Shown here: positions 1 to 59,405 of the stretch, one piece after another
Layout: the number at the start of each line of letters is the position of its first letter
How positions within the stretch are numbered: the stretch's first letter is position 1
Assembly (NCBI GenBank): GCA_003247225.1
Contig: QKAK01000098.1
Span: 1-59,405 of the forward strand
DNA: 59,405 bases
Source: Spirochaetota bacterium
GTDB lineage: Bacteria > Spirochaetota > Spirochaetia > Treponematales > UBA12059
Reading direction: 5' to 3'
Notes under the pieces: generated by a model
What the model was told of the DNA's origin: nothing
Databases searched by the model: none
What the model saw: only the letters and a program-made list of their open reading frames with translations
Made by a program: the position numbers and the translations under genes

Positions 1-322
1 GGAATGTATACAGGCCTCGTATATCATCTCGGCAGGGCCTGTCCAGGAGGCGGGCCCTTCGCATAGCGAGGGGCGCCGTCTCCTGGACACCCGCCTCCGC
101 GAGCATGCGAGGCCTGGGTACGAGCAAGGTTTACGGGGCGGCGCGTCGTGCCGGGTAGCGGGTAGTGATCACAATCCCGTTCGTGATTTGGTCGAAGCCG
201 TTACGTATGCCGACAGCCGCGCTTTATCTTGTTAATCATGTCCGCATTCATCGTAATCACACCCGCCTCCGCGGAAATGCGAGGCCTGTGTACGAGCCAG
301 ATTCTTAGGGCGCGCGTCGTGC
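1..322. repeat. Composite GC-rich intergenic repeat, copy A (left end cut by window edge)
   Basis: Same module order as 969-1340, 7303-7831 and 10259-10418. It starts with a long imperfect hairpin element: outer stem GTATACAGGCCTCG 6-19 / CGAGGCCTGGGTAC 108-121, apical stem TGTCCAGGAG 40-49 / CTCCTGGACA 80-89, ending GGGGCGGCGCGTCGTG at 150. A GTGATCAC module follows, then a 44-nt AT-rich block (224-267) identical to 1279-1322, then a half-hairpin. Confidence 0.85.
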
Positions 323-324
323 CA

Positions 325-692
325 TTATCTGGCTTTTTTAAAATACTGAATATTCTCTAGTTCTTTAAAGTGCTTGTCTTGTGTCCAAAGAGTTGCGTTA
401 TATTTCCTGCTTGTTGCATATATTATGCTATCTGCCATCGCAAGTTGATTCTCTTTTCCTAACTGCGCCGCAAGAACGGCAAGAGAAGAATCTAGATCAA
501 CCACTTTTCCTTGCTTCATGCTAAAATAGCGCTATCTTCATCTAGCTCAGTTATTAGTTTTTTAAATACTTCATAGAGCGTAATTGATGGTACGACTAGA
601 TCGTCCATATCTTCAATAACCGACGCCATTTTTTCTCCGACCTTACTGCCGGCAAAAAACTCAAGCCAACAAGAGGAATCGACGACATTCAT
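325..692 (-). pseudogene. vapC: PIN-domain toxin VapC, disrupted by a 1-nt frameshift
   Basis: ATG at 692 overlaps the vapB stop (ATGA). The N-terminal 58 codons (MNVVDSSCWLEFF...DEDSAILA*) stop at 516-518. The C-terminal part continues in another frame (ORF 325-519, MKQGKVVDLD...TQDKHF). Adding one T to the T4 run (complement of 523-526) joins both parts into a ~122-aa PIN protein. All four PIN acidic positions are still present. Confidence 0.8.
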
Positions 693-895
693 AATCTATC
701 TTCTTCTCGTATAATCTCTGTATTGATTCCCATAAAGATTCCCATTAAGTCCTTCATAGGACGGATCGGGACTAATTCAATACGATTCCCATACGTTATT
801 ACCTCTAAGGCCGTTCCGACCTTAAGTCCAATATTTTCTCTAATTTCCTTTGGAATAACGACTTGATATTTACTGGACACTGTAACGGTATTCAT
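689..895 (-). CDS. vapB: AbrB/SpoVT-type antitoxin VapB
   Basis: 68 aa starting MNTVTVSSKYQVVIPKEIRENIGL, typical of an AbrB/MazE swapped-hairpin antitoxin. The stop overlaps the vapC start. Low-GC gene in a high-GC context. Confidence 0.8.
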   Translation of the reverse strand: MNTVTVSSKYQVVIPKEIRENIGLKVGTALEVITYGNRIELVPIRPMKDLMGIFMGINTEIIREEDRL

Positions 896-942
896 CGATA
901 GATCCTTAGTACTACATTAGCTCTATCGATCAGGATTGTCAA
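894..942 (-). promoter_or_regulatory. Candidate vapBC promoter with flanking 9-bp inverted repeat (autoregulation operator)
   Basis: On the minus strand: TTGACA (937-942), 17-nt spacer, TAATGT (914-919). A perfect inverted repeat ATCGATAGA (894-902) / TCTATCGAT (922-930) brackets the -10 and overlaps the vapB ATG. Confidence 0.5.
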
Positions 943-968
943 ATCTTCTTCTGCGGGCGGCGTTGGCT

Positions 969-1340
969 GACGCGATACGCCGCCCCATACAAGATCGTGA
1001 ATGTATCCAGGCCTCATAGAGCATCTCGGAGGGTCCTGGCATAGGAAAACGCCCTGCGCTACGCTTGGTCGCTTTTCCTATGCCGCCCATCTCCTCGTGT
1101 ATGCGAGGCCGGGATACGAACAGCTTCCTCGGGGCGGCGCGTCGTGACCGTGCATGGGGCGGCTATCGGTTGTCGGAATTACGTTCGGCGGGGCGGCGCA
1201 TCGTGCCGGTTAGCGGATAGTGATCACAATCCCGTTCGCGATTCGGTCGAAGCTAACATGGCATCCGACACCCGCGTTTTATCTTGTTAATCATGTCCGC
1301 ATTCATCGTAATCACACCCGCCCCCGCGTGCATGCGAGGC
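969..1340. repeat. Composite GC-rich intergenic repeat, copy B
   Basis: Hairpin element 969-1146 with a different but still perfectly complementary apical stem (GGCATAGGAAAA 1038-1049 / TTTTCCTATGCC 1073-1084). It is followed by one ACCGTGCATG...GGCGG module, the GTGATCAC module, the 44-nt AT-rich block 1279-1322 and a half-hairpin. Confidence 0.85.
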
Positions 1341-1456
1341 TTCAGCTCGCGCCCGATCATGGGACGAGCTTGCGCCCGTCCGAGCGCTCGACTATGATTC
1401 AAGGACGCGCTCTTCCATGCAGGAGCGCTATCCTATCCAAGTCGCGGCGGTGAACC

Positions 1457-3994
1457 ATGAAGATCCTGACCCATACCATCAAGCCGAAGATCCCCGAGGC
1501 CCTCGCTCCCCTCGAGGAGATGGCCCATAACCTGTGGATATCGTGGAATTTCGACGCGATCATGCTGTTCATCAGGCTGGACTTCGACGTCTGGGCGCAA
1601 TCGAGGCAGAACCCGGCCAAGATGCTCGGCATGGTATCGCAGGCCCGCTTCGACGAGGCGGCCGTCGACGACTCGTTCCTGGCCGCGCTCCGCGACGTCT
1701 ACGCGAAGTTCCAGGCCTACAAGGACGGCCAGAGCTGGTATAAGGGCTCGTACGAGGATTCGGTGGCGTATTTCTCGATGGAATACGGCATGGACTCGTC
1801 CCTGCCCATCTACTCCGGCGGCCTCGGGATCCTGTCGGGCGACCACATGAAGACCAGCTCCGACCTCGGCCTGCCCCTCGTCGGCGTCGGCCTCCTGTAC
1901 CGGCAGGGCTACTTCAGGCAGTACCTGAACGCCGACGGCTTCCAGCAGGAGGAGTACCCGGAGAACGACTGGTACAACATGCCCGTGTACCGCCGCGAGG
2001 ACGCCTCGGGCCAGCCGGTCAAGATAACGGTCGACATGGCCGGGGAGCAGGTCGTCGCCCAGGTGTGGGAGGTCAAGGTCGGCCGGTCGTCGCTGTTCCT
2101 CCTCGACACCAACATCGACGAGAACACGCCAGCGAACCGCCTGATCACCGCCACCCTGTACGGAGGCGACAAGGAGACGCGCATCCGCCAGGAGATTCTC
2201 CTCGGCATAGGCGGCATCCGCGCGCTCAAGGCGGTCGGCGTCAACCCGGTCGTCGCGCACATGAACGAGGGCCACGCCGCCTTCCTCGGCCTCGAGCGCG
2301 TCCGCGAGGCGATGCAGTCGTCGGGCCTGAACTTCCAGCAAGCTTCGCAGGCGCTCTGGTCGACGAACATCTTCACGACCCATACCCCGGTACCCGCCGG
2401 CAACGAACGCTTCGGCGTCGACCTGATGGAGAAGTACTTCAAGGGCTGGGCCGCGACGCTCGGGCTCGACTGGAAGGCCTTCCTGGCGCTCGGCCGCGAG
2501 AGGCCCCACGACGACGCCGAGCCGTTCTGCATGACGGTGCTGGCGCTCAAGCTGTCCGCCTACGCGAACGGCGTCTCGGAGCTGCACGGCCACGTCTCCC
2601 GCGATATGTGGAAGGAGATCTGGCCGGGCCTGCCGACCGACGAGGTGCCGATAGGCTACGTGACCAACGGCGTCCACCCGCGCACCTGGATACCGTACAC
2701 CCTGCTCGAGGTGCTCGACCGCTATTTCGGGCCCCGCTTCGCCGAGGACCCGACTAACCTGGACATCTGGGACCGCATAGACCGGATCAGCGACGATGAG
2801 CTGTGGCGCACGCACGAGCGGCGGCGCGAGCGCCTCGTCGCGTTCGCCCGCGACCGCCTCAAGAAGGAGATGCGCCGGATGGGCGTCTCCGAGAAGGGCC
2901 TGGCCAGGGCCGACGACGCGCTGTCCCCGTCGGCGCTGACGATCAGCTTCGCCCGACGCTTCGCCACGTACAAGCGCGGCAACCTGCTCCTGACCGACCC
3001 CGACCGCCTGCTCAGGCTCCTGTCCGACAAGGACAGGCCGCTGCAGATCATCTTCGCCGGCAAGGCCCACCCGCACGACATGCCCGGCAAGGAGATCATC
3101 AAGGAGCTGGTGCACTTCTCGCGGCGCGACGACGTGGCGGGCCGCATCGTCTTCCTCGAGGACTACGACATGACGATGGCCCGCTATATGACCTCGGGCT
3201 CCGACGTCTGGCTCAACACCCCTAGGCGGCCCCTCGAGGCCTCGGGCACGAGCGGCATGAAGGCCGGGATGAACGGCGTGCTCAATTGCTCGATACTCGA
3301 CGGATGGTGGGCCGAGGGCTACGCTCCGGAGCGCGGCTGGGCCATCGGCAAGGGCGAGGAGTACGCCGACACCGAGCTGCAGGACGAGGTCGAGTCCAAG
3401 GCGCTGTACGACCTGCTCGAGCGCGAGATCATCCCGACCTTCTACGAGCGCGGCCGCGACGGCCTGCCCCGCGACTGGATCCGCATGATGAAGTGCTCGA
3501 TACGCGACGTCGGCAAGAACTTCTCGTTCCACCGGACCCTGATGGAGTATACCGATCGCTACTACCTGCCCGCGCTCGAGAACGCGCGCAGGCTCCGTTC
3601 CGAGGGCTTCGGCAAGGCCAAGGAGACCGCGGAGTACCTCGAGCTGGCCAGGCGCGAGTGGCAGCACGTAGCCGTCGAGGACGTCAGGTCTACGGCGAGG
3701 CCGGTCATGGAGCGGGGCGACGCGGTGCGCGTCGAGGCTCGCGTCCGCGTCGGCGCGCTCAAGCCGGAGCAGGTCCTCGTCGAGCTGTACCACGGCCCCG
3801 TCTCGAGCACCGGCGAGATCTACGCCCCCGCCAGGGTCGAGATGAAGGCCGGCGCGTCGCAGGGCGGCGCCTACGAGTACTCGGTGGAGGTGGCCTGCGA
3901 GTCGACCGGCCAGCACGGCTACTCGGTCCGCGTGCTGCCGCGGCACGAGGGACTCGCGCACCCGTTCATCCCGGGCCTGGTGCGCTGGGCCTGA
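1457..3994 (+). CDS. glgP: Alpha-glucan (glycogen/maltodextrin) phosphorylase, GT35
   Basis: 845 aa. N-terminal DUF3417-like region, SGGLGILSGDH, and the PLP-lysine region EASGTSGMKAGMNGVLNCSILDGWW. Confidence 0.93.
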   Translation: MKILTHTIKPKIPEALAPLEEMAHNLWISWNFDAIMLFIRLDFDVWAQSRQNPAKMLGMVSQARFDEAAVDDSFLAALRDVYAKFQAYKDGQSWYKGSYEDSVAYFSMEYGMDSSLPIYSGGLGILSGDHMKTSSDLGLPLVGVGLLYRQGYFRQYLNADGFQQEEYPENDWYNMPVYRREDASGQPVKITVDMAGEQVVAQVWEVKVGRSSLFLLDTNIDENTPANRLITATLYGGDKETRIRQEILLGIGGIRALKAVGVNPVVAHMNEGHAAFLGLERVREAMQSSGLNFQQASQALWSTNIFTTHTPVPAGNERFGVDLMEKYFKGWAATLGLDWKAFLALGRERPHDDAEPFCMTVLALKLSAYANGVSELHGHVSRDMWKEIWPGLPTDEVPIGYVTNGVHPRTWIPYTLLEVLDRYFGPRFAEDPTNLDIWDRIDRISDDELWRTHERRRERLVAFARDRLKKEMRRMGVSEKGLARADDALSPSALTISFARRFATYKRGNLLLTDPDRLLRLLSDKDRPLQIIFAGKAHPHDMPGKEIIKELVHFSRRDDVAGRIVFLEDYDMTMARYMTSGSDVWLNTPRRPLEASGTSGMKAGMNGVLNCSILDGWWAEGYAPERGWAIGKGEEYADTELQDEVESKALYDLLEREIIPTFYERGRDGLPRDWIRMMKCSIRDVGKNFSFHRTLMEYTDRYYLPALENARRLRSEGFGKAKETAEYLELARREWQHVAVEDVRSTARPVMERGDAVRVEARVRVGALKPEQVLVELYHGPVSSTGEIYAPARVEMKAGASQGGAYEYSVEVACESTGQHGYSVRVLPRHEGLAHPFIPGLVRWA

Positions 3995-4060
3995 GGCCGG
4001 AAGGCGTCGCGAGCGTTCCCGCCGGCGGCGACGGCCCACGCGCGCCGCCGGCGGCCGTCC

Positions 4061-4402
4061 CTACGCTCGGAGGCCCTCCAGGTTAGCCCGGGCCTCGGGC
4101 ACGTCGGCCATGAACCGCCGGATGCGCTCGCAGGCCTCGAACTCGGCGCACCCGGCGCAGGTAGCGAGCCCCTTGGCTATCGCGCACAGGCGCATATCGC
4201 ATTCGGCGCAATGGCCTATCTTGGCGCCGTCGCCGGAGCAGCCGACGCACTCGACCAAGGCCGGGTCCGCCGGGAAACCGAACGCGGCGTTCCACTTGGC
4301 GGCCGTCTCGGCCCTCAGCGCGTCGTCGTCGTTCAGCGTCGCTACGCGGGCGGGGCAGGCGGCGCAGTCGAGGCCGCAGTACGCTATCATCCTCTCCATC
4401 AC
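4061..4402 (-). CDS. DUF3795 Cys-rich (zinc-binding) protein
   Basis: 113 aa with YCGLDCAACP...CVGC...CAECDMRLC...CAGC, the cysteine pattern typical of DUF3795. Confidence 0.75.
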   Translation of the reverse strand: MMERMIAYCGLDCAACPARVATLNDDDALRAETAAKWNAAFGFPADPALVECVGCSGDGAKIGHCAECDMRLCAIAKGLATCAGCAEFEACERIRRFMADVPEARANLEGLRA

Positions 4403-4444
4403 ATGGCTCCTCTCGAATCGGAATGAAGCCAGGATAACGCGGCC

Positions 4445-5368
4445 TCACTGACAGTTCGCGTCAGCTATCCCGAGGGCCGCATCGCGGAGCGCGGCGCGCA
4501 GGCTATCGGGCTCGAGCACCCGGACGCCGGGGCCGAAGCCGAGCAGGAAGCGGACGAGCCAGCTCCCCGCGGGATACTCGAACGATAAGACGGTCCCGCC
4601 GCCGGGCGCCTCCTCGGCGACGGCCTCCGGTACGGCCTCGAGCAGGGCCCGCGCGACGCGCGGCTCGGCCGCGAGCCGTATCGCCGTGAATTCCTCGTCC
4701 CAGCCCGAGCCGAGGGCCGGCGCCGGCAGCCGGGACTCCGGGTCGTAGCGGTCGGCGAGGATACGGACGCCCGACATCCTCGACAGCTTGAAGAGGCGCC
4801 AATCGTCCCGCGACAGGCAATAGCCGTGCAGGTACCAGGCGGGGCCGAGCAGGGCCAGCGTGAACGGCTCGACGCGGCGCTCGCTTGCCTCGCCGGCGGC
4901 GTCGCGGTAGGAGAACGACACGACCCGCCGCTCGGTTATCGCCCTCCTGACCGACAGCACCGCCGACGGGTCGGGCTCGGGCGCGCCCCACGGCGACGGG
5001 GCGGCCATGATGGGCGGGGGCGGCCCGGCGGCTCCGGGCCGCCCCCCGCCGAGCGACGACAGCTTGCCTAGGGAACGGGCCAGCCGCTCGTCCTTGAGCG
5101 TATCCGAGAAGCCCGACAGCAGCCCGGTCAGGTCGCGCAGCTCGTCGCGGGTCAGGAAGCTCCTGTCCACGCGGTAGGCGGGATCGATCGAGTAGCCGCC
5201 GCCGGTGCCGGCCTCTGCGCATACCGGCACGCCGGCCACGCAGAGCGAGTCGATGTCGCGGTACACGGTGCGCTCGGATACCTCGAAGCGCGCGGACAGC
5301 TCGGCCGCGGTCTTCTTGCCCTCGTTGAGCAGGCAGTCGAGGATGGCTATGAGCCGTTCGTGCTTCAT
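4445..5368 (-). CDS. YafY-family transcriptional regulator (HTH + WYL domain)
   Basis: 307 aa. N-terminal MKHERLIAILDCLLNEGKKTAAELSARFEVSERTVYRDIDSL, followed by WYL-like and C-terminal WCX-like regions. Confidence 0.85.
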   Translation of the reverse strand: MKHERLIAILDCLLNEGKKTAAELSARFEVSERTVYRDIDSLCVAGVPVCAEAGTGGGYSIDPAYRVDRSFLTRDELRDLTGLLSGFSDTLKDERLARSLGKLSSLGGGRPGAAGPPPPIMAAPSPWGAPEPDPSAVLSVRRAITERRVVSFSYRDAAGEASERRVEPFTLALLGPAWYLHGYCLSRDDWRLFKLSRMSGVRILADRYDPESRLPAPALGSGWDEEFTAIRLAAEPRVARALLEAVPEAVAEEAPGGGTVLSFEYPAGSWLVRFLLGFGPGVRVLEPDSLRAALRDAALGIADANCQ

Positions 5369-5448
5369 TCCTGGCTCCTCGCGTCGTCGCGTTGACTAGT
5401 TCGTCGAGCGCTTATACTATCGCGTAAACCGATACTCGTGGAGCCGTC

Positions 5449-7320
5449 GTGAACCCTACCGTACGCCCGCGCCCCTGTTCCCCGTGGGGGGAGCGCCTCG
5501 ACCCGTCGTCGCCGTTACCCGAATATCCGAGGCCGCAGCTATCCAGGCCCGACTGGCTGTCGCTCAACGGCCCCTGGGACTACGCGATCCGTCCGTCGGC
5601 CGCCGGGCCGCTATCGTCCGAGCCGGCCCCCGATTCATGGGACGGGCCGATCGTCGTGCCGTTCGCCGTCGAGTCGGCGCTGTCCGGCGTCGGCAGGGCG
5701 CTCCGGCCCGACGAGACGCTCTGGTACCGGAGGACCGTACGCGTCCCCGAGGCCTGGGCGGGCCGCCGCGTCGCGCTGCGCTTCGAGGCGGTCGACTACC
5801 TCGCGGCCGCGTTCGTAGACGGCCGCCCCGTAGGCGAGCACCGCGGCGGCTACCTGCCGTTCTCGTTCGAGCTGCCGCCCGTCGGGCCGGGCGAAGGATC
5901 CGTCGAGCGCGAGATAGTCGTCGCCGTGCGCGACCCGAGCGACGCGGGCCTCCAGCAGCGCGGCAAGCAGGCGCTCGAGCCGGCCGGCATCCTCTACACG
6001 GCGACCAGCGGCATCTGGCAGACCGTCTGGCTCGAGCCGCTCCCGGCCGGCAACGCCATCCTCGGCTTCCGGGCCGAGGCCGCGGCGGGCCTCGACGGCG
6101 TCGAGGCCCTCGTCGACGCGGAGCGGCCCGCCGAGGTCGTCATCCGCGCGGCCCTGCCGGACGGCGGCCGCGTCGAGGCGCGAGGCCGCTCCGGCGAGCC
6201 CATCGCCGTCGCGGTACCGGAGGCGCGCCGCTGGTCGCCCGACGATCCGTACCTCTATGACGTCGTCGTCGAGCTGCTCGGGCCGGGCGGCGCGGTAACG
6301 GACCGGGCCGGCTCGTACTTCGCGATACGCCGCGTCGACCTCGGCCCGGCGCCCGGCTCCTCCTCGGCAGGGCGGACGGACGGGCGCCCCTTCGTACGCT
6401 TGAACGGCGAGCCTATCCTGATCCACGCGCCGCTCGACCAAGGCTACTGGCCGGAGTCGGGCATGACCCCGCCGGCCGACGAGGCACTCGTCTTCGATAT
6501 CGAGGCCATGCGGGCTCTCGGCTTCAACGGCCTCCGCAAGCACGTCAAGATAGAGTCGCGGCGCTTCTACTGGCACTGCGACCGCCTCGGTACCCTCGTC
6601 ATCCAGGACGCCGTGTCCGGGGGCGTCAACCGATCGGCCGGGAACTTCAAGGTCGCCATGCCGATGATACTCGGCTTCCACCTCGGCGACCGCTCGCGGC
6701 GGGCAATGCGCCTCGCGGGCCGGGCCGACCCCGACGACCGCGCCGAGTTCGAATCCGACCTGGCCGGCATGATAGGCCTGCTCAGGCCCCATCCGTCGGT
6801 CGTCATGTGGACCGTCTTCAACGAGTCCTGGGGCCAGTTCGAGTCGGAGCGCGTCGTCGAGGAAGTGCGCCGGATCGACCCGACCCGCCTCGTCGACGCC
6901 GTCTCCGGCTGGCACGACCGGGGCGGCGGCGACTTCCGCAGCCGCCACACCTACCTGGTCAAGCTGCGCCGCCCTCCGAGGTCCGATCGTCGGCCGTACT
7001 TCGTCTCCGAGTACGGCGGCTACAACCTCGCGGTGCCGGGCCACATGTGGGACGACGAGGCGCGCTTCGGCTACCGCTTCTATGACGACGGCGCGTCGCT
7101 CCAGGAAGGCTACGCGCGCCTGATCCGCGACGAGCTCGTACCCCTCGTACGCCGCGGCCTCCGCGTCGCGGTCTATACCCAAGTCTCGGACGTCGAGATC
7201 GAGAGCAACGGGTTCTACACCTACGATCGCAAGGTCCTCAAGTTCGACGCCGCCACGGTCCGTGCGCTCAACGAGGAGCTGTACGCGGCCCACGAAAGGC
7301 TACACGACGCGCCGCCCTGA
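5449..7320 (+). CDS. Glycoside hydrolase family 2 protein (sugar-binding, Ig-like and TIM-barrel domains)
   Basis: 623 aa from a GTG start with GTGGAG upstream. Contains WYRRTVRVPEAW...LRFEAVDYLAAAFVDGRPVGEHRGGYLPFSFEL and NESWGQ. The last codons and the stop lie inside the repeat's terminal inverted repeat (7303-7320). Confidence 0.8.
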   Translation: MNPTVRPRPCSPWGERLDPSSPLPEYPRPQLSRPDWLSLNGPWDYAIRPSAAGPLSSEPAPDSWDGPIVVPFAVESALSGVGRALRPDETLWYRRTVRVPEAWAGRRVALRFEAVDYLAAAFVDGRPVGEHRGGYLPFSFELPPVGPGEGSVEREIVVAVRDPSDAGLQQRGKQALEPAGILYTATSGIWQTVWLEPLPAGNAILGFRAEAAAGLDGVEALVDAERPAEVVIRAALPDGGRVEARGRSGEPIAVAVPEARRWSPDDPYLYDVVVELLGPGGAVTDRAGSYFAIRRVDLGPAPGSSSAGRTDGRPFVRLNGEPILIHAPLDQGYWPESGMTPPADEALVFDIEAMRALGFNGLRKHVKIESRRFYWHCDRLGTLVIQDAVSGGVNRSAGNFKVAMPMILGFHLGDRSRRAMRLAGRADPDDRAEFESDLAGMIGLLRPHPSVVMWTVFNESWGQFESERVVEEVRRIDPTRLVDAVSGWHDRGGGDFRSRHTYLVKLRRPPRSDRRPYFVSEYGGYNLAVPGHMWDDEARFGYRFYDDGASLQEGYARLIRDELVPLVRRGLRVAVYTQVSDVEIESNGFYTYDRKVLKFDAATVRALNEELYAAHERLHDAPP

Positions 7321-7831
7321 TGCTCGGGAATGTATACAGGCCTCGCCGCCGTTAACCTGCGAGCGGAAGCGAGCCAGGTTAAATGACGGCCGGCGATCGC
7401 CGCGACAGTCGGCGATCGCGATCATCTCGGAGGGTCCTGTCCAGAAGCCGTGACCCTCGCTCACGCGAGGGCCGACGACTCGGAGACACCCCCCTCCGCG
7501 TTTATGCGAGGCCTGGGTACGAGCAAGGTTTTCGGGGCGGCGCGCCGTGACCGTGCATGAGTCGGGTATCGGTAGCCTGGATTCAGTACGGCGGGGCGGC
7601 GCGTCGTGACCGTGCATGAGTCGGGTATCGGTAGTCTGGATTCAGTACGGCGGAGCGGCGCGTCGTACCGGTTAGCGGGGCGGATATCAGTCGCCTCTAT
7701 CGGACCCGGTCGAACCATGGTTGGCATCCGATAGCCGCGTTTTATCTTGTTCATCATGTCCCTATTAGTCGTATCGAACGCTCCTCCCCATATGCGCGAG
7801 GCCTGGGTACGAATAAGGATCTCGGGGCGGC
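7303..7831. repeat. Composite GC-rich intergenic repeat, copy C (most complete)
   Basis: The left terminal repeat CACGACGCGCCGCCC (7303-7317) is the reverse complement of GGGCGGCGCG(C/T)CGTG at 7535-7549. A 75-bp unit of the 11150-11612 array is nested at 7346-7420. A 59-bp module is tandemly repeated about 2.3 times (7533-7669, 2 mismatches between full units). The AT-rich block and a half-hairpin sit at the right end. Confidence 0.85.
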
Positions 7832-7848
7832 AGGCTCGATCGGGAGGG

Positions 7849-8559
7849 CTAGAAAGAAACCTCCGCCGACGGCTTCACCTCGACCCCCGGCATCAGCGAC
7901 CAGGCGCGGTTCATCGCCGCAATCTCCTCCCGGGCCCCGCCCGCGTCCCGTACCGTATGCGTATCCGACGGTACGACGACGCGGTAGCCCCTCGCCAACG
8001 CGCCCTTGACCGTGGCGTTGACGCAGCCTCCGCTCGACATGCCGCAGATCACCACCGTGCCCACCCCGGCCCGGTCGAAGATACCCGTCAAGCCCGAGCC
8101 GTTGAAGCCGTCGCTCGCCGTCTTGACGTACGGATAGTGCCCTGGCCCCTCGGCGAGCGGCGCGGCGAGCTCGAATTCGGGCGATCCCATGCCCATTCCG
8201 AACTCGTCCATATAACCCCACGCGACCATGGCCCCGGCCACGTCGGCCCGGGCGACGAGCGAGGCTATGCCCGAGAGTACCGTTTCCTGGTCGAAGGCAG
8301 GCATCATGCCCGCCTGAATGTCTATGACCAGCAACGCGACGCCGGCGAGCGAGGCCCGATCCGCCGGCGAGTACAGAGGCGGGACGGGCTCGCGCTCGAA
8401 GCGCGACGCGACGGACGCCCGGCGGATCGCCGCCTCGTCCGGTACGGGGGCCTCCGCCGTCGCCGGGCGAGCGTCGGTCCCGGGATAGGTAGAGCAGGAG
8501 CAGAGCGCCAGTAGGAAAGCCGCCGCGCACGCTGGCGCGACGAAAGACGTACGACGCAT
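7849..8559 (-). CDS. Isochorismatase-family cysteine hydrolase, predicted lipoprotein
   Basis: 236 aa. Signal peptide with lipobox (FLLALCSC), LLVIDIQ, and VVICGMSSGGCVNATVKGALARGYRVVVPSD. Confidence 0.75.
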   Translation of the reverse strand: MRRTSFVAPACAAAFLLALCSCSTYPGTDARPATAEAPVPDEAAIRRASVASRFEREPVPPLYSPADRASLAGVALLVIDIQAGMMPAFDQETVLSGIASLVARADVAGAMVAWGYMDEFGMGMGSPEFELAAPLAEGPGHYPYVKTASDGFNGSGLTGIFDRAGVGTVVICGMSSGGCVNATVKGALARGYRVVVPSDTHTVRDAGGAREEIAAMNRAWSLMPGVEVKPSAEVSF

Positions 8560-8671
8560 GATATCCTCCTCGAGTATAGTCGGGCCTGGACTGATTATAC
8601 TGTGTCACTTATAATACGACAAGAATATTTATGACACTATTACTGAATCAAGAGAACCGAAGGAGGAACCC

Positions 8672-9403
8672 GTGGATCGTCGCGTAGCCATGGCCTGCCT
8701 GTTCTCCGCCGCGCTGTCCGCGGGGGCCCAGGAAGCTTTCTCGTTCTGCTCGGCCGACGGCCTCGAGCTCCGGGCCGACCTCTACCTGCCCCACCCGGAC
8801 TCGTACCCGCTCGTCATCCTGTTCCACATGGCCGGCTCGAGCCGGGGAGAGTACCGCTCCATCGCGCCGGGGCTGAACCGGCTCGGCTACAACGCGCTGG
8901 CCGTCGACCTGCGTTCCGGCGGCTCGTCCGCGGGCGTCGTCAACGAGTCCGCCCGGCGGGCCCGGGAAGACGGCCTGCCCGCGTCCTACCTGGACGCCCT
9001 GCCCGACATGGTCGCGGCGCTCGCCTGCGCCCGCGAACGGTTCGCGAGGGGGCGCGTCATACTGTGGGGCAGCTCGTACTCCGCGTCGCTGGCGCTCAAG
9101 ATGGCCGGTGACGAACCGGCCTGCTGCGACGCGGTGCTCGCCTTCTCGCCGGGCGAGTACTTCTACCCGCGGGACCTCGTCGCCTCGAGCGCCCGCAGCA
9201 TCCGCGTCCCGACCTTCGTTACCTCCTCCCGCGCCGAGGCCGGCGACTGGCGACCCATCTTCGAGCTGATACCCATCGCGGTTAAGACGGGCTTCGTGCC
9301 GACGGCGGCCGGCGCCCACGGGTCTCCGGCGCTCGAACCCGGGGCTGACGGGGCGGAAGAATATTGGGCGGCGGTACGGACATTCCTCGCGTCCCTGCGA
9401 TAG
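8672..9403 (+). CDS. Secreted alpha/beta hydrolase (dienelactone-hydrolase-like)
   Basis: 243 aa from a GTG start 5 nt after AGGAGG (8661-8666). Signal peptide, and a nucleophile-elbow-like LWGSSYSASLAL. Confidence 0.65.
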   Translation: MDRRVAMACLFSAALSAGAQEAFSFCSADGLELRADLYLPHPDSYPLVILFHMAGSSRGEYRSIAPGLNRLGYNALAVDLRSGGSSAGVVNESARRAREDGLPASYLDALPDMVAALACARERFARGRVILWGSSYSASLALKMAGDEPACCDAVLAFSPGEYFYPRDLVASSARSIRVPTFVTSSRAEAGDWRPIFELIPIAVKTGFVPTAAGAHGSPALEPGADGAEEYWAAVRTFLASLR

Positions 9404-9415
9404 GCTGGCGGGAGC

Positions 9416-10246
9416 ATGGCGGGATCCACCGAATCCAAGGTATTCACGCTCTACGGAGCGCTCCTCGACGACGGCGACTACGCCGCCTTCTCGCTCGGGA
9501 CGCTCTACGCCTTCCTGGGTCCGCTCGGCGTCTCCGAGGAGGCCGCCAGGCTCGCCCTATCGCGTATGGCCCGTAAGGGCTACCTCGGCTCTAGGCGCAG
9601 GGGCCGGTCGAGCTTCTACTTCGTCGAGGGGCCGGGCCGCGAGAAGATAGAGGCCGCGGCGGCGCGATCGGTACGGCGGCGGGACGAGGGGCCCTGGGAC
9701 GGCCGATTCCGCCTCGTCTCCTACGAGGTGCCGGAACGGCTCAGGGAGGAGCGTACGGCCCTGGCCGCCGCGCTCGCGGCCGCCGGATACGCCCGGGCGG
9801 CGGCGGGGCTCTGGGTAGCCGCGGTCGATCCCCCTCCGGCCGTCGAGGCGCTCCTCGCGTCGGACGCATACGCGGGCCTAGCCTCCTCCTGGTCGGCCGA
9901 GTACCGCGGGGACGCGCGAGCCTACGCCCGGCGCCTCTACCGCCTGGACGAGCGGGCCGCGAGCGTCCGCGGGTTCCGGGACCGCTTCGCCGCCGAGGCC
10001 GACGGCCTCGCCGATGCGATAGCCTCCGGGACGCCGCCAGCGGACGAAGAATGCTTCCGGCGGTATTTCGAGGCGATGACCGATTACGTCGGGCTCATGG
10101 GCCTCGTCCCGCCGCTACCGCCCGAACTCCTGCCGGAAGACTGGCCCGCGCCGTCGGCTAACGAGGCGTACGCACGCTACCGCGACCTCGTGCGCGATGG
10201 TACCAACGCCTACGTCGCCGCCCACTACGAGCCGTACGGCGAGTAG
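9416..10246 (+). CDS. PaaX-like transcriptional regulator
   Basis: 276 aa. The N-terminal winged helix (LGTLYAFLGPLGVSEEAARLALSRMARKGYL) and a C-terminal helical domain resemble PaaX-family repressors. Confidence 0.6.
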   Translation: MAGSTESKVFTLYGALLDDGDYAAFSLGTLYAFLGPLGVSEEAARLALSRMARKGYLGSRRRGRSSFYFVEGPGREKIEAAAARSVRRRDEGPWDGRFRLVSYEVPERLREERTALAAALAAAGYARAAAGLWVAAVDPPPAVEALLASDAYAGLASSWSAEYRGDARAYARRLYRLDERAASVRGFRDRFAAEADGLADAIASGTPPADEECFRRYFEAMTDYVGLMGLVPPLPPELLPEDWPAPSANEAYARYRDLVRDGTNAYVAAHYEPYGE

Positions 10247-10258
10247 GAGGATCTTGAC

Positions 10259-10418
10259 CGACGCGGGGTTCCTCACGACGCGCCGCGGGTTCCTTACGAC
10301 GACCCGCCCTGATGCTCCAGGAATGCATCCTCGCCTCGTATAGCCTCTCGGAGGGCCCCGCGTACGAGCAAGGATCTCGGGGCGGAGCGTCACGCCGTAC
10401 ATGAGCGGGTTCGATTGG
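10259..10418. repeat. Composite GC-rich intergenic repeat, truncated copy D
   Basis: CACGACGCGCCGC...CCGCCCTGATGCTCCAGGAATGCATCC...CTCTCGGAGGGCC..GCGTACGAGCAAGGATCTCGGGGCGGAGCGTCACGCCGTACATGAGCGGGTTCGATTGG is collinear with the left and right arms of copies A-C, but the central hairpin is missing. Confidence 0.7.
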
Positions 10419-10763
10419 TGCCTTCGGCGCAAAGGAAATCCGTATAAGTACATTGAATCGAACGCCCATATGAGTACAACTCGTAAAACCTGAATAATAC
10501 GGCTATGTTTAATGCAAAACAGAAACTTGATGGTATTCATTGAATATTTTATATTTGCTATGTAGTCGTTTTGGTTGATATACAACGCTTATACAGAAAA
10601 TATATGACTATCTTTATGATAGTCTTTCGTTGCTCGATCTATTTATATGCTTAAGAGCGGAGAATCGTTTGAACATAAAAGTATACAGCAATAAAATTAC
10701 CACTATATCGGGCTAGTTATTTTCAACTTGTACTATCTGGCAAGCGCAATAAGGAGCAATCTT

Positions 10764-11015
10764 ATGATGATGGGCATGCTTATTATCGGCGGGCTGATTA
10801 TACTAACCGCAATCGGCGTGGCTCCGAATATAATATCCGTCATTAAGCAAAAGAATCCAGAAGTGAATGACGATTCAAAAATCGTAGAGATTGAAAAACG
10901 CATCCAACTGCTTGAAGAGCAAAGCGTAGCGCAAAATTCAAAAATCAACGAACTAGAAACTGAAAATAAATTTTTGACTAGGCTTATCGAAAATAGAAAT
11001 ACCGAGAAAAGCTAA
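10764..11015 (+). CDS. Small single-pass membrane protein with C-terminal coiled coil (hypothetical)
   Basis: 83 aa from an ATG 7 nt after AAGGAG (the ORF track opens at a TTG at 10728). MMMGMLIIGGLIILTAIGVAP is a TM helix and the rest is heptad-like (IEKRIQLLEEQ..INELETENKFL). It lies in a strongly AT-rich islet. Confidence 0.5.
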   Translation: MMMGMLIIGGLIILTAIGVAPNIISVIKQKNPEVNDDSKIVEIEKRIQLLEEQSVAQNSKINELETENKFLTRLIENRNTEKS

Positions 11016-11149
11016 CGAACGCTTCAACCTGATAGCGATAGTATCGCGATTTGTGCTTACTGCGCCATGAGGGGGCGCGCTACGGGCTAAGCTCATGGTA
11101 TCGGGCGCCGCATCAGATGTCGGCGAGCATAGAGACGCCGTTCGGCGCG

Positions 11150-11612
11150 GCCTGCGATCGCGTAGCGTACCCGGCGCCGCCGTTAACCCGCGAGCGGAAG
11201 CGAGTCGGGTTGAACGATGGCCGGCGATCGCCGCGACAGTCGGCGATCGCGCTGCGTACCCGGCGCCGCCATTATCCCGCGAGCGCAGCGAGTCAGGTCG
11301 AACGACGGCGAGCGATCGCCGCGGCAGTCGGCGATCGCGCAGCGTACCCAGCGCCGCCGTTAACCCGCGAGCGCAAGCGAGTCAGGTCGAACGACGGCGA
11401 GCGATCGCCGCGATTAGTCGGCGATCGCGCCGCGTACCCGGCGCCGCCGTTAACCCGCGAGCGCAGCGAGTCAAGTCGAATGACGGCGAGCGATCGCCGC
11501 GACAGTCGGCGATCGCGCAGCGTACCCGGCGCCGCCGTTGACCTGCGAGCGCAAGCGAGTCAGGTCGAACGACGGCGAGCGATCGCCGCGATTAGTCGGC
11601 GATCGCGCCGTT
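11150..11612. repeat. Tandem array of five 88-90 bp units, each with two hairpins
   Basis: Units start at 11165, 11254, 11342, 11432 and 11520 (GCGTACCCGGCGCCGCCGTTAACCCGCGAGCG.AAGCGAGTC.GGT.GAACGA.GGC..GCGATCGCCGCGACAGTCGGCGATCGCGC). Hairpin 2 is GGCGATCGCCG / CGGCGATCGC. The period is not a multiple of 3. Confidence 0.9.
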
Positions 11613-11725
11613 TGTCGATGGGTATTGGTTTTTAGTGTCCGACTCCCACCGGTAATAAAAATACAGCCCGAGGCGTTAGCCTCGGGCTGTTGCTAAGCGG
11701 GAAACGGGAGTCGGACCCGCGACAT
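11613..11725 (-). other. Duplicated tRNA-Gly 3' fragment plus terminator copy (att-like direct repeat)
   Basis: 11695-11725 (AAGCGGGAAACGGGAGTCGGACCCGCGACAT) is identical to 11824-11854, which is the variable loop through the 3' end of the intact tRNA. The flanking about 80 bp, including a hairpin with a T-tract (11665-11688), parallels 11744-11823. Confidence 0.8.
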
Positions 11726-11783
11726 GCGCCGCTGCGCGTCGCTTGTCGAGAGGAATCGGTATTTTAATGTCCGACTCCGCCGC

Positions 11784-11817
11784 ATATAAAAATAGCCCGA
11801 GGCTAACGCCTCGGGCT
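11784..11817 (-). terminator. Rho-independent terminator of tRNA-Gly
   Basis: On the minus strand: AGCCCGAGGC-GTTA-GCCTCGGGCT followed by ATTTTTATAT, immediately 3' of the tRNA. Confidence 0.75.
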
Positions 11818-11824
11818 ACATGTA

Positions 11825-11896
11825 AGCGGGAAACGGGAGTCGGACCCGCGACATCCACCTTGGCAAGGTGGCGCTCTACCACTGAGCTATTCCCGC
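11825..11896 (-). tRNA. tRNA-Gly (anticodon GCC)
   Basis: Minus strand GCGGGAATAGCTCAGTGGTAGAGCGCCACCTTGCCAAGGTGGATGTCGCGGGTCCGACTCCCGTTTCCCGCT folds as a cloverleaf: 7-bp acceptor stem, D arm GCTC/GAGC, anticodon stem CCACC/GGTGG with loop TTGCCAA, and T arm GCGGG/CCCGT. CCA is not encoded. Confidence 0.93.
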
Positions 11897-11972
11897 GTCG
11901 TTGCGTTGAGAAGATGCCTTAAAACGGGGTAGAAAGTCAAGGACGCGGCCGTGCCGCCGCGCGGAGAAACGT

Positions 11973-12221
11973 ATGGAAGATCGGCGCCATGTACTACTCG
12001 AGGAAAAGCCCTTCGGCTATCGGTTGCTGAAAGGACGTACGGCCCAGGCGACCTTCAGTGGACGGGTCGTGGCGACGCTCGTCGGCAAGGACTACGACCG
12101 GCTCGAGCGAGCGATAGCGGCGGGCGACGAGTACGGGCTCCAGCTGTTCCTGGCCAAGGCGACCGGCCAGTTCAAGCACGGTAACGAGCGGGCCGGCAAG
12201 GGCCCGCGCCGGACGGCGTAG
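11973..12221 (+). CDS. Hypothetical protein (82 aa)
   Basis: ATG preceded by GGAGAA. Host-like GC and third-position bias. No family recognised. Confidence 0.4.
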   Translation: MEDRRHVLLEEKPFGYRLLKGRTAQATFSGRVVATLVGKDYDRLERAIAAGDEYGLQLFLAKATGQFKHGNERAGKGPRRTA

Positions 12222-12322
12222 GGGCCGCCGGCGCGGGAGGGTCGGACGGGCGGCCCCGCGGGGCCGGGCGCCGGACGGCGCCCGGGTTACCGGCCCTATA
12301 GTCGCGGGCGGAGCCCGCGCCC

Positions 12323-13042
12323 TCAGCCCCCCGCCTTGCTCTCGGCCCCGAGGTAGGAGTCGCGGACGGCGGGGTCGGCGGCGATGTCCGACGCGCGGCC
12401 TTGCTTGACGATGCGGCCCTGCTCGAGCACGTAGGCGCGGTCGGCTACGGCGAGCGCCTTGAAGGCGTTCTGCTCGACGAGCAGGATGGTCTTGCCGAGC
12501 TTGTGGATCTCCCCGATGATCTCGAAGACGGTCTGCACGAGGAGCGGCGCGAGGCCGAGCGACGGCTCGTCCATCAGCACGAGCTCGCCGTCGGTCATCA
12601 GGGCGCGGCCCATCGCGAGCATCTGCTGCTCGCCGCCGGACAGGGTGCCGGCGGACTGCTTGGCGCGCTCGGCGAGCCTGGGGAACAGCGCGTACACCCG
12701 CTCGAGGTCGGCCGCTATGGCCTTCTTGTCGTTGCGGAGGTAGGCGCCCATCGCGAGGTTGCCCTCGACGGACAGGTTAGCGAAGACGAGCCGGCCCTCG
12801 GGCACGTGGCAGACGCCGTCGCGCACGATCAGGTCGGGGCGGCGCGACAGCGGCTTACCCTTGAACGCGACGGAGCCGGAGCTCGGCTTGAGGAAGCCGG
12901 AGATCGCGTTGAGCAGCGTCGACTTGCCGGCCCCGTTAGCGCCGATGATGGTGACGATCTCTCCCTCGTCGACCCTGAGCGATACGCCCTTGAGGGCCCG
13001 GATGCCGCCGTAGGCGACGTGGAGGTTCTCTACGTTGAGCAT
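12323..13042 (-). CDS. livF: Branched-chain amino-acid ABC transporter ATP-binding protein (LivF type)
   Basis: Start MLNVENLHVAYGG at 13042 after GGAGGAG (the ORF track extends further upstream). Walker A GANGAGKST, signature LSGGEQQ, Walker B LVLMDEPS. Confidence 0.9.
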   Translation of the reverse strand: MLNVENLHVAYGGIRALKGVSLRVDEGEIVTIIGANGAGKSTLLNAISGFLKPSSGSVAFKGKPLSRRPDLIVRDGVCHVPEGRLVFANLSVEGNLAMGAYLRNDKKAIAADLERVYALFPRLAERAKQSAGTLSGGEQQMLAMGRALMTDGELVLMDEPSLGLAPLLVQTVFEIIGEIHKLGKTILLVEQNAFKALAVADRAYVLEQGRIVKQGRASDIAADPAVRDSYLGAESKAGG

Positions 13043-13043
13043 G

Positions 13044-13814
13044 CTACTTGTCTCCTCCGCCCAGGTAGGCCTCGACGACGCGCTGGTCGCCGCGGATGGC
13101 GTCCGGTACACCGTCCGCCAGCTTCTGCCCGAAGTTGAGCACGACGATGCGCTCGCACAGCCCCATGACGAGGTCCATGTGGTGCTCGATGACCAGCACC
13201 GACAGCTTGAAGCGGTCGCGTATCTCGCCGATGAGCCGCATCAGCTGCTCGGTCTCGTCGGGGTTCATGCCGGCCGCCGGCTCGTCCAGGAGGAGCAGCT
13301 TGGGGTCGAGGGCGAGCGCCCGGGTTATCTCGAGCCTGCGCTGCAGGCCGTACGGCAGGCCGTTGGCTATCGCGTCCTTGCGGTCGGACAGGCCGAGTAT
13401 CTCGAGGAGGCCGTCGGCCTTGTCCATGATGGCCTTCTCCTCGCGCCTGAAGCGCGGCAGGCGCAGCAGGGAGTCGGCCAGCCCGTAGCTCGCGGACGCG
13501 TGGCAGGCGGTCAGCACGTTCTCGAAGACGGTCAGGTTCTTGAACAGCCGGATGTTCTGGAAGGTGCGCGTGACGCCGAGCCCGGCGATACGGTGCGGCT
13601 CGAGGTCGGTGATGTCCCGGCCGCCGAAGGAGACGGTTCCGGAGCTGACCTTGTAGACGCCGGTGATCAGGTTGAAGATCGTGGTCTTGCCGGCGCCGTT
13701 CGGCCCGATCAGGCCGGAGATGCCGCCCTCGCGCACGTCGAAGTCGACGTCGTTGACGGCCGCGAGCCCGCCGAAGCGCTTGGTCAGGCCGCGGACCTGC
13801 AGTATGTCGCTCAT
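13044..13814 (-). CDS. livG: Branched-chain amino-acid ABC transporter ATP-binding protein (LivG type)
   Basis: Start [16 protein letters not shown] at 13814, overlapping the livM stop. GPNGAGKTT, and the LivG-specific insert region [12 protein letters not shown]. Confidence 0.9.
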
Positions 13815-14746
13815 AGTCCGCCCTTTCCGTCGGCTTCGCCGGATAACGCCTCGTCCCCGTCCTCGGCCGCCCGGCCCGCCTTGATCGCCCGCTCCTCGCG
13901 CCGCCTGGCGAAATGCGCGCGGATCGACTTGGGCGTCAACTCGAAGCCGCCCATCAGGCCGCGCGGGCGGCCTATCATGATGCCGATGACCGCGAGGCCG
14001 TAGACGACCAGGCGCCACTTATCCACCGCCCGCAGGAGCTCGGGCAGGAAGGTGAGCACCACGGCGCCGAGCACCGAGCCGGATATCGAGCCGAGCCCGC
14101 CGAAGATCACGATGATCGTCAGCTCGGTCGACTTGACCATGCTGAACATCTTCGGCTGGATGAAGGTCATGTAGTGGCCGAGCAGGGCTCCGGCGACGCC
14201 CGCGTACGCGGCGCTGATGACGAGGGCGAGCATCTTGTAGCGGAAGGTATCGATGCCGGCCACCTTGGCCGCGAGCTCCTCCTCGCGGACGGCTATCATG
14301 TTGCGGCCGTGCCGCGAGCGCACGAGGTTGGCCAGCAGGACGACGCCGATCACGTCGAGTATCAGGATGTTGAGCAGGGTGGTGCGCGGCGGTATGCCGG
14401 GCCAGCCGCGCGCGCCGCCGAGGCCCTGGAAGTTGTCGAGTATCAGCCGTATCGCCTCGCCGAAGCCGAGGGTGGCGATGCAGAAGTAGTCGCCCTTGAG
14501 CTTGAGCGTGGCGCGGCCTATGAGCCAGCTGACGCCTGCGGCGACGAGGGCCGCCGCGGCTATGGCCGCGACGAACGGCAGGCCGAGCAGCTTGGTGCAG
14601 ACGGCCGCCGAGTAGGCGCCTATCGCCATGAAGCCGGCGTGGCCGAACGAGAACAGCCCGGCGAAGCCGGTCAGGAGGCTCAGGCCGAGCACGGCTATGA
14701 GGTTGATGCCCGAGAGCATCAGGATGCCTTCGATGTACGAACTCAT
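13811..14746 (-). CDS. livM: Branched-chain amino-acid ABC transporter permease (LivM type)
   Basis: 311 aa, polytopic, with [14 protein letters not shown]. Position in the operon supports the call. Confidence 0.88.
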
Positions 14747-14755
14747 GCCGCCCTC

Positions 14756-15634
14756 CTAGGCCTTGTCTTCGGTGGTCTTGCCCATGATGCCGGTAGGCCG
14801 GAACACGAGGACGCCGATCAGGATGACGAAGGCTATCAGGTCGCGGAACTGGCTGGACAGGTAGCCGGCGACCAGGGTCTCGATGACGCCGAGCAGCACC
14901 GAGCCGAGCACGGCGCCCGGCAGGGACCCGAGGCCGCCGAACACCGCCGCCACGAACGATTTCGTGGTTATGTTGCCTATCTGCGGGTAGACGGTGTACT
15001 TCATGCCGAAGAACACGCCGGCGATGCCGGCGAGCATGCCGCCGAGCGCGAACACGATCATCACGACGCGGTCGGTGTTCACGCCCATCAGCGCCGCGGC
15101 CTTCATGTTGTACGCGGACGCCTGGATGGCGCGGCCCATCTTGGTCTTGTCGATGAAGAGGACGAGGCCGGTCAGGCAGACCGCCGAGATCACGAACATG
15201 ATCAGGTCGAGCCGGCCTATCGACACCGAGCCGAGCGATATCGACGTTCGGCCGAAGACGTCCGGGTAGGTGCGGAAGGTCGGGCCTATCGTCGCGATGA
15301 TGATGTTCTCGAGGAAGATCGACGCGCCCATCGCCGAGATGATGAAGTACAGGAAGGGCGCGCTGCGCTCGCGCAGCGGCTTGTACGCGACGCGCTCGAT
15401 GACGACCGCCAGGACCGCGGTACCGACGAAGGCCAGCGCGAACGACGCGACGAACGGCAGCTTGAGCAGGGTCATCGCGAAGAAGCCGAAGTAGGCCCCG
15501 AACATGATGACGCCGCCGTGCGCGAAGTTCGAGAAATTCATGATGGAGTACACGAGCGAGTAGCCGACGGCCATCAGCGCGTAGACGCTGCCGATGGAGA
15601 GGCCGTTGACCATCTGCTGCAGGAACTGAGCCAT
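14756..15634 (-). CDS. livH: Branched-chain amino-acid ABC transporter permease (LivH type)
   Basis: Start MAQFLQQMVNGLSIGSVYALMAVGYSLVY at 15634. Polytopic. Confidence 0.88.
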   Translation of the reverse strand: MAQFLQQMVNGLSIGSVYALMAVGYSLVYSIMNFSNFAHGGVIMFGAYFGFFAMTLLKLPFVASFALAFVGTAVLAVVIERVAYKPLRERSAPFLYFIISAMGASIFLENIIIATIGPTFRTYPDVFGRTSISLGSVSIGRLDLIMFVISAVCLTGLVLFIDKTKMGRAIQASAYNMKAAALMGVNTDRVVMIVFALGGMLAGIAGVFFGMKYTVYPQIGNITTKSFVAAVFGGLGSLPGAVLGSVLLGVIETLVAGYLSSQFRDLIAFVILIGVLVFRPTGIMGKTTEDKA

Positions 15635-15705
15635 AAGCGCTCCGGGTTTCAGGCGACGGGGGCCGCCGCTGGGGATAGGGCGGCCGAGGCCCCCCGATTC
15701 GTCGA

Positions 15706-15739
15706 GGAGGGAGCCCCCGCCTAAGCGGGCGCTCCCTCC
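15706..15739 (-). promoter_or_regulatory. Strong intercistronic stem-loop between the binding-protein and permease genes
   Basis: GGAGGGAGCGCCCGC-TTA-GGCGGGGGCTCCCTCC on the minus strand (about 14 bp, one mismatch). There is no T-tract, so it is more likely a partial attenuator or mRNA-stability element. Confidence 0.45.
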
Positions 15740-15779
15740 GATCGGCATTCAGTGATTGTTCAGAAATGGAGGCCCCGGA

Positions 15780-16934
15780 TCACTCCGCGGCGTATTTCTG
15801 CTGGAAGATGTACTTGCCGCCTACGATCTTGATGATGGCGGCGTCCTTGCCCTCGGGGTTATGGGTCTGCGGGCTGATCTTGATCCGCCCGGTGATGCCC
15901 TTGACGTCGGCGCTCTCGAGGGCCTTGGCGATCGCCTCGCCCGAGGGCTCGCCGGCGCGCTTCAGGGCGTCGACGAGGAGCACCACCGCGTCGTGGACCA
16001 GGTAGCCGTTCAGCTCGGTCTCGATGCCGTACTTCTTGAGGTAGCGGGCCTTGTAGTCGGCCACGTCCGGGTCCTCGTAGTCGAGGTGGTTGACGAAGTA
16101 GCAGCCCTCGACGGCGGCGCCGCCCATGCTGATCAGCTGGTCGCTCGGCCAGCCGTCGCCGCCCATCAGCACCTGGGTGATGCCGAGCTCGCGGGCCTGG
16201 TTGGCCGACAGCGCGACTTCCTTGAAGAAGTAGGGCATGAAGATGATGTCGGGGTTCTGGGCCTTGATCTTGGACAGCTGGGGCCTGAAGTCGACGTCGC
16301 CGGACTTGAAGGACTCGTCGGCGACGACCGCGCCGCCCTTCTTCTCGAAGTTCTCGATGAAGAACTCGCGGAGGCCCTGCGAGTAGTCGTCGGACACGTC
16401 GTAGAGCACGGCGGCCCTGCGGGCGCCGAGCACGTCGAACGCGTAGCCGGCCGCGACCGCGCCCTGGTAGGGGTCGATGAAGCAGACGCGGAAGTTGTAC
16501 GGCTTGACCTTGCCGTCGAGCACCGTGACCTTCGGGTTGGTCGCGACGGTGGCGATGTCCGGGACCTTGGCGCCCTCTAGGATCGGCGCTATCGGGATGG
16601 CGTTACCGGAGGCGTTCGGGCCGAGTACGGCGACGACCTTGTCCTGGCTGGTCAGGCGCCGGACCACGTTCACCGCTTCCTGCGCGTCGCCCTTGTTGTC
16701 GTACCCGACGGCCTCGAGGGTGTAGGCCTTGCCGCCCACCGTCACGCCGCCGGCGGCGTTGATCTCCTCGAAGAGCATCTTCACCGTGTTGAATTCGTTG
16801 TTGCCCCAGACCGCCTGGTCGCCCGTGAGGGCCCCGAACCAGCCGACCTTGATGACGTCGGCCTGCTTCTCGCCGCCGCACGAAGCGAGGGCGAGGGCGA
16901 CGACGGCCGCCGCGACGATGTTCCGTATGCGCAT
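15780..16934 (-). CDS. Branched-chain amino-acid ABC transporter substrate-binding lipoprotein
   Basis: Start MRIRNIVAAAVVALALASCGG at 16934 after GGAGG. Lipobox LASC. Type-I periplasmic binding fold motifs (IKVGWFGALTGDQA, VVAVLGPNASG). Confidence 0.88.
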   Translation of the reverse strand: MRIRNIVAAAVVALALASCGGEKQADVIKVGWFGALTGDQAVWGNNEFNTVKMLFEEINAAGGVTVGGKAYTLEAVGYDNKGDAQEAVNVVRRLTSQDKVVAVLGPNASGNAIPIAPILEGAKVPDIATVATNPKVTVLDGKVKPYNFRVCFIDPYQGAVAAGYAFDVLGARRAAVLYDVSDDYSQGLREFFIENFEKKGGAVVADESFKSGDVDFRPQLSKIKAQNPDIIFMPYFFKEVALSANQARELGITQVLMGGDGWPSDQLISMGGAAVEGCYFVNHLDYEDPDVADYKARYLKKYGIETELNGYLVHDAVVLLVDALKRAGEPSGEAIAKALESADVKGITGRIKISPQTHNPEGKDAAIIKIVGGKYIFQQKYAAE

Positions 16935-17109
16935 GGTGCCTCCAGAAATAGATGTTTCTACGTATCGGTATTTTCTCCGATTCGTCAAGGTCGCATTTTT
17001 ATACAGCCGCTCCGCATATTTATGCAAGCGCTTCCTATCGCCGTCGGCCCGCGCCGGGCGGCCTTGCCAAACGGTACGGCGGGTATATAGTCGATAGTAT
17101 CGACGAAGC

Positions 17110-18597
17110 ATGGAGGTTCCCGTGAACGAGTCTATGATCTTCGGAAACGAGCTGCCCAAGCGCGCCCTCAGGAGGGCCGATCGATCGCTCAGGTCGATGG
17201 CCAGGCGATTCTCGTTCGATCCCGCCGATTATCCCAGGCTGAGCGCCGAGCCGATGCCGGGCGCCTACGAGGCGTTCGGCGTGATGAGGCTCGAGGAGGC
17301 GAAGCCGGGCGCCCCGATCGTCCCGCCCGACCCCGGGAAGGGAATCGCGCTCGGCACGATACGCATGGGCTTCGGGCACTACCGCATCGGCCTGGCCATC
17401 GCGTCGGCCGCCCGCTCGATGGGCCTGACGCCGTACTGGCTAGACCTTATGTCCTTCCCGGACAGCGCCGCGAGCAAGACCATCAAGTACCTCGAGGACC
17501 TGTACAACCTCGGCTCCAGGCTGTCGCAGCGCTCGAGGCTGTTCGACCGCTACGTCTGGGACCGCATCACCTCGACGACGGCCAAGCGCCTGTCGTACAC
17601 CGCCCGCGACCGCGCGCTGTCGACCCTGTTCGAGCCGATCCTGCGCGACCTCCCGAAGGGCATGCCGTTCATGTCGACCCACCCGTGGACCGGCCAGGCC
17701 GCCGTCCGCGCCGGCATGGAGGGCGTCGTCGCCCTGATCCCGGATAATTACCCGCTCGCGTTCCACCTGGTCGAGGGCGCCGTGCATACGGTCCAGGCGC
17801 CTTCGCTGTACATGGGCTACCGCACGCTGCGCGACATGGGCGGCGGAGAGGAGCTGTTCCACGCGCTGCCCAAGGACGACATACGCTGCGTCGGCCACTA
17901 CGTCGACCACGAGATCGTCTCCGGCGTCGAGGAGGACTGCGCCGCCAGGCTCAGGCGCATCAAGGACCGTTCGACCAGGCGATTCCTGCTGACGATGGGC
18001 GGCGCCGGCGCCCAGGCCAGGCGCTTCGCCGACATCGCGCACGCCTGCAAGGGCGGCATCGAGAAGGGGAAGGTGTCGCTCTTCATAAACATGGGCGACC
18101 ACGCGGGGCGCTGGGCCGAGCTGAAGGCCTGGCTCGACCAGGACGGCGTGCCGTACGAGATGCACGACGACTGGGAGTCGACCAAGGCCTTCGCCGAGGA
18201 GGCGCGGACGGCGCCGGTCAGGGGCGTGCACGTCTTCCTGCACGACAACTTCTTCGCGGCGGTCTATACGACGAACATCCTGATGCGCGTCGCCGACCTG
18301 ATGATCACGAAGCCGAGCGAGCTGTCGGTCTACCCGGTGCCGAAGCTGTTCATCCAGCACGTCGGCCGCCACGAGGTCTGGGGCGCGATACGCGGCTCGG
18401 AGCTCGGCGACGGCACGCTCGAGACCGAGTCGGACGCGAGCCTCAGGCAGGCGCTCAGGCTGCTCGTCGAGGAGGACGACCTCCTGGAGATGTACTGCGG
18501 CAACATCCTCAAGAACCACCGCGCCGGCGTCTACGACGGGGCCTACGGCGCGGTGCACCTGGCGCTGGAACGGCGGTCGGACAAGGCGCGGCGGTAG
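17110..18597 (+). CDS. GT-B glycosyltransferase, MGDG-synthase/UgtP-like (divergent)
   Basis: 495 aa. GFGHYRIGLAIASAA (the G-x-GH of MGDG_synth N-domains), TMGGAGAQ, and ITKPSELS (compare ITKPGG). The true start may be the GTG at 17122, 5 nt after GGAGG (17112-17116). Confidence 0.5.
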   Translation: MEVPVNESMIFGNELPKRALRRADRSLRSMARRFSFDPADYPRLSAEPMPGAYEAFGVMRLEEAKPGAPIVPPDPGKGIALGTIRMGFGHYRIGLAIASAARSMGLTPYWLDLMSFPDSAASKTIKYLEDLYNLGSRLSQRSRLFDRYVWDRITSTTAKRLSYTARDRALSTLFEPILRDLPKGMPFMSTHPWTGQAAVRAGMEGVVALIPDNYPLAFHLVEGAVHTVQAPSLYMGYRTLRDMGGGEELFHALPKDDIRCVGHYVDHEIVSGVEEDCAARLRRIKDRSTRRFLLTMGGAGAQARRFADIAHACKGGIEKGKVSLFINMGDHAGRWAELKAWLDQDGVPYEMHDDWESTKAFAEEARTAPVRGVHVFLHDNFFAAVYTTNILMRVADLMITKPSELSVYPVPKLFIQHVGRHEVWGAIRGSELGDGTLETESDASLRQALRLLVEEDDLLEMYCGNILKNHRAGVYDGAYGAVHLALERRSDKARR

Positions 18598-18623
18598 CCG
18601 CGTCGCGGCGCGGCCGCGGCGGG

Positions 18624-19607
18624 CTAGGCCAGGTGGCAGGCCACCCGGTGGCCGTCTCCCATGTCGCGCAGCGGCGGCCGGCGCGAGCGGCAGACCGGCT
18701 CGGCGATCGGGCAGCGGTCGGCGAAGCGGCACTCGTCCCTCGGATTGACCGGGCTCGGTATCTCGCCCTTGAGCGGGATGCGCGCCCGGCCCCTGGCTAC
18801 GCGCGGGTCCGCCTCCGGGATGGCCGAGAATAGCGCCCTGGTGTACGGGTGCAGGGGGCTCCTGTACAGTTCCGACGCCCCGGCCTGCTCGACGACGGTG
18901 CCGAGGTACATCACGATCACGCGGTCGGAGATGTACTTGACCACCGAGAGGTCGTGCGCGACGAACAGGTAGGTCAGGCCGCGCTCGGCCTGCAGCCGCT
19001 TGAGCATGTTGATCACCTGGGCCTGGATCGACACGTCGAGCGCCGAGATCGGCTCGTCGCAGACGATGAAGCGCGGGTCGACCGACAGCGCCCTGGCTAT
19101 CCCGATGCGCTGCCGCTGGCCTCCGGAGAATTCGTGCGGGAAGCGCGACATGTGCTCGGCCCCGAGCCCTACCGTGCGGAGGAGCTCGACGATGCGCTCG
19201 TCGCGCTCCTTCTGGCCGAGCCGGCCGACGAGCGCGAAGCCCTCGCCGACGATATCCTTGACCGTCATGCGCGGGTTCAGCGACGAATAGGGGTTCTGGA
19301 AGACCATCTGCATGCCCTTGCAGAGGCGGCGCTTCCGCTCCCTGTCGGCGGACCGCGACCCGGCCGGCGCGTAGACGTCCTCGCCGGCGAAGCGCACCGC
19401 GCCGGCCGTCGGCTCGTGCAGGCGGACGATGCAGCGGCCGGTCGTGGACTTGCCGCAGCCCGACTCGCCGACGAGGCCGACGGTCTCGCCCTCGCGGACG
19501 TCGAAGCTGACGTCGTCCACCGCCTTGAGCACCTCGGTCCGGCTCATGCGGAAATGCTTGGACAGGCCGCTCACCGACAGGAGCGGCTCCCTCTCGGCTA
19601 CGCTCAT
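18624..19607 (-). CDS. Peptide ABC transporter ATP-binding protein (OppF/DppF type)
   Basis: Start MSVAEREPLLSVSGLSKHF at 19607, overlapping the upstream gene's stop. GESGCGKST, FSGGQRQR, and a C-terminal oligopeptide-type extension with Cys residues. Confidence 0.9.
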   Translation of the reverse strand: MSVAEREPLLSVSGLSKHFRMSRTEVLKAVDDVSFDVREGETVGLVGESGCGKSTTGRCIVRLHEPTAGAVRFAGEDVYAPAGSRSADRERKRRLCKGMQMVFQNPYSSLNPRMTVKDIVGEGFALVGRLGQKERDERIVELLRTVGLGAEHMSRFPHEFSGGQRQRIGIARALSVDPRFIVCDEPISALDVSIQAQVINMLKRLQAERGLTYLFVAHDLSVVKYISDRVIVMYLGTVVEQAGASELYRSPLHPYTRALFSAIPEADPRVARGRARIPLKGEIPSPVNPRDECRFADRCPIAEPVCRSRRPPLRDMGDGHRVACHLA

Positions 19608-20629
19608 ACGGCGGCCTCCGGGGCGCAGCGCGCCGGCAGCTCGACGGGCTCGGCGTACTCGTGCCGGAGCCAGCAGGAGACGCGGTGCCCGCCCTCGAGG
19701 CGGTACTCGGGCGCGGGCGACTCCCTGCAGACGCGCATCGCGTAGTCGCAGCGCGCCGCGAACGGGCATCCGGGCGGCGGCGAGAACAGGTCGGGCGGAG
19801 TGCCCTCGATGGCCTTGAGCTCCTCGTCGCAGTCGGTCTCGAGCCGCGCCACCGAGCCGAGCAGGCCGGCGGTATAGGGGTGGGCCGTACGGTAGAATAT
19901 ATCCTCGGCGCCGCCGCTCTCGACGACCTTGCCGCCGTACATCACGTACACGCGGTCGCACATCTTGGCTATCACGCCGAGGTCGTGGGTGATGAGCACG
20001 ATCGCGGTGCCGAGCTTACGGCGAAGGTCGTCGAGCAGCTCGAGTATCTGGGCCTCTATCGTCACGTCGAGCGACGTGGTCGGCTCGTCGGCTATGATCA
20101 GGCTCGGCCTGCCGACGAGGGCCATCGCTATCATCACGCGCTGCTTCATGCCGCCGGACAGCTCGTGCGGGTACTGCTCGCGCCGCCTGGCCACGTCCGA
20201 TATGCCCACCAGCGCGAGCATCTCGTCGGCCCGCGAGCGGGCCTCGCGCCGGCTGACGCCCGGCCTGCCGGCGAAGACCTCCTCGACCTGCGCTCCGACG
20301 CGCATCGTCGGGTTCAGGTAGGTCATCGGGTCCTGGAACACGAAGCCTATCTCCGCGCCGCGCATCCGGCGCAGCTCGCGCTCGCCCTTCGCGAACACGT
20401 CCTCGCCCTTGTAGAGCATGCGCCCGCCGCGGCGGAATCCCGGCGGCTCCGGGTTGAGCCTGAGCGCGCACTGCGCGGTGACGCTCTTGCCGCAGCCGGA
20501 CTCGCCGACTATGCCGACGACCTCGCCCGGCATCACCTCGAAGGAGACGCCGCGCACGGCCTGGACCTCGCCTCCGTAGGTCCTGAACGAGTAGCTGAGG
20601 TCCTGTACGTCCAATATCGCTTCCGGCAC
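19604..20629 (-). CDS. Peptide ABC transporter ATP-binding protein (OppD/DppD type)
   Basis: 341 aa. GESGCGKSV, LSGGMKQR, and the C-terminal oligo_HPY region (HPYTAGLL). Confidence 0.9.
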   Translation of the reverse strand: MPEAILDVQDLSYSFRTYGGEVQAVRGVSFEVMPGEVVGIVGESGCGKSVTAQCALRLNPEPPGFRRGGRMLYKGEDVFAKGERELRRMRGAEIGFVFQDPMTYLNPTMRVGAQVEEVFAGRPGVSRREARSRADEMLALVGISDVARRREQYPHELSGGMKQRVMIAMALVGRPSLIIADEPTTSLDVTIEAQILELLDDLRRKLGTAIVLITHDLGVIAKMCDRVYVMYGGKVVESGGAEDIFYRTAHPYTAGLLGSVARLETDCDEELKAIEGTPPDLFSPPPGCPFAARCDYAMRVCRESPAPEYRLEGGHRVSCWLRHEYAEPVELPARCAPEAAV

Positions 20630-20647
20630 CGTATGCTCCTGGTAGTA

Positions 20648-21580
20648 CTATTCGCCGCGCAGGCGCGGGTCGAGCGCGTCCCGGAGGCCGTCGCCCAAGA
20701 GGTTCAGCGCGAGCATCGTCGTGCTGATGAAGAAGGCCGGGAAGAACAGCTTGAGCGGGTAGATGGACAGGGTCTGCGATCCCTCGCGGGCCAGGAGGCC
20801 CCAGCTGCATTCCGGCGGCTGTATGCCGAGGCCTATGAAGCTGAGGAAGGCCTCGGTGAAGATGGCGTTCGGTATCGCCATCATGGTGTTCGTGATTATG
20901 AGGCCCATCAGGTTGGGCATGATGTGGCGGACCAGTATCGTCGCGTCGGACGCGCCGAGCACGCGGGCCGCGGCCACGAAGTCGCTCTCCTTGACGCGCA
21001 TCACCTCGCCGCGCACGAAGCGGGCCATGCCTATCCAGCGCGTCACGACCATCGCCACGATCAGGGAGCCCATGCCCGGCTCCATGACCACCATCATCAG
21101 TATGGCGACGATGATGTACGGTATCCCGTAGAGCACGTCGACGACGCGCATCAGGACCATGTCGACCGCGCCGCCGTAGTAGCCGGCCACGCCGCCGATC
21201 AGCCCGCCGACGAGCGTGTTGAGCAGGGTCGCGACGAAGCCTATCATCAGGGAGGTGCGGGCGCCCATCCAGACCCGCGACCAGAGGTCGCGGCCGAGCA
21301 TGTCGGTGCCGAACCAGTGCGCGGCGCTCGGCAGCGCGTCGGTGGCCTTGGCGTCGGTGGCGGTATACGAGTAGCTCGTCATCCAGGGCCCGACGACCGC
21401 CATGACCACGTACAGGCCGACCACGCACAGCGCGAAGACGGCCATGCGGTTAGCCTTGAGGCGCCGCCACGCGTCCTGCCAGTAGGTCAGGTTGGGGCGC
21501 TCGATCGCCTCCATGCCCGCCCTGTCCTTGCCGACGCGCTCGAAGAGGCTCCTGTCCGGAGCGTCGCCTATCGCTTCCAT
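20648..21580 (-). CDS. Peptide ABC transporter permease (OppC/DppC type)
   Basis: 310 aa, with the N-terminal OppC_N-like segment (WQDAWRRLKANRMAVFAL) and an EAA-loop region. Confidence 0.88.
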   Translation of the reverse strand: MEAIGDAPDRSLFERVGKDRAGMEAIERPNLTYWQDAWRRLKANRMAVFALCVVGLYVVMAVVGPWMTSYSYTATDAKATDALPSAAHWFGTDMLGRDLWSRVWMGARTSLMIGFVATLLNTLVGGLIGGVAGYYGGAVDMVLMRVVDVLYGIPYIIVAILMMVVMEPGMGSLIVAMVVTRWIGMARFVRGEVMRVKESDFVAAARVLGASDATILVRHIMPNLMGLIITNTMMAIPNAIFTEAFLSFIGLGIQPPECSWGLLAREGSQTLSIYPLKLFFPAFFISTTMLALNLLGDGLRDALDPRLRGE

Positions 21581-21581
21581 G

Positions 21582-22502
21582 CTACCCCCTCGCCACGCGG
21601 ATACGCGGGTCGACGATGCCGTACAGGACGTCGACTATCAGGTTGGCCGTCACGAGGAAGGCCCCGAAGAAGACCGTCATGCCGAGCACCAGCGTGTAGT
21701 CGAGCGACTGGACGCTGGAGACGTAGAACTTGCCCATGCCCGGTATGGCGAAGATCGACTCGATCACGAAGGTGCCGGTCAGCACGCTCGCGGTGATCGG
21801 GCCGAGGACCGTGACGATGGGCAGGATGGCGTTCCGTATCATGTGCTTGCGCACGATGCGGAAGCGCGACGCGCCCTTCGCCCTGGCGGTCTTGACGTAG
21901 TCCTGCTGCACCACCTCGAGCATGCTCGAGCGCATCAGGCGCGAGACGAGCGCCAGCGTGTAGAAGCCGAGCCCCACCGACGGCAGGATCGTGTACGCGA
22001 AGCCCTTGTACTGCGCGATCGGCAGCAGGCCCCAGCGGATGCCGAAGAAGTACTGCAGCACGTAGCCCATGATGAAGTCGGGGATCGAGGTGCCGATGAT
22101 CGCGACGACGACGCAGACGGCGTCGATCGGCTTCTTGCGGTTCAGCGCCGACACGACGCCGAGCGTCAGGCCTACGGACACGGCTATCGCGAGCGCCCTG
22201 AGGCCGAGGTCGGCCGAGTACGGGAAGGCCTTGGCGATGATCTCGTTGACCGTCACGTTGGCGTACTTCATCGAGTAGCCGAGGTCGCCCCGGACGAGGC
22301 GGCCCATATAGGTCAGGTACTGCTCGAGGACGGGCTTATCGAAGCCGTAGTAGCGCTCGAGGTTCTGCCTGACCTGCGGCGTCATCTTCTCGCTGGAGAA
22401 CGGGTCGCCCGGCATGAGCCTGACGAGAGCGAATACCACCGTCACGAGCACGAGCAGCGTCGCCAGAGAAATGAGTATGCGTTTCAGTATGTATCGTCCC
22501 AC
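21582..22502 (-). CDS. Peptide ABC transporter permease (OppB/DppB type)
   Basis: 306 aa starting MGRYILKRILISLATLLVLVTVVFALVRLMPGDPF, the canonical OppB N-terminus. Confidence 0.9.
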   Translation of the reverse strand: MGRYILKRILISLATLLVLVTVVFALVRLMPGDPFSSEKMTPQVRQNLERYYGFDKPVLEQYLTYMGRLVRGDLGYSMKYANVTVNEIIAKAFPYSADLGLRALAIAVSVGLTLGVVSALNRKKPIDAVCVVVAIIGTSIPDFIMGYVLQYFFGIRWGLLPIAQYKGFAYTILPSVGLGFYTLALVSRLMRSSMLEVVQQDYVKTARAKGASRFRIVRKHMIRNAILPIVTVLGPITASVLTGTFVIESIFAIPGMGKFYVSSVQSLDYTLVLGMTVFFGAFLVTANLIVDVLYGIVDPRIRVARG

Positions 22503-22528
22503 GGCCCACCTCGGCGCTGTATTCGGAA

Positions 22529-22565
22529 CCCGGTCCCCGGCTAAGGAGTGACGCCGGGGACCGGG
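22529..22565 (-). promoter_or_regulatory. Perfect 13-bp stem-loop between the binding-protein and permease genes
   Basis: CCCGGTCCCCGGC (22529-22541) / GCCGGGGACCGGG (22553-22565). No T-tract. Confidence 0.45.
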
Positions 22566-22586
22566 AAATAGTGACTGGGGCCTCGG

Positions 22587-24197
22587 CTACTTGGACGCCC
22601 TATCGGCGTGCACGAGGTCGTAGTTGGTGCCGATGAAGTACGTGCCCACGCCGGTGAAGGCCGGGTTGACGAGCAGCGACTCGCGGCGCAGCTGCATCGG
22701 TACGATGGCGCCGTCGGCGAGCAGTTCCTTCTCGGCGGCGAACAGGGCGTCCATGCGGGCGCGCTTGTCGGTGCTCTTCCTGGCGAAGGCCACGTACTCG
22801 TCGTACTTGGCGCTCCGGTACGAGCCGTGGTTGTACGGCGAGTCGCTCGTCCACAGCTCCAGGTAGGTCATCGGGTCGGAGTAGTCGGGCGCCCAGCCGG
22901 TGAACACGGTCTCGAAGGTCTTCTTGCTCTCCATGTCCAGGCGCTGGCGGTACGGCACCTGCTTGACGACGACCTTGATGCCGAGGTTCTTCTGCCACTG
23001 GTCCTGCACGATCTCGGCCTGGGCCCGCGAGCGGTCGGTGTCGGAGGTCAGGAACTCGATCTCGATCGAGGACGGGTCGGCGACGCCGAGCCTCGCCATG
23101 GCCTTGGCCAGGTGGTCCTTGGCCTTGGCGACGTCGGCGCGGACGCCGAAGCCGGGCAGCGGGTACTCGGTGCCGTAGGCGGCGTCCACGCCGGCGACCT
23201 GCGGCAGCACGTAGCGCGGGTTGGCGTCGTAGAGGCCCTTCGTCGTGATGTCGACGAAGTCCTGCCTGTCGACGGCGTAGTTGAGCGCGAGCCTGAAGTC
23301 CCTGTCGGACAGCGGGCCCTTGGAGGCCATGTTCAGCTTGATGAAGTCGTTGGAGCCGTCGTAGTAGTAGACGACGCGGTCCTTGTACTTCTCGACGAAG
23401 GCCGGGGGAACGCGTACCAGGTCGAGGTCGCCGGCGTCGAACATCGCGAGCGCGGTGTTCTCGTCGGGCACGATCAGGATGTCGATCTCGTCGAGCGCGA
23501 TCGAGTCGGCGTTCCAGTAGTTCGGGTTCTTGACGAGGATCATGCGGTCCTCGCGGGCCCATTCCTTGACCATGAACGGCCCGTCGTACACGTTCTTGTC
23601 GGGCGTCGCGGCGAAGTCCTTGCCGTAGCGCTCGACGAGGTCCGGCCTGGTGGCGCAGAACTGGCACATCGACAGCATGCCGAGGAAGTAGTCGGCGGGA
23701 TATGCCAGGCGCAGCTCGACGGTCTTGTCGTCGACGGCCCTGACGCCGAGCTTCTCGACGGGCATCTTGCCGGAGTTGACGGCGTCGGCGTTCTCGATGA
23801 GGAGCCCGAGGAACGAGTAGGGGCTGGCGGCGGCGGGGTCCATCAGCCGGCGGATGCCGTACTCGAATTCCTGGGCCTTGATCGGCTGGCCGTCGCTCCA
23901 CTTGGCGTCGCGCAGCTTGAAGACGTAGACGAGGCCGTCGTCGGAGACGGTCCACGACTCGGCGATGCCCGGCTTGACCGCGCCGTTGTCCATGCGCGTC
24001 AGGCCGTCGAAGATATGGAACGCCACCGTGGCGGAGGGCATCGAGTTGCCCATCTGCGGGTCGAGCGTCGGGATGTCCGACGCGTACGAGAAGCGGAAGA
24101 CCTTGGGCGACGCGGCCTCGGCCTTCTCCGCCTTCGGGGCGCATCCGGTCGCGGCGAGCGCCAGGGCGCACGCGACGACCACGAGCGATCGTTTCAT
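22587..24197 (-). CDS. Peptide ABC transporter substrate-binding lipoprotein (family 5 SBP)
   Basis: 536 aa. Signal peptide plus lipobox LAATGC, and a family-5 SBP-like sequence throughout. Confidence 0.9.
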   Translation of the reverse strand: MKRSLVVVACALALAATGCAPKAEKAEAASPKVFRFSYASDIPTLDPQMGNSMPSATVAFHIFDGLTRMDNGAVKPGIAESWTVSDDGLVYVFKLRDAKWSDGQPIKAQEFEYGIRRLMDPAAASPYSFLGLLIENADAVNSGKMPVEKLGVRAVDDKTVELRLAYPADYFLGMLSMCQFCATRPDLVERYGKDFAATPDKNVYDGPFMVKEWAREDRMILVKNPNYWNADSIALDEIDILIVPDENTALAMFDAGDLDLVRVPPAFVEKYKDRVVYYYDGSNDFIKLNMASKGPLSDRDFRLALNYAVDRQDFVDITTKGLYDANPRYVLPQVAGVDAAYGTEYPLPGFGVRADVAKAKDHLAKAMARLGVADPSSIEIEFLTSDTDRSRAQAEIVQDQWQKNLGIKVVVKQVPYRQRLDMESKKTFETVFTGWAPDYSDPMTYLELWTSDSPYNHGSYRSAKYDEYVAFARKSTDKRARMDALFAAEKELLADGAIVPMQLRRESLLVNPAFTGVGTYFIGTNYDLVHADRASK

Positions 24198-24206
24198 ATT
24201 TGCCTC

Positions 24207-25280
24207 CTATATCTCCAGGAGTTCCTTCGTGGAGCTCGTGAAGTCATCGTATCCGTCCTTCGTCACCAACAGCTGGTCCTCGATGCGCACGCCGCCCCAG
24301 TCGGGCACGTATATGCCCGGCTCGACGGTCATCACCATGCCCTCCGCGAGCGCGTCGTCGGAGCGCGGGCTCAGGAAGGGCAGCTCGTGGACGAACAGGC
24401 CTATGCCGTGGCCTATGCCCGTGTAGTGGTAGCCGAAGTACTTGGTTCCCTCGATCGGCTTGGTCGACGCGGCGAACACGTCCTTGGAGCGGACGCCCGG
24501 CCTGATCGCCGCGAGCGTCGCCTCGACCATCGCGCGCTCGTACTCGTATACCTCGCGCTGCTCGTCGGTCGCCTTGCCGACGACGACGGTCCTCGTCATG
24601 TCCGCCAGGTAGCCGCGGTACTGCCCGCCGAAGTCGATCAGCACGAAGTCGCCCTTCTCAACGGGCTTCTCGGAGGGTATGCCGTGCAGCAGCGACGTCC
24701 GCTTGCCGGAGATCAGGATGCCGCCGTACGGCTTGGTATCCGAGCCCTCGCGGACGAGGTGCAGCGCGAGCAGGGCCGCCAGCTCCTTCTCGGTCCTGCC
24801 GGGACGGATGTCGTCGAGCAGCCTCGCCAGCGCGCGGTCGGCGATGGCGCAGGACTCGCGCAGCTTGGCTATCTCGTCGGGCCGCTTGATCTTGCGGTAC
24901 TCCTCGACGACGCCCGCCGTCGGCGCCAGCCTGGCGCCTTCGCCGAAGGCCTCCGCCATCGCCGCGTGCGCCTGGAAGGTCATGTAGTCGGCCTCGAAGC
25001 CGACGGCCTTCAGGCCGGCCTTCTTGGCGAGCGACGCGAGCGCGCCGGGTAGCGTCGGGGACTCGTCGCGCCAGTTGACGATCGATAGCTCGGGGCATTC
25101 CTGCGCCGCCTGCTCGGTATAGCGCGGATCGGTGACGAACAGCGTACGGGCCGCGGTAACCAGCAGGTAGGAGTCCTCGCCCGTATACCCGGACAGGTAG
25201 CGGACGTTCTCCGTCCGCATCACGATGAAGCCGTCCAGGCCCTCGGAGCGGAGATATTCGACTAGCTTGGTCAAAGGCAC
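24207..25280 (-). CDS. M24-family Xaa-Pro aminopeptidase/dipeptidase
   Basis: Probable GTG start at 25280, 5 nt after GGAGGA. Creatinase-like N-domain, then the metal-ligand context DFGGQYRGYLADMTRT, HGIGLFVHE, and EPGIY...IED. It ends 9 nt before the SBP gene and is probably co-transcribed. Confidence 0.85.
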   Translation of the reverse strand: MPLTKLVEYLRSEGLDGFIVMRTENVRYLSGYTGEDSYLLVTAARTLFVTDPRYTEQAAQECPELSIVNWRDESPTLPGALASLAKKAGLKAVGFEADYMTFQAHAAMAEAFGEGARLAPTAGVVEEYRKIKRPDEIAKLRESCAIADRALARLLDDIRPGRTEKELAALLALHLVREGSDTKPYGGILISGKRTSLLHGIPSEKPVEKGDFVLIDFGGQYRGYLADMTRTVVVGKATDEQREVYEYERAMVEATLAAIRPGVRSKDVFAASTKPIEGTKYFGYHYTGIGHGIGLFVHELPFLSPRSDDALAEGMVMTVEPGIYVPDWGGVRIEDQLLVTKDGYDDFTSSTKELLEI

Positions 25281-25457
25281 TGCGATCCTCCAGATACACA
25301 CCTAGTATTCAAGTCATATACATCTGATATATCAGGCTATAATAAACGCATATCCCCACAAGTCAAGCGAAAAATATCGACCCTTCCCCGAATCCTCGCG
25401 AAGGCGCCTATCGGCGCCCACCTTGCGCGGTACGGCCCGCGAGGCGTATGATCGGAC

Positions 25458-25982
25458 ATGGACAAGTACCGATTCACCTACCAGGCCATCCACCGCACGG
25501 TACGCGACCTAGCGGATCGCGTCCTGGCGGCCGGATACGAGACGGACATCATCGTCGCCATAGGCTCGGGCGGCTTCATACCGGCCCGCATGCTGCGCAC
25601 CTTCATCAACAAGCCCATCCTCGCGGTCGGCATCGCCTACTACGACCAGAACAACCAGCCGACCGACAACCCGCGCAAGGTGCAGTGGATCGAGGAGGCC
25701 GAGCGCCAGCTCAAGGGCAAGCGCATCCTGCTCGTCGACGAGGTCGACGACTCGCGCGTCACGCTCGAGTACTGCGTGCGCGAGCTGCTGTCGCACCGGC
25801 CGGAGTCGGTCGCCGTGGCGGTGCTGCACAACAAGCTCAAGGAGAAGCGCGGCGCGATGCCTCCCGAGGTTAAGCTCTACTTGTCCGGGCTAGACATCGA
25901 GGACAGGTGGGTCTGCTACCCATGGGACGCCAAGGACATCGACCAGCACGACCGCGACGCGGCGGCGACCGGGCAGGCATGA
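25458..25982 (+). CDS. Phosphoribosyltransferase (purine PRT-like)
   Basis: 174 aa with a PRPP-binding loop context ILLVDEVDDSRVTL. Confidence 0.8.
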   Translation: MDKYRFTYQAIHRTVRDLADRVLAAGYETDIIVAIGSGGFIPARMLRTFINKPILAVGIAYYDQNNQPTDNPRKVQWIEEAERQLKGKRILLVDEVDDSRVTLEYCVRELLSHRPESVAVAVLHNKLKEKRGAMPPEVKLYLSGLDIEDRWVCYPWDAKDIDQHDRDAAATGQA

Positions 25983-26635
25983 CGGCGCCGGGCGCCGGAG
26001 GCCCCGGACAAGGGGCGTCCCCCGACGTCTTCGCGCGCAAGGCGGCGCTGCGCGGGGCGGCCAAGGCCGCGCTGGCTGCCGTGACGCCCGAGCGCCGCGC
26101 GGCCGCCGGCGCCGACGCGGCGGCCCGGGCCCGCGCCCGCCCGGAGTGGCGGGGCGCCGAGCTCGTGCTCGCCTTCCTGTCGATGCCTTCGGAGATCGAT
26201 ACCGCGCCGGTTATCGAGGCCGCCCTAGCCGACGGCAAGCGGGTCGCGGTGCCGCGCATCGACGGCGACGACATAGCCTTCGTCGAGCTCTCGCCCGGCT
26301 GGCGGGACTGGCCGCGCGACCGCTGGGACATCCCGGCGCCGCCGGCCGAGGCTCCGGCCATATCGCCGGACGGGATAGCCGGGCTGGCGACCCTGGCGCT
26401 CGTGCCCGGCCTGGCCTTCGACCGATCGGGCGGGCGGCTGGGACGCGGCAAGGGCTTCTACGACCGCTTCCTGGCGTCGGTAGCCGCGTCGCGCTCCGCG
26501 GCCGCGGCGCGGTCGCCTAGCCACTCGGCGCCCTTCGTCGCGATAGGCTACGGCTACGAGTCCCAAATCGTCGATTCGGTGCCGACCGACGAACGCGACC
26601 TGCCGCTCGACGGGCTCGCCCTCGGCCGGGCATAG
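25979..26635 (+). CDS. 5-formyltetrahydrofolate cyclo-ligase
   Basis: Start MTAPGAGG at 25979 (ATGA overlap with the PRT stop). LVPGLAFDRSGGRLGRGKGFYDRFL is the family signature. Confidence 0.85.
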   Translation: MTAPGAGGPGQGASPDVFARKAALRGAAKAALAAVTPERRAAAGADAAARARARPEWRGAELVLAFLSMPSEIDTAPVIEAALADGKRVAVPRIDGDDIAFVELSPGWRDWPRDRWDIPAPPAEAPAISPDGIAGLATLALVPGLAFDRSGGRLGRGKGFYDRFLASVAASRSAAAARSPSHSAPFVAIGYGYESQIVDSVPTDERDLPLDGLALGRA

Positions 26636-26652
26636 CTATCAAGGAGATACGG

Positions 26653-27129
26653 ATGGAAGCCAAGAAACGCGTGGCGCTGGTGGCGCACGACAACAGGAAG
26701 ATGGACCTCGTCGGCTGGGTCGAGTATAACTGGCGGTCGCTGCTCAGGCACGAGCTCGTCTGCACCGGCACGACCGGCCGCCTGGTAGCGGAGACCATCG
26801 AGCGCAAGCGCTCGACCGAGGGCGGCGCGAAGGCCCCCGCCTCGAGCATCACGCTGCTCAAGTCCGGCCCGCTCGGCGGAGACCAGCAGCTCGGCGCGAT
26901 GATAGCGGAGGGCCGGATCGACGCGGTGATCTTCTTCTGGGACCCGATGTCGCCGCAGCCCCACGACGTCGACGTCAAGGCGCTCCTGCGCATCGCGGTG
27001 GTCTACAACATCCCGATGGCCTGCAACCGCTCCACCGCCGACTTCATGATCTCCAGCCCGCTGTTCGAGCGGGCCTACGAGCCCATCGTCAAGGACTACA
27101 GCGCCTATATCCAGAGGAAGGTCGACTAG
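26653..27129 (+). CDS. mgsA: Methylglyoxal synthase
   Basis: 158 aa. VALVAHDNRK, CTGTTG, GPLGGDQQ, and FFWDPMSPQPHDVDVKALLR. Confidence 0.93.
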   Translation: MEAKKRVALVAHDNRKMDLVGWVEYNWRSLLRHELVCTGTTGRLVAETIERKRSTEGGAKAPASSITLLKSGPLGGDQQLGAMIAEGRIDAVIFFWDPMSPQPHDVDVKALLRIAVVYNIPMACNRSTADFMISSPLFERAYEPIVKDYSAYIQRKVD

Positions 27130-28217
27130 CGGACGCCCGGCGCCGCGTCCGGGCCGCCGAGCTGGCCGCAGGCGGCCGCCAGGCCGCGGCCCCGCGGCGC
27201 CCGGACGCGCGCCTCCAGGCCGCGTTCCGCCAGCGAGGCCATGAACGCGTCGATCTCCGGCTCGGTCGGCGCCCGGCCTATCGGCGCCGGCCCGGGATTG
27301 TACGGTATCACGTTGACGAGCGCCCGCCCCGCGGCTCGGACGAAGGCCGCGACGCCGTCGGCCGCCCCGGGCCCGTCGTTCACGCCCGGGATCAGGCAGT
27401 AGTTGACCCCGAGCGCGAAGTTGCGCCTGGACGGGTAGGCGGCCAGCGCCTCGGCCAGCTCCCCGAGGCCGTGGGCCCGGCCGACGGGCATCAGCGCCGA
27501 GCGCACGGCGTCGTCCGGCGCGTTCAGGCTGACCGACAGCCCGAGCCGCCGGTAGCCGAGCCCCTTGAGCCGCGCGACGCCATCCGGCAGGCCGACGGTG
27601 CAGACCGTCACCCGCTCCTGGGCCAGGCCGATGGCCGACTGGTCGAACAGCGCCGCTAGCGCGCCGGCCAGGCCGTCGAAGTTGTCGAGCGGCTCGCCCA
27701 TGCCCATGAACACGACGTTCGAGAAATCCCAGCCGAGCGCGACCCTCGCCGTCACGGCCTGGGCGACGATCTCGCCCGCGGACAGGTTCCTGGATAGGCC
27801 GGCGCGGCCGGTCTCGCAGAAGGCGCAGCCCATGCGGCAGCCGACCTGCGACGACAGGCACAGCGTCGCGCCGCCGCCCGGCTGCGGGATGCGCACGCTC
27901 TCGACGGCCAGCCCGTCGTCGAGCCTGAATACGGCCTTGGACGTCGGCCCGTACTCGCCGTCCTCCGAGGCGACGCGGACCGGCTCGAGGAGGCCGACCC
28001 GGAAGCGCGGGGACAGGGCCTCGGCGTCGGCGCGGGACAGGTAGCGCCCGGGCTCCCAGCGGCCGTCGCCGAAGGCGGCCCGGTACGCGGCGCGAAGGTT
28101 CCGGCGCTTGCCTGCGCCCAGGCCGCTCGCGGCGAAGAAGGCCTCGAAGCCCAGGCCCAGGATGTCTACGGTCTCGGTCATCGCGCGATCATAGCGCGAA
28201 CGGGGATCGCGGGTCAT
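27126..28217 (-). CDS. rlmN: Radical SAM rRNA/tRNA adenine-C2 methyltransferase (RlmN/Cfr family)
   Basis: CLSSQVGCRMGCAFCETG (CxxxCxxC) and the C-terminal conserved Cys context AACGQL. The start could instead be the internal MTETVD at 28181. Confidence 0.85.
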   Translation of the reverse strand: MTRDPRSRYDRAMTETVDILGLGFEAFFAASGLGAGKRRNLRAAYRAAFGDGRWEPGRYLSRADAEALSPRFRVGLLEPVRVASEDGEYGPTSKAVFRLDDGLAVESVRIPQPGGGATLCLSSQVGCRMGCAFCETGRAGLSRNLSAGEIVAQAVTARVALGWDFSNVVFMGMGEPLDNFDGLAGALAALFDQSAIGLAQERVTVCTVGLPDGVARLKGLGYRRLGLSVSLNAPDDAVRSALMPVGRAHGLGELAEALAAYPSRRNFALGVNYCLIPGVNDGPGAADGVAAFVRAAGRALVNVIPYNPGPAPIGRAPTEPEIDAFMASLAERGLEARVRAPRGRGLAAACGQLGGPDAAPGVR

Positions 28218-28257
28218 CCGGCCGAGGCGGACGGAGCCCGGCGGATGCGGCCGGCGT

Positions 28258-30828
28258 TCAGGACTTGCGCAGGCCCCCGTCGAGGACCCAGGGCGCGTAC
28301 TTACGGTCCTCGAGCAGCGTGTGGCGTATGAAGCAGTCCTTCATGAAGTCCGCCAGGCCGGGGACCGAGTCCCCCGCCCGGATGCGCCCCATATAGCCGG
28401 ACAGCTCGCCGAGCAGCTCGTCGTGCTCGCGGGCGTGCTCCTCGCGGCCGGGATAGCCGACCGACTCCTGCAGCGCCTCCTCATCGGAGAAGTGGTCGGA
28501 CAGCAAGGCCTCGAGGCGTTCCAGGACCGCGGTCGCGCCGCTATCCGCCGCGCCCGTCACCTCGTCCATCGCCCCGAAGATACGGCGATGCTGGGCGTCC
28601 ATCGCCGCGATGCCGAGCTCGTACTCCGGCCTCCAGCGGAACTCGAAGACCGCCCTGACGATCGCCAGCCGCCGCTCGAGCCCCTCGCGGAGCCGCCACA
28701 GCAGCGCCGGCCTCGCCTCCACGACGGCGCGCGGGAACGCCAGCCAGGCCGTAGGCCCGCGCCCGACGGCCGAGAACAGCCGCATCGACCTGCAGAGCGC
28801 GCGTTCGTCGCCGAGCGCCGCGCCCGGCGCCAGTTCCTCGAAGGCTATGCCGCCGTAGGTCAGCGAGGCCTCGCCGGAGACGAGGACGAGCAGCTCGTCC
28901 TCCGGCGCCTCGGCGTCGAGGGCGCCGCCGCCCGACTCGACGCGGCGCGAGGCGGCGGCCAAGCCGTAGAGGCTGGCCATGGACCGTATATCCGAGAAGA
29001 GCGGCAGGGCGGTCAGTTCGTCCATGGCCGCCGTCGAGCGGAGCAGCTCGGCCTCGAGGCCGTTGTCCCGCGCGAAGGCCGCGAAGGCCCCGGCCGGCAG
29101 CTCGACGACCGACGCGTCGCGCTCGACGAACCAGTCGGCGGGCTCGCTCTCGCCGCGCAGGACCGCGGCCGCCCCGAGCAGGGCGCCCGGCCCGTACGAC
29201 GCCGCCGGCCCCGCGCCGGCGCCGCGTTTAACGCGGCCGTCAAGGGTCAACAGCGCGGCCGGGGGCGCGACCCCGGCGGAGAGCAGGCGATCGCCGGCCT
29301 CGCGCTCGCGGCACGGGCGCGAGGCCAGCGCCTCGACCGCCTCGGCCGGGGCGTCGGGAAAGTAGCGCCGGAGCGCGCCCGCGGCCGCCTCGGCGGCCCA
29401 GTCCCGCCGCGCGGGCGCCAGGACGCTGACCTCGCCGAACGATGCCACGCGCCCGAAGCCCTTACCCGCCAGCGCGCCGGCCGAGTCGCCGTGGCTCAGG
29501 AGCAGGTCGCCGGAGCGGTCGCCCGCGAAATCGTCCGGGTCGCCGTGTATCATGCCGCCGCCGACGTCCACCTTCTTGACGTCCGCCGGCTCGAGGTAGG
29601 CCGCCTTCGCGCGCTCGGCCTCCGCGGCCGTGACGCCGGCGGCCGCGGCGTCGTCCGTGACCATCGAGTCGATCACGGCGAACGAGCTCAGGTCGGCGTA
29701 GTGCGCGTAGGTCCTATACCCGTCCGCGCCGGCCGCCCTGAACCGGAGTATCGTCGTCTCGAGCGGGTGCGGCGAGTAGATCGGCCGGACGCCGAGGCCG
29801 CAGACGTCGTTCCACTCGTCCGGCCGCAGGTCGACCACGTCGAACAGGCGGGCGAAATCGTCCGCGTCGACGCCGCAGAGGGCCCGCAGCTTCTCGGTCG
29901 CCGAGCGCCTGACCATGGGGACCGCGTAGTACGACAGCCGCCGGTCGGCGCGCATCAGGCTCGTCAGGCCGACGAAATGGTCGTCGTGGACGTGCGTATG
30001 GAAGACGCCCGCGAGGTCGCCGACGCCGAGGCCGACCGCGTCGAGGCTCTCCTCGATGTTCGGGCCCGCGTCGATCAGGTAGCGGCGCCCCTCGTGGACG
30101 ACGAGGCTGCACATGCAGGGGCGGTCCGGGTCCCAGCCGTCGCCCTCGCCGAGATGGACCACGGCGAACGCGTCGTAGCCTATCCTGGAGCGGGGCAGCG
30201 CGTACGGCGCGCCGTACGACGCCCCCGGCCCGAGGCTCAGGCCGACGTCGACCGACGCGCCGCCGCAGATGAACTCGTAGCGGTTGACGCCGAGCCTGCG
30301 CAGGAAGGCGCCGTCGCGGAGCCCGACGACGGGGCCGTCGATGACGCGGACGTCGAGCAGCTCGTCCAGGGAGCGGAACGCGCCGAACGAGAACTTGCGC
30401 TTCATGCGTATCAGCTCGGCCGCGGCCGCCGGGTCGTCGGGATCGAGCGCCTCCGGCTCGGTAATGCCGTAGTTGCCGGCGTAGATATAGCGGGCCTGGG
30501 CCTCGACCTGGTCGCGGAGCCCGACGAGCATCGGCCGGACGCCGGTGTTGCGCGGGTGGCCGGGCACGATCAGGCCCTGGCGGTACAGCATCTGGAGCAC
30601 GGGGAATTCGGCGAGGTTCGAGAAGCGGCCGTTCTGGATCGGCAGCTCGGAAAGCAGTATAGCGTTCGGCCCGGTCTCGTAGAGCCGGCCGCCATCCGCC
30701 TCGGGTCGTATGACGCCGCCGCGTATCATGAACTTCACGACGTTCTCGGGGCAGCCGCACAGCACGGACAGCCCGGCCTCCGGGATCCCGACGACGCTGA
30801 CGCCGTCGCAGATATCGACTTTTTCCAT
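28258..30828 (-). CDS. Multidomain sensor/hydrolase: unknown N-domain + MBL-fold (HxHxDH) + cNMP-binding-like repeats + C-terminal hemerythrin
   Basis: 856 aa. HTHVHDDH sits at aa 277-284 (nt 29977-30000). Phosphate-binding-cassette-like segments include [42 protein letters not shown] and [21 protein letters not shown]. The hemerythrin ligand pattern is at aa ~728-850 ([36 protein letters not shown]). Confidence 0.8.
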
Positions 30829-30992
30829 CGTTAGCCCCCGATCCGGGAACGGGTCGCGCCGCGAGGGCGCCGAGCCGTCGTCCCCTCGCCTCCAGTATAG
30901 CGCAATCCCGCGCGGCGGGCGCCCTTGCCTCCGGCCGAGTTCGGTGCAACAATGGTCGCAGGCGGCCCCGCGCCGTCCAGGAGGTACACGAT

Positions 30993-31835
30993 ATGAGGAA
31001 ATTCAGTATCGTCGTCATGGCGCTCGCGGCGCTATCGGCAACGTCGGCCTTCGCGATGGGCGGCAAGGAAGCCCCCGGGGCCGCGGCCGGGCCCGAGCCG
31101 ACCATGGGCGCGTCGGGCCTGCCCGACCTCGGCGGGCGCGTCATCGTCGCGGTCACCGAGAACGCCTACACGCCGCTCAACTTCGTCGACCCCAAGACCG
31201 GCAAGGCCATGGGCTGGGAGTACGACGCGGTCAACGAGATCGCCAGGCGCCTCAACGCCAAGGTCGACTGGCAGCTGTCCAGCTGGGACCTGATGATACA
31301 GTCGGTACGCGACGGCCAGTTCGACGTGGGCATGGACGGCATCACCATCACCGACGAGCGCAGGGGCCAGGTCGCCTTCTCCGACCCGTACATGGTATCG
31401 CAGCAGTTCATGCTCGTGCGGGCCGACGAGGCGCGCTTCTCCGACCCGGCCTCGTTCGCGGCGAACCCGAAGCTGCTGGTCGGCGCCCAGGCCGGCACCA
31501 CGAACTTCTACGTGGCCGTCTACGAGGTGCTCGACGGCGACGAGCAGAACAAGCGCATCAAGCTGTTCGAGACCTTCGGCGCCACCGTGCAGGCGCTGAT
31601 AGCCGGCGACGTCGACATGGTGCTGATGGACGCGGCCTCCAGCAAGGGCTATATCGGGGCTAACCCCGGCAAGCTCAAGAGCGTCGGCGGCCCGCTAGGG
31701 ACCGAGGAGTTCGGCTTCATCTTCCCGCCGGGATCGGAGCTCGTCGGGCCGTTCAACGCCGCCCTCGCCTCGATGAGGGCCGACGGCACGCTGGAGCGGC
31801 TGAACGTCAAGTGGTTCTTCGAGTACCAGCCGTAA
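30993..31835 (+). CDS. Polar amino-acid ABC transporter substrate-binding protein (family 3)
   Basis: 280 aa. Signal peptide, then PLNFVD...GWEYD, and [21 protein letters not shown]. Confidence 0.88.
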
Positions 31836-31848
31836 AGAAGGGCCGAGG

Positions 31849-32667
31849 ATGACGAACGGTAGGAGGGCCGCCGGGATAGCGGCGGGCGTGCCGTGGTGGC
31901 TCGTCCTGCTCGTCGGCCTCGGCGCCATAGCGCTCGGGACCGCGCTGGCGGACGCGTCGTACAGGGTCATATTCGGCGCCGTGGCCAGGGGCTTCGGCGT
32001 GACGATAGGCGTGGCGCTCGCCTCGTACGCGGCGTCGCTGGCGCTCGGGCTCCTGCTCGGCCTCGCCAGGTCGTCGCGCCTGCGCCCGCTGCGCGAGGCG
32101 TCGACGTTCTACATCGAGCTGGTGCGCGGCCTGCCGATGCTCGTCATCCTCTACTACATAGCCTTCGTCGGCGCCCCGGCGCTGGCCGAGGTCCTGAACG
32201 GGCTGCTGGCGCCGCTGATCCGCGCAGGCGCCGTCAAGGCCTTCCAGGCCCGCGACTTCAGCTTCGCGACCAGGGCCGGCCTCGCGCTGACCCTCGGCTA
32301 CGCCGCCTTCATAGCGGAGATCTTCCGCGCCGGCATCGAGAGCGTCGACAAGGGCCAGGTCGAGGCGGCCCACGCGCTCGGGCTGTCGCACTCTCAGACG
32401 ATGCTGCGCGTCGTGCTGCCGCAGGCCGTCAAGAACGTGCTACCGGCGCTGGCCAACGAGTTCGTCGCGATCATCAAGGACTCGGCGCTGGTGTCTGTGC
32501 TCGGCGTCCAGGACATAACCCAGATCGGCAAGGTCTACGCCGCGAGCACGTTCAAGTTCTTCGAGACCTACAACGTCGTCGCGTTCTTCTACCTATGCAT
32601 GACGGTGAGCCTGTCGATGCTGGTGCGCGCCCTCGAGCGCAGGCTCAAGAGGGAGAGCGCGCGATGA
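31849..32667 (+). CDS. Polar amino-acid ABC transporter permease (HisM/GlnP family)
   Basis: 272 aa with [16 protein letters not shown] and the EAA loop [25 protein letters not shown]. Confidence 0.88.
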
Positions 32668-33410
32668 GCGGATTCATACGCGTCGTGGACGCGGTCAAGA
32701 CCTTCGGCGACCCGGAACGAGGCGGCGTCCGCGCGCTCGACGGCGTCAGCCTCGAGGTGGCCCGCGGCGAGGTCGTGCTCGTGATCGGCCCGTCCGGCTC
32801 CGGCAAGAGCACCCTGCTCCGCGCGGTCAACCGGCTCGAGCGGCTCGACTCCGGCGGCATCTGGATAGGCGACGACGAGGTGACCGCGAAGCGCGCCGAC
32901 CTCAGGCGCATCCGCGAGGACGCCGGCATGGTCTTCCAGAGCTTCAACCTGTTCTCGCACATGAGCGTGATCGACAACGTGACGCTGGCGCCGCGCCTCG
33001 TGCGCGGGACGCCGGCGCGCGAGGCGCTCGAGGCGGGCCGGGCCATACTCGAGCGCGTCGGCCTCGGCGACAAGCTCGACGCCTACCCGCGCCAGCTGTC
33101 CGGCGGACAGCAGCAGCGCGCCGCGATAGCCAGGGCGCTCGCGATGAACCCCAAGGCGCTGCTGTTCGACGAGCCGACCTCGGCCCTGGACCCGGAGATG
33201 ATCAAGGAAGTGCTCGACGTGATGACCGCGCTGGCCGACGACGGCATGACGATGATGGTCGTCTCGCACGAGATGGGCTTCGCGAGGGCCGCCGCCGACC
33301 GGGTCGTATTCATGGACCGCGGCAGGATAGTGGAACAGGGAACGCCCGACGAGCTGTTCGCTAGCCCGCGCGAGGAGCGCACCAAGGAATTCCTCGGGCA
33401 CATCCTGTAG
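32664..33410 (+). CDS. Polar amino-acid ABC transporter ATP-binding protein
   Basis: Start [15 protein letters not shown] at 32664 (ATGA overlap). [17 protein letters not shown], and [13 protein letters not shown]. Confidence 0.92.
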
Positions 33411-33445
33411 GACGACGGCGCCGCGACCGGCGCCAGGGAGGCGCG

Positions 33446-34342
33446 ATGAGCCGCTCGCTCGTATACCAGACGGATTTCGGCACCTCCGACGGCGCCGTGG
33501 CAGCCATGTACGGCGTGGCGCTCAAGGTCGACCCGGCCCTGGCCATCTTCGACCTGACGCACGACATACCGCAGTACAATATCTGGGAGGCCTCGTACCG
33601 GCTCGTGCAGACGGTCCAGTACTGGCCGGCCGGCACCGTGTTCGTATCGGTCGTCGACCCGGGCGTCGGCAGCTCGCGCCGCAGCGTCGCGGTCAGGACG
33701 GCCGCCGGCCAGATCGTCGTCACGCCGGACAACGGCACGCTGACGCACCTCAAGCTGCTGCAGGGCGTGGCGGAGGCTCGGCTCCTGGTCGAGGACGCCA
33801 ACCGGCTCTCGGGCTCGGAGCTGTCCTATACCTTCCACGGCCGGGACGTGTACGCCTATACCGGCGCCAGGCTAGCCTCGGGCCAGATCGCGTTCGAGGA
33901 CGTCGGCCCGGCCCTCGACCCGGCCTCCATCGTCGAGCTGGACCACGTGGACGCGGTCCGTTCCGGGGACGCGATCGAGGGCACGATAGACGTGCTCGAC
34001 GTTCGCTTCGGCAGCCTGTGGACGAACATACCGCACTCGATGTTCATAGGGCTCGGCGTCGACTACGGGAAGCGCGTCGAGGTATCGATACGCAACGACA
34101 CCCGCGAGGTCTACCGCAATACGATGGCCTACGCGCGCTCCTTCGCCGACGTGTCGCTCGGCGAGCCCCTCGCGTACGTCAACTCGGTGCTCAACCTGGC
34201 GGTGGCGATCAACCAGGGCTCGTTCGCCCGGGCCTACAACATAGGCACCGGGCTGTCCTGGAAGATCGCCGTCCGCAGGGCGCCGCGTATCGTGTACGAA
34301 CGACTAGCGATCCCTATACAGGTACTCGGGCGCCAGGTATAG
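33446..34342 (+). CDS. SAM hydrolase / SAM hydroxide adenosyltransferase family protein (DUF62)
   Basis: 298 aa. QTDFGTSDGAVAAMYGV, VSVVDPGVGSSRR, and TPDNGTLT. Confidence 0.85.
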   Translation: MSRSLVYQTDFGTSDGAVAAMYGVALKVDPALAIFDLTHDIPQYNIWEASYRLVQTVQYWPAGTVFVSVVDPGVGSSRRSVAVRTAAGQIVVTPDNGTLTHLKLLQGVAEARLLVEDANRLSGSELSYTFHGRDVYAYTGARLASGQIAFEDVGPALDPASIVELDHVDAVRSGDAIEGTIDVLDVRFGSLWTNIPHSMFIGLGVDYGKRVEVSIRNDTREVYRNTMAYARSFADVSLGEPLAYVNSVLNLAVAINQGSFARAYNIGTGLSWKIAVRRAPRIVYERLAIPIQVLGRQV

Positions 34343-36724
34343 CGCGCCCTCGCCCATCCCGGCCAGCTCGTCGATGAAGCCCGAGGCGCGCTCGAGCGCG
34401 CCGCCAGCTACCGACGACGCGCCCGATAGGCCGAGCAGCGACAGGAGCGGCCCGGTCTCGATCTCGCCGGGCAGGTACGCCTCGCAGCGGACGCCCGTTC
34501 CGAGCAGCTCCTCCATCGCGGCCTCGGCCTCGGCCAGGCCGCCGATCGCGTCGACGAGGCCGTTCTCCGCGGCCTCCGAGCCGAGCCAGATCTGGCCCTT
34601 GCCGAGCTCGTCTACCCGTGCCCTGTCCATGCCGCGGCCCTCGGCCACGACGTCGACGAAGCGGTCGTACACGTACATGATCATCCCGCGCTCGGCCTCG
34701 CCGTCGGCGTCGCGACGCGGCAGGAAGGGATTGCCGAACTCGCCGCTCGGGCCGGCGCTGACGGTAGCCGCCCCGACGCCGAGCAGCTCGAGCGTCCCGG
34801 TCAGGTTGAAGTCGAAGCCGGTCACGCCTATCGAGCCGGTCAGGGTACCCGCCTCGGCGATGATCCTGTCGGCGTAGGCGGAGATGTAGTAGCCGCCGGA
34901 CGCCGCGTAGCCCGCCATCGAGACGACGACCGGCTTGCCCGCGTCCTTGAGCTTCTTGACCTGCCTGGCTATGTGGTCGCTCGTCAGAGCGGAGCCGCCG
35001 CCGGAGTCGACGCGCATGATCACGCCGGCCACCGTCGGGTCGTCGCGCAGCGCGGCCAGCAGGTCGGCGGCCGACTCCCCGATGGACGAGCCGGCGACGC
35101 CCTCGCCGCCGACTATAGAGCCGGACAGGTAGACCAGCGCCACCTTCCTTCCGGGCGGGGGGCCCCACTCGAGGCCGCGCTCGCGCGCGTAGGAACGCAG
35201 GTCGACGCGGCCCGCGCCGTCGGTCAGCTCGGCGAGCCGCGCCTCGAACTCGTCGCGGTACAGGAGCTCGTCCGCGAGCCCGGCCTCGACGGCCGCGCGC
35301 GGGTCGAGGTAAGGCCCGGCGCCGATCGCGGACCGGCCGTCGGAGGCGAGCTTGCCGCCGCGCGCCCCGTCGAGCGCCGACCACGACTGCGACGCCAGCC
35401 CGGTCACGTAGCGCTCTATCATCGCGCGCTCCGGCCCGGTCATCGCCGGCTCGGTAATCGAGTTGTTCGCCGTCTTCGTCTCGTGCGACTGCAGGCTATA
35501 GGTCCGGACGCCGAAGCGCGCGAGCAGGTCCCTGAAGTACAGGTGGGTCGACGATACGTCGACCAGCGGCAGTCCGCCGTTCGGGTCCAGGGCGACGAGC
35601 TCGGCGCCGGCCGCGGCGTAGACGTACGACAGGCGGCCCATCGACTGGGCGAACACGTAGACGGGCTTGCCCGCGGCCCTGAAGCGCCCTAAGGCGCGGC
35701 CGAATTCCTGGGCCCGCGCGTCCGTATCGAACACCGGCGGCTCGAGCATCGCGAGCGCCCGGATCGACGCGTCGGAGGCGGCGCGGTCTATCGCGGCGAC
35801 CGCCAGGTCGAACCAGAGGACCGCCTGGTCGCCGAAACCGGGGTCCATGTCGACGAGGGGCGGGTTAGGCTGGAACAGCCCGGGTTCGTCGATGACGAGG
35901 ACCGAGGAGCCGAAGACCCGCTCGGCCGACTTGACGGCCCGGCCGAGCCGCAGGGCCTGGCCGACGGACGCGCGGCCGTCCAGGAGGCCGGCGCCGGCCG
36001 ACGAGTAGCCGGCGGAGGTCTCGGCGCCGGACAGCGTCACAGCCAGGGCGACGCCTATCGACGAATCGGCGAACGAGTACGAGCCGGAGAGGCTCAGCCA
36101 GTCGTCCAGCACGAACCGCGCGCCGGCGCCCGTCATCGAGAAGCCGTCGGGCCCGAGCCGGGCGTCGGCGCTCAGCGTGAGCGCCGGGCCGAGCCGCGGG
36201 CTGAACGCGAGCGGCCTGACCGCCAGGGCGAGCGAGGCCCCGTCGTAGCCGTCGCCGGCCAGGTCGAGCACGTCGTCGACCGACGCGGAGAAGGACGCGT
36301 AGCCGGAAGGCCGCACGATCACGCCGAGGTCCTGGACGCCCCAGGCCGACGCGGCCGTATCGTCCCAGCGGAAGCGCAGGCCCATGCCGAAGGCTCGGCC
36401 GAGGCCGAAGGCGCTCGTCAGGGCGTGCCGCGGCGAGCCTCCGTCGTCGGTATAGCGATAGACGAGCCCGGGCACCCCGTAGGCGAGGTCCACGGTCGCC
36501 GGCAGCGTACCGCCGGCGTACGAGGCCAGGTCGGAGACGCCGGCCTCGCCCCGAAAGCCGAACGCCATGGCGTCGGGAAAGAGGGACCAGGCGGCCGGGC
36601 CGTCCGAATAATCCCAGACGGTATGCGGGTCGGCGGCGGATTGGGCGTACGCGCCCGACGCCGCGAAGGATATCGCGACGACCGCGAACAGGCGCCGAAG
36701 CGCCCGGCTAGACGTTTGCTGCAT
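34304..36724 (-). CDS. sppA: Signal peptide peptidase SppA (two S49 domains) with a ~270-aa N-terminal beta-rich extension
   Basis: 806 aa. Signal peptide, and a C-terminal S49 domain with SGGGSALTSDHI...MAGYAASGGYYIS...GSIGV. The N-terminal region shows alternating-hydrophobic beta-strand-like segments. Confidence 0.85.
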   Translation of the reverse strand: MQQTSSRALRRLFAVVAISFAASGAYAQSAADPHTVWDYSDGPAAWSLFPDAMAFGFRGEAGVSDLASYAGGTLPATVDLAYGVPGLVYRYTDDGGSPRHALTSAFGLGRAFGMGLRFRWDDTAASAWGVQDLGVIVRPSGYASFSASVDDVLDLAGDGYDGASLALAVRPLAFSPRLGPALTLSADARLGPDGFSMTGAGARFVLDDWLSLSGSYSFADSSIGVALAVTLSGAETSAGYSSAGAGLLDGRASVGQALRLGRAVKSAERVFGSSVLVIDEPGLFQPNPPLVDMDPGFGDQAVLWFDLAVAAIDRAASDASIRALAMLEPPVFDTDARAQEFGRALGRFRAAGKPVYVFAQSMGRLSYVYAAAGAELVALDPNGGLPLVDVSSTHLYFRDLLARFGVRTYSLQSHETKTANNSITEPAMTGPERAMIERYVTGLASQSWSALDGARGGKLASDGRSAIGAGPYLDPRAAVEAGLADELLYRDEFEARLAELTDGAGRVDLRSYARERGLEWGPPPGRKVALVYLSGSIVGGEGVAGSSIGESAADLLAALRDDPTVAGVIMRVDSGGGSALTSDHIARQVKKLKDAGKPVVVSMAGYAASGGYYISAYADRIIAEAGTLTGSIGVTGFDFNLTGTLELLGVGAATVSAGPSGEFGNPFLPRRDADGEAERGMIMYVYDRFVDVVAEGRGMDRARVDELGKGQIWLGSEAAENGLVDAIGGLAEAEAAMEELLGTGVRCEAYLPGEIETGPLLSLLGLSGASSVAGGALERASGFIDELAGMGEGALYLAPEYLYRDR

Positions 36725-36807
36725 GTATTACACTCCTCAGGCTAAGTATACTTTACCCGTTCGACCCCATACCATATCGCGCCGGCCGCGGTTCGACGAC
36801 GCCATAA

Positions 36808-36858
36808 GGAGACGACGGCTCCGCGGGAGACGACGGCTCCGCAGGAGACGACGGCCCA
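36808..36858. repeat. Three tandem 18-bp direct repeats in the sppA/MFS divergent intergenic region
   Basis: GGAGACGACGGCTCCGCG / GGAGACGACGGCTCCGCA / GGAGACGACGGCCCA. Each unit carries a GGAG..CTCC dyad. They lie about 40 bp upstream of the MFS start. Confidence 0.8.
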
Positions 36859-36897
36859 TAGGCGGCCGCGATTCGTTGTCGCTATACTCGCCGCATC

Positions 36898-38202
36898 ATG
36901 CCCGTCGAACACCGCGAGCCTTTCTCGGCCGCGAGCGCGCCGCGCCGCGCCGTCGCCTACGTCTCGAGCTTCCCGAAGCCTATCTGGCTCCTCGTCGCCG
37001 CCACCCTGGTCGAGTCCACCGGACGCTTCATGGTCGTACCGTACCTGAGCCTGTACATGAAGGGCGAGGGCGTCAGCCTCGGCGCCCTCGGGCTCGTGCT
37101 CGGCGCCGCGCCCGTGGCCAGCGTGGCCTTCGGCGCCTGGGGCGGGCACCTGGCCGACCGCTGGGGCCGCAAGCCGGTCCAGATACTCGGCGTCTCCCTG
37201 AGCGCCTCGGCCCTGTTCGGCTTCGCGTTCGCCGGCTCGAACGTCTACGTGCTCGCGCTGCTCAACTTCCTGAACGGCATGACGCGCACCTTCTACCGCC
37301 CGGCGACGAACGCCGCGATCGCGGACTTCGCGCCGCCCGAGCGCCGATCCGAGGCCTACGCGCTGCACCGCATAGCGATCAACGCCGCGTTCGGCTGGGG
37401 CCCGCTCATCGGCGTCGGGCTGTTCCTCGTCGCTCCGCGGACGGGATTCATCGTCAGCGGCGTCCTGAACCTGCTCGTCGGCGTGTTCATAGCGCTCGCG
37501 ATACCCGAGTCGTCGCCTCGTTCCGAGTCGTCGCCTCGTCCCGCGCGACCGGGTCGGCCCGGAACCGCCGAGCGCGATACGGGCGCCGCCGCCTCGAAGC
37601 CGGCCTGGCGCACCATCGCCGCGGACGGCGTCTTCTGGCTGTGGACCGCGGGCATGATGCTCGTCTGGGGCGCGTACGACCTGATCCAGAGCTTCCTGCC
37701 GCTCCACCTGACCGAGGCCGGCGTGCCGCTCTGGGTCTACGGTTCGGCGCTGACGGTCAACGCGCTCGTCTGCGTGTTCGCGCAGCTGCCCGCCAGCCGC
37801 CTCCTGCGGGTCGCGCCGATAGGTCCGTCGGCCGGCGCGTCGAAGCTGGCCTTCGCGGCGGGCTTCCTGGGCATGGCCTTCCTGCGCTCGCCGGCGTGGC
37901 TGCTCGCGGCGATGCTCGTCCTGTCGATAGGCGAGGTCTGGGGCTCGGCGGTGCAGTCGCGCTTCGTGCCGGAGCACGCGGCGCCCGGGCTGATCGGCCG
38001 CTACCTTGGCCTGAGCACGCTGTTCGAGCTCGGCAAGGCCTTCGTGGCGCCGGCCGCCGGCTTCCTGATGCAGGCCTACGGCGGCTCGGCCGTGTTCGCC
38101 GCGGCGGCCGCCCTGTCGGTCGCCGGCGGCTCGCTGCTCTACCTGGCCGGCTCGCGCCACGACGGAAGCGGCATCGGCCCGGCCAGGCCGGCGCGGGCCT
38201 GA
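36898..38202 (+). CDS. MFS transporter
   Basis: 434 aa with about 12 predicted TM segments and motif-A-like GHLADRWGRK. The central loop contains an in-frame 18-bp tandem duplication (37505-37540, ESSPRS/ESSPRP). Confidence 0.85.
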   Translation: MPVEHREPFSAASAPRRAVAYVSSFPKPIWLLVAATLVESTGRFMVVPYLSLYMKGEGVSLGALGLVLGAAPVASVAFGAWGGHLADRWGRKPVQILGVSLSASALFGFAFAGSNVYVLALLNFLNGMTRTFYRPATNAAIADFAPPERRSEAYALHRIAINAAFGWGPLIGVGLFLVAPRTGFIVSGVLNLLVGVFIALAIPESSPRSESSPRPARPGRPGTAERDTGAAASKPAWRTIAADGVFWLWTAGMMLVWGAYDLIQSFLPLHLTEAGVPLWVYGSALTVNALVCVFAQLPASRLLRVAPIGPSAGASKLAFAAGFLGMAFLRSPAWLLAAMLVLSIGEVWGSAVQSRFVPEHAAPGLIGRYLGLSTLFELGKAFVAPAAGFLMQAYGGSAVFAAAAALSVAGGSLLYLAGSRHDGSGIGPARPARA

Positions 38203-38306
38203 GCCACGACGCGTCCGGGCGCCGGGGCTAGGCGGCGGACGGTCTGTCGGCGCGGCGCCGGCCCCGGTCGCGTGACCGGGCCGGAAGACGGCGCCTTAAA
38301 AGCGGC

Positions 38307-39353
38307 CTAGGGGCGCAGCAGCTCTATCTCGAACACCAGCACGGCGTCCGGCGGCACCACCCCGCCGGCGCCGCGCGAGCCGTAGCCTAGCTCCGGCGGT
38401 ATGGCGACTATGCAGCGCTCGCCGTAGCTCATCGCGGCGACCGCCTTGTCGAAGCCGGGTATCACCTGGCCGCCGCCGAGCCTGAACTCGAGCGGCTCGT
38501 TGCCGCGGTCGGCCGTCGAGTCGAGCCTGCGGCCGTCGGCCAGCGTCAGCGTATAGAGGATCCGCACCGTAGAGCCGGCCGCCGGCTTGGCGCCGCTCCC
38601 GGCCGCCAACGACTTGCGCCACAGCCCGTCGGCGCCGAGCGACATGCCCGGGATCCTATCCTTGACCGCGGCGAACTGCTTATCGACCGCGGCCTTGGCC
38701 CGCTCGGCCGCACCGGACGCGTAGGCGGCCAGGTCGGCGTCGAAGCGGGCCTTGTCGGCCTTGAACGAGGCGGCCTTCGCCCCCTTGCGCGCTATCGTCA
38801 CCCGCTTCATCAGGTCGCCCTTGCGTATCGCGCGGACCGCGTCCATGCCGGCTACCACGCGGCCGAAGACCGTGTACCCGCCGTTCAGGTGGTTCGCGGC
38901 GCCGAGCGTGATGAAGAACTGGCTGCCGTTCGTGTCGGGCCCCGCGTTGGCCATGCCGAGGACGCCGGCCGAGCCGAAGCCCAGCTCCGGTACGATCTCG
39001 TTCGGGAACTCGTAGCCCGGCCCGCCGCGGCCGGTACCGGTCGGGTCGCCGCCCTGGATCACGAAGCCCGGCTCGACCCGGTGGAAGCTCACGCCGTCGT
39101 AGTACGGCCTCCCGTCCTTCGAGAACGAGCCCTCGGCGAGGCCTACGAAGCTGGCCACGGCGAACGGGGCCCTGTCGGCGTACAGCTCGAGCACGACGGC
39201 GCCGCGGACCGTCTCGATCACCGCGTACAGGCCGTCGGGCAGCGCGGCGACCGGATCGGGCCGGCCGGGCAGGGCCGTCTGGGCCCCGAGCGCCCCGACG
39301 ATGGAGCAGAGCAGGAGCGCGCCGATAGCGGCGCGGCGGATATTCGTCATCAT
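38307..39353 (-). CDS. Dual-family peptidyl-prolyl isomerase: N-terminal cyclophilin + C-terminal FKBP, secreted
   Basis: 348 aa with a signal peptide. Cyclophilin motifs [25 protein letters not shown] and [20 protein letters not shown] motifs [11 protein letters not shown] and PPELGYG...[14 protein letters not shown]. Confidence 0.9.
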
Positions 39354-39405
39354 GAGCCTCCGCGGCGAGGATACGCTATGGACGACGAGGCCCGCAAGGC
39401 GGTAT

Positions 39406-39424
39406 TATACCCCTTGGGGGTATA
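39406..39424. promoter_or_regulatory. Candidate CsoR operator upstream of copA
   Basis: TATACCCC-TTG-GGGGTATA, a pseudo-palindrome with 8-bp perfect arms, ends 3 nt before the copA ATG. A G/C-tract flanked by TA-rich arms is the pattern I recall for CsoR operators. Confidence 0.55.
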
Positions 39425-39427
39425 TCG

Positions 39428-41884
39428 ATGAGAACCGACACCGTCGAGATCAGGGGCATGAGCTGCGCTTCCTGCGCCAGGGCCAGCGAACGGGCCGTCG
39501 CGGGCGTACCGGGCGTCTCGAGCGCCTCGGTCAACTTCGCCACCGAGGCGCTGACCGTCGAGTACGACGAGGGCGCGACCGGGCTCGAGTCGATCGCCGC
39601 CGCGATAGCCGAGGCCGGCTACGAGGCCGTGCTGCCGGCCCCGGCGAAGAGCGCGACCGTGCCGATAGGCGGCATGAGCTGCTCCGCCTGCGCCGCCGCC
39701 GTCGAGCGGGCCGTGGCCAGGGTACCGGGGGTAGCCGCGGCGTCGGTGAACTTCGCCTCGGAGCGCCTGTCGGTATCGTGGGACCCGGCCGTGGCCAGGC
39801 TGTCGGCGATAAAGCTGGCCGTCAAGGACGCGGGCTACGAGGCGCTGGCCGCCGACTCGGGGCCGGCCGCCGTCGACGAGCACGCCGAGGCCAAGGAGCG
39901 CGAAGCGCGTTGGCAAAAAAGGCGTTTCGTCGTCGCGCTAGCGACGGCCCTTCCCCTCCTCTACGTATCGATGGGCCACATGATCGGCCTGCCGCTGCCG
40001 TCGTTCCTCCACCCGATGCATAGCCCCCTCGGCTTCGCGCTCGTCCAGGCGGCGCTGACGCTGCCGGCGCTCTGGGCCGGACGCAGATTCTACGTCGTCG
40101 GCGTCAGGGCGCTGCTCAGGCGGGCGCCGAACATGGACAGCCTGATAGCGATAGGCACCGGCTCGGCGATGGCCTACAGCCTCTGGTCGACCGTCCAGAT
40201 AGCCCTCGGAGACGCGTCCGCCGCGGGCCACCTCTATTACGAGTCGGTAGCGGTGATCATCGCGCTGATCCTGCTCGGCAAGTACCTCGAGGCCCGGTCG
40301 AAGGGCAAGGCGTCCGAGGCTATCAAGAAGCTGATGGGCCTGGCGCCGAAGACCGCGGTCGTCGTGTCGGATTCGGGCGACCTCGAGCTGCCGGTCGACG
40401 AGGTGGCCGTCGGAGACGTCATACGCGTCAGGCCCGGCGAGCGGGTGCCGGTCGACGGCGTCGTCGTCGCCGGGGACACCAGCCTCGACGAGTCGATGCT
40501 GACCGGCGAGAGCCTGCCCGTCGAGAAGGGGCCGGGCGACCGGGTATCCGGCGCCACCGTCAACGGCCAGGGCATGTTCACCTTCAGGGCGACCGCGGTC
40601 GGCGCCGACACGGCCCTGGCCCGCATCGTCCGCCTGGTCGAGGAGGCCCAGGGCTCGAAGGCGCCGATAGCGGCCCTCGCCGACAGGGTATCCGGCGTCT
40701 TCGTGCCGGTCGTCGTGACGATAGCCTTCCTATCGGCGGCCGCCTGGCTCGTCGGCGGGCAAAGCTTCGAGTTCGCGATGCGCGTGTTCGTCGCGGTGCT
40801 GACGATAGCCTGCCCCTGCGCCCTCGGCCTGGCGACGCCGGTCGCGATCATGGTCGGCACCGGGCGCGGCGCGGAGCTGGGCCTCCTGATCAAGGGCGGC
40901 GAGGCCCTCGAGACCGCCCATCGCGTCGGGGCCGTCGCGATCGACAAGACCGGCACCATTACCGTCGGCAAGCCGGCGGTCGTCGAGGTCGTCGCGTACG
41001 GCGGCGCCGACGAGGCGGCGGCGCTCGCGCTGGCCGCGTCGGCGGAGAAGGGCTCCGAGCACCCGCTCGGCGCCGCGATCGTACGCGAGGCGGAAGCCAG
41101 GTCGCTCGAGATATCGTCGCCCGAAGGCCTGTCCGCCCTGCCCGGCCGCGGCATCGAGGCGCGCGTCGGGGGCGCCGACGCGCTCGTAGGCAACGCCAGG
41201 CTGATGGACGAGCGCGGCGTCGACGTACGCCCGGCCGCGGCCGACCTCGAACGCCTCGCGGCCGACGGCAAGACCGCGATGCTCGTCGCGTCGGGCGGCC
41301 GCCTCGTCGGCCTCGTCGCGGTGGCCGACGTCGTCAGGCCGACCAGCCGGGCCGCGGTCGCGGCCCTGAGGGCGCGCGGAATCGAGACCGTGATGATCAC
41401 CGGCGACTCGAGGGCGGTCGCCGAGGCGATAGGCCGCGAGGTCGGGGTAGACCGCGTCGTCGCCGAGGTCCTGCCCGAGGACAAGGCGGCGGCCGTGCGC
41501 GCCCTCCAGGAGGGCGGCGCCCTCGTAGCCATGGTCGGCGACGGCATCAACGACGCGCCGGCGCTGGCGGCGGCCGACGTCGGCATCGCGATAGGCTCCG
41601 GCGCCGACGTAGCGGCCGAGTCGGCCGACATCGTGCTCGCCCGGGGCGACCTGGAGGGCGCCGTCGCCGCCCTCGACCTGTCGCGCGCGACGATGCGCGT
41701 CATCAGGCAGAACCTGTTCTGGGCCTTCGGCTACAACGTGCTCGGCATACCGGTGGCCGCGGGCCTGCTCCATCTGTTCGGCGGGCCGCTGCTCAACCCG
41801 ATGATAGCCGCCGCCGCCATGTCGCTGTCGTCGGTATCGGTCGTCACCAACGCGCTCCGCCTGAGGACGTGGAAGCCGGAATAA
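39428..41884 (+). CDS. copA: Copper-translocating P1B-type ATPase with two N-terminal HMA domains
   Basis: 818 aa. GMSCASC and GMSCSAC, TGES, CPC ([11 protein letters not shown]), DKTGTIT, and [10 protein letters not shown]. Confidence 0.95.
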
Positions 41885-41897
41885 TATGACGAACGTG

Positions 41898-42079
41898 GGT
41901 TCTGAACCACGGAGACACGGAGGCACGGAGAAGACGAAAATGAACTAGTCTATGCGAACGCTAGGGTTTTTGAACCACGAAGGCACGGAGAAAACGATGA
42001 ATCGACGGGAAGCAAGGAGGCGGGACATTCCTGACTGCCTTGCTTAACACGTACTCTCCGTGTCTCCGTGTCTCCGTGG
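41898..42079. repeat. MITE-like element / large hairpin between copA and csoR
   Basis: ACCACGGAGACACGGAGGCACGGAGA (41906-41931) is the reverse complement of 42054-42079 with one mismatch. A shorter direct copy, GAACCACGAAGGCACGGAGAAAACG, lies at 41972-41996. An inner 8-bp hairpin is AAGCAAGG/CCTTGCTT (42010-42046). Confidence 0.7.
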
Positions 42080-42129
42080 TATGCTTTTAGCCTTACTTCT
42101 TCATTCTAGTCGTGCTTAAGGAGTGGTTC

Positions 42130-42441
42130 ATGGACAGTTGCGATAACCGGGCCGAGGGGTGCTCGTGCAAGAAGACGGAGCGGCCCGACGAGCTCAAGCG
42201 CTCGCTCGACGGCCGGCTCGCCAGGATCGAGGGCCAGGTGCGCGGCATACGAAAGATGATCGAGGCCGACGCCTACTGCGACGACGTGATGACGCAGATC
42301 GCCGCCGCCCGGGGCGCGCTCGGCAAGGCGTCCCTCGTCGTGCTCGAGCACCACCTGAAGCACTGCCTGATCGACCACGTGCGCGCCGGCGACGACGGCA
42401 TCGTCGACGAGCTGCTCGACAGCCTGGCCAAGAATTTCTAG
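42130..42441 (+). CDS. csoR: CsoR-family metal-sensing transcriptional repressor
   Basis: ATG at 42130, 6 nt after AAGGAG (the ORF track opens at a GTG at 42112). RLARIEGQVRGIRKMIE, and C-H-C ligands (AYCDDV, EHHLKHC). Confidence 0.88.
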   Translation: MDSCDNRAEGCSCKKTERPDELKRSLDGRLARIEGQVRGIRKMIEADAYCDDVMTQIAAARGALGKASLVVLEHHLKHCLIDHVRAGDDGIVDELLDSLAKNF

Positions 42442-42444
42442 GCG

Positions 42445-43101
42445 CTACCCGCCGAAGCCCGGGTCGCGCAGCGACAGGGCCTCGGCGCCGCGCCTGGCCT
42501 TCTCGAGCGACCGGGAGACGAGGGGCACCGACAGGGCGACGATATGCCTGGCCGGCCGCCGCCTCGGGTCGGAGCCGCGCAGCCTGGCCGCCTCGTCGGC
42601 GGCGCGGGCCTCGGCCGCGGTCCACGGCAGGAAGGCCATCGTCAGCGACGCGCTCCTGGCGACGCGGCCGCCGAACCCGGCCCCGAGCGGCCGCAGTATC
42701 GTTACAAGCGCGTCGCGCAGCTCCACCGGGCTCATGCCGTCCGACAGCCAGGCCGCCGACGCGAGCACGAGGACCAGGCGGCCGCTCCGCGCCAGGGCCG
42801 GCGCCCAGGCGGCCGTCAGCGCGCCGAGGCCGGCCGCGCCGACGCCCCCGACCGACCCGAACGGGAACCCGACGATCGCCGGCAGGAGTGCCGCGACGAG
42901 CGCGTAGCGCGACCGGACGGCCCAGCGGGCCCAGTCCTTGCGCTCGATAAGGCCGAGCGCCAGGACGACGGCGGCGGGCAGGGTCAGCCAGGGCGGCGGC
43001 GCCGCGAGGATGCCCAGCTGCAGGGCCAGGTACAGCGCGAAGCGCCGAGCGCCGCCGAGCGCGCGCGGCCTCGTCCCGACGCTCGTAGCGCGCGCGATCA
43101 T
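42445..43101 (-). CDS. ECF/CbiQ-type transmembrane (T) component
   Basis: Start MIARATS at 43101 (ATGA overlap with the ATPase stop). About 5 TM segments and the operon context bioY-A-T. The sequence itself is only weakly diagnostic. Confidence 0.6.
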   Translation of the reverse strand: MIARATSVGTRPRALGGARRFALYLALQLGILAAPPPWLTLPAAVVLALGLIERKDWARWAVRSRYALVAALLPAIVGFPFGSVGGVGAAGLGALTAAWAPALARSGRLVLVLASAAWLSDGMSPVELRDALVTILRPLGAGFGGRVARSASLTMAFLPWTAAEARAADEAARLRGSDPRRRPARHIVALSVPLVSRSLEKARRGAEALSLRDPGFGG

Positions 43102-43865
43102 CCCGCCGCCGCCTCGACCGCGCGCAGCCAGCTCATATCGCCGAGGCGCCCGACCCCGCCTTCGACGCGCCTGAGGCCGAGCGAGGGCAGCTCGTCCCAC
43201 AGCTCGGCCGGGCTACCGTCTCGGACCACCCGGCCCGCGTCCATCACGACGAGCCGGTCGGCGTGCGCCAGGCACTTCTCCAGGTCGTGGGTCACGACGA
43301 GCACCCCGACGCCGGAGGCGCGCAGGCGCATCAGCGCTTCGAGCAGGTCCGAGGCGCCGGCCCAGTCGAGGCCGTTGAACGGCTCGTCGAGGACTATCAG
43401 CTCCGGCTCCGAGACGAGGGCGGAGGCGACGGCCAGCCTGCGCTTCTCGCCGCCCGACAGGCCGGCGCAGAGGCGAGGGCCGTAGCCGGACAGGCCCGCG
43501 GCCTCGAGCGCCGCGTCGACGCGGGGGGCGTACGACTCCGGCCGCTCGCCCGCCGCCCTCGGGCCGAACTCGGCGTCCTCGCGGACGGTCACGCCGAGTA
43601 TCTGGTGCTCCGGCTCCTGGAACACGAGGGCTATTCGGCGCCTGGCCTCGGCCAGGCAGCGGCTCAGCGGCCTATCGTCGACGAGGATCTCGCCGGAGTC
43701 GGCCTCCTCGAGGCCGAGCGCGTGCCTGATCAGCAGCGACTTGCCCGAGCCGTTCCCGCCCGACAGCGCGACGAACGACGGCGTCTCGATAGCCAGGCTC
43801 GCGCCGTCGAGGCCCCTCGTACCGTCGGCGAAGGCCTTGACCAGGCCACGGAGCTCAAGCCTCAT
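43098..43865 (-). CDS. ECF-type ABC ATPase (A component)
   Basis: MRLELRGLVKAF, Walker A GGNGSGKS, LSGGEKRR, and IVLDEPFNGLD. An alternative start lies at 43898. Confidence 0.85.
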   Translation of the reverse strand: MRLELRGLVKAFADGTRGLDGASLAIETPSFVALSGGNGSGKSLLIRHALGLEEADSGEILVDDRPLSRCLAEARRRIALVFQEPEHQILGVTVREDAEFGPRAAGERPESYAPRVDAALEAAGLSGYGPRLCAGLSGGEKRRLAVASALVSEPELIVLDEPFNGLDWAGASDLLEALMRLRASGVGVLVVTHDLEKCLAHADRLVVMDAGRVVRDGSPAELWDELPSLGLRRVEGGVGRLGDMSWLRAVEAAAG

Positions 43866-44475
43866 CGCGCGCCTTCCCGGAGGCTGGCGCCGCGTCACTC
43901 GGGCGGCCCGCCCGTTCCTCCGCCGGCAGGTACTCGGCCAGGAGCGGCCGCAGGGCCCGCACGAGTCCGGCCGCGGCGAGCGCCTTGGCCGCGTCGCCTA
44001 TCAGGTACGGCGCCATCATCAGGAAGGCGGTCCCCATCGTCACGCTCCGGTCGGGGCTCGCGTCGAGCACCGCCCTGAAGCGGGGGAGGCCGACGATATA
44101 CAGCGCCGCCACGCCGGCGAGGGCGCCGGCCGCGGCCCGTCCGAAGCCCCAGCCGCGCCGGTCCGAGACGGCGCCGGCGACGACCGCGGCCGCGACGTAG
44201 CCGACGAGGAAGCCGCCGGTCGGCCCGGCCAGCTGCCCGAGGCCGCCGGCGCCGTTGGCGAACACCGGCAGTCCGACCGCGCCGAGGCCCAGGTAGAGGC
44301 CGGTAGCGGCCGCCGCCCAGCGCGGCCCCAGCAGCAGGCCGGCCAGCAGCGAGAAGAACACCGCCAGCGTCACCGGCGGCAGGGGCGGCGGCAGGGGCAG
44401 CGAGAAGAGCGCGCCCATCGCGATCATCGCCGCGAACAGCGACGTCAGTACCAGCTTGAATCCGTTCCGTTTCAT
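43855..44475 (-). CDS. bioY: Biotin transporter S component BioY
   Basis: 206 aa. PVTLAVFFSLLAGLLLGPRW...GLPVFANG...GPTGGFLVGY is typical of BioY. Confidence 0.88.
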   Translation of the reverse strand: MKRNGFKLVLTSLFAAMIAMGALFSLPLPPPLPPVTLAVFFSLLAGLLLGPRWAAAATGLYLGLGAVGLPVFANGAGGLGQLAGPTGGFLVGYVAAAVVAGAVSDRRGWGFGRAAAGALAGVAALYIVGLPRFRAVLDASPDRSVTMGTAFLMMAPYLIGDAAKALAAAGLVRALRPLLAEYLPAEERAGRPSDAAPASGKARDEA

Positions 44476-44480
44476 CCTAT

Positions 44481-45401
44481 CTATCCTTCCACGCTATGCG
44501 AGCAATACTCGCCCATCGACAGGCTCGTGCCGTCGGCGCCGTAGAGATCGCCTCGGCGGTCGAAGCCGACCGGCTCGAAGGCGCGGCGCTCGCCGTTCCA
44601 CAGCACGACGGTCATGCGGCGGCCGGGGGGCGGCAGCAGGCGATCCCATCGGCCGGGATCCAGGAGCGGCGCGGCGCACCAGGCGACCAGCTCGCGCACT
44701 ATCGCGGAAGCCACCGAGGCCCGCTTGGCGGCGGTTCCCCCGGCGAGCAGGCCGGGCGCCACGCTGAGGCCGACGCCGACCACGTAATACTCCGCCGCGG
44801 CCACGTCGCCGTAGGCCTCGACGAGCGCGCCGCCGACCTTCTCGCCGCCCCGCCGGAGCTCGCCCGGCCACGAGTACGACAGTCCCCCGGCCCCTGCGGA
44901 CTCGAGCGCCCGCAGCGTCGCGGCGGCCGCCTCGAGCGCCAACGCCCCGGCGTGCGAAGGCGGCAGGGCCGAGCGCAGCGCCGTCGACAGGTACAGGCCG
45001 CCGGCCGGGCTATCCCAGGCGCCGCCGGCGCGGGCGCGCCCGGAGCGCTGGCCGAGCGCCAGGGCCGTCGCCCCGGACGGGGCCCCGGCCTCCGCCAGCG
45101 CCCGCGCCTCGTCCATCGTCGACCCGACCGTATCGAACAGCACGACCGGGCCCGGGGCGTCCAGCTCCCAGCCGGCCAGGCCGTCGTCGCTGACCAGCTC
45201 GTAGCCCCGCCGCGACGAGCCGATGCCGTAGCCCCAGGCCCGCAGCGACGCGACGCGCTTCCACAGCGCCACCCGGCTCACGCCGAGCTCGGCAGCCAGC
45301 GCCTCGCCCGACAGCGGCCCGCCGGCGTCGCGCAGCCGCTCGACGATGTAGCGGTCGCGCTCGTCCGGGGACAGGGCCGCCGCATGCGACGAGGCGGTCA
45401 T
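44481..45401 (-). CDS. birA: Bifunctional biotin-protein ligase / biotin operon repressor BirA
   Basis: 306 aa. N-terminal HTH (LSGEALAAELGVSRVALWKRVASLRAWGYGI), then a ligase core (QRSGRARAGGAWDSPAGGLYLS). Confidence 0.85.
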   Translation of the reverse strand: MTASSHAAALSPDERDRYIVERLRDAGGPLSGEALAAELGVSRVALWKRVASLRAWGYGIGSSRRGYELVSDDGLAGWELDAPGPVVLFDTVGSTMDEARALAEAGAPSGATALALGQRSGRARAGGAWDSPAGGLYLSTALRSALPPSHAGALALEAAAATLRALESAGAGGLSYSWPGELRRGGEKVGGALVEAYGDVAAAEYYVVGVGLSVAPGLLAGGTAAKRASVASAIVRELVAWCAAPLLDPGRWDRLLPPPGRRMTVVLWNGERRAFEPVGFDRRGDLYGADGTSLSMGEYCSHSVEG

Positions 45402-45403
45402 CT

Positions 45404-45435
45404 CGTAAACCTAGTATTACAAGTCTCGGTTAACA
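45404..45435. promoter_or_regulatory. Candidate BirA operator
   Basis: Minus strand TGTTAACC-N16-GGTTTACG, compared with the known BirA box TGTAAACC-N14-16-GGTTTACA. It lies immediately upstream of the birA ATG and downstream of a possible TTGACG-17-CGACAT promoter (45445-45473). Confidence 0.55.
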
Positions 45436-45530
45436 TGCGCTGCAATGTCGCACGGGAGGCGACCCGTCGTCAAGGCCGAAGGCCGCCGATACTGCTTGCC
45501 CGCCGGCGTTCGAGGAGCGACAATCAGGGC

Positions 45531-46664
45531 ATGGCAACGAACCATGGCGTCATCGTACGAGAAGCCGTCGAGCCTCGGGACCTTCGCGCGTTCGTCGGGC
45601 TGCCGAGGCGCGTCTACGCCGCCGACCCGGCCTGGGCGCCGCCGATCTGGGCGGCCGAGCGGACTGCCTACCGGCCGGGCCGCAACGCGGTGCTCGACCG
45701 CTCGGCGCATGCGCTCCTGATCGCGCTCTCGGGCGACAGGGTCGTCGGCCGCGTCGTCGCCTACGTCGACCCGCGCTTCAACGCGCATTTCGGCGCGAGG
45801 ACCGGCTTCTTCGGCTCGTTCGAGTGCGAGGACGACGGCCGGGCCTCGGCGGACCTGCTCGGCGCGGCGGAGGCCTGGCTCGCGGGGCGCGGCATGGACA
45901 GGGTCCGCGGCCCGATCGACCCGGTCGCCGAGCGCTGGGGCCTACTCGTCGAAGGCTACGAGCGCGCCCCCGTCTACATGTCGCCCCATAACCCGCCGTA
46001 CTACGGGCGCCTGCTCGAGGCGTCCGGCTACGCCGGCGTCAAGGACCTGCTCGCCTACGAGGCGGACGCGTCGGCCGGCTACTCGATACCGGAACGCTTC
46101 GCCCGCTTCGAGGCGACGCTCGCCGCCAGGCGGCCGACGCTGACGACCAGGACGATAGACCCCCGTCGCCTCGACCGCGACGCCGAGCATATCAGGCGCA
46201 TCCTCAACGCCGGCGTCGACGGCAACTGGGGCTACGTGCCGGTCGAGGCCGACGAGATGGCCGGCGTCGTCCGCGACCTCAGGCCGGTCCTCGACCCGGC
46301 CGCCGTCTGGTTCGTCGAGGACGCCGGCGTACCGGTAGCCTGCTGCCTCGGCTTCCCCGACGTCAACGTCATCCTCCGGAAGACCGGCGGGCGGCTCTTC
46401 CCGACCGGCGCCCTCAGGCTGGCGCTCGGGGCGCGCCGGCTCCGCGACTACAGGCTCTGGGGCCTCGCAGTACTGCCCGCGTACCAGGGCCGGGGCCTGG
46501 ACGTGCTCCTCTACCTGCGCCTGCACCGCGCGCTCGCGCCCCGCGGCGTCCGCCTCGAGGCGAACTACGTCCTCGAGGATAACTTCAGGATCCGCAACGC
46601 CCTCGAGAAGCTCGGCATGACGCCGATCAAGCGCTACCGGGTCTACGAGAAGGGGATCCTATAG
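45531..46664 (+). CDS. GNAT-superfamily N-acetyltransferase-like protein
   Basis: 377 aa from the ATG at 45531 (the ORF track frame stays open far upstream, antisense to birA). The C-terminal region LWGLAVLPAYQGRGLDVLLY is a GNAT motif-A-like Q/RxxGxG/A. Confidence 0.7.
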   Translation: MATNHGVIVREAVEPRDLRAFVGLPRRVYAADPAWAPPIWAAERTAYRPGRNAVLDRSAHALLIALSGDRVVGRVVAYVDPRFNAHFGARTGFFGSFECEDDGRASADLLGAAEAWLAGRGMDRVRGPIDPVAERWGLLVEGYERAPVYMSPHNPPYYGRLLEASGYAGVKDLLAYEADASAGYSIPERFARFEATLAARRPTLTTRTIDPRRLDRDAEHIRRILNAGVDGNWGYVPVEADEMAGVVRDLRPVLDPAAVWFVEDAGVPVACCLGFPDVNVILRKTGGRLFPTGALRLALGARRLRDYRLWGLAVLPAYQGRGLDVLLYLRLHRALAPRGVRLEANYVLEDNFRIRNALEKLGMTPIKRYRVYEKGIL

Positions 46665-46679
46665 GGGCCGATCCGTCGC

Positions 46680-47060
46680 CTACCGCCCCCTACGCTTCTC
46701 CTTCTTCCTCTGCCGCTTTCGCTCGTACCGATCCCGTTCCTCGACGGCGGCCTCGGCCCTCCGTAGCGCCTTCCGCTCGCTCAGGTACGCGGAGTTGAGC
46801 CGCCCGAAGGCCTCCATCGACTTCGAGACGAGCCGTCCTTGCTCGTTCCCCGACCTACGCCCCTTGAGGCGTACGGGGCCGTCACCCGCGAGGCAACGGA
46901 CGGACGGGTACGTCTCGAGATAGAAGTGGAGGAGATCGTTATTCGTGGGTTCCGGGCCGAACGTGTGCTTCCCGATACGATGCGTACCGTCTTCGCCTAT
47001 CTTCTCTATAACGGCGACCCAGAATTGACCGTCGAAGATAACGGTCGAGACGACTTCCAT
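46680..47060 (-). CDS. yjdF: YjdF-family protein (DUF2992)
   Basis: 126 aa. The N-terminal VIFDGQFWVAVIEK...HTFGPEPTNNDLLHF and a Lys/Arg-rich C-terminal tail are typical of DUF2992. Confidence 0.75.
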   Translation of the reverse strand: MEVVSTVIFDGQFWVAVIEKIGEDGTHRIGKHTFGPEPTNNDLLHFYLETYPSVRCLAGDGPVRLKGRRSGNEQGRLVSKSMEAFGRLNSAYLSERKALRRAEAAVEERDRYERKRQRKKEKRRGR

Positions 47061-47190
47061 GATTTACCCCCTCGGGTACACCTACCCGGGGGCAAAAACG
47101 GACATCGTTCGATGGCTACTGGACCAAGACGATTGGTCGCCCCGACTACCTACGGGGCCGTGTTTTCTTTTTGCCCGAAACGTGAGCTTC
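47061..47190 (-). ncRNA. Structured 5' leader of the DUF2992 gene; candidate yjdF-class riboswitch
   Basis: A closing stem GGGCAAAAA / TTTTTGCCC encloses three hairpins (CCCCG/CGGGG, GACCAA/TTGGTC, CATC/GATG). A terminal hairpin CGGGTA/TACCCG is next to the SD GAGGGGG, and the upstream CCCCC could alternatively sequester that SD. Confidence 0.4.
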
Positions 47191-47196
47191 ATTCCC

Positions 47197-47225
47197 ATCA
47201 TACGCAGAACGGGAAGGCGGCTCAA
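47197..47225 (-). promoter_or_regulatory. Candidate sigma70-type promoter for the leader and yjdF
   Basis: Minus strand TTGAGC (47220-47225), 17 nt, TATGAT (47197-47202). Confidence 0.5.
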
Positions 47226-47290
47226 GAGGCGCGCCGTCCGCTACGCTCCTCGGCGTTGACAGGCCCGCGCATAGTTGCCATGCTAACTAC

Positions 47291-48067
47291 ATGGCGACCG
47301 AACATAAGACCAACTCGACGAACCTCTCGTTCTACGCGCTAGCGAGCGTACTGCAGAACGGCATGCGGCTCCGCTCCGACGTCGAGGAGTACCTGAAGCC
47401 GTACGGCCTCTCTCACGGTCAGTATTCCGTGCTGCTCGCGGTCTCGGAGGGCGGCGGCCGCCCGGTATCGAACGACGGGCTGGCGCGGCGGCTGGGCAGG
47501 AGCCGCCCGACGATCACCAAGCTCGTAGCCAAGCTGCTGGAGGCCGGCTACCTCTCCTCCGAGGCGGATCGGGGCGACGGCAGGCGGACCTGGTACGCGC
47601 TCTCCGCGAAGGCCCGGCGCCTGCTCGACGAGATCGCCCCGGGCTACGGGGCGCGTATCGACGAGCTCGCCGATGGCCTCGACGACCTCGAGAAGCTGCA
47701 GCTCGTGATGCTGCTCAACAAGCTCGGGGGAGACGGCTTCAGGGTCAGCCTGGCCTCGTTCTCGTACAAGGAGAAGTGCGACTTCGTCAGGCGGATGTGC
47801 GAGGACGGCTCGGCCCGGGCGATCGACTACGTCTTCTCGTTCCTCGACGACGACGCCGACGTCGTCACGACGAAGATCGTCGACCGCTACCTCGGGGACG
47901 TGTCGAATCCCGCCGGCGTCGGGCGCATCGAGGGCTACCTGTTCGGCGACGACCAGTTCCGGAGGAACTACGCCGCGCTGTACTTCGCCCGCAAGGACGA
48001 GTGGGCGGTAATCAAGCGCGCCTACGACGCCGGCCTCATCGACTACGAGCAGGCGTACTCGAAATAG
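47291..48067 (+). CDS. MarR-family regulator with an extra ~110-aa C-terminal domain of unknown function
   Basis: 258 aa. MarR winged helix (LSHGQYSVLLAV...LARRLGRSRPTITKLVAKLLEAGYLSSEADRGDGRRTWYALS), then an unrecognised helical domain. TTGACA at 47256-47261 and the ATG about 6 nt after a weak -10 make a leaderless mRNA possible. Confidence 0.75.
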   Translation: MATEHKTNSTNLSFYALASVLQNGMRLRSDVEEYLKPYGLSHGQYSVLLAVSEGGGRPVSNDGLARRLGRSRPTITKLVAKLLEAGYLSSEADRGDGRRTWYALSAKARRLLDEIAPGYGARIDELADGLDDLEKLQLVMLLNKLGGDGFRVSLASFSYKEKCDFVRRMCEDGSARAIDYVFSFLDDDADVVTTKIVDRYLGDVSNPAGVGRIEGYLFGDDQFRRNYAALYFARKDEWAVIKRAYDAGLIDYEQAYSK

Positions 48068-48085
48068 GCCCGGCCCCCCGGGCCC

Positions 48086-48760
48086 CTAGCGATCCCTGAA
48101 GAGCGTCTCGCCCTTGACCAGCCAGGAGACGCCGAAGGCCTCGAGCAGGGCCGTCTCGATGAAGAACACCCAGGTCCTGGTATCCAGGTAGTCCTGCGAG
48201 TAGCGCGCGTGCAGCGCCGCGAGGAGCGCGAGGCAGGCCAGGATGACGACGCCGCAGCCTATATACACCGCGTCGCGCTTCTTCTTGCCGGGGCTCCTAG
48301 CGCCGTCGGCGCCGGTCAGCGTAAAGATGAACATCGAGTTGACAGCGAGCAGCAGGAAGAAGGCGCCGGCGCAGGCGGTATGGACGGCGTTCGACGCCGC
48401 GACCGGCAGCTCGAAGAGGCCGACGCGGACCTCGGCGCGGTTCAGGCACGGGAACAGCGCTATGCCGACGCCGGCCAGGCCCGTCGCCGTGGAGACGACG
48501 TCGTCGATCCGCTCGTAGCCGCGGTAGGTGACGAGGAACATGCCGACGCCGACGAGCGCGCCGACGAGGAGGTCGCCCGAATTCGTGTAGTAGTACGAGC
48601 TGATCGACGGCCCCAGGGGCAGGCCGGCGAACAGGCGCCCGCCCAGGTAGCACGCCGGCGGCAGAGCCATGCCGATCGCGCCGATGAGGCGCCTCAGGTT
48701 CCTGAACGACATGACGCCGTCGGGATTCCTCGTCCGCAGGTAGATCGTAAGCCGGCTCAT
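48086..48760 (-). CDS. Polytopic membrane protein (hypothetical)
   Basis: 224 aa with about 6 TM segments and a SISSYYYT motif after TM1. The family is not confidently recognised. Confidence 0.6.
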   Translation of the reverse strand: MSRLTIYLRTRNPDGVMSFRNLRRLIGAIGMALPPACYLGGRLFAGLPLGPSISSYYYTNSGDLLVGALVGVGMFLVTYRGYERIDDVVSTATGLAGVGIALFPCLNRAEVRVGLFELPVAASNAVHTACAGAFFLLLAVNSMFIFTLTGADGARSPGKKKRDAVYIGCGVVILACLALLAALHARYSQDYLDTRTWVFFIETALLEAFGVSWLVKGETLFRDR

Positions 48761-48914
48761 CGGTCCTCCTTACCGCGGATAGAGGCCGCGGCGGTCCGGA
48801 CGAGTATGACGCGCCCCGGGCGTACGGACAAGGCGGCGCCGCCATTCAGGCGCGCCGGCTATGAAATGCGGCCCTCGATATGTTTTCGTGCCGATCCGCG
48901 GTATATTCGCCCCT

Positions 48915-51377
48915 ATGCGAATCAACGCGATACTCCCGGCCGTCCTCGGCCTTTCGATACTTTCCTGCGCCACCGACGCCGGCCGCGCCGCGCGCGAGTA
49001 CCCGTTCGCCGGCCCCGGGTCAGGCGCGGCCCCGACGGCGGTCGAGGACCTGAACGGCTTCCTGCCGGCCGCCGTCTATATCAAGACCCGCACGCAGACC
49101 TTCTGCCGGGACTATCAGTTCTGCGTAGTCGACGGCCGCGTCTACTACAAGACGGCCAAGTCGCGGAATCCCGAGGACTGGCGCCTGCTCGACAAGACCG
49201 GCCTGCCGCGATCCTCGCGCCCGGGCTTCCGGGCGGCCCGGCGGGTCGTCGAGATATCGGCCGACGCGTACAAGCTGTACGCGCTGTCCGACGAGGGCCG
49301 TCTCTACGAGCTGTCGATGGAGCGGGGCCCGTTCGGCTCGCGCCCCGGATGGATCGACCGGCACGGCTGGCCCGACAAGGCGCCGCTCGTCCTGAACGAC
49401 CTGGTCGGCCGCAACCGCGCCTGGAGCGCCAGCGTCCGCAACGAGCACGCGCTCTGGTACGAGGACGTCGCGGGCAACCAGCACTACTACGGGTCCATGG
49501 GCGTCGTCAGCTTCTATTTCCTGTCGGAGGACGGCCGCGAGATCCGATTCGCCGATCCGGGCCTGCCGAGCGACTTCTCCCACCATATCCTGGGCCCCGA
49601 GCGGGGATCGTTCGTCGCCGAATCGCTCGCGGCCAGCGCGTCGACGCTGTTCGTCATCGACGACGCCGGCGTCATGTACACGAGGCTGGCGGACTTCGAC
49701 ACCCTCGGATACGACCCGATGTTCTTCAAGTACAGCTACGACGCGAAGCCCGACGACACGCCGGGCAGCGACCCGCGGACGGAGACCACGACCTGGGCGC
49801 TCCCGGCCGAGGGATGGCGAAGGCAGGAGCCTATCCCGCTGTCCGGCGCCGCGGCCGTCGGCCCGCGCATCACGATACTCCAGGACGGCTACGGCAACGC
49901 CGCCAGGGAGCTGCGCGTGGCCGGGCTGTCCCCCGACGGCGAGCCCGGCTACTACTACAAGGGCGTGTTCGAGCCCGAATGGCGCTTCATGCGCGCGCCG
50001 CTCCGGCTGGGGCCCGACGACCTGTTCGACCCGGCCGGGGCGGCGTCCGGGATCGGCTCCCGCGGGCCCCGGCTCGAGTCGGCGCTCGCCGGGTCGATCT
50101 GGCTCGACGGCGCCAGGGTCGGCGACGTGGCCGTATCGACGCCGGACTTCTCGGTGCGCGAGGGCGGCTGCTCCCTGGAGCTGCGCGCGGCCGGCGGCGC
50201 CGACGAGGGCGTCGCCAGGCTCGCTCTCTACCCGGTCGATATGTGGACGTACATGCGGCGCTACGACCCGGGCCTCGACGGTACCCCGAAGCTCATGTAC
50301 TTCACCCTGGTCTTCCCGGACGACGCCTTCGCCGGCGCGTCCGAGCGGCTGGAGCGGCGGACCCGCGAGCTGCTCGGCCCCCTCGACCGCGCCGTCTTCG
50401 CCTGCCGCGGCGAGGCCACCGAGGACTACCTCCACGTCGAGCTGCCCTACGGCCGGGCCGGCTCGAGCTATCTCTTCCTGTACCTGGGCGAGGCCGGCGA
50501 CGCGGACAAGGACCTGCTCCGCCGCCTGTCGCTCGTCTGGCCGCGGCAGGTCGACCGCTACCTCTCGGACGAGCTCGTGCTCGACCGGCCGGGCGACGTC
50601 AGCGTCGCCCGGCGCAGCGAGGTCGAGGCCGCGCTCGAGCGCAACGTCCGCTACCGCGACGACATCGAGGCCGAGCTCGAGCTCTACCGCTCCTATATGA
50701 AGCGGGCCAGGCTCGCCCGCTGGGGTTATTCCACGCTGGACTTCTTCAGCACGATCACGCTCGTCAAGAACCTCGAGGGCCTGCGCCTCGGGACCGTCGC
50801 GAGCCACGGCGACGAGATCATGGCCGCCAACGAGCAGGGCTACCGATTCACGCTCGAGGCCAAGGAGTGGACCTACGAGAAGCTGCTCGAGCTCCTGGAC
50901 CTGCGCGTCGAGGCCTACCGCGGCGTCATCGCCGACTTCGACGCGGGCAGGCTCAGGACCGGGACGGACGCGGCCTACCGGGAGACCTTCTCCGGATACT
51001 ACGACGCGGTCGGCCTGCCCGGCTCGATAGCCGGCGCGACGCCCGACGGCCGCCCCGGGTCGGTATACCGCTTCGCGGGCAGCCCGCTGTTCCCGGCCCT
51101 CGTGCTGTCCCTCGATCCGGCCTCGCCCGGCCAGGAGCCGACCGCCGCGCTGGTCGAGCTCGAGGGCTCCGCCGCCAGGATCTACAGGCGTAAGGACCCG
51201 GACCTCGCCCGCGCCCCCCTCGTCGTCCAGGCGAGGCTCCACGTGGTGCTCAACCCGGAGGAGCTCGCGGTCGAGGACGCCCCCGGGCGCCTCGAATGGG
51301 ACGGCGAGACGCTCCGGCTCTGGAAGTCGGCTCCGGGCGGGCGGGTCCTCCTCTTCGAGGGCCGCGTCGGGCCCTAG
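48915..51377 (+). CDS. Large predicted lipoprotein of unknown function
   Basis: 820 aa from MRINAILPAVLGLSILSC (lipobox-like ILSC; the ORF track starts at 48861). The N-half has repetitive beta-rich segments and the C-half looks helical. No motif recognised. Confidence 0.7.
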   Translation: MRINAILPAVLGLSILSCATDAGRAAREYPFAGPGSGAAPTAVEDLNGFLPAAVYIKTRTQTFCRDYQFCVVDGRVYYKTAKSRNPEDWRLLDKTGLPRSSRPGFRAARRVVEISADAYKLYALSDEGRLYELSMERGPFGSRPGWIDRHGWPDKAPLVLNDLVGRNRAWSASVRNEHALWYEDVAGNQHYYGSMGVVSFYFLSEDGREIRFADPGLPSDFSHHILGPERGSFVAESLAASASTLFVIDDAGVMYTRLADFDTLGYDPMFFKYSYDAKPDDTPGSDPRTETTTWALPAEGWRRQEPIPLSGAAAVGPRITILQDGYGNAARELRVAGLSPDGEPGYYYKGVFEPEWRFMRAPLRLGPDDLFDPAGAASGIGSRGPRLESALAGSIWLDGARVGDVAVSTPDFSVREGGCSLELRAAGGADEGVARLALYPVDMWTYMRRYDPGLDGTPKLMYFTLVFPDDAFAGASERLERRTRELLGPLDRAVFACRGEATEDYLHVELPYGRAGSSYLFLYLGEAGDADKDLLRRLSLVWPRQVDRYLSDELVLDRPGDVSVARRSEVEAALERNVRYRDDIEAELELYRSYMKRARLARWGYSTLDFFSTITLVKNLEGLRLGTVASHGDEIMAANEQGYRFTLEAKEWTYEKLLELLDLRVEAYRGVIADFDAGRLRTGTDAAYRETFSGYYDAVGLPGSIAGATPDGRPGSVYRFAGSPLFPALVLSLDPASPGQEPTAALVELEGSAARIYRRKDPDLARAPLVVQARLHVVLNPEELAVEDAPGRLEWDGETLRLWKSAPGGRVLLFEGRVGP

Positions 51378-52312
51378 GCCGGAGGGCCGATCGGGGCGCC
51401 GGCTACGCCCGGGACCATCTTCGCGCGGTTCGCCGCGTACAGCTCCCGGCCGAGCCGGCCCTCGGCCTCCCAGGCCCGCAGGTACTCGTCGCGCATCGGA
51501 GGTAGCCAGAAGCCCTCGCCCGCGTCGCGCCGGGTACCGGGAGGGGCCGGCTCCACGTCCTCGACGATCAGGTCGTCGAGGTCCTTGTTCCGTATCGACG
51601 CGAGCACGCGGCCGTTACGGTCGGCTATCTGGGTCGTGCCGATCAGGCGGCGCTCGACGACCTCGTCGCGAGCGAGGGAGCGCCTGGTCCTGATCCGTCC
51701 GACGAGCGACGCGTGGACGACGGGCAGGCCGGCCGCGGCCGCGAAGGCGGGGGGCGTCGCCGCGTTCAGCGCGTCGTTATACTCGTCGAGCTCGCGGTTC
51801 GATGCGCCGACGGGCAGGCTCCACCAGCAGGATCCCGCGAGCGCGACGCCGGCGCCCGGCCCGATCTCGGCGACGGTCTTCCGCCTGAGCAGCTCCCAGC
51901 ACAGCGCGAGCGCGAAGACGCCGTCGGTTCGCCGGCCGTCGCCCGGCGCGTAGTACGCGTTCTCGAACTGGGTCGGCAGGTCCTTATCGTGGACGAAGAC
52001 CGTGCCGTCCGGGCGTACGACTACCATCGAGTTATACACGTCGCCGTCCCGGATCGACAGCGTCGACCCGGAGATGATTATACCGAGGGCCCGGGACTCC
52101 GCCTTAAGGCGCTCCAGCACCCGCGCGTCGCGATTCCGCCTCGGCACGGAGAGCATGCCATCGTCGATGGCGACGCCGGAAGTGAAGAACTCCGGCAGGA
52201 CGACGACCTCGGCCCTCTCGCGGGCGGCCAGCCGCGCCAGGGCTATCGCCCGCTCGCAGTTGCCCTCGACGTCGCCCTGGGCCAGCAGCAGCTGGGTCGC
52301 CGCGACCCTCAA
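51374..52312 (-). CDS. Carbon-nitrogen hydrolase (nitrilase superfamily)
   Basis: Probable TTG start at 52312, 7 nt after GGAGGG, overlapping the LuxR stop (TTGA). Catalytic context VVVLPEFF (Glu) and LALCWEL (Cys). Confidence 0.75.
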   Translation of the reverse strand: MRVAATQLLLAQGDVEGNCERAIALARLAARERAEVVVLPEFFTSGVAIDDGMLSVPRRNRDARVLERLKAESRALGIIISGSTLSIRDGDVYNSMVVVRPDGTVFVHDKDLPTQFENAYYAPGDGRRTDGVFALALCWELLRRKTVAEIGPGAGVALAGSCWWSLPVGASNRELDEYNDALNAATPPAFAAAAGLPVVHASLVGRIRTRRSLARDEVVERRLIGTTQIADRNGRVLASIRNKDLDDLIVEDVEPAPPGTRRDAGEGFWLPPMRDEYLRAWEAEGRLGRELYAANRAKMVPGVAGAPIGPPA

Positions 52313-53040
52313 GCGCGCGCCCTCCGCCTGAGCGCGTCGAGCGCCCCGCGGCGCGAGCGGACGCCGAGCTTCTCGAAGACGCGGGCCATATGCGTCTCCG
52401 CCGTACGGCGGCTTATCGCCAGGGCGGAGGCGACCTGGGCCATCGACAGGGGCTCGGCGCACAGGGCGAGCAGCTGAGCCTCGCGTCGGCTCAGGGCCGG
52501 CAGGGCGTCGCGCACGCGATCGGCGCTCCAGGGCGAGTACTCGGCCCGCCCGAGCCGCTCGGCCACGGCGAGCAGGTTGTTCATCTGCGCGTTGAGCGCG
52601 TCCAGCGCCTCGCAGTCGTCGGCGCCGAAGGCCGGGCCGCGGCGCGAGCGCTGGACCGAGAGGTTGAGCGGGAGGGCCGGCCTGAACGGGCTCAGGCCGT
52701 AGGCCAGGTCCAGGGACCGGCCGAAGTCCCGCATGAACTCGGTCTCGCCGTAATCGACCCAGCGCACGACGTCCCTGCCGCGCCTGGCGTATCGATCCTC
52801 GTCGTAGCCGATGAACGGCACGACGCCGCGGTAGTACTGGTTATAGTCGCGGCTGGTCCGCTCGCCCCAGCCGGAGCAGGCGACGCAGCGCAGCTCGCGG
52901 TCGAAGACGCCGACGCCGGCGTCGCAGCGTACGAGCCGCTCGGCACCCGCCATGAACGCCTCGAGCAGGCCCTCGCGCGTCGCCGCGCAGCCGGCCTCGA
53001 GCGAGCATTCGTGCACGGCCTTCCACGTCGTTTCGTCCAT
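52309..53040 (-). CDS. LuxR-family transcriptional regulator with an N-terminal sensor domain
   Basis: 243 aa. C-terminal HTH LSRREAQLLALCAEPLSMAQVASALAISRRTAETHMARVFEKLGV. Confidence 0.8.
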   Translation of the reverse strand: MDETTWKAVHECSLEAGCAATREGLLEAFMAGAERLVRCDAGVGVFDRELRCVACSGWGERTSRDYNQYYRGVVPFIGYDEDRYARRGRDVVRWVDYGETEFMRDFGRSLDLAYGLSPFRPALPLNLSVQRSRRGPAFGADDCEALDALNAQMNNLLAVAERLGRAEYSPWSADRVRDALPALSRREAQLLALCAEPLSMAQVASALAISRRTAETHMARVFEKLGVRSRRGALDALRRRARA

Positions 53041-53136
53041 GGGCTCGAGTATAGCGCATGAATACGTAAAATATACGGATACCGCCGAAGAGGCCGCCAG
53101 GCTAGCGTTATGGCATATTCACGTTTGGAGGTGTCC

Positions 53137-53679
53137 ATGAAAACGCGCGCTCTATGCCTGGTCCTGGCGCTCGTACTAGCCGGAGGGGCCGCGTACGGGC
53201 AGGCCGCGCCGGCGGAACAGCCGGTGCCGCTCTTCTCCGACGCGGGCCTGATGACCGGCCTTATACTCGAGGCCACCGGCTTCGGCCTGGTGATAGGCGG
53301 CGGCGCCGCCTCGTCGATATCGCTCGACGCCGCCCTCGTGATGATGCAGATAGCGCCGATCTGCTCCTCGGTAGGCGCCTGGGTCTCGCAGAGTAAGATG
53401 GAAAGCTATACCGAGCTCTGGCGATCGCGCGGCCTCGAGTACGACGCGGGCGGCCTGATCAAGAAGTCCAAGACCGCCGCCGTCGCGACGACGGCGTTCG
53501 CGGCCGGAGCCCTGGCGCTGCCGCTGCTCGGCGACGTAGGCGTCTACCTCTCGCTGGCCTGCACCGGCGTCGCGGTAGGCTGGGACATGTACGCCTTCTA
53601 CGCGGTACGGAGCGCCTGGCACCGCGGGCTCAACGCGGCCATCGTCGACTCGGGCATGGACTGGAAGGCCTTCCGATGA
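53137..53679 (+). CDS. Exported membrane protein (hypothetical)
   Basis: ATG at 53137 after GGAGG. Signal peptide MKTRALCLVLALVLAGGAAYG followed by several hydrophobic segments. Confidence 0.55.
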   Translation: MKTRALCLVLALVLAGGAAYGQAAPAEQPVPLFSDAGLMTGLILEATGFGLVIGGGAASSISLDAALVMMQIAPICSSVGAWVSQSKMESYTELWRSRGLEYDAGGLIKKSKTAAVATTAFAAGALALPLLGDVGVYLSLACTGVAVGWDMYAFYAVRSAWHRGLNAAIVDSGMDWKAFR

Positions 53680-54137
53680 CCGCTCGAAGGATCCCGGAGA
53701 AGAAGGCGATAGCCGGAGCCGCCCTCGTCGTCGCCCTGGCCGTCTCGCTCTGCGGCTGCCAGCTCCTGTTCCAGGAGACGGCCGAGCTGTACGTCTCGGT
53801 AGACGGCGACTACGACGCGTCGGTCACCTGCGAGCTGTACCTGATCGAGCGCCTCGACGTGGGCCGCAGCGCGGGCACCGGCGACGGCATCCTGGGCGAG
53901 ATGCTGCGCACCGAGACGATATCCGGCCGTGAATGGATGGTGTTCGAGGTACCCAGGGGCCGCTGGGACATCTACATGGAGTACTTTACCTACGGCGCCT
54001 ACCGTGACTACTCGGTCGACCGCAATACCGTCGACCTGGATAACTACGAATGGGCCGCGCTGTGGCTGCCGACGAGCGACTGGACGAGCACCCGCCGATA
54101 CCAGGGCGACGGTGAGGTGATCATACCGGGCGTATAG
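53676..54137 (+). CDS. Predicted lipoprotein (hypothetical)
   Basis: 153 aa with lipobox SLCGC. Its start overlaps the upstream stop by 4 nt. Confidence 0.55.
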   Translation: MTARRIPEKKAIAGAALVVALAVSLCGCQLLFQETAELYVSVDGDYDASVTCELYLIERLDVGRSAGTGDGILGEMLRTETISGREWMVFEVPRGRWDIYMEYFTYGAYRDYSVDRNTVDLDNYEWAALWLPTSDWTSTRRYQGDGEVIIPGV

Positions 54138-54204
54138 GCCCTTCGCCGGGGCCGCTCCGCGGGAGCCGCGCGGAGACGCGGCCCCCGAGCGGCGCGGCCC
54201 GCCG

Positions 54205-54678
54205 CTAGAACCCGAACTGGGCGAAGAACGCCGCCGAGTCCTCGATGCAGTCCGGCCACTCGCGGAACCAAGGCGCCACGCGGAACTCCCTGGCCCGGTC
54301 GCAGACCGGGATGTACGGCTTGACGTCGAGGAGCGGCGTGCCGTCGATCGCGTCGATGTAATCGAGGACGACTACGCCCGCCTTGGCGTCGACCGATACG
54401 ACGCCGCAGCTCGTCAGCGCTATCGGGTTCGGCCGGTACTCCGACCGGCACGCGAACACGCCGGCCCTGACGCCCGGCGCGTACGGCAGCTCGCACGACA
54501 GCGTGCCGCGGAACGCCGGGGCGTCCATGCCGTGGGCCCACCACAGGACCTGTATCCGCCCGAATTCCCCCAGGGCCAGGAGCCCCTCGCGATAGGCCTC
54601 GTCCACCTCGAGCGCGTAGCGGCCCTTCGCGTCGTCCGACCGGACCCGGCCGATCGCCTTCACCGTCATCTCCCTCAT
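54205..54678 (-). CDS. trmO: TrmO/TsaA-family SAM-dependent methyltransferase
   Basis: 157 aa. GVFACRSEYRPNPIAL and IDGTPLLDVKPYIP. Confidence 0.85.
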   Translation of the reverse strand: MREMTVKAIGRVRSDDAKGRYALEVDEAYREGLLALGEFGRIQVLWWAHGMDAPAFRGTLSCELPYAPGVRAGVFACRSEYRPNPIALTSCGVVSVDAKAGVVVLDYIDAIDGTPLLDVKPYIPVCDRAREFRVAPWFREWPDCIEDSAAFFAQFGF

Positions 54679-54900
54679 CGTTCCCTCCGTCGGCTATCGT
54701 GATGCGCCAAGCGTAGCGCCGCGGGGGCGAGCGTCTCTCGATCCCGATTGCCGATCGCCGATCCGCCGCGCGGGAGCGGAGCCGCGCCCGGGCGCGGGCC
54801 GAGGCCGAAGCCGACCCAGATTGCGGCGTCCGGCCCCGGCGACGCCCGCGCCCTTGCCAGCCCGGCGCCCGGGCGCTATCGTGGTCCCGAGGAGGCCGAG

Positions 54901-55425
54901 ATGGAATACAGGCTCGAGCGCGACAGGCCGTTCACGCTCGTCGGCATGAATTTCTTCGGTAACCCGTTCAAGGCGGCCGCGGCCTGGGACGTGGACAACG
55001 AGATAGGCTCGCTCTGGAAGCGCCTGACGGCCTACCTGGAGGGCCATCCCGTAGCGGCCCTGCCGCCCGACGTCCCGGCCTGGTTCGAGGCCCACGTCAT
55101 GCACCCGGCCAGCGCCGCGACCGGCGACTACGAGGTGTTCGTCGGCGCCGAGACGGAACGGCCGCTCGACGGCCCGCTCGAGCTCGTGGTCAAGGCGCTG
55201 CCCGCGCGCGACTACGCGGTCGTCGCGATGCGCTGCGCCGAGATGGAGCCCGGCTGGGAGGAGCGCGTAGCCGCCGAGGCCGTCGGGCGCTACGGGCGGG
55301 CGATCGAGAGCCGATGGGGCCTCCAGCGCTACGACTCGCGCTACTCGAGCCTCGAGGACCCCGATTCGATCATAGAGATGTGGACGCCGCTCGCCCCGGG
55401 GCGCCCGGACGGGACGGCGCCTTGA
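54901..55425 (+). CDS. GyrI-like small-molecule-binding domain protein
   Basis: 174 aa from the ATG after GAGGAGG. The pattern (FTLVGMNFFGNP..., YEVFVGAE, VKALPARDYAVV, IEMWTPL) fits a GyrI-like/AraC effector-binding fold. A possible promoter is TTGCCA-17-TATCGT at 54854-54882. Confidence 0.65.
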   Translation: MEYRLERDRPFTLVGMNFFGNPFKAAAAWDVDNEIGSLWKRLTAYLEGHPVAALPPDVPAWFEAHVMHPASAATGDYEVFVGAETERPLDGPLELVVKALPARDYAVVAMRCAEMEPGWEERVAAEAVGRYGRAIESRWGLQRYDSRYSSLEDPDSIIEMWTPLAPGRPDGTAP

Positions 55426-56627
55426 CCGACGGCGACAGGCGGCTCGCGTCGGTCGGCCGGGCCCTGGACCTCGTCGAGGAGCGGCTTCGCGACGGGCTCG
55501 ACGTCGGCGCGATGGCGAGCGCCGCCTGCTACTCGATCTTCCACTTCGTACGGGTCTTCACCGAGCTGACCGGCCACGGCCCCTACGACTACCTGATGCG
55601 CAGGCGCGTCGCCGAGGCGGCGCGGGAGCTCGTCTCGGGCGACCGCTCCATCCTCGAGCTGGCGCTCGAGTACCGCTTCGAGTCGCCGGACGGCTTCTCG
55701 CGGGCGTTCAGGCGCTGCTTCGGCGCGGCGCCGAGCGAGGCCCGGAAGGCGGGCGCCTACGCCGAGGGCTCGGCCAGGACGCCGATCACGCGCGAGCGCG
55801 TACGGGCGTCCATGGAGGCGGGGCTGACGATCCGCGCCGAACGGCTCCCCGACGTCCTGGTCGCCGGCCGCCCACTCGCGCCCGGCGAGGCCGCCGGACC
55901 CGGCGCGGAGCTGATGCTCCTCCGCCCCGGGAGCGACCCGTTCGCCGGCCGGGCGACCCATGGGCCCGCGGACTATCCTCTCCTATCAGCCCGCGCGCCG
56001 GGAGGCGATTATATCGGCGTCTACGGCGATCCGCCGCTCGACCTAGGCCTGGCCCGCGACCGGCTATACCGCACGGCCATTCCGGTCGGCTCGGCCAGGC
56101 CGCGAGCCCCGCTTGAACTGGCGCGCCTGGACGGCGGCGGTCGGCCTACCGCGCTACTCGTACCGGTCGCCTTCGACGGCTCGCCCGTCGCCGCCGGGCG
56201 CGGCGCGGGGGCGATGAGCCTGAAGCCCGTCGGAGTGGTCCGCAGCCCGTACGAGGCGCGCGGCGACGCGCCGAGGCAGGGCTGGCTGTCGTCGGCGGAG
56301 AGCGTCATCGAGGTATACGAGGCCTTCGAGGAGGCGCTCGTCGGCGTCGCCGACGCTAAGCGGCTCGTCGCGCTGTACTGGGGCGACCGGGCCGACCGGA
56401 GCGTCCTGAAATCCCCGACGCCGTTCAGCGCCGAGCCGCGCGGCGTCTTCACGAGCCGCTCTCCGAACCGTCCGAACCCGGTCGCGCTCTGCGTCGTCGA
56501 CGTCATCTCGGTCGCAGGGCGCAGGATCACGGTCAGAGGGCTCGACGCCCTCGACGGCAGCCCCGTCATCGACTTGAAATCCTATATCGAGGAGCCTATC
56601 CGCCCCTCCGGCTCCGTGCTACAGTGA
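55422..56627 (+). CDS. AraC-family HTH regulator fused to a C-terminal TrmO/TsaA-like domain
   Basis: TTG start overlapping the upstream stop (TTGA). AraC HTH (SAACYSIFHFVRVFTELTGHGPYDYLMRRRV...LALEYRFESPDGFSRAFRRCFG). C-terminal GVFTSRSPNRPNPVAL and LDGSPVIDLKSYI. Confidence 0.75.
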   Translation: MTDGDRRLASVGRALDLVEERLRDGLDVGAMASAACYSIFHFVRVFTELTGHGPYDYLMRRRVAEAARELVSGDRSILELALEYRFESPDGFSRAFRRCFGAAPSEARKAGAYAEGSARTPITRERVRASMEAGLTIRAERLPDVLVAGRPLAPGEAAGPGAELMLLRPGSDPFAGRATHGPADYPLLSARAPGGDYIGVYGDPPLDLGLARDRLYRTAIPVGSARPRAPLELARLDGGGRPTALLVPVAFDGSPVAAGRGAGAMSLKPVGVVRSPYEARGDAPRQGWLSSAESVIEVYEAFEEALVGVADAKRLVALYWGDRADRSVLKSPTPFSAEPRGVFTSRSPNRPNPVALCVVDVISVAGRRITVRGLDALDGSPVIDLKSYIEEPIRPSGSVLQ

Positions 56628-56654
56628 GGCTAGACGCCTAGCGACGGAGCCGCC

Positions 56655-57773
56655 ATGCACGAACGAATAACACGCGCCCGAGAATTCGACCCGACGGCCG
56701 ACCCAGCGGCCGACGCGCCATCGGCGATCGCCAGCCTGGCCCTGCTCGGCCACGGCACCGTCGGCGGCGCCCTGCTCGACCTGATAGCCGAGCGGACCGA
56801 AGCGCTCGCCGCCGCCGGGCTGGAGCTACGGGTCGTCGCGATAGCCGACTCGAGGCGCATGGTCGTAGACCCGGCCGGCGTCGAGCCGGCCCGCTGGCGC
56901 GACGCCCTGGCGGCATCGACCGAGCCGACCGACTCAGTCGCCCTAGCCGCGCTGGGCCCGTCCCTAGCCTGCCCGATACTCGTCGACTGCAGCGCGAGCG
57001 ACGAGCCTCCGCGCGACTACCCGGCCTACTTCGCCGCCGGCTACCACGTGGTGACGGCCAACAAGCGCGGCAACTCGGGGCCGCTCGAGCGGTATCGAAG
57101 CCTCGCGCGCGAGGCGCGGCGGCGCGGCCGGCTGTACCTGTACGAGGCGACCGTCGGCGCCGGCCTCCCCGTCGTCGACAACCTGCGCAGGCTGTTCGCC
57201 GCCGGCGACTCGCTCGTCGAGTTCTCCGGCGTGCTGTCCGGATCGCTATCCTTCCTGTTCGGCCGGCTCGAGGACGGCCAGCCCTTCTCGGCGGCCGTGC
57301 GCGAGGCGATGGCCCGCGGCTTCACCGAGCCCGATCCCCGCGACGACCTGTCCGGCGCCGACGTGGCGCGCAAGACGCTGCTCCTGGCCCGGGAGGCGGG
57401 GCTGGCGCTCGAGCCGGAGGACGTCGAGCGCGCGGGCCTGGTCCCGCCGGAGTACCTATCGATGGGCCGGGACGAATTCGTCGCCCGCATGCCCGAGCTG
57501 GACGACGGCGTCGCGGCGCTCGCGCGCGCCGCGGCCGGACGCGGGAACGTCCTGCGCTACGCCGGATCGATATCAGGCGGCCGCGCCTCGGTCGGCGTCG
57601 TCGAGGCCGGTCCGGACCACCCGCTGCGCGCCGTACGCGACGGGGAGAACGCGCTCGCGTTCCGTACCCGCTACTACGACCCGGCGCCGCTCGTCGTGCG
57701 CGGATACGGCGCCGGCGCCCTCGTCACGGCCGCCGGCGTCTTCGGCGACGTGCTGCGCGCGGCGGGGCGCTGA
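56655..57773 (+). CDS. hom: Homoserine dehydrogenase (ThrA-C-terminal type, monofunctional)
   Basis: 372 aa. LLGHGTVGG, ATVGAGLPV, GVLSGSLSFLFG, and EPDPRDDLSGADVARK. Confidence 0.88.
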   Translation: MHERITRAREFDPTADPAADAPSAIASLALLGHGTVGGALLDLIAERTEALAAAGLELRVVAIADSRRMVVDPAGVEPARWRDALAASTEPTDSVALAALGPSLACPILVDCSASDEPPRDYPAYFAAGYHVVTANKRGNSGPLERYRSLAREARRRGRLYLYEATVGAGLPVVDNLRRLFAAGDSLVEFSGVLSGSLSFLFGRLEDGQPFSAAVREAMARGFTEPDPRDDLSGADVARKTLLLAREAGLALEPEDVERAGLVPPEYLSMGRDEFVARMPELDDGVAALARAAAGRGNVLRYAGSISGGRASVGVVEAGPDHPLRAVRDGENALAFRTRYYDPAPLVVRGYGAGALVTAAGVFGDVLRAAGR

Positions 57774-57795
57774 GCGCGCGGCCGCGCCGCGACCG

Positions 57796-59405
57796 TCAGC
57801 CCGCGGAGCCGCGGCCCCCGGCATGCCCGAGGTAAGCCCGGTACTCGTCCAGGGGGAGCGGCGTCGAGTATAGCCAGCCCTGGCCGTAGGTGCAGAGCCG
57901 CTCGCGCAGGTACGCCTCCTGGAACGCCGTCTCGACGCCCTCGGCGGTGACCTCGAGCCCGAGCGACAGGGCCATCGAGATGATCGCGTCCACCACCGGC
58001 GACGAGGGGTTCGACTCGTTCAACTGCATGATGAAGCTCCGGTCTATCTTGAGGTTGCTGGCGCGGAGCCTATGCAGGTAGCTCAGGCTCGAGTAGCCCG
58101 TCCCGAAGTCGTCCAGGGCCAGCCTGAAGCCGGCCTGCCGTAGGAAGTCCAGGTTGCGCTGCATCGCCGGGTTCTCGTCCATCATCACGCCCTCGGTGAT
58201 CTCGAACTCGACCGACGACGGCTCGACGCCGCGGCGCTCGCGCTCCGCCTCGATGAACGCCTGGAAGCCCTCCTCGCGCAGGTCCTTGGGCGACAGGTTG
58301 ATCGCGTGCACGACCCGGCAGCCGGCCTCATCCAGGGCGCGCAGGTCGTCGAAGGCGGTCGAGACCACCCAGCGGGTGATCTCGAGTATCAGGTCGGACT
58401 CCTCCGCCAGCGGTATGAACACGGCAGGAGAGACCTCGCCGAAACGGCGGCTGCTCCACCGGAGCAGCACCTCCGCCCCGTACGCGGCCCCGTCCGACAG
58501 GCGCGACTTAGGATGGTACGCGAGCCGGAGCTCGCCGCGGCCTATCGCCTGGCGGAGCTCCTGGACCATGTCGTAGCGCTTCATCTCCGAGCGGTGCCGC
58601 TCCTCGTCGTAGAAGCTGACCAGGCCGGTCAGGTCCCGCATCCTGGCGAAGCCGGCCATTACGTTCGAGAGCAGCGCCTCGCGCGACGGGCCGTCGGCCG
58701 GGAAGCGCGTTACGGTCACGAGGGCCTCGAGCGACGCCGTCCGCCCGTCGACGGCGAAGCCGCGCTGCGCCTCGTCGAGCGCCGCCGAGCCGAGCCGCTC
58801 GAGCGGTATGAACTCCGTCTCGTCGGACAGCATCACGAAGACCGTGCCGGTGTACCTGGACGCCCGCGCGCCGACCAGGCCCCGGAGCCGCGCCCCGAGC
58901 TCCTTGATGACGCTATCGGCGAACGCGCCGCCGTGGTACGAGTTCACGCGCGAGAAGTGCATGATCTTGAGCCCGACCACGCTGAAGCCCGCGCCGTCCG
59001 CGTACGCCTTCTGGATCATCGCGTCTATCGAATTCTCGACGGCGCGCCGGTTCGGCAGCCCGGTAAGCTCGTCGACGAACGCGGCCCGGTACAGGCTAGA
59101 GATGATCAGCCGCTGGTATACGACCGAGAACGCCCCGAGCATCGTCGAGACCGTGACCACGAGCAGGTAGCTCCGGTAGACCTCCGGGTCGTTCAGGATG
59201 GATCCCGCGTTCAGGCCGGGGAAGTACGGCCTGACGATAAAGCCGATCAGCACCACGATCGGGATCGCAAGGCCGCCCCGGAACCCGAGGATGGAGTAGA
59301 AGATCGGATACCCGGCGATCAGGTAGACGAAGCCGAGCCCCCTGGGGCCGCCGTAATCGATTATCAGGCCTATCGTCAGGCTCATGACGGCCGCGCCGAT
59401 CGCCA
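57796..59405 (-). CDS. Membrane GGDEF(degenerate)-EAL protein, 5' end probably beyond the window
   Basis: The EAL-domain motifs are intact (EVLLRW, NLSP, EITEG, DDFGTGYSSLSYL, KIDRSF, EGVET). The GGDEF signature position reads YTGTVF. The frame stays open and hydrophobic upstream of the ATG at 59385, to the window edge. Confidence 0.85.
   Translation of the reverse strand, partial: AIGAAVMSLTIGLIIDYGGPRGLGFVYLIAGYPIFYSILGFRGGLAIPIVVLIGFIVRPYFPGLNAGSILNDPEVYRSYLLVVTVSTMLGAFSVVYQRLIISSLYRAAFVDELTGLPNRRAVENSIDAMIQKAYADGAGFSVVGLKIMHFSRVNSYHGGAFADSVIKELGARLRGLVGARASRYTGTVFVMLSDETEFIPLERLGSAALDEAQRGFAVDGRTASLEALVTVTRFPADGPSREALLSNVMAGFARMRDLTGLVSFYDEERHRSEMKRYDMVQELRQAIGRGELRLAYHPKSRLSDGAAYGAEVLLRWSSRRFGEVSPAVFIPLAEESDLILEITRWVVSTAFDDLRALDEAGCRVVHAINLSPKDLREEGFQAFIEAERERRGVEPSSVEFEITEGVMMDENPAMQRNLDFLRQAGFRLALDDFGTGYSSLSYLHRLRASNLKIDRSFIMQLNESNPSSPVVDAIISMALSLGLEVTAEGVETAFQEAYLRERLCTYGQGWLYSTPLPLDEYRAYLGHAGGRGSAG

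Follow-up and report, generated by a model that had tools for sequence, protein, structure and literature searches.

A mosaic foldback repeat family at the borders of accessory cassettes in uncultured high-GC spirochaetes

What kind of element occupies four intergenic sites within the first 10.4 kb of a spirochaete contig, each time with the same ordered set of modules, is the question posed by the stretch of DNA analysed here (59,405 nucleotides, hereafter the window). The initial annotation had described four regions sharing these modules around a core that folds into one long hairpin, with apical stems that differ between copies but remain complementary, and with extra modules in the third copy. 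These descriptions hold: a covariance model search of the window returned the same four sites only, with none in the other 49 kb. The full composite unit is about 320-530 bp long and non-coding. Its foldback core, of about 175 bp, is closed by a perfect 16-bp outer stem, CACGACGCGCCGCCCC / GGGGCGGCGCGTCGTG, and is followed by zero to three units of 43 nt plus the same 16-mer, an AT-rich tail and a solo right half of the core. This order is kept across loci, with type-2 units interspersed. The 16-mer recurs at a spacing of 58-59 nt, up to four times per unit; it occurs seven times in the window (shuffled mean 0.9), and a 20-mer of the right arm occurs five times at three or fewer mismatches, against none in 100 shuffles. 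An independent sample, SRR7216773, matches positions 7515-11193 at 99.8%, which excludes an assembly artefact.

The four copies differ in their completeness (Table 1). Copy A is cut by the window start, which removes its first ~27 nt; its quoted arms, TGTCCAGGAG/CTCCTGGACA, are present, as are the divergent apical stem of copy B, GGCATAGGAAAA/TTTTCCTATGCC, and the GTATCC/GGATAC change in its outer stem. The apical allele of copy B was found again in locus L015. Copy C belongs to a subfamily with an identical insertion point that is also present in L005 and L025; its nested unit, two small palindromes with GCGATCGC, is 84-92% identical to the units of the type-2 array, and the 59-nt module that follows was scored by Tandem Repeats Finder at 2.4 copies (7533-7670, period 59, 95% matches). 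In copy D (10274-10394 in the narrower of two delimitations) the apical part is deleted, fusing the left arm directly to the right arm, and the left terminus is duplicated in tandem (10259-10307; Tandem Repeats Finder, period 21, 2.4 copies). The type-2 array is non-coding, its period of 89 not being a multiple of three. Cores fall into three size subfamilies (plain, 175-178 nt; 247-251 nt; 148-164 nt) with their termini in common, the type-2 units being nested within the interior or substituting for it; coding capacity is absent from the cores.

Table 1. Repeat modules and associated features in the window.
Feature	Position	Strand	Evidence or remark
Core foldback, copy A	1-150	+	covariance model 158 bits, model positions 28-178
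Tail A	151-258	+	together with its solo right half, 87% identity to 1206-1340
Solo right half after tail A	259-321	+	nhmmer, model positions 115-178; ends in terminal motif
Low-GC (0.39) toxin-antitoxin cassette between copies A and B	323-968	-	
PIN toxin, two ORFs	516-692 + 325-519	-	Pfam PIN 2.8e-07
MazE/AbrB-type antitoxin	689-895	-	Pfam MazE_antitoxin 1.5e-12
Core foldback, copy B	971-1146	+	covariance model 155 bits, full model
One 59-nt unit (43 nt + 16-mer), site B	1147-1205	+	
Tail B	1206-1313	+	
Right half after tail B, truncated	1314-1345	+	
Core foldback, copy C	7303-7549	+	sequence and fold
Nested 75-nt type-2 repeat unit in copy C	7346-7420	+	takes the place of core TAT
Two further 59-nt units, site C	7550-7667	+	each closes with the terminal 16-mer
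Strain-specific segment	7553-11822	.	absent from L025
Tail C	7668-7777	+	
Solo right half after tail C	7778-7831	+	
Degenerate copy D	10259-10418	+	covariance model 35 bits, E = 4e-5
Type-2 tandem array	11154-11608	+	Tandem Repeats Finder, period 89, 5.1 units, score 732, 90% matches

Each of cores A, B and C folds into one long hairpin (-90.8, -89.7 and -140 kcal/mol, with z-scores of -6.95, -6.44 and -6.64, respectively), and shuffled sequences never fold as well. When 19 distinct cores are aligned, 95.9% of the cells are paired, against 89.0% in shuffles. Fourteen pairs (51 cells) are changed on both sides, a count matched by none of 500 shuffles, so the differences between stems are not random; slid controls give only two to five such pairs. 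The changes are frequent in the apical helix, where 10 of 14 pairs are compensatory, while in the outer stem 7 of 14 pairs are invariant and the 16-mer is the most conserved part.

Comparison of strains shows how part of this pattern arises. Window positions 1334-7553 correspond to L025 positions 13332-7113, and 11823-18780 to L025 6945-1, with 96-97% identity. Two repeat copies contribute to the strain-specific segment, copy C with its right side and copy D in full; the segment also holds the type-2 array, genes for an isochorismatase, a hydrolase and PaaX, and a small ORF of low GC content. At site B the two strains carry wholly different self-complementary apical stems; the right arm is also swapped, and a unit of about 268 nt is present in L025 in addition to those of the window. 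At site C the apical stems are chimeric and the number of 59-nt units differs, and a single 154-nt unit, with 16-mers as its boundaries, distinguishes L012 from L018. Copies in close strains trade whole segments and alter their unit number. Since orthologous copies have different stems, and differ in module number as well, much of the paired change is not stepwise compensation but module swapping, in which gene conversion replaces a whole stem with that of another copy. The selection on structure that the initial annotation read from the stems, with a MITE-like or REP/BIME-like element, a recombination site or a structured RNA as its candidates, is supported by the compensatory excess in 19 copies, but qualified by the share of paired change that stem replacement accounts for.

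The GTDB species representatives contained no exact match to a 25-mer, and a degenerate right-arm pattern, GCGAGGCCNNNNTACGAN{10,12}GGGGCGGC, was needed to follow the family. It matched three contigs of the Spirochaetota metagenome-assembled genome JAKQKE01 and 25 metagenome contigs, 24 of which, from sludge or digester, were supported by the covariance model or by nhmmer; the pattern matched L007 (Streptomyces) and L031 by chance. The family thus extends beyond this locus to about 20 distinct intergenic sites in at least two genomes. No copy was found in about 77 kb around the syntenic phosphorylase of relatives (84-87% protein identity), in plasmid and phage collections searched by distant blastn, or in two viral-contig scans. 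Exact-protein look-ups of the phosphorylase and the antitoxin returned no record, and that of PaaX the same strain only. With Rfam 15, no family matches any element of the window at its gathering score, and nothing meaningful appears in positions 1-12000 at E up to 5; the sole row overlapping an element, NsiR4 (7394-7435, minus strand, 17.6 bits against a gathering score of 40, E = 5), is at chance level. The literature and Rfam 15 yielded no description of such an element for the phylum or for this uncultured wastewater lineage, in keeping with the first impression that the repeat matches no known class. The family is confined to a lineage of uncultured high-GC spirochaetes.

Copies sit at the borders of small foreign accessory cassettes. 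The inter-element segments, 0.5-1.4 kb long and with a GC content of 0.39-0.55 against about 0.69 for the genome, encode VapBC, Phd/RelE, MazEF and HicAB; type I restriction-modification genes adjoin elements in four loci, and Rhs/MORN fragments are present in L016. In seven of the nine multi-copy loci, all copies are co-oriented. In L006 and L009, Phd/RelE lies between the first and second of three elements and MazEF between the second and third, all in a single orientation and with genes stopping 3 nt ahead of the left terminus, and L016 has at least three cassettes between co-oriented elements. The cassette content at element borders varies between strains, and cassette genes point either way relative to the elements. 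Many copies are single and lie between housekeeping genes, and some inter-copy blocks are conserved core genes (phosphorylase to GH2). The GH2 gene (5449-7320) takes its last six codons and its stop from the left terminus of copy C, and the window copies adjoin a tRNA-Gly.

At the 20 left ends, neither a target-site duplication nor a shared target was observed, and the flanks of the last 16-mer of each array contain no direct repeat and no common target. Conservation is also lacking in the 4-6 nt that precede the left end, and a target specificity of the IS200/IS605 type was rejected. The right boundary is fuzzy: the right terminal repeat is in every case followed by 20 nt or more of the next module, making the unit asymmetric, unlike a classical MITE bounded by terminal inverted repeats. 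No transposase, integrase or recombinase was detected among 30 neighbour genes scanned individually, no transposase or recombinase is recurrent across the 92 locus ORFs (summary table), neither lies beside the tRNA-Gly in the window, and a transposase with these ends is absent from the window and from 38 loci. The IS3 element in L019 and the group II intron in L011 are insertions into repeats, not partners. No true empty site was recovered in a near-identical strain, and mobility of the copies is therefore something that we infer.

The repeat family has the defining features of no named family, being an uncatalogued new example of a familiar bacterial repeat class and not a new kind of system. 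As in MITEs, there are terminal inverted repeats (a perfect 16 bp), and cores of 148-251 nt without a transposase gene are dispersed over about 20 sites. The ERIC/IRU elements of enterobacteria and the Correia/CREE elements of Neisseria are likewise non-coding, 100-250 bp long and folded over their whole length into an imperfect hairpin by terminal inverted repeats; they are intergenic, frequently lie right after stop codons, and have size variants formed by internal insertions or deletions at fixed points. MITE copies vary between close strains and occur in plasticity regions, as observed here (PMC3184786). Unlike ERIC and Correia, the family lacks a target-site duplication, whether TA or other, runs on past the inverted repeat into more modules on its right side, and reiterates the terminal motif in direct orientation; there is no sequence similarity, and the window and 38 loci showed no cognate IS. 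A classical MITE was rejected, given the missing target-site duplication and common target and the asymmetric right end.

With BIMEs and REPINs the family shares a short conserved motif that clusters with other conserved modules in intergenic, lineage-restricted mosaics, and inverted motif pairs that form a hairpin with compensatory change. REPINs are REP doublets mobilised by RAYT transposases (IS200/IS605-type Y1), whose genes the repeats flank; in about 300 kb of the lineage, no RAYT gene was present among the 92 locus ORFs (summary table) or the 30 scanned neighbours. The NIMEs of Neisseria, in which dRS3 repeats flank RS modules, and minimal mobile elements offer a further comparison. There, too, a short repeat lies between conserved modules of about 50-150 bp, in arrays downstream of genes, and the arrays border strain-variable cassettes, including toxin/immunity genes, that are swapped by homologous recombination. 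Unlike in NIMEs, a long foldback core is present here only, and there is no sequence similarity. REP units are palindromes of 20-40 bp that carry an unpaired tag, GTAG or CGTC (PMC3733652), whereas the 16-mer is not self-complementary and is untagged, its internal CGTC being paired in the outer stem, and the hairpin, of about 175 nt, is unlike that of REPINs. CGTC-tagged REPs have stems of 8-9 bp and loops of 4-5 nt, and the dRS3 repeat is itself a 20-bp palindrome of the CGTC type (PMC3733652); identity with a CGTC-tagged REP was rejected on stem and loop dimensions.

We consider it somewhat more probable than otherwise that the family is a selfish, non-autonomous mosaic repeat similar to MITEs and BIMEs, of the functional class of MITEs, BIMEs/REPINs and NIMEs, and that it doubles as portable homology in the turnover of cassettes. 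The reiterated 16-mer would be recognised by an enzyme acting in trans, a transposase or recombinase, which placed the copies; the fact that subfamilies keep their termini while the interior is replaced points to the 16-mer in this role. Once inserted, copies would be homogenised and reshuffled by gene conversion and homologous recombination with one another, and co-oriented copies may provide the homology for gain, loss and exchange of toxin-antitoxin, restriction-modification and Rhs cassettes. Pairing would persist because the element matters as a folded single strand, either of DNA during mobilisation or repair, or of RNA in read-through transcripts.

That RNA might instead be the primary form, with the hairpin, as part of neighbouring mRNAs, stabilising 3' ends, serving RNase III/E as a processing site or insulating genes from one another, and its spread being secondary, seems doubtful. 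For 10 of 20 copies, the distance between the left terminus and the stop of a co-oriented upstream gene is -35 to +27 nt (once 117 nt), the left terminus of copy C even supplying the stop, and the perfect stems of about 22 bp would suit RNase III; MITEs such as ERIC and Correia exert RNA effects of this kind (PMC3184786). Six of the 20 copies, however, lie upstream of divergent genes, and 12 of the downstream genes are co-oriented and nine convergent, so sense transcription is not assured. The excess of G:U over A:C on the plus strand (34 against 15 cells) shrinks to an unbiased 17 against 15 when pairs are counted, leaving no clear signal of one RNA strand as the selected form. Solo halves and truncated copies persist, Rfam has no match, and with no U-tract behind the hairpin an intrinsic terminator was rejected. 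Were the 16-mer and AT-rich tail binding sites for a host protein (nucleoid-associated, gyrase- or IHF-like, or a regulator), as architectural or regulatory DNA of the kind that some BIMEs have been proposed to be, then the conservation and regular spacing of the 16-mer and its invariant outer-stem pairs would be expected, as would a tail that is conserved without a fold, an ORF or a consensus promoter. This is very unlikely: the long apical stem, variable yet paired, would be left unexplained, and so would the lineage restriction, the clustering with foreign cassettes and the fast module turnover. The tail itself shows no excess of folding over shuffles (z = -0.66 and +1.12) and was rejected as a structured RNA; it was also rejected as a promoter, a 9/12 consensus match being present in tail C only, and as a small ORF, the ATG being CTG in many copies and indels disrupting the frame.

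The arrangement of cassettes recalls integrons, which are known in Spirochaetes (PMC4889954, PMC8352920). Like attC sites in integrons and CALINs, the elements are imperfect hairpins that keep their structure while their sequence varies, copies within a species resemble each other, and co-oriented copies separate small, low-GC, often toxin-antitoxin cassettes, as in sedentary chromosomal integrons. A structure-specific site of this kind, at which a dedicated recombinase would recognise the folded single strand and insert or excise a cassette plus one element without a canonical integron, would account for the one-orientation arrays of L006/L009 with their closely abutting stops, for the series of cassettes in L016 and for the strain-variable borders, but we regard it as unlikely. 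The ends read ...CACGACG and CGTCGTG..., and the core sites RYYYAAC / GTTRRRY are absent in every copy; the length of 148-251 nt compares with 57-141 nt for attC, and on these two grounds attC identity was rejected. The outer duplex is moreover continuous over 16 bp, without an unpaired central spacer or conserved extrahelical bases. The L006/L009 and L016 arrays fit the pattern of co-oriented single cassettes, whereas other copies flank multi-gene blocks or stand singly among housekeeping genes, some of the blocks being conserved core genes; no integron integrase or other tyrosine recombinase was seen near any array, and cassette genes run in both directions. The proposal that foldback and 16-mer form the site of an undescribed, integron-independent system, with a structure-recognising recombinase that captures and shuffles toxin-antitoxin, restriction-modification and Rhs cassettes at many chromosomal positions, and in which the variable paired apical stem would play the part of the attC variable stem, appears quite unlikely. 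If true, a structure-specific recombination site would amount to a second, independent invention of the integron principle. The reading of all copies as debris of local duplication in one hypervariable island by tRNA-Gly, with neither mobility nor function, is highly improbable and already largely refuted. Local duplication would explain equally well why all four window copies fall within 10.4 kb and the remaining 49 kb is free of them, and unequal recombination does change unit number; against this, related copies elsewhere, on many contigs and in a second genome, have unrelated housekeeping genes as neighbours, subfamilies at unrelated sites share an identical internal insertion point, and the pairing excess would not be expected.

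The family adds a well-documented repeat to the phylum and to the lineage, along with a working covariance model, a definition of its modules and comparisons at strain level. Such repeats mark the places where accessory conflict genes turn over. They also break short-read assemblies, contigs L034, L018, L015 and L033 ending in copies, and produce gene-end artefacts such as the GH2 stop codon inside a copy. The different self-complementary stems of orthologous copies mean that "covariation" in palindromic repeats may reflect module swapping, a caution for structure-based RNA discovery. The unpaired loop TATATCATCTCGG is almost invariant; together with the conserved tail, it hints at a host function outside the explanation that we prefer.

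The window has a GC content of about 69% and encodes a glucan phosphorylase 81–87% identical to proteins of uncultured Spirochaetia/Spirochaetales MAGs, so its source is a high-GC spirochaete. Reading the sequence placed the repeat features where the initial annotation had put them, including both extras of copy C, an insert of a second repeat type (type-2) and a tandem 59-nt module. Cores A, B and C each fold into one long hairpin, as had been described, and shuffled sequences never fold equally well. The conserved right-arm 20-mer occurs five times in the window against 0 expected, the terminal 16-mer seven times against 0.9. Scanned with R1, a covariance model of the core, the window matches at the four repeat sites only, leaving the other 49 kb without a copy. 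Positions 7515–11193 are recovered at 99.8% by a contig of a different sample (SRR7216773), which terminates in repeats at both ends.

Repeat modules, inserted elements and other features. L-numbers are contigs or loci carrying or matched to the repeat family; L025 is from a strain 96–97% identical to the window where they align.
Feature	Location	Strand	Remarks
Foldback core A	window 1–150		cut by window edge; hairpin −90.8 kcal/mol, z = −6.95
Foldback core B	window 971–1146		hairpin −89.7 kcal/mol, z = −6.44
Foldback core C	window 7303–7549		hairpin −140 kcal/mol, z = −6.64
Copy D	window 10274–10394		degenerate, centre deleted
59-nt module	window 7533–7670		tandem, 2.4 copies
75-nt insert of copy C	window 7346–7420		type-2 repeat
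Type-2 tandem array	window 11154–11608		89-nt period, 5.1 copies
Other type-2 units	L006, L009, L012, L016, L018, L024
Core subfamily, plain			175–178 nt
Core subfamily, type-2 unit nested at fixed point	window C, L025, L005		247–251 nt
Core subfamily, centre replaced by type-2	L006, L016		148–164 nt
Left-terminus duplications	window 10259–10307; L005 ~5711–5735; L013 1726–1745 / L022 7279–7298; L033 ~110–130
Toxin–antitoxin between copies	window 323–968	minus	MazE-type antitoxin, broken PIN toxin (325–692; ORFs 516–692 and 325–519)
Toxin–antitoxin between copies	L006		Phd/RelE-like and MazEF-like pairs, by reading translations
Toxin–antitoxin between copies	L010		HicAB
tRNA-Gly(GCC)	window 11825–11896	minus
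129-nt tandem duplication	within window 11604–11896		1.9 copies
Low-GC ORF	window 10728–11015		95 aa
Group II intron	L011 460–2165		reverse-transcriptase ORF 977–2165
Other group II intron-related sites	L014 5036–5184; L021 4511–4723; L024 1–70
IS3-family element	L019 200–1500
tRNA-Ala(CGC) call	window 36186–36269	minus	84 nt
Long high-GC3 ORF	window 34304–36724	minus
yjdF aptamer	window 47082–47179	minus	58.9 bits, gathering score 45
126-aa ORF	window 46680–47060	minus

Comparison of loci gives the module order of a full unit: the core, zero to three repeated units, a tail and a solo right half of the core. The core is about 175 nt long, its outer stem being a perfect 16-bp inverted repeat (CACGACGCGCCGCCCC / GGGGCGGCGCGTCGTG); each repeated unit consists of about 43 nt plus the 16-mer of the core terminus, and the solo right half (model positions ~113–178) also ends in this 16-mer. 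The tail, of about 110 nt, includes a conserved AT-rich stretch (TTTTATCTTGTTTATCATGTCC..CATTATTC); its folding is no stronger than that of shuffled sequences (z = −0.66 and +1.12), and it contains neither a conserved open reading frame nor a consistent promoter match. Beyond each right terminus, the next module continues for at least 20 nt, making the full unit asymmetric. Solo left halves of the core are present in L010 and L017, and the three core subfamilies have their termini in common. In four independent copies, the first 9–12 nt of the left terminus (CACGACGCG..) have a tandem duplicate 17–21 nt upstream of the true terminus, which may be the footprint of an insertion or repair mechanism. 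Type-2 units are nested in cores, replace core centres or form tandem arrays; the unit contains GCGATCGC twice, an octamer that in cyanobacteria is called HIP1, and the pairing of its first hairpin is imperfectly kept in the array copies.

An exact 25-mer had no match in 185,579 species representatives. A degenerate right-arm pattern matched a single MAG, Spirochaetota bacterium USDV_maxbin.089, on three contigs; one Streptomyces match was due to chance. In metagenomes of activated sludge or digesters, the pattern matched 25 contigs, and nhmmer and the covariance model upheld every one except L031. Once duplicate contigs are collapsed, about 20 distinct genomic sites remain. Full copies score 149–205 bits with R1 on the forward strand and 51–95 bits on the reverse strand, so the orientation of the copies is well defined. 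In the closest relatives obtainable (84–87% protein identity), the ~77 kb surrounding the syntenic phosphorylase is free of copies, and nothing similar was found in plasmids, phages, viral contigs or Rfam. These matches and absences make the family real, dispersed and limited to a narrow lineage. That the copies are purely local duplication debris, an outcome the initial annotation had itself named, is largely excluded by this dispersal over another MAG and metagenome contigs.

Structure is conserved where sequence is not. For 19 distinct full cores, pair counts in the RNAalifold consensus structure were compared with those of 500 shuffles. Standard pairs fill 95.9% of cells, against 89.0% in shuffles, none of which reaches the observed value. 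Fourteen pairs are changed on both sides (shuffle mean 8.1, with none of the 500 reaching 14), as are 51 cells (shuffle mean 14.9), whereas in a control with the 3' partner slid by 1–3 columns, 40–52% of cells are paired and 2–5 pairs are changed on both sides. This excess comes from the apical helix, in which 10 of 14 pairs are compensatory; at the tip (CCCTCGC/GCGAGGG) and in the outer 16-bp stem, the sequence itself is conserved. The apical stem comes in at least six "alleles" (TGTCCAGGAG.., TGTCGACGAG.., TGCCAAAGAG.., TGACCAAGAG.., TGTCCAGGAAG.., GGCATAGGAAAA..), all self-complementary. Several perfectly paired alleles need either a pairing constraint or a palindrome-regenerating mechanism. 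G:U exceed A:C mismatches when counted as cells (34 versus 15) but hardly as pairs (17 versus 15), which gives no firm sign of one selected RNA strand.

L025 comes from the same species as the window, with which it aligns at 96–97% over 1334–7553 and 11823–18780. At site B, the left arm and flanks are nearly identical, and the apical stem and right arm are exchanged for another self-complementary allele; L025 has an additional unit of about 268 nt there (right half, 59-nt unit, tail, right half). At site C, the apical stems differ, both being partly mismatched (chimeric), and the window departs from L025 in its tail and in having two 59-nt units. Two other loci, L012 and L018 (94.7% identity), are distinguished by a single 154-nt unit with a 16-mer at each boundary. 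Judging from these alignments, copies evolve by exchanging sequence with one another through patchy gene conversion and unequal recombination, so much of the double change counted in the cores is inherited module swapping.

The 4.27-kb segment 7553–11822, spanning the right side of copy C and all that follows up to the 3' end of tRNA-Gly, is present in the window and not in L025; L024 and L020 have a comparable insertion beginning with element modules. Apart from the type-2 array, the segment contains genes for an isochorismatase, an alpha/beta hydrolase and a PaaX-family regulator, and a low-GC open reading frame (coiled-coil/TM, no Pfam match), and no integrase. The tandem duplication following tRNA-Gly copies the terminator hairpin together with the final ~35 nt of the tRNA (11696–11730) and resembles an att-type remnant left by integration at the 3' end of the tRNA; L025 has another terminator there and no duplication.

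All copies are co-oriented in seven of nine multi-copy loci. In 10 of 20 copies, the upstream gene is co-oriented and its stop codon is either overlapped by the left terminus or lies just before it; nine of the offsets fall within −35 to +27 nt, and that of the tenth, in L028, is 117 nt. The left terminus of copy C provides the final six codons and the stop codon of the GH2 gene. Six of the 20 are upstream of divergent genes; downstream genes are co-oriented in 12 cases and convergent in nine. Segments between neighbouring copies are often short and low in GC (0.39–0.55) and encode toxin–antitoxin pairs, type I restriction-modification genes adjoin elements in four loci, and accessory neighbours in L016 are Rhs and MORN fragments and lipoproteins. 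Single copies lie beside housekeeping genes (aminotransferase, MCP, RsgA, PepF, RsmE). Neither the copies nor tRNA-Gly were found to have a transposase or integrase as a neighbour.

The PIN-domain (VapC-like) toxin beside the MazE/AbrB-type antitoxin is split into two open reading frames and thus probably a pseudogene in the window; at this site L025 has a 125-aa open reading frame of intact length (14245–14622), listed on the strand opposite to that expected from the alignment. Between elements in L016, 3338–7183 (GC 0.53) encodes Rhs-repeat and Rhs-core fragments with F5/8 type C domains and a MORN-repeat protein, which look like orphan polymorphic-toxin and immunity modules.

The closest resemblance is to foldback MITEs (ERIC, Correia) and mosaic REP/dRS3 arrays (PMC3184786, PMC3733652). 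However, unlike MITEs the family lacks a target-site duplication, its 16-mer is not a tagged palindrome as in REPs, and it is without the core sites of integron attC; with no sequence similarity to anything in Rfam, plasmids or phages, it stands outside every named family, while the element belongs to a familiar class. The balance tips slightly towards a selfish, non-autonomous mosaic repeat of the MITE/BIME/NIME class. The reiterated 16-mer would probably be the recognition site of a putative trans-acting enzyme, later recombination between copies may have reshuffled the modules, and co-oriented copies could provide portable homology for gain, loss and exchange of accessory cassettes. In chromosomal integron arrays, toxin–antitoxin modules penalise deletion; by analogy, one would expect those enclosed by direct repeats to be retained. 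The cautious interpretation of the initial annotation is thereby supported, the element being real, dispersed and structurally constrained; its main value lies in the documented module swapping and the tie to conflict-gene cassettes.

A primarily RNA-level element, which the position beside stop codons fits, is unlikely given the copies upstream of divergent genes and the lack of strand bias. The cassette arrays would suit an attC-like, structure-specific recombination site, but its defining features fail: there are no RYYYAAC/GTTRRRY sites, the element is 148–251 nt long with a continuous outer 16-bp stem, and it also occurs singly between core genes, making this quite unlikely. A cassette recombination site independent of integrons is very unlikely. 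The conserved 16-mer and tail agree with a host protein-binding array, but the long variable stem does not, and we consider such an array highly improbable.

Mobile elements have entered the repeats. A group II intron sits antisense in a tail module of L011, immediately before TCATGTTTATCC; an identical junction sequence at a second locus, L024, makes the repeat appear to be an intron homing site. In L019, an IS3-family element, identified by its OrfA/OrfB-like translations, lies within an array of 59-nt units and is flanked by terminal 16-mers. Elsewhere in the window, the tRNA-Ala(CGC) called by ARAGORN within a long high-GC3 open reading frame is probably a false positive, since it gains no support from the tRNA model of Rfam. 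The 126-aa open reading frame has an azaaromatic (yjdF) riboswitch aptamer directly upstream of it.
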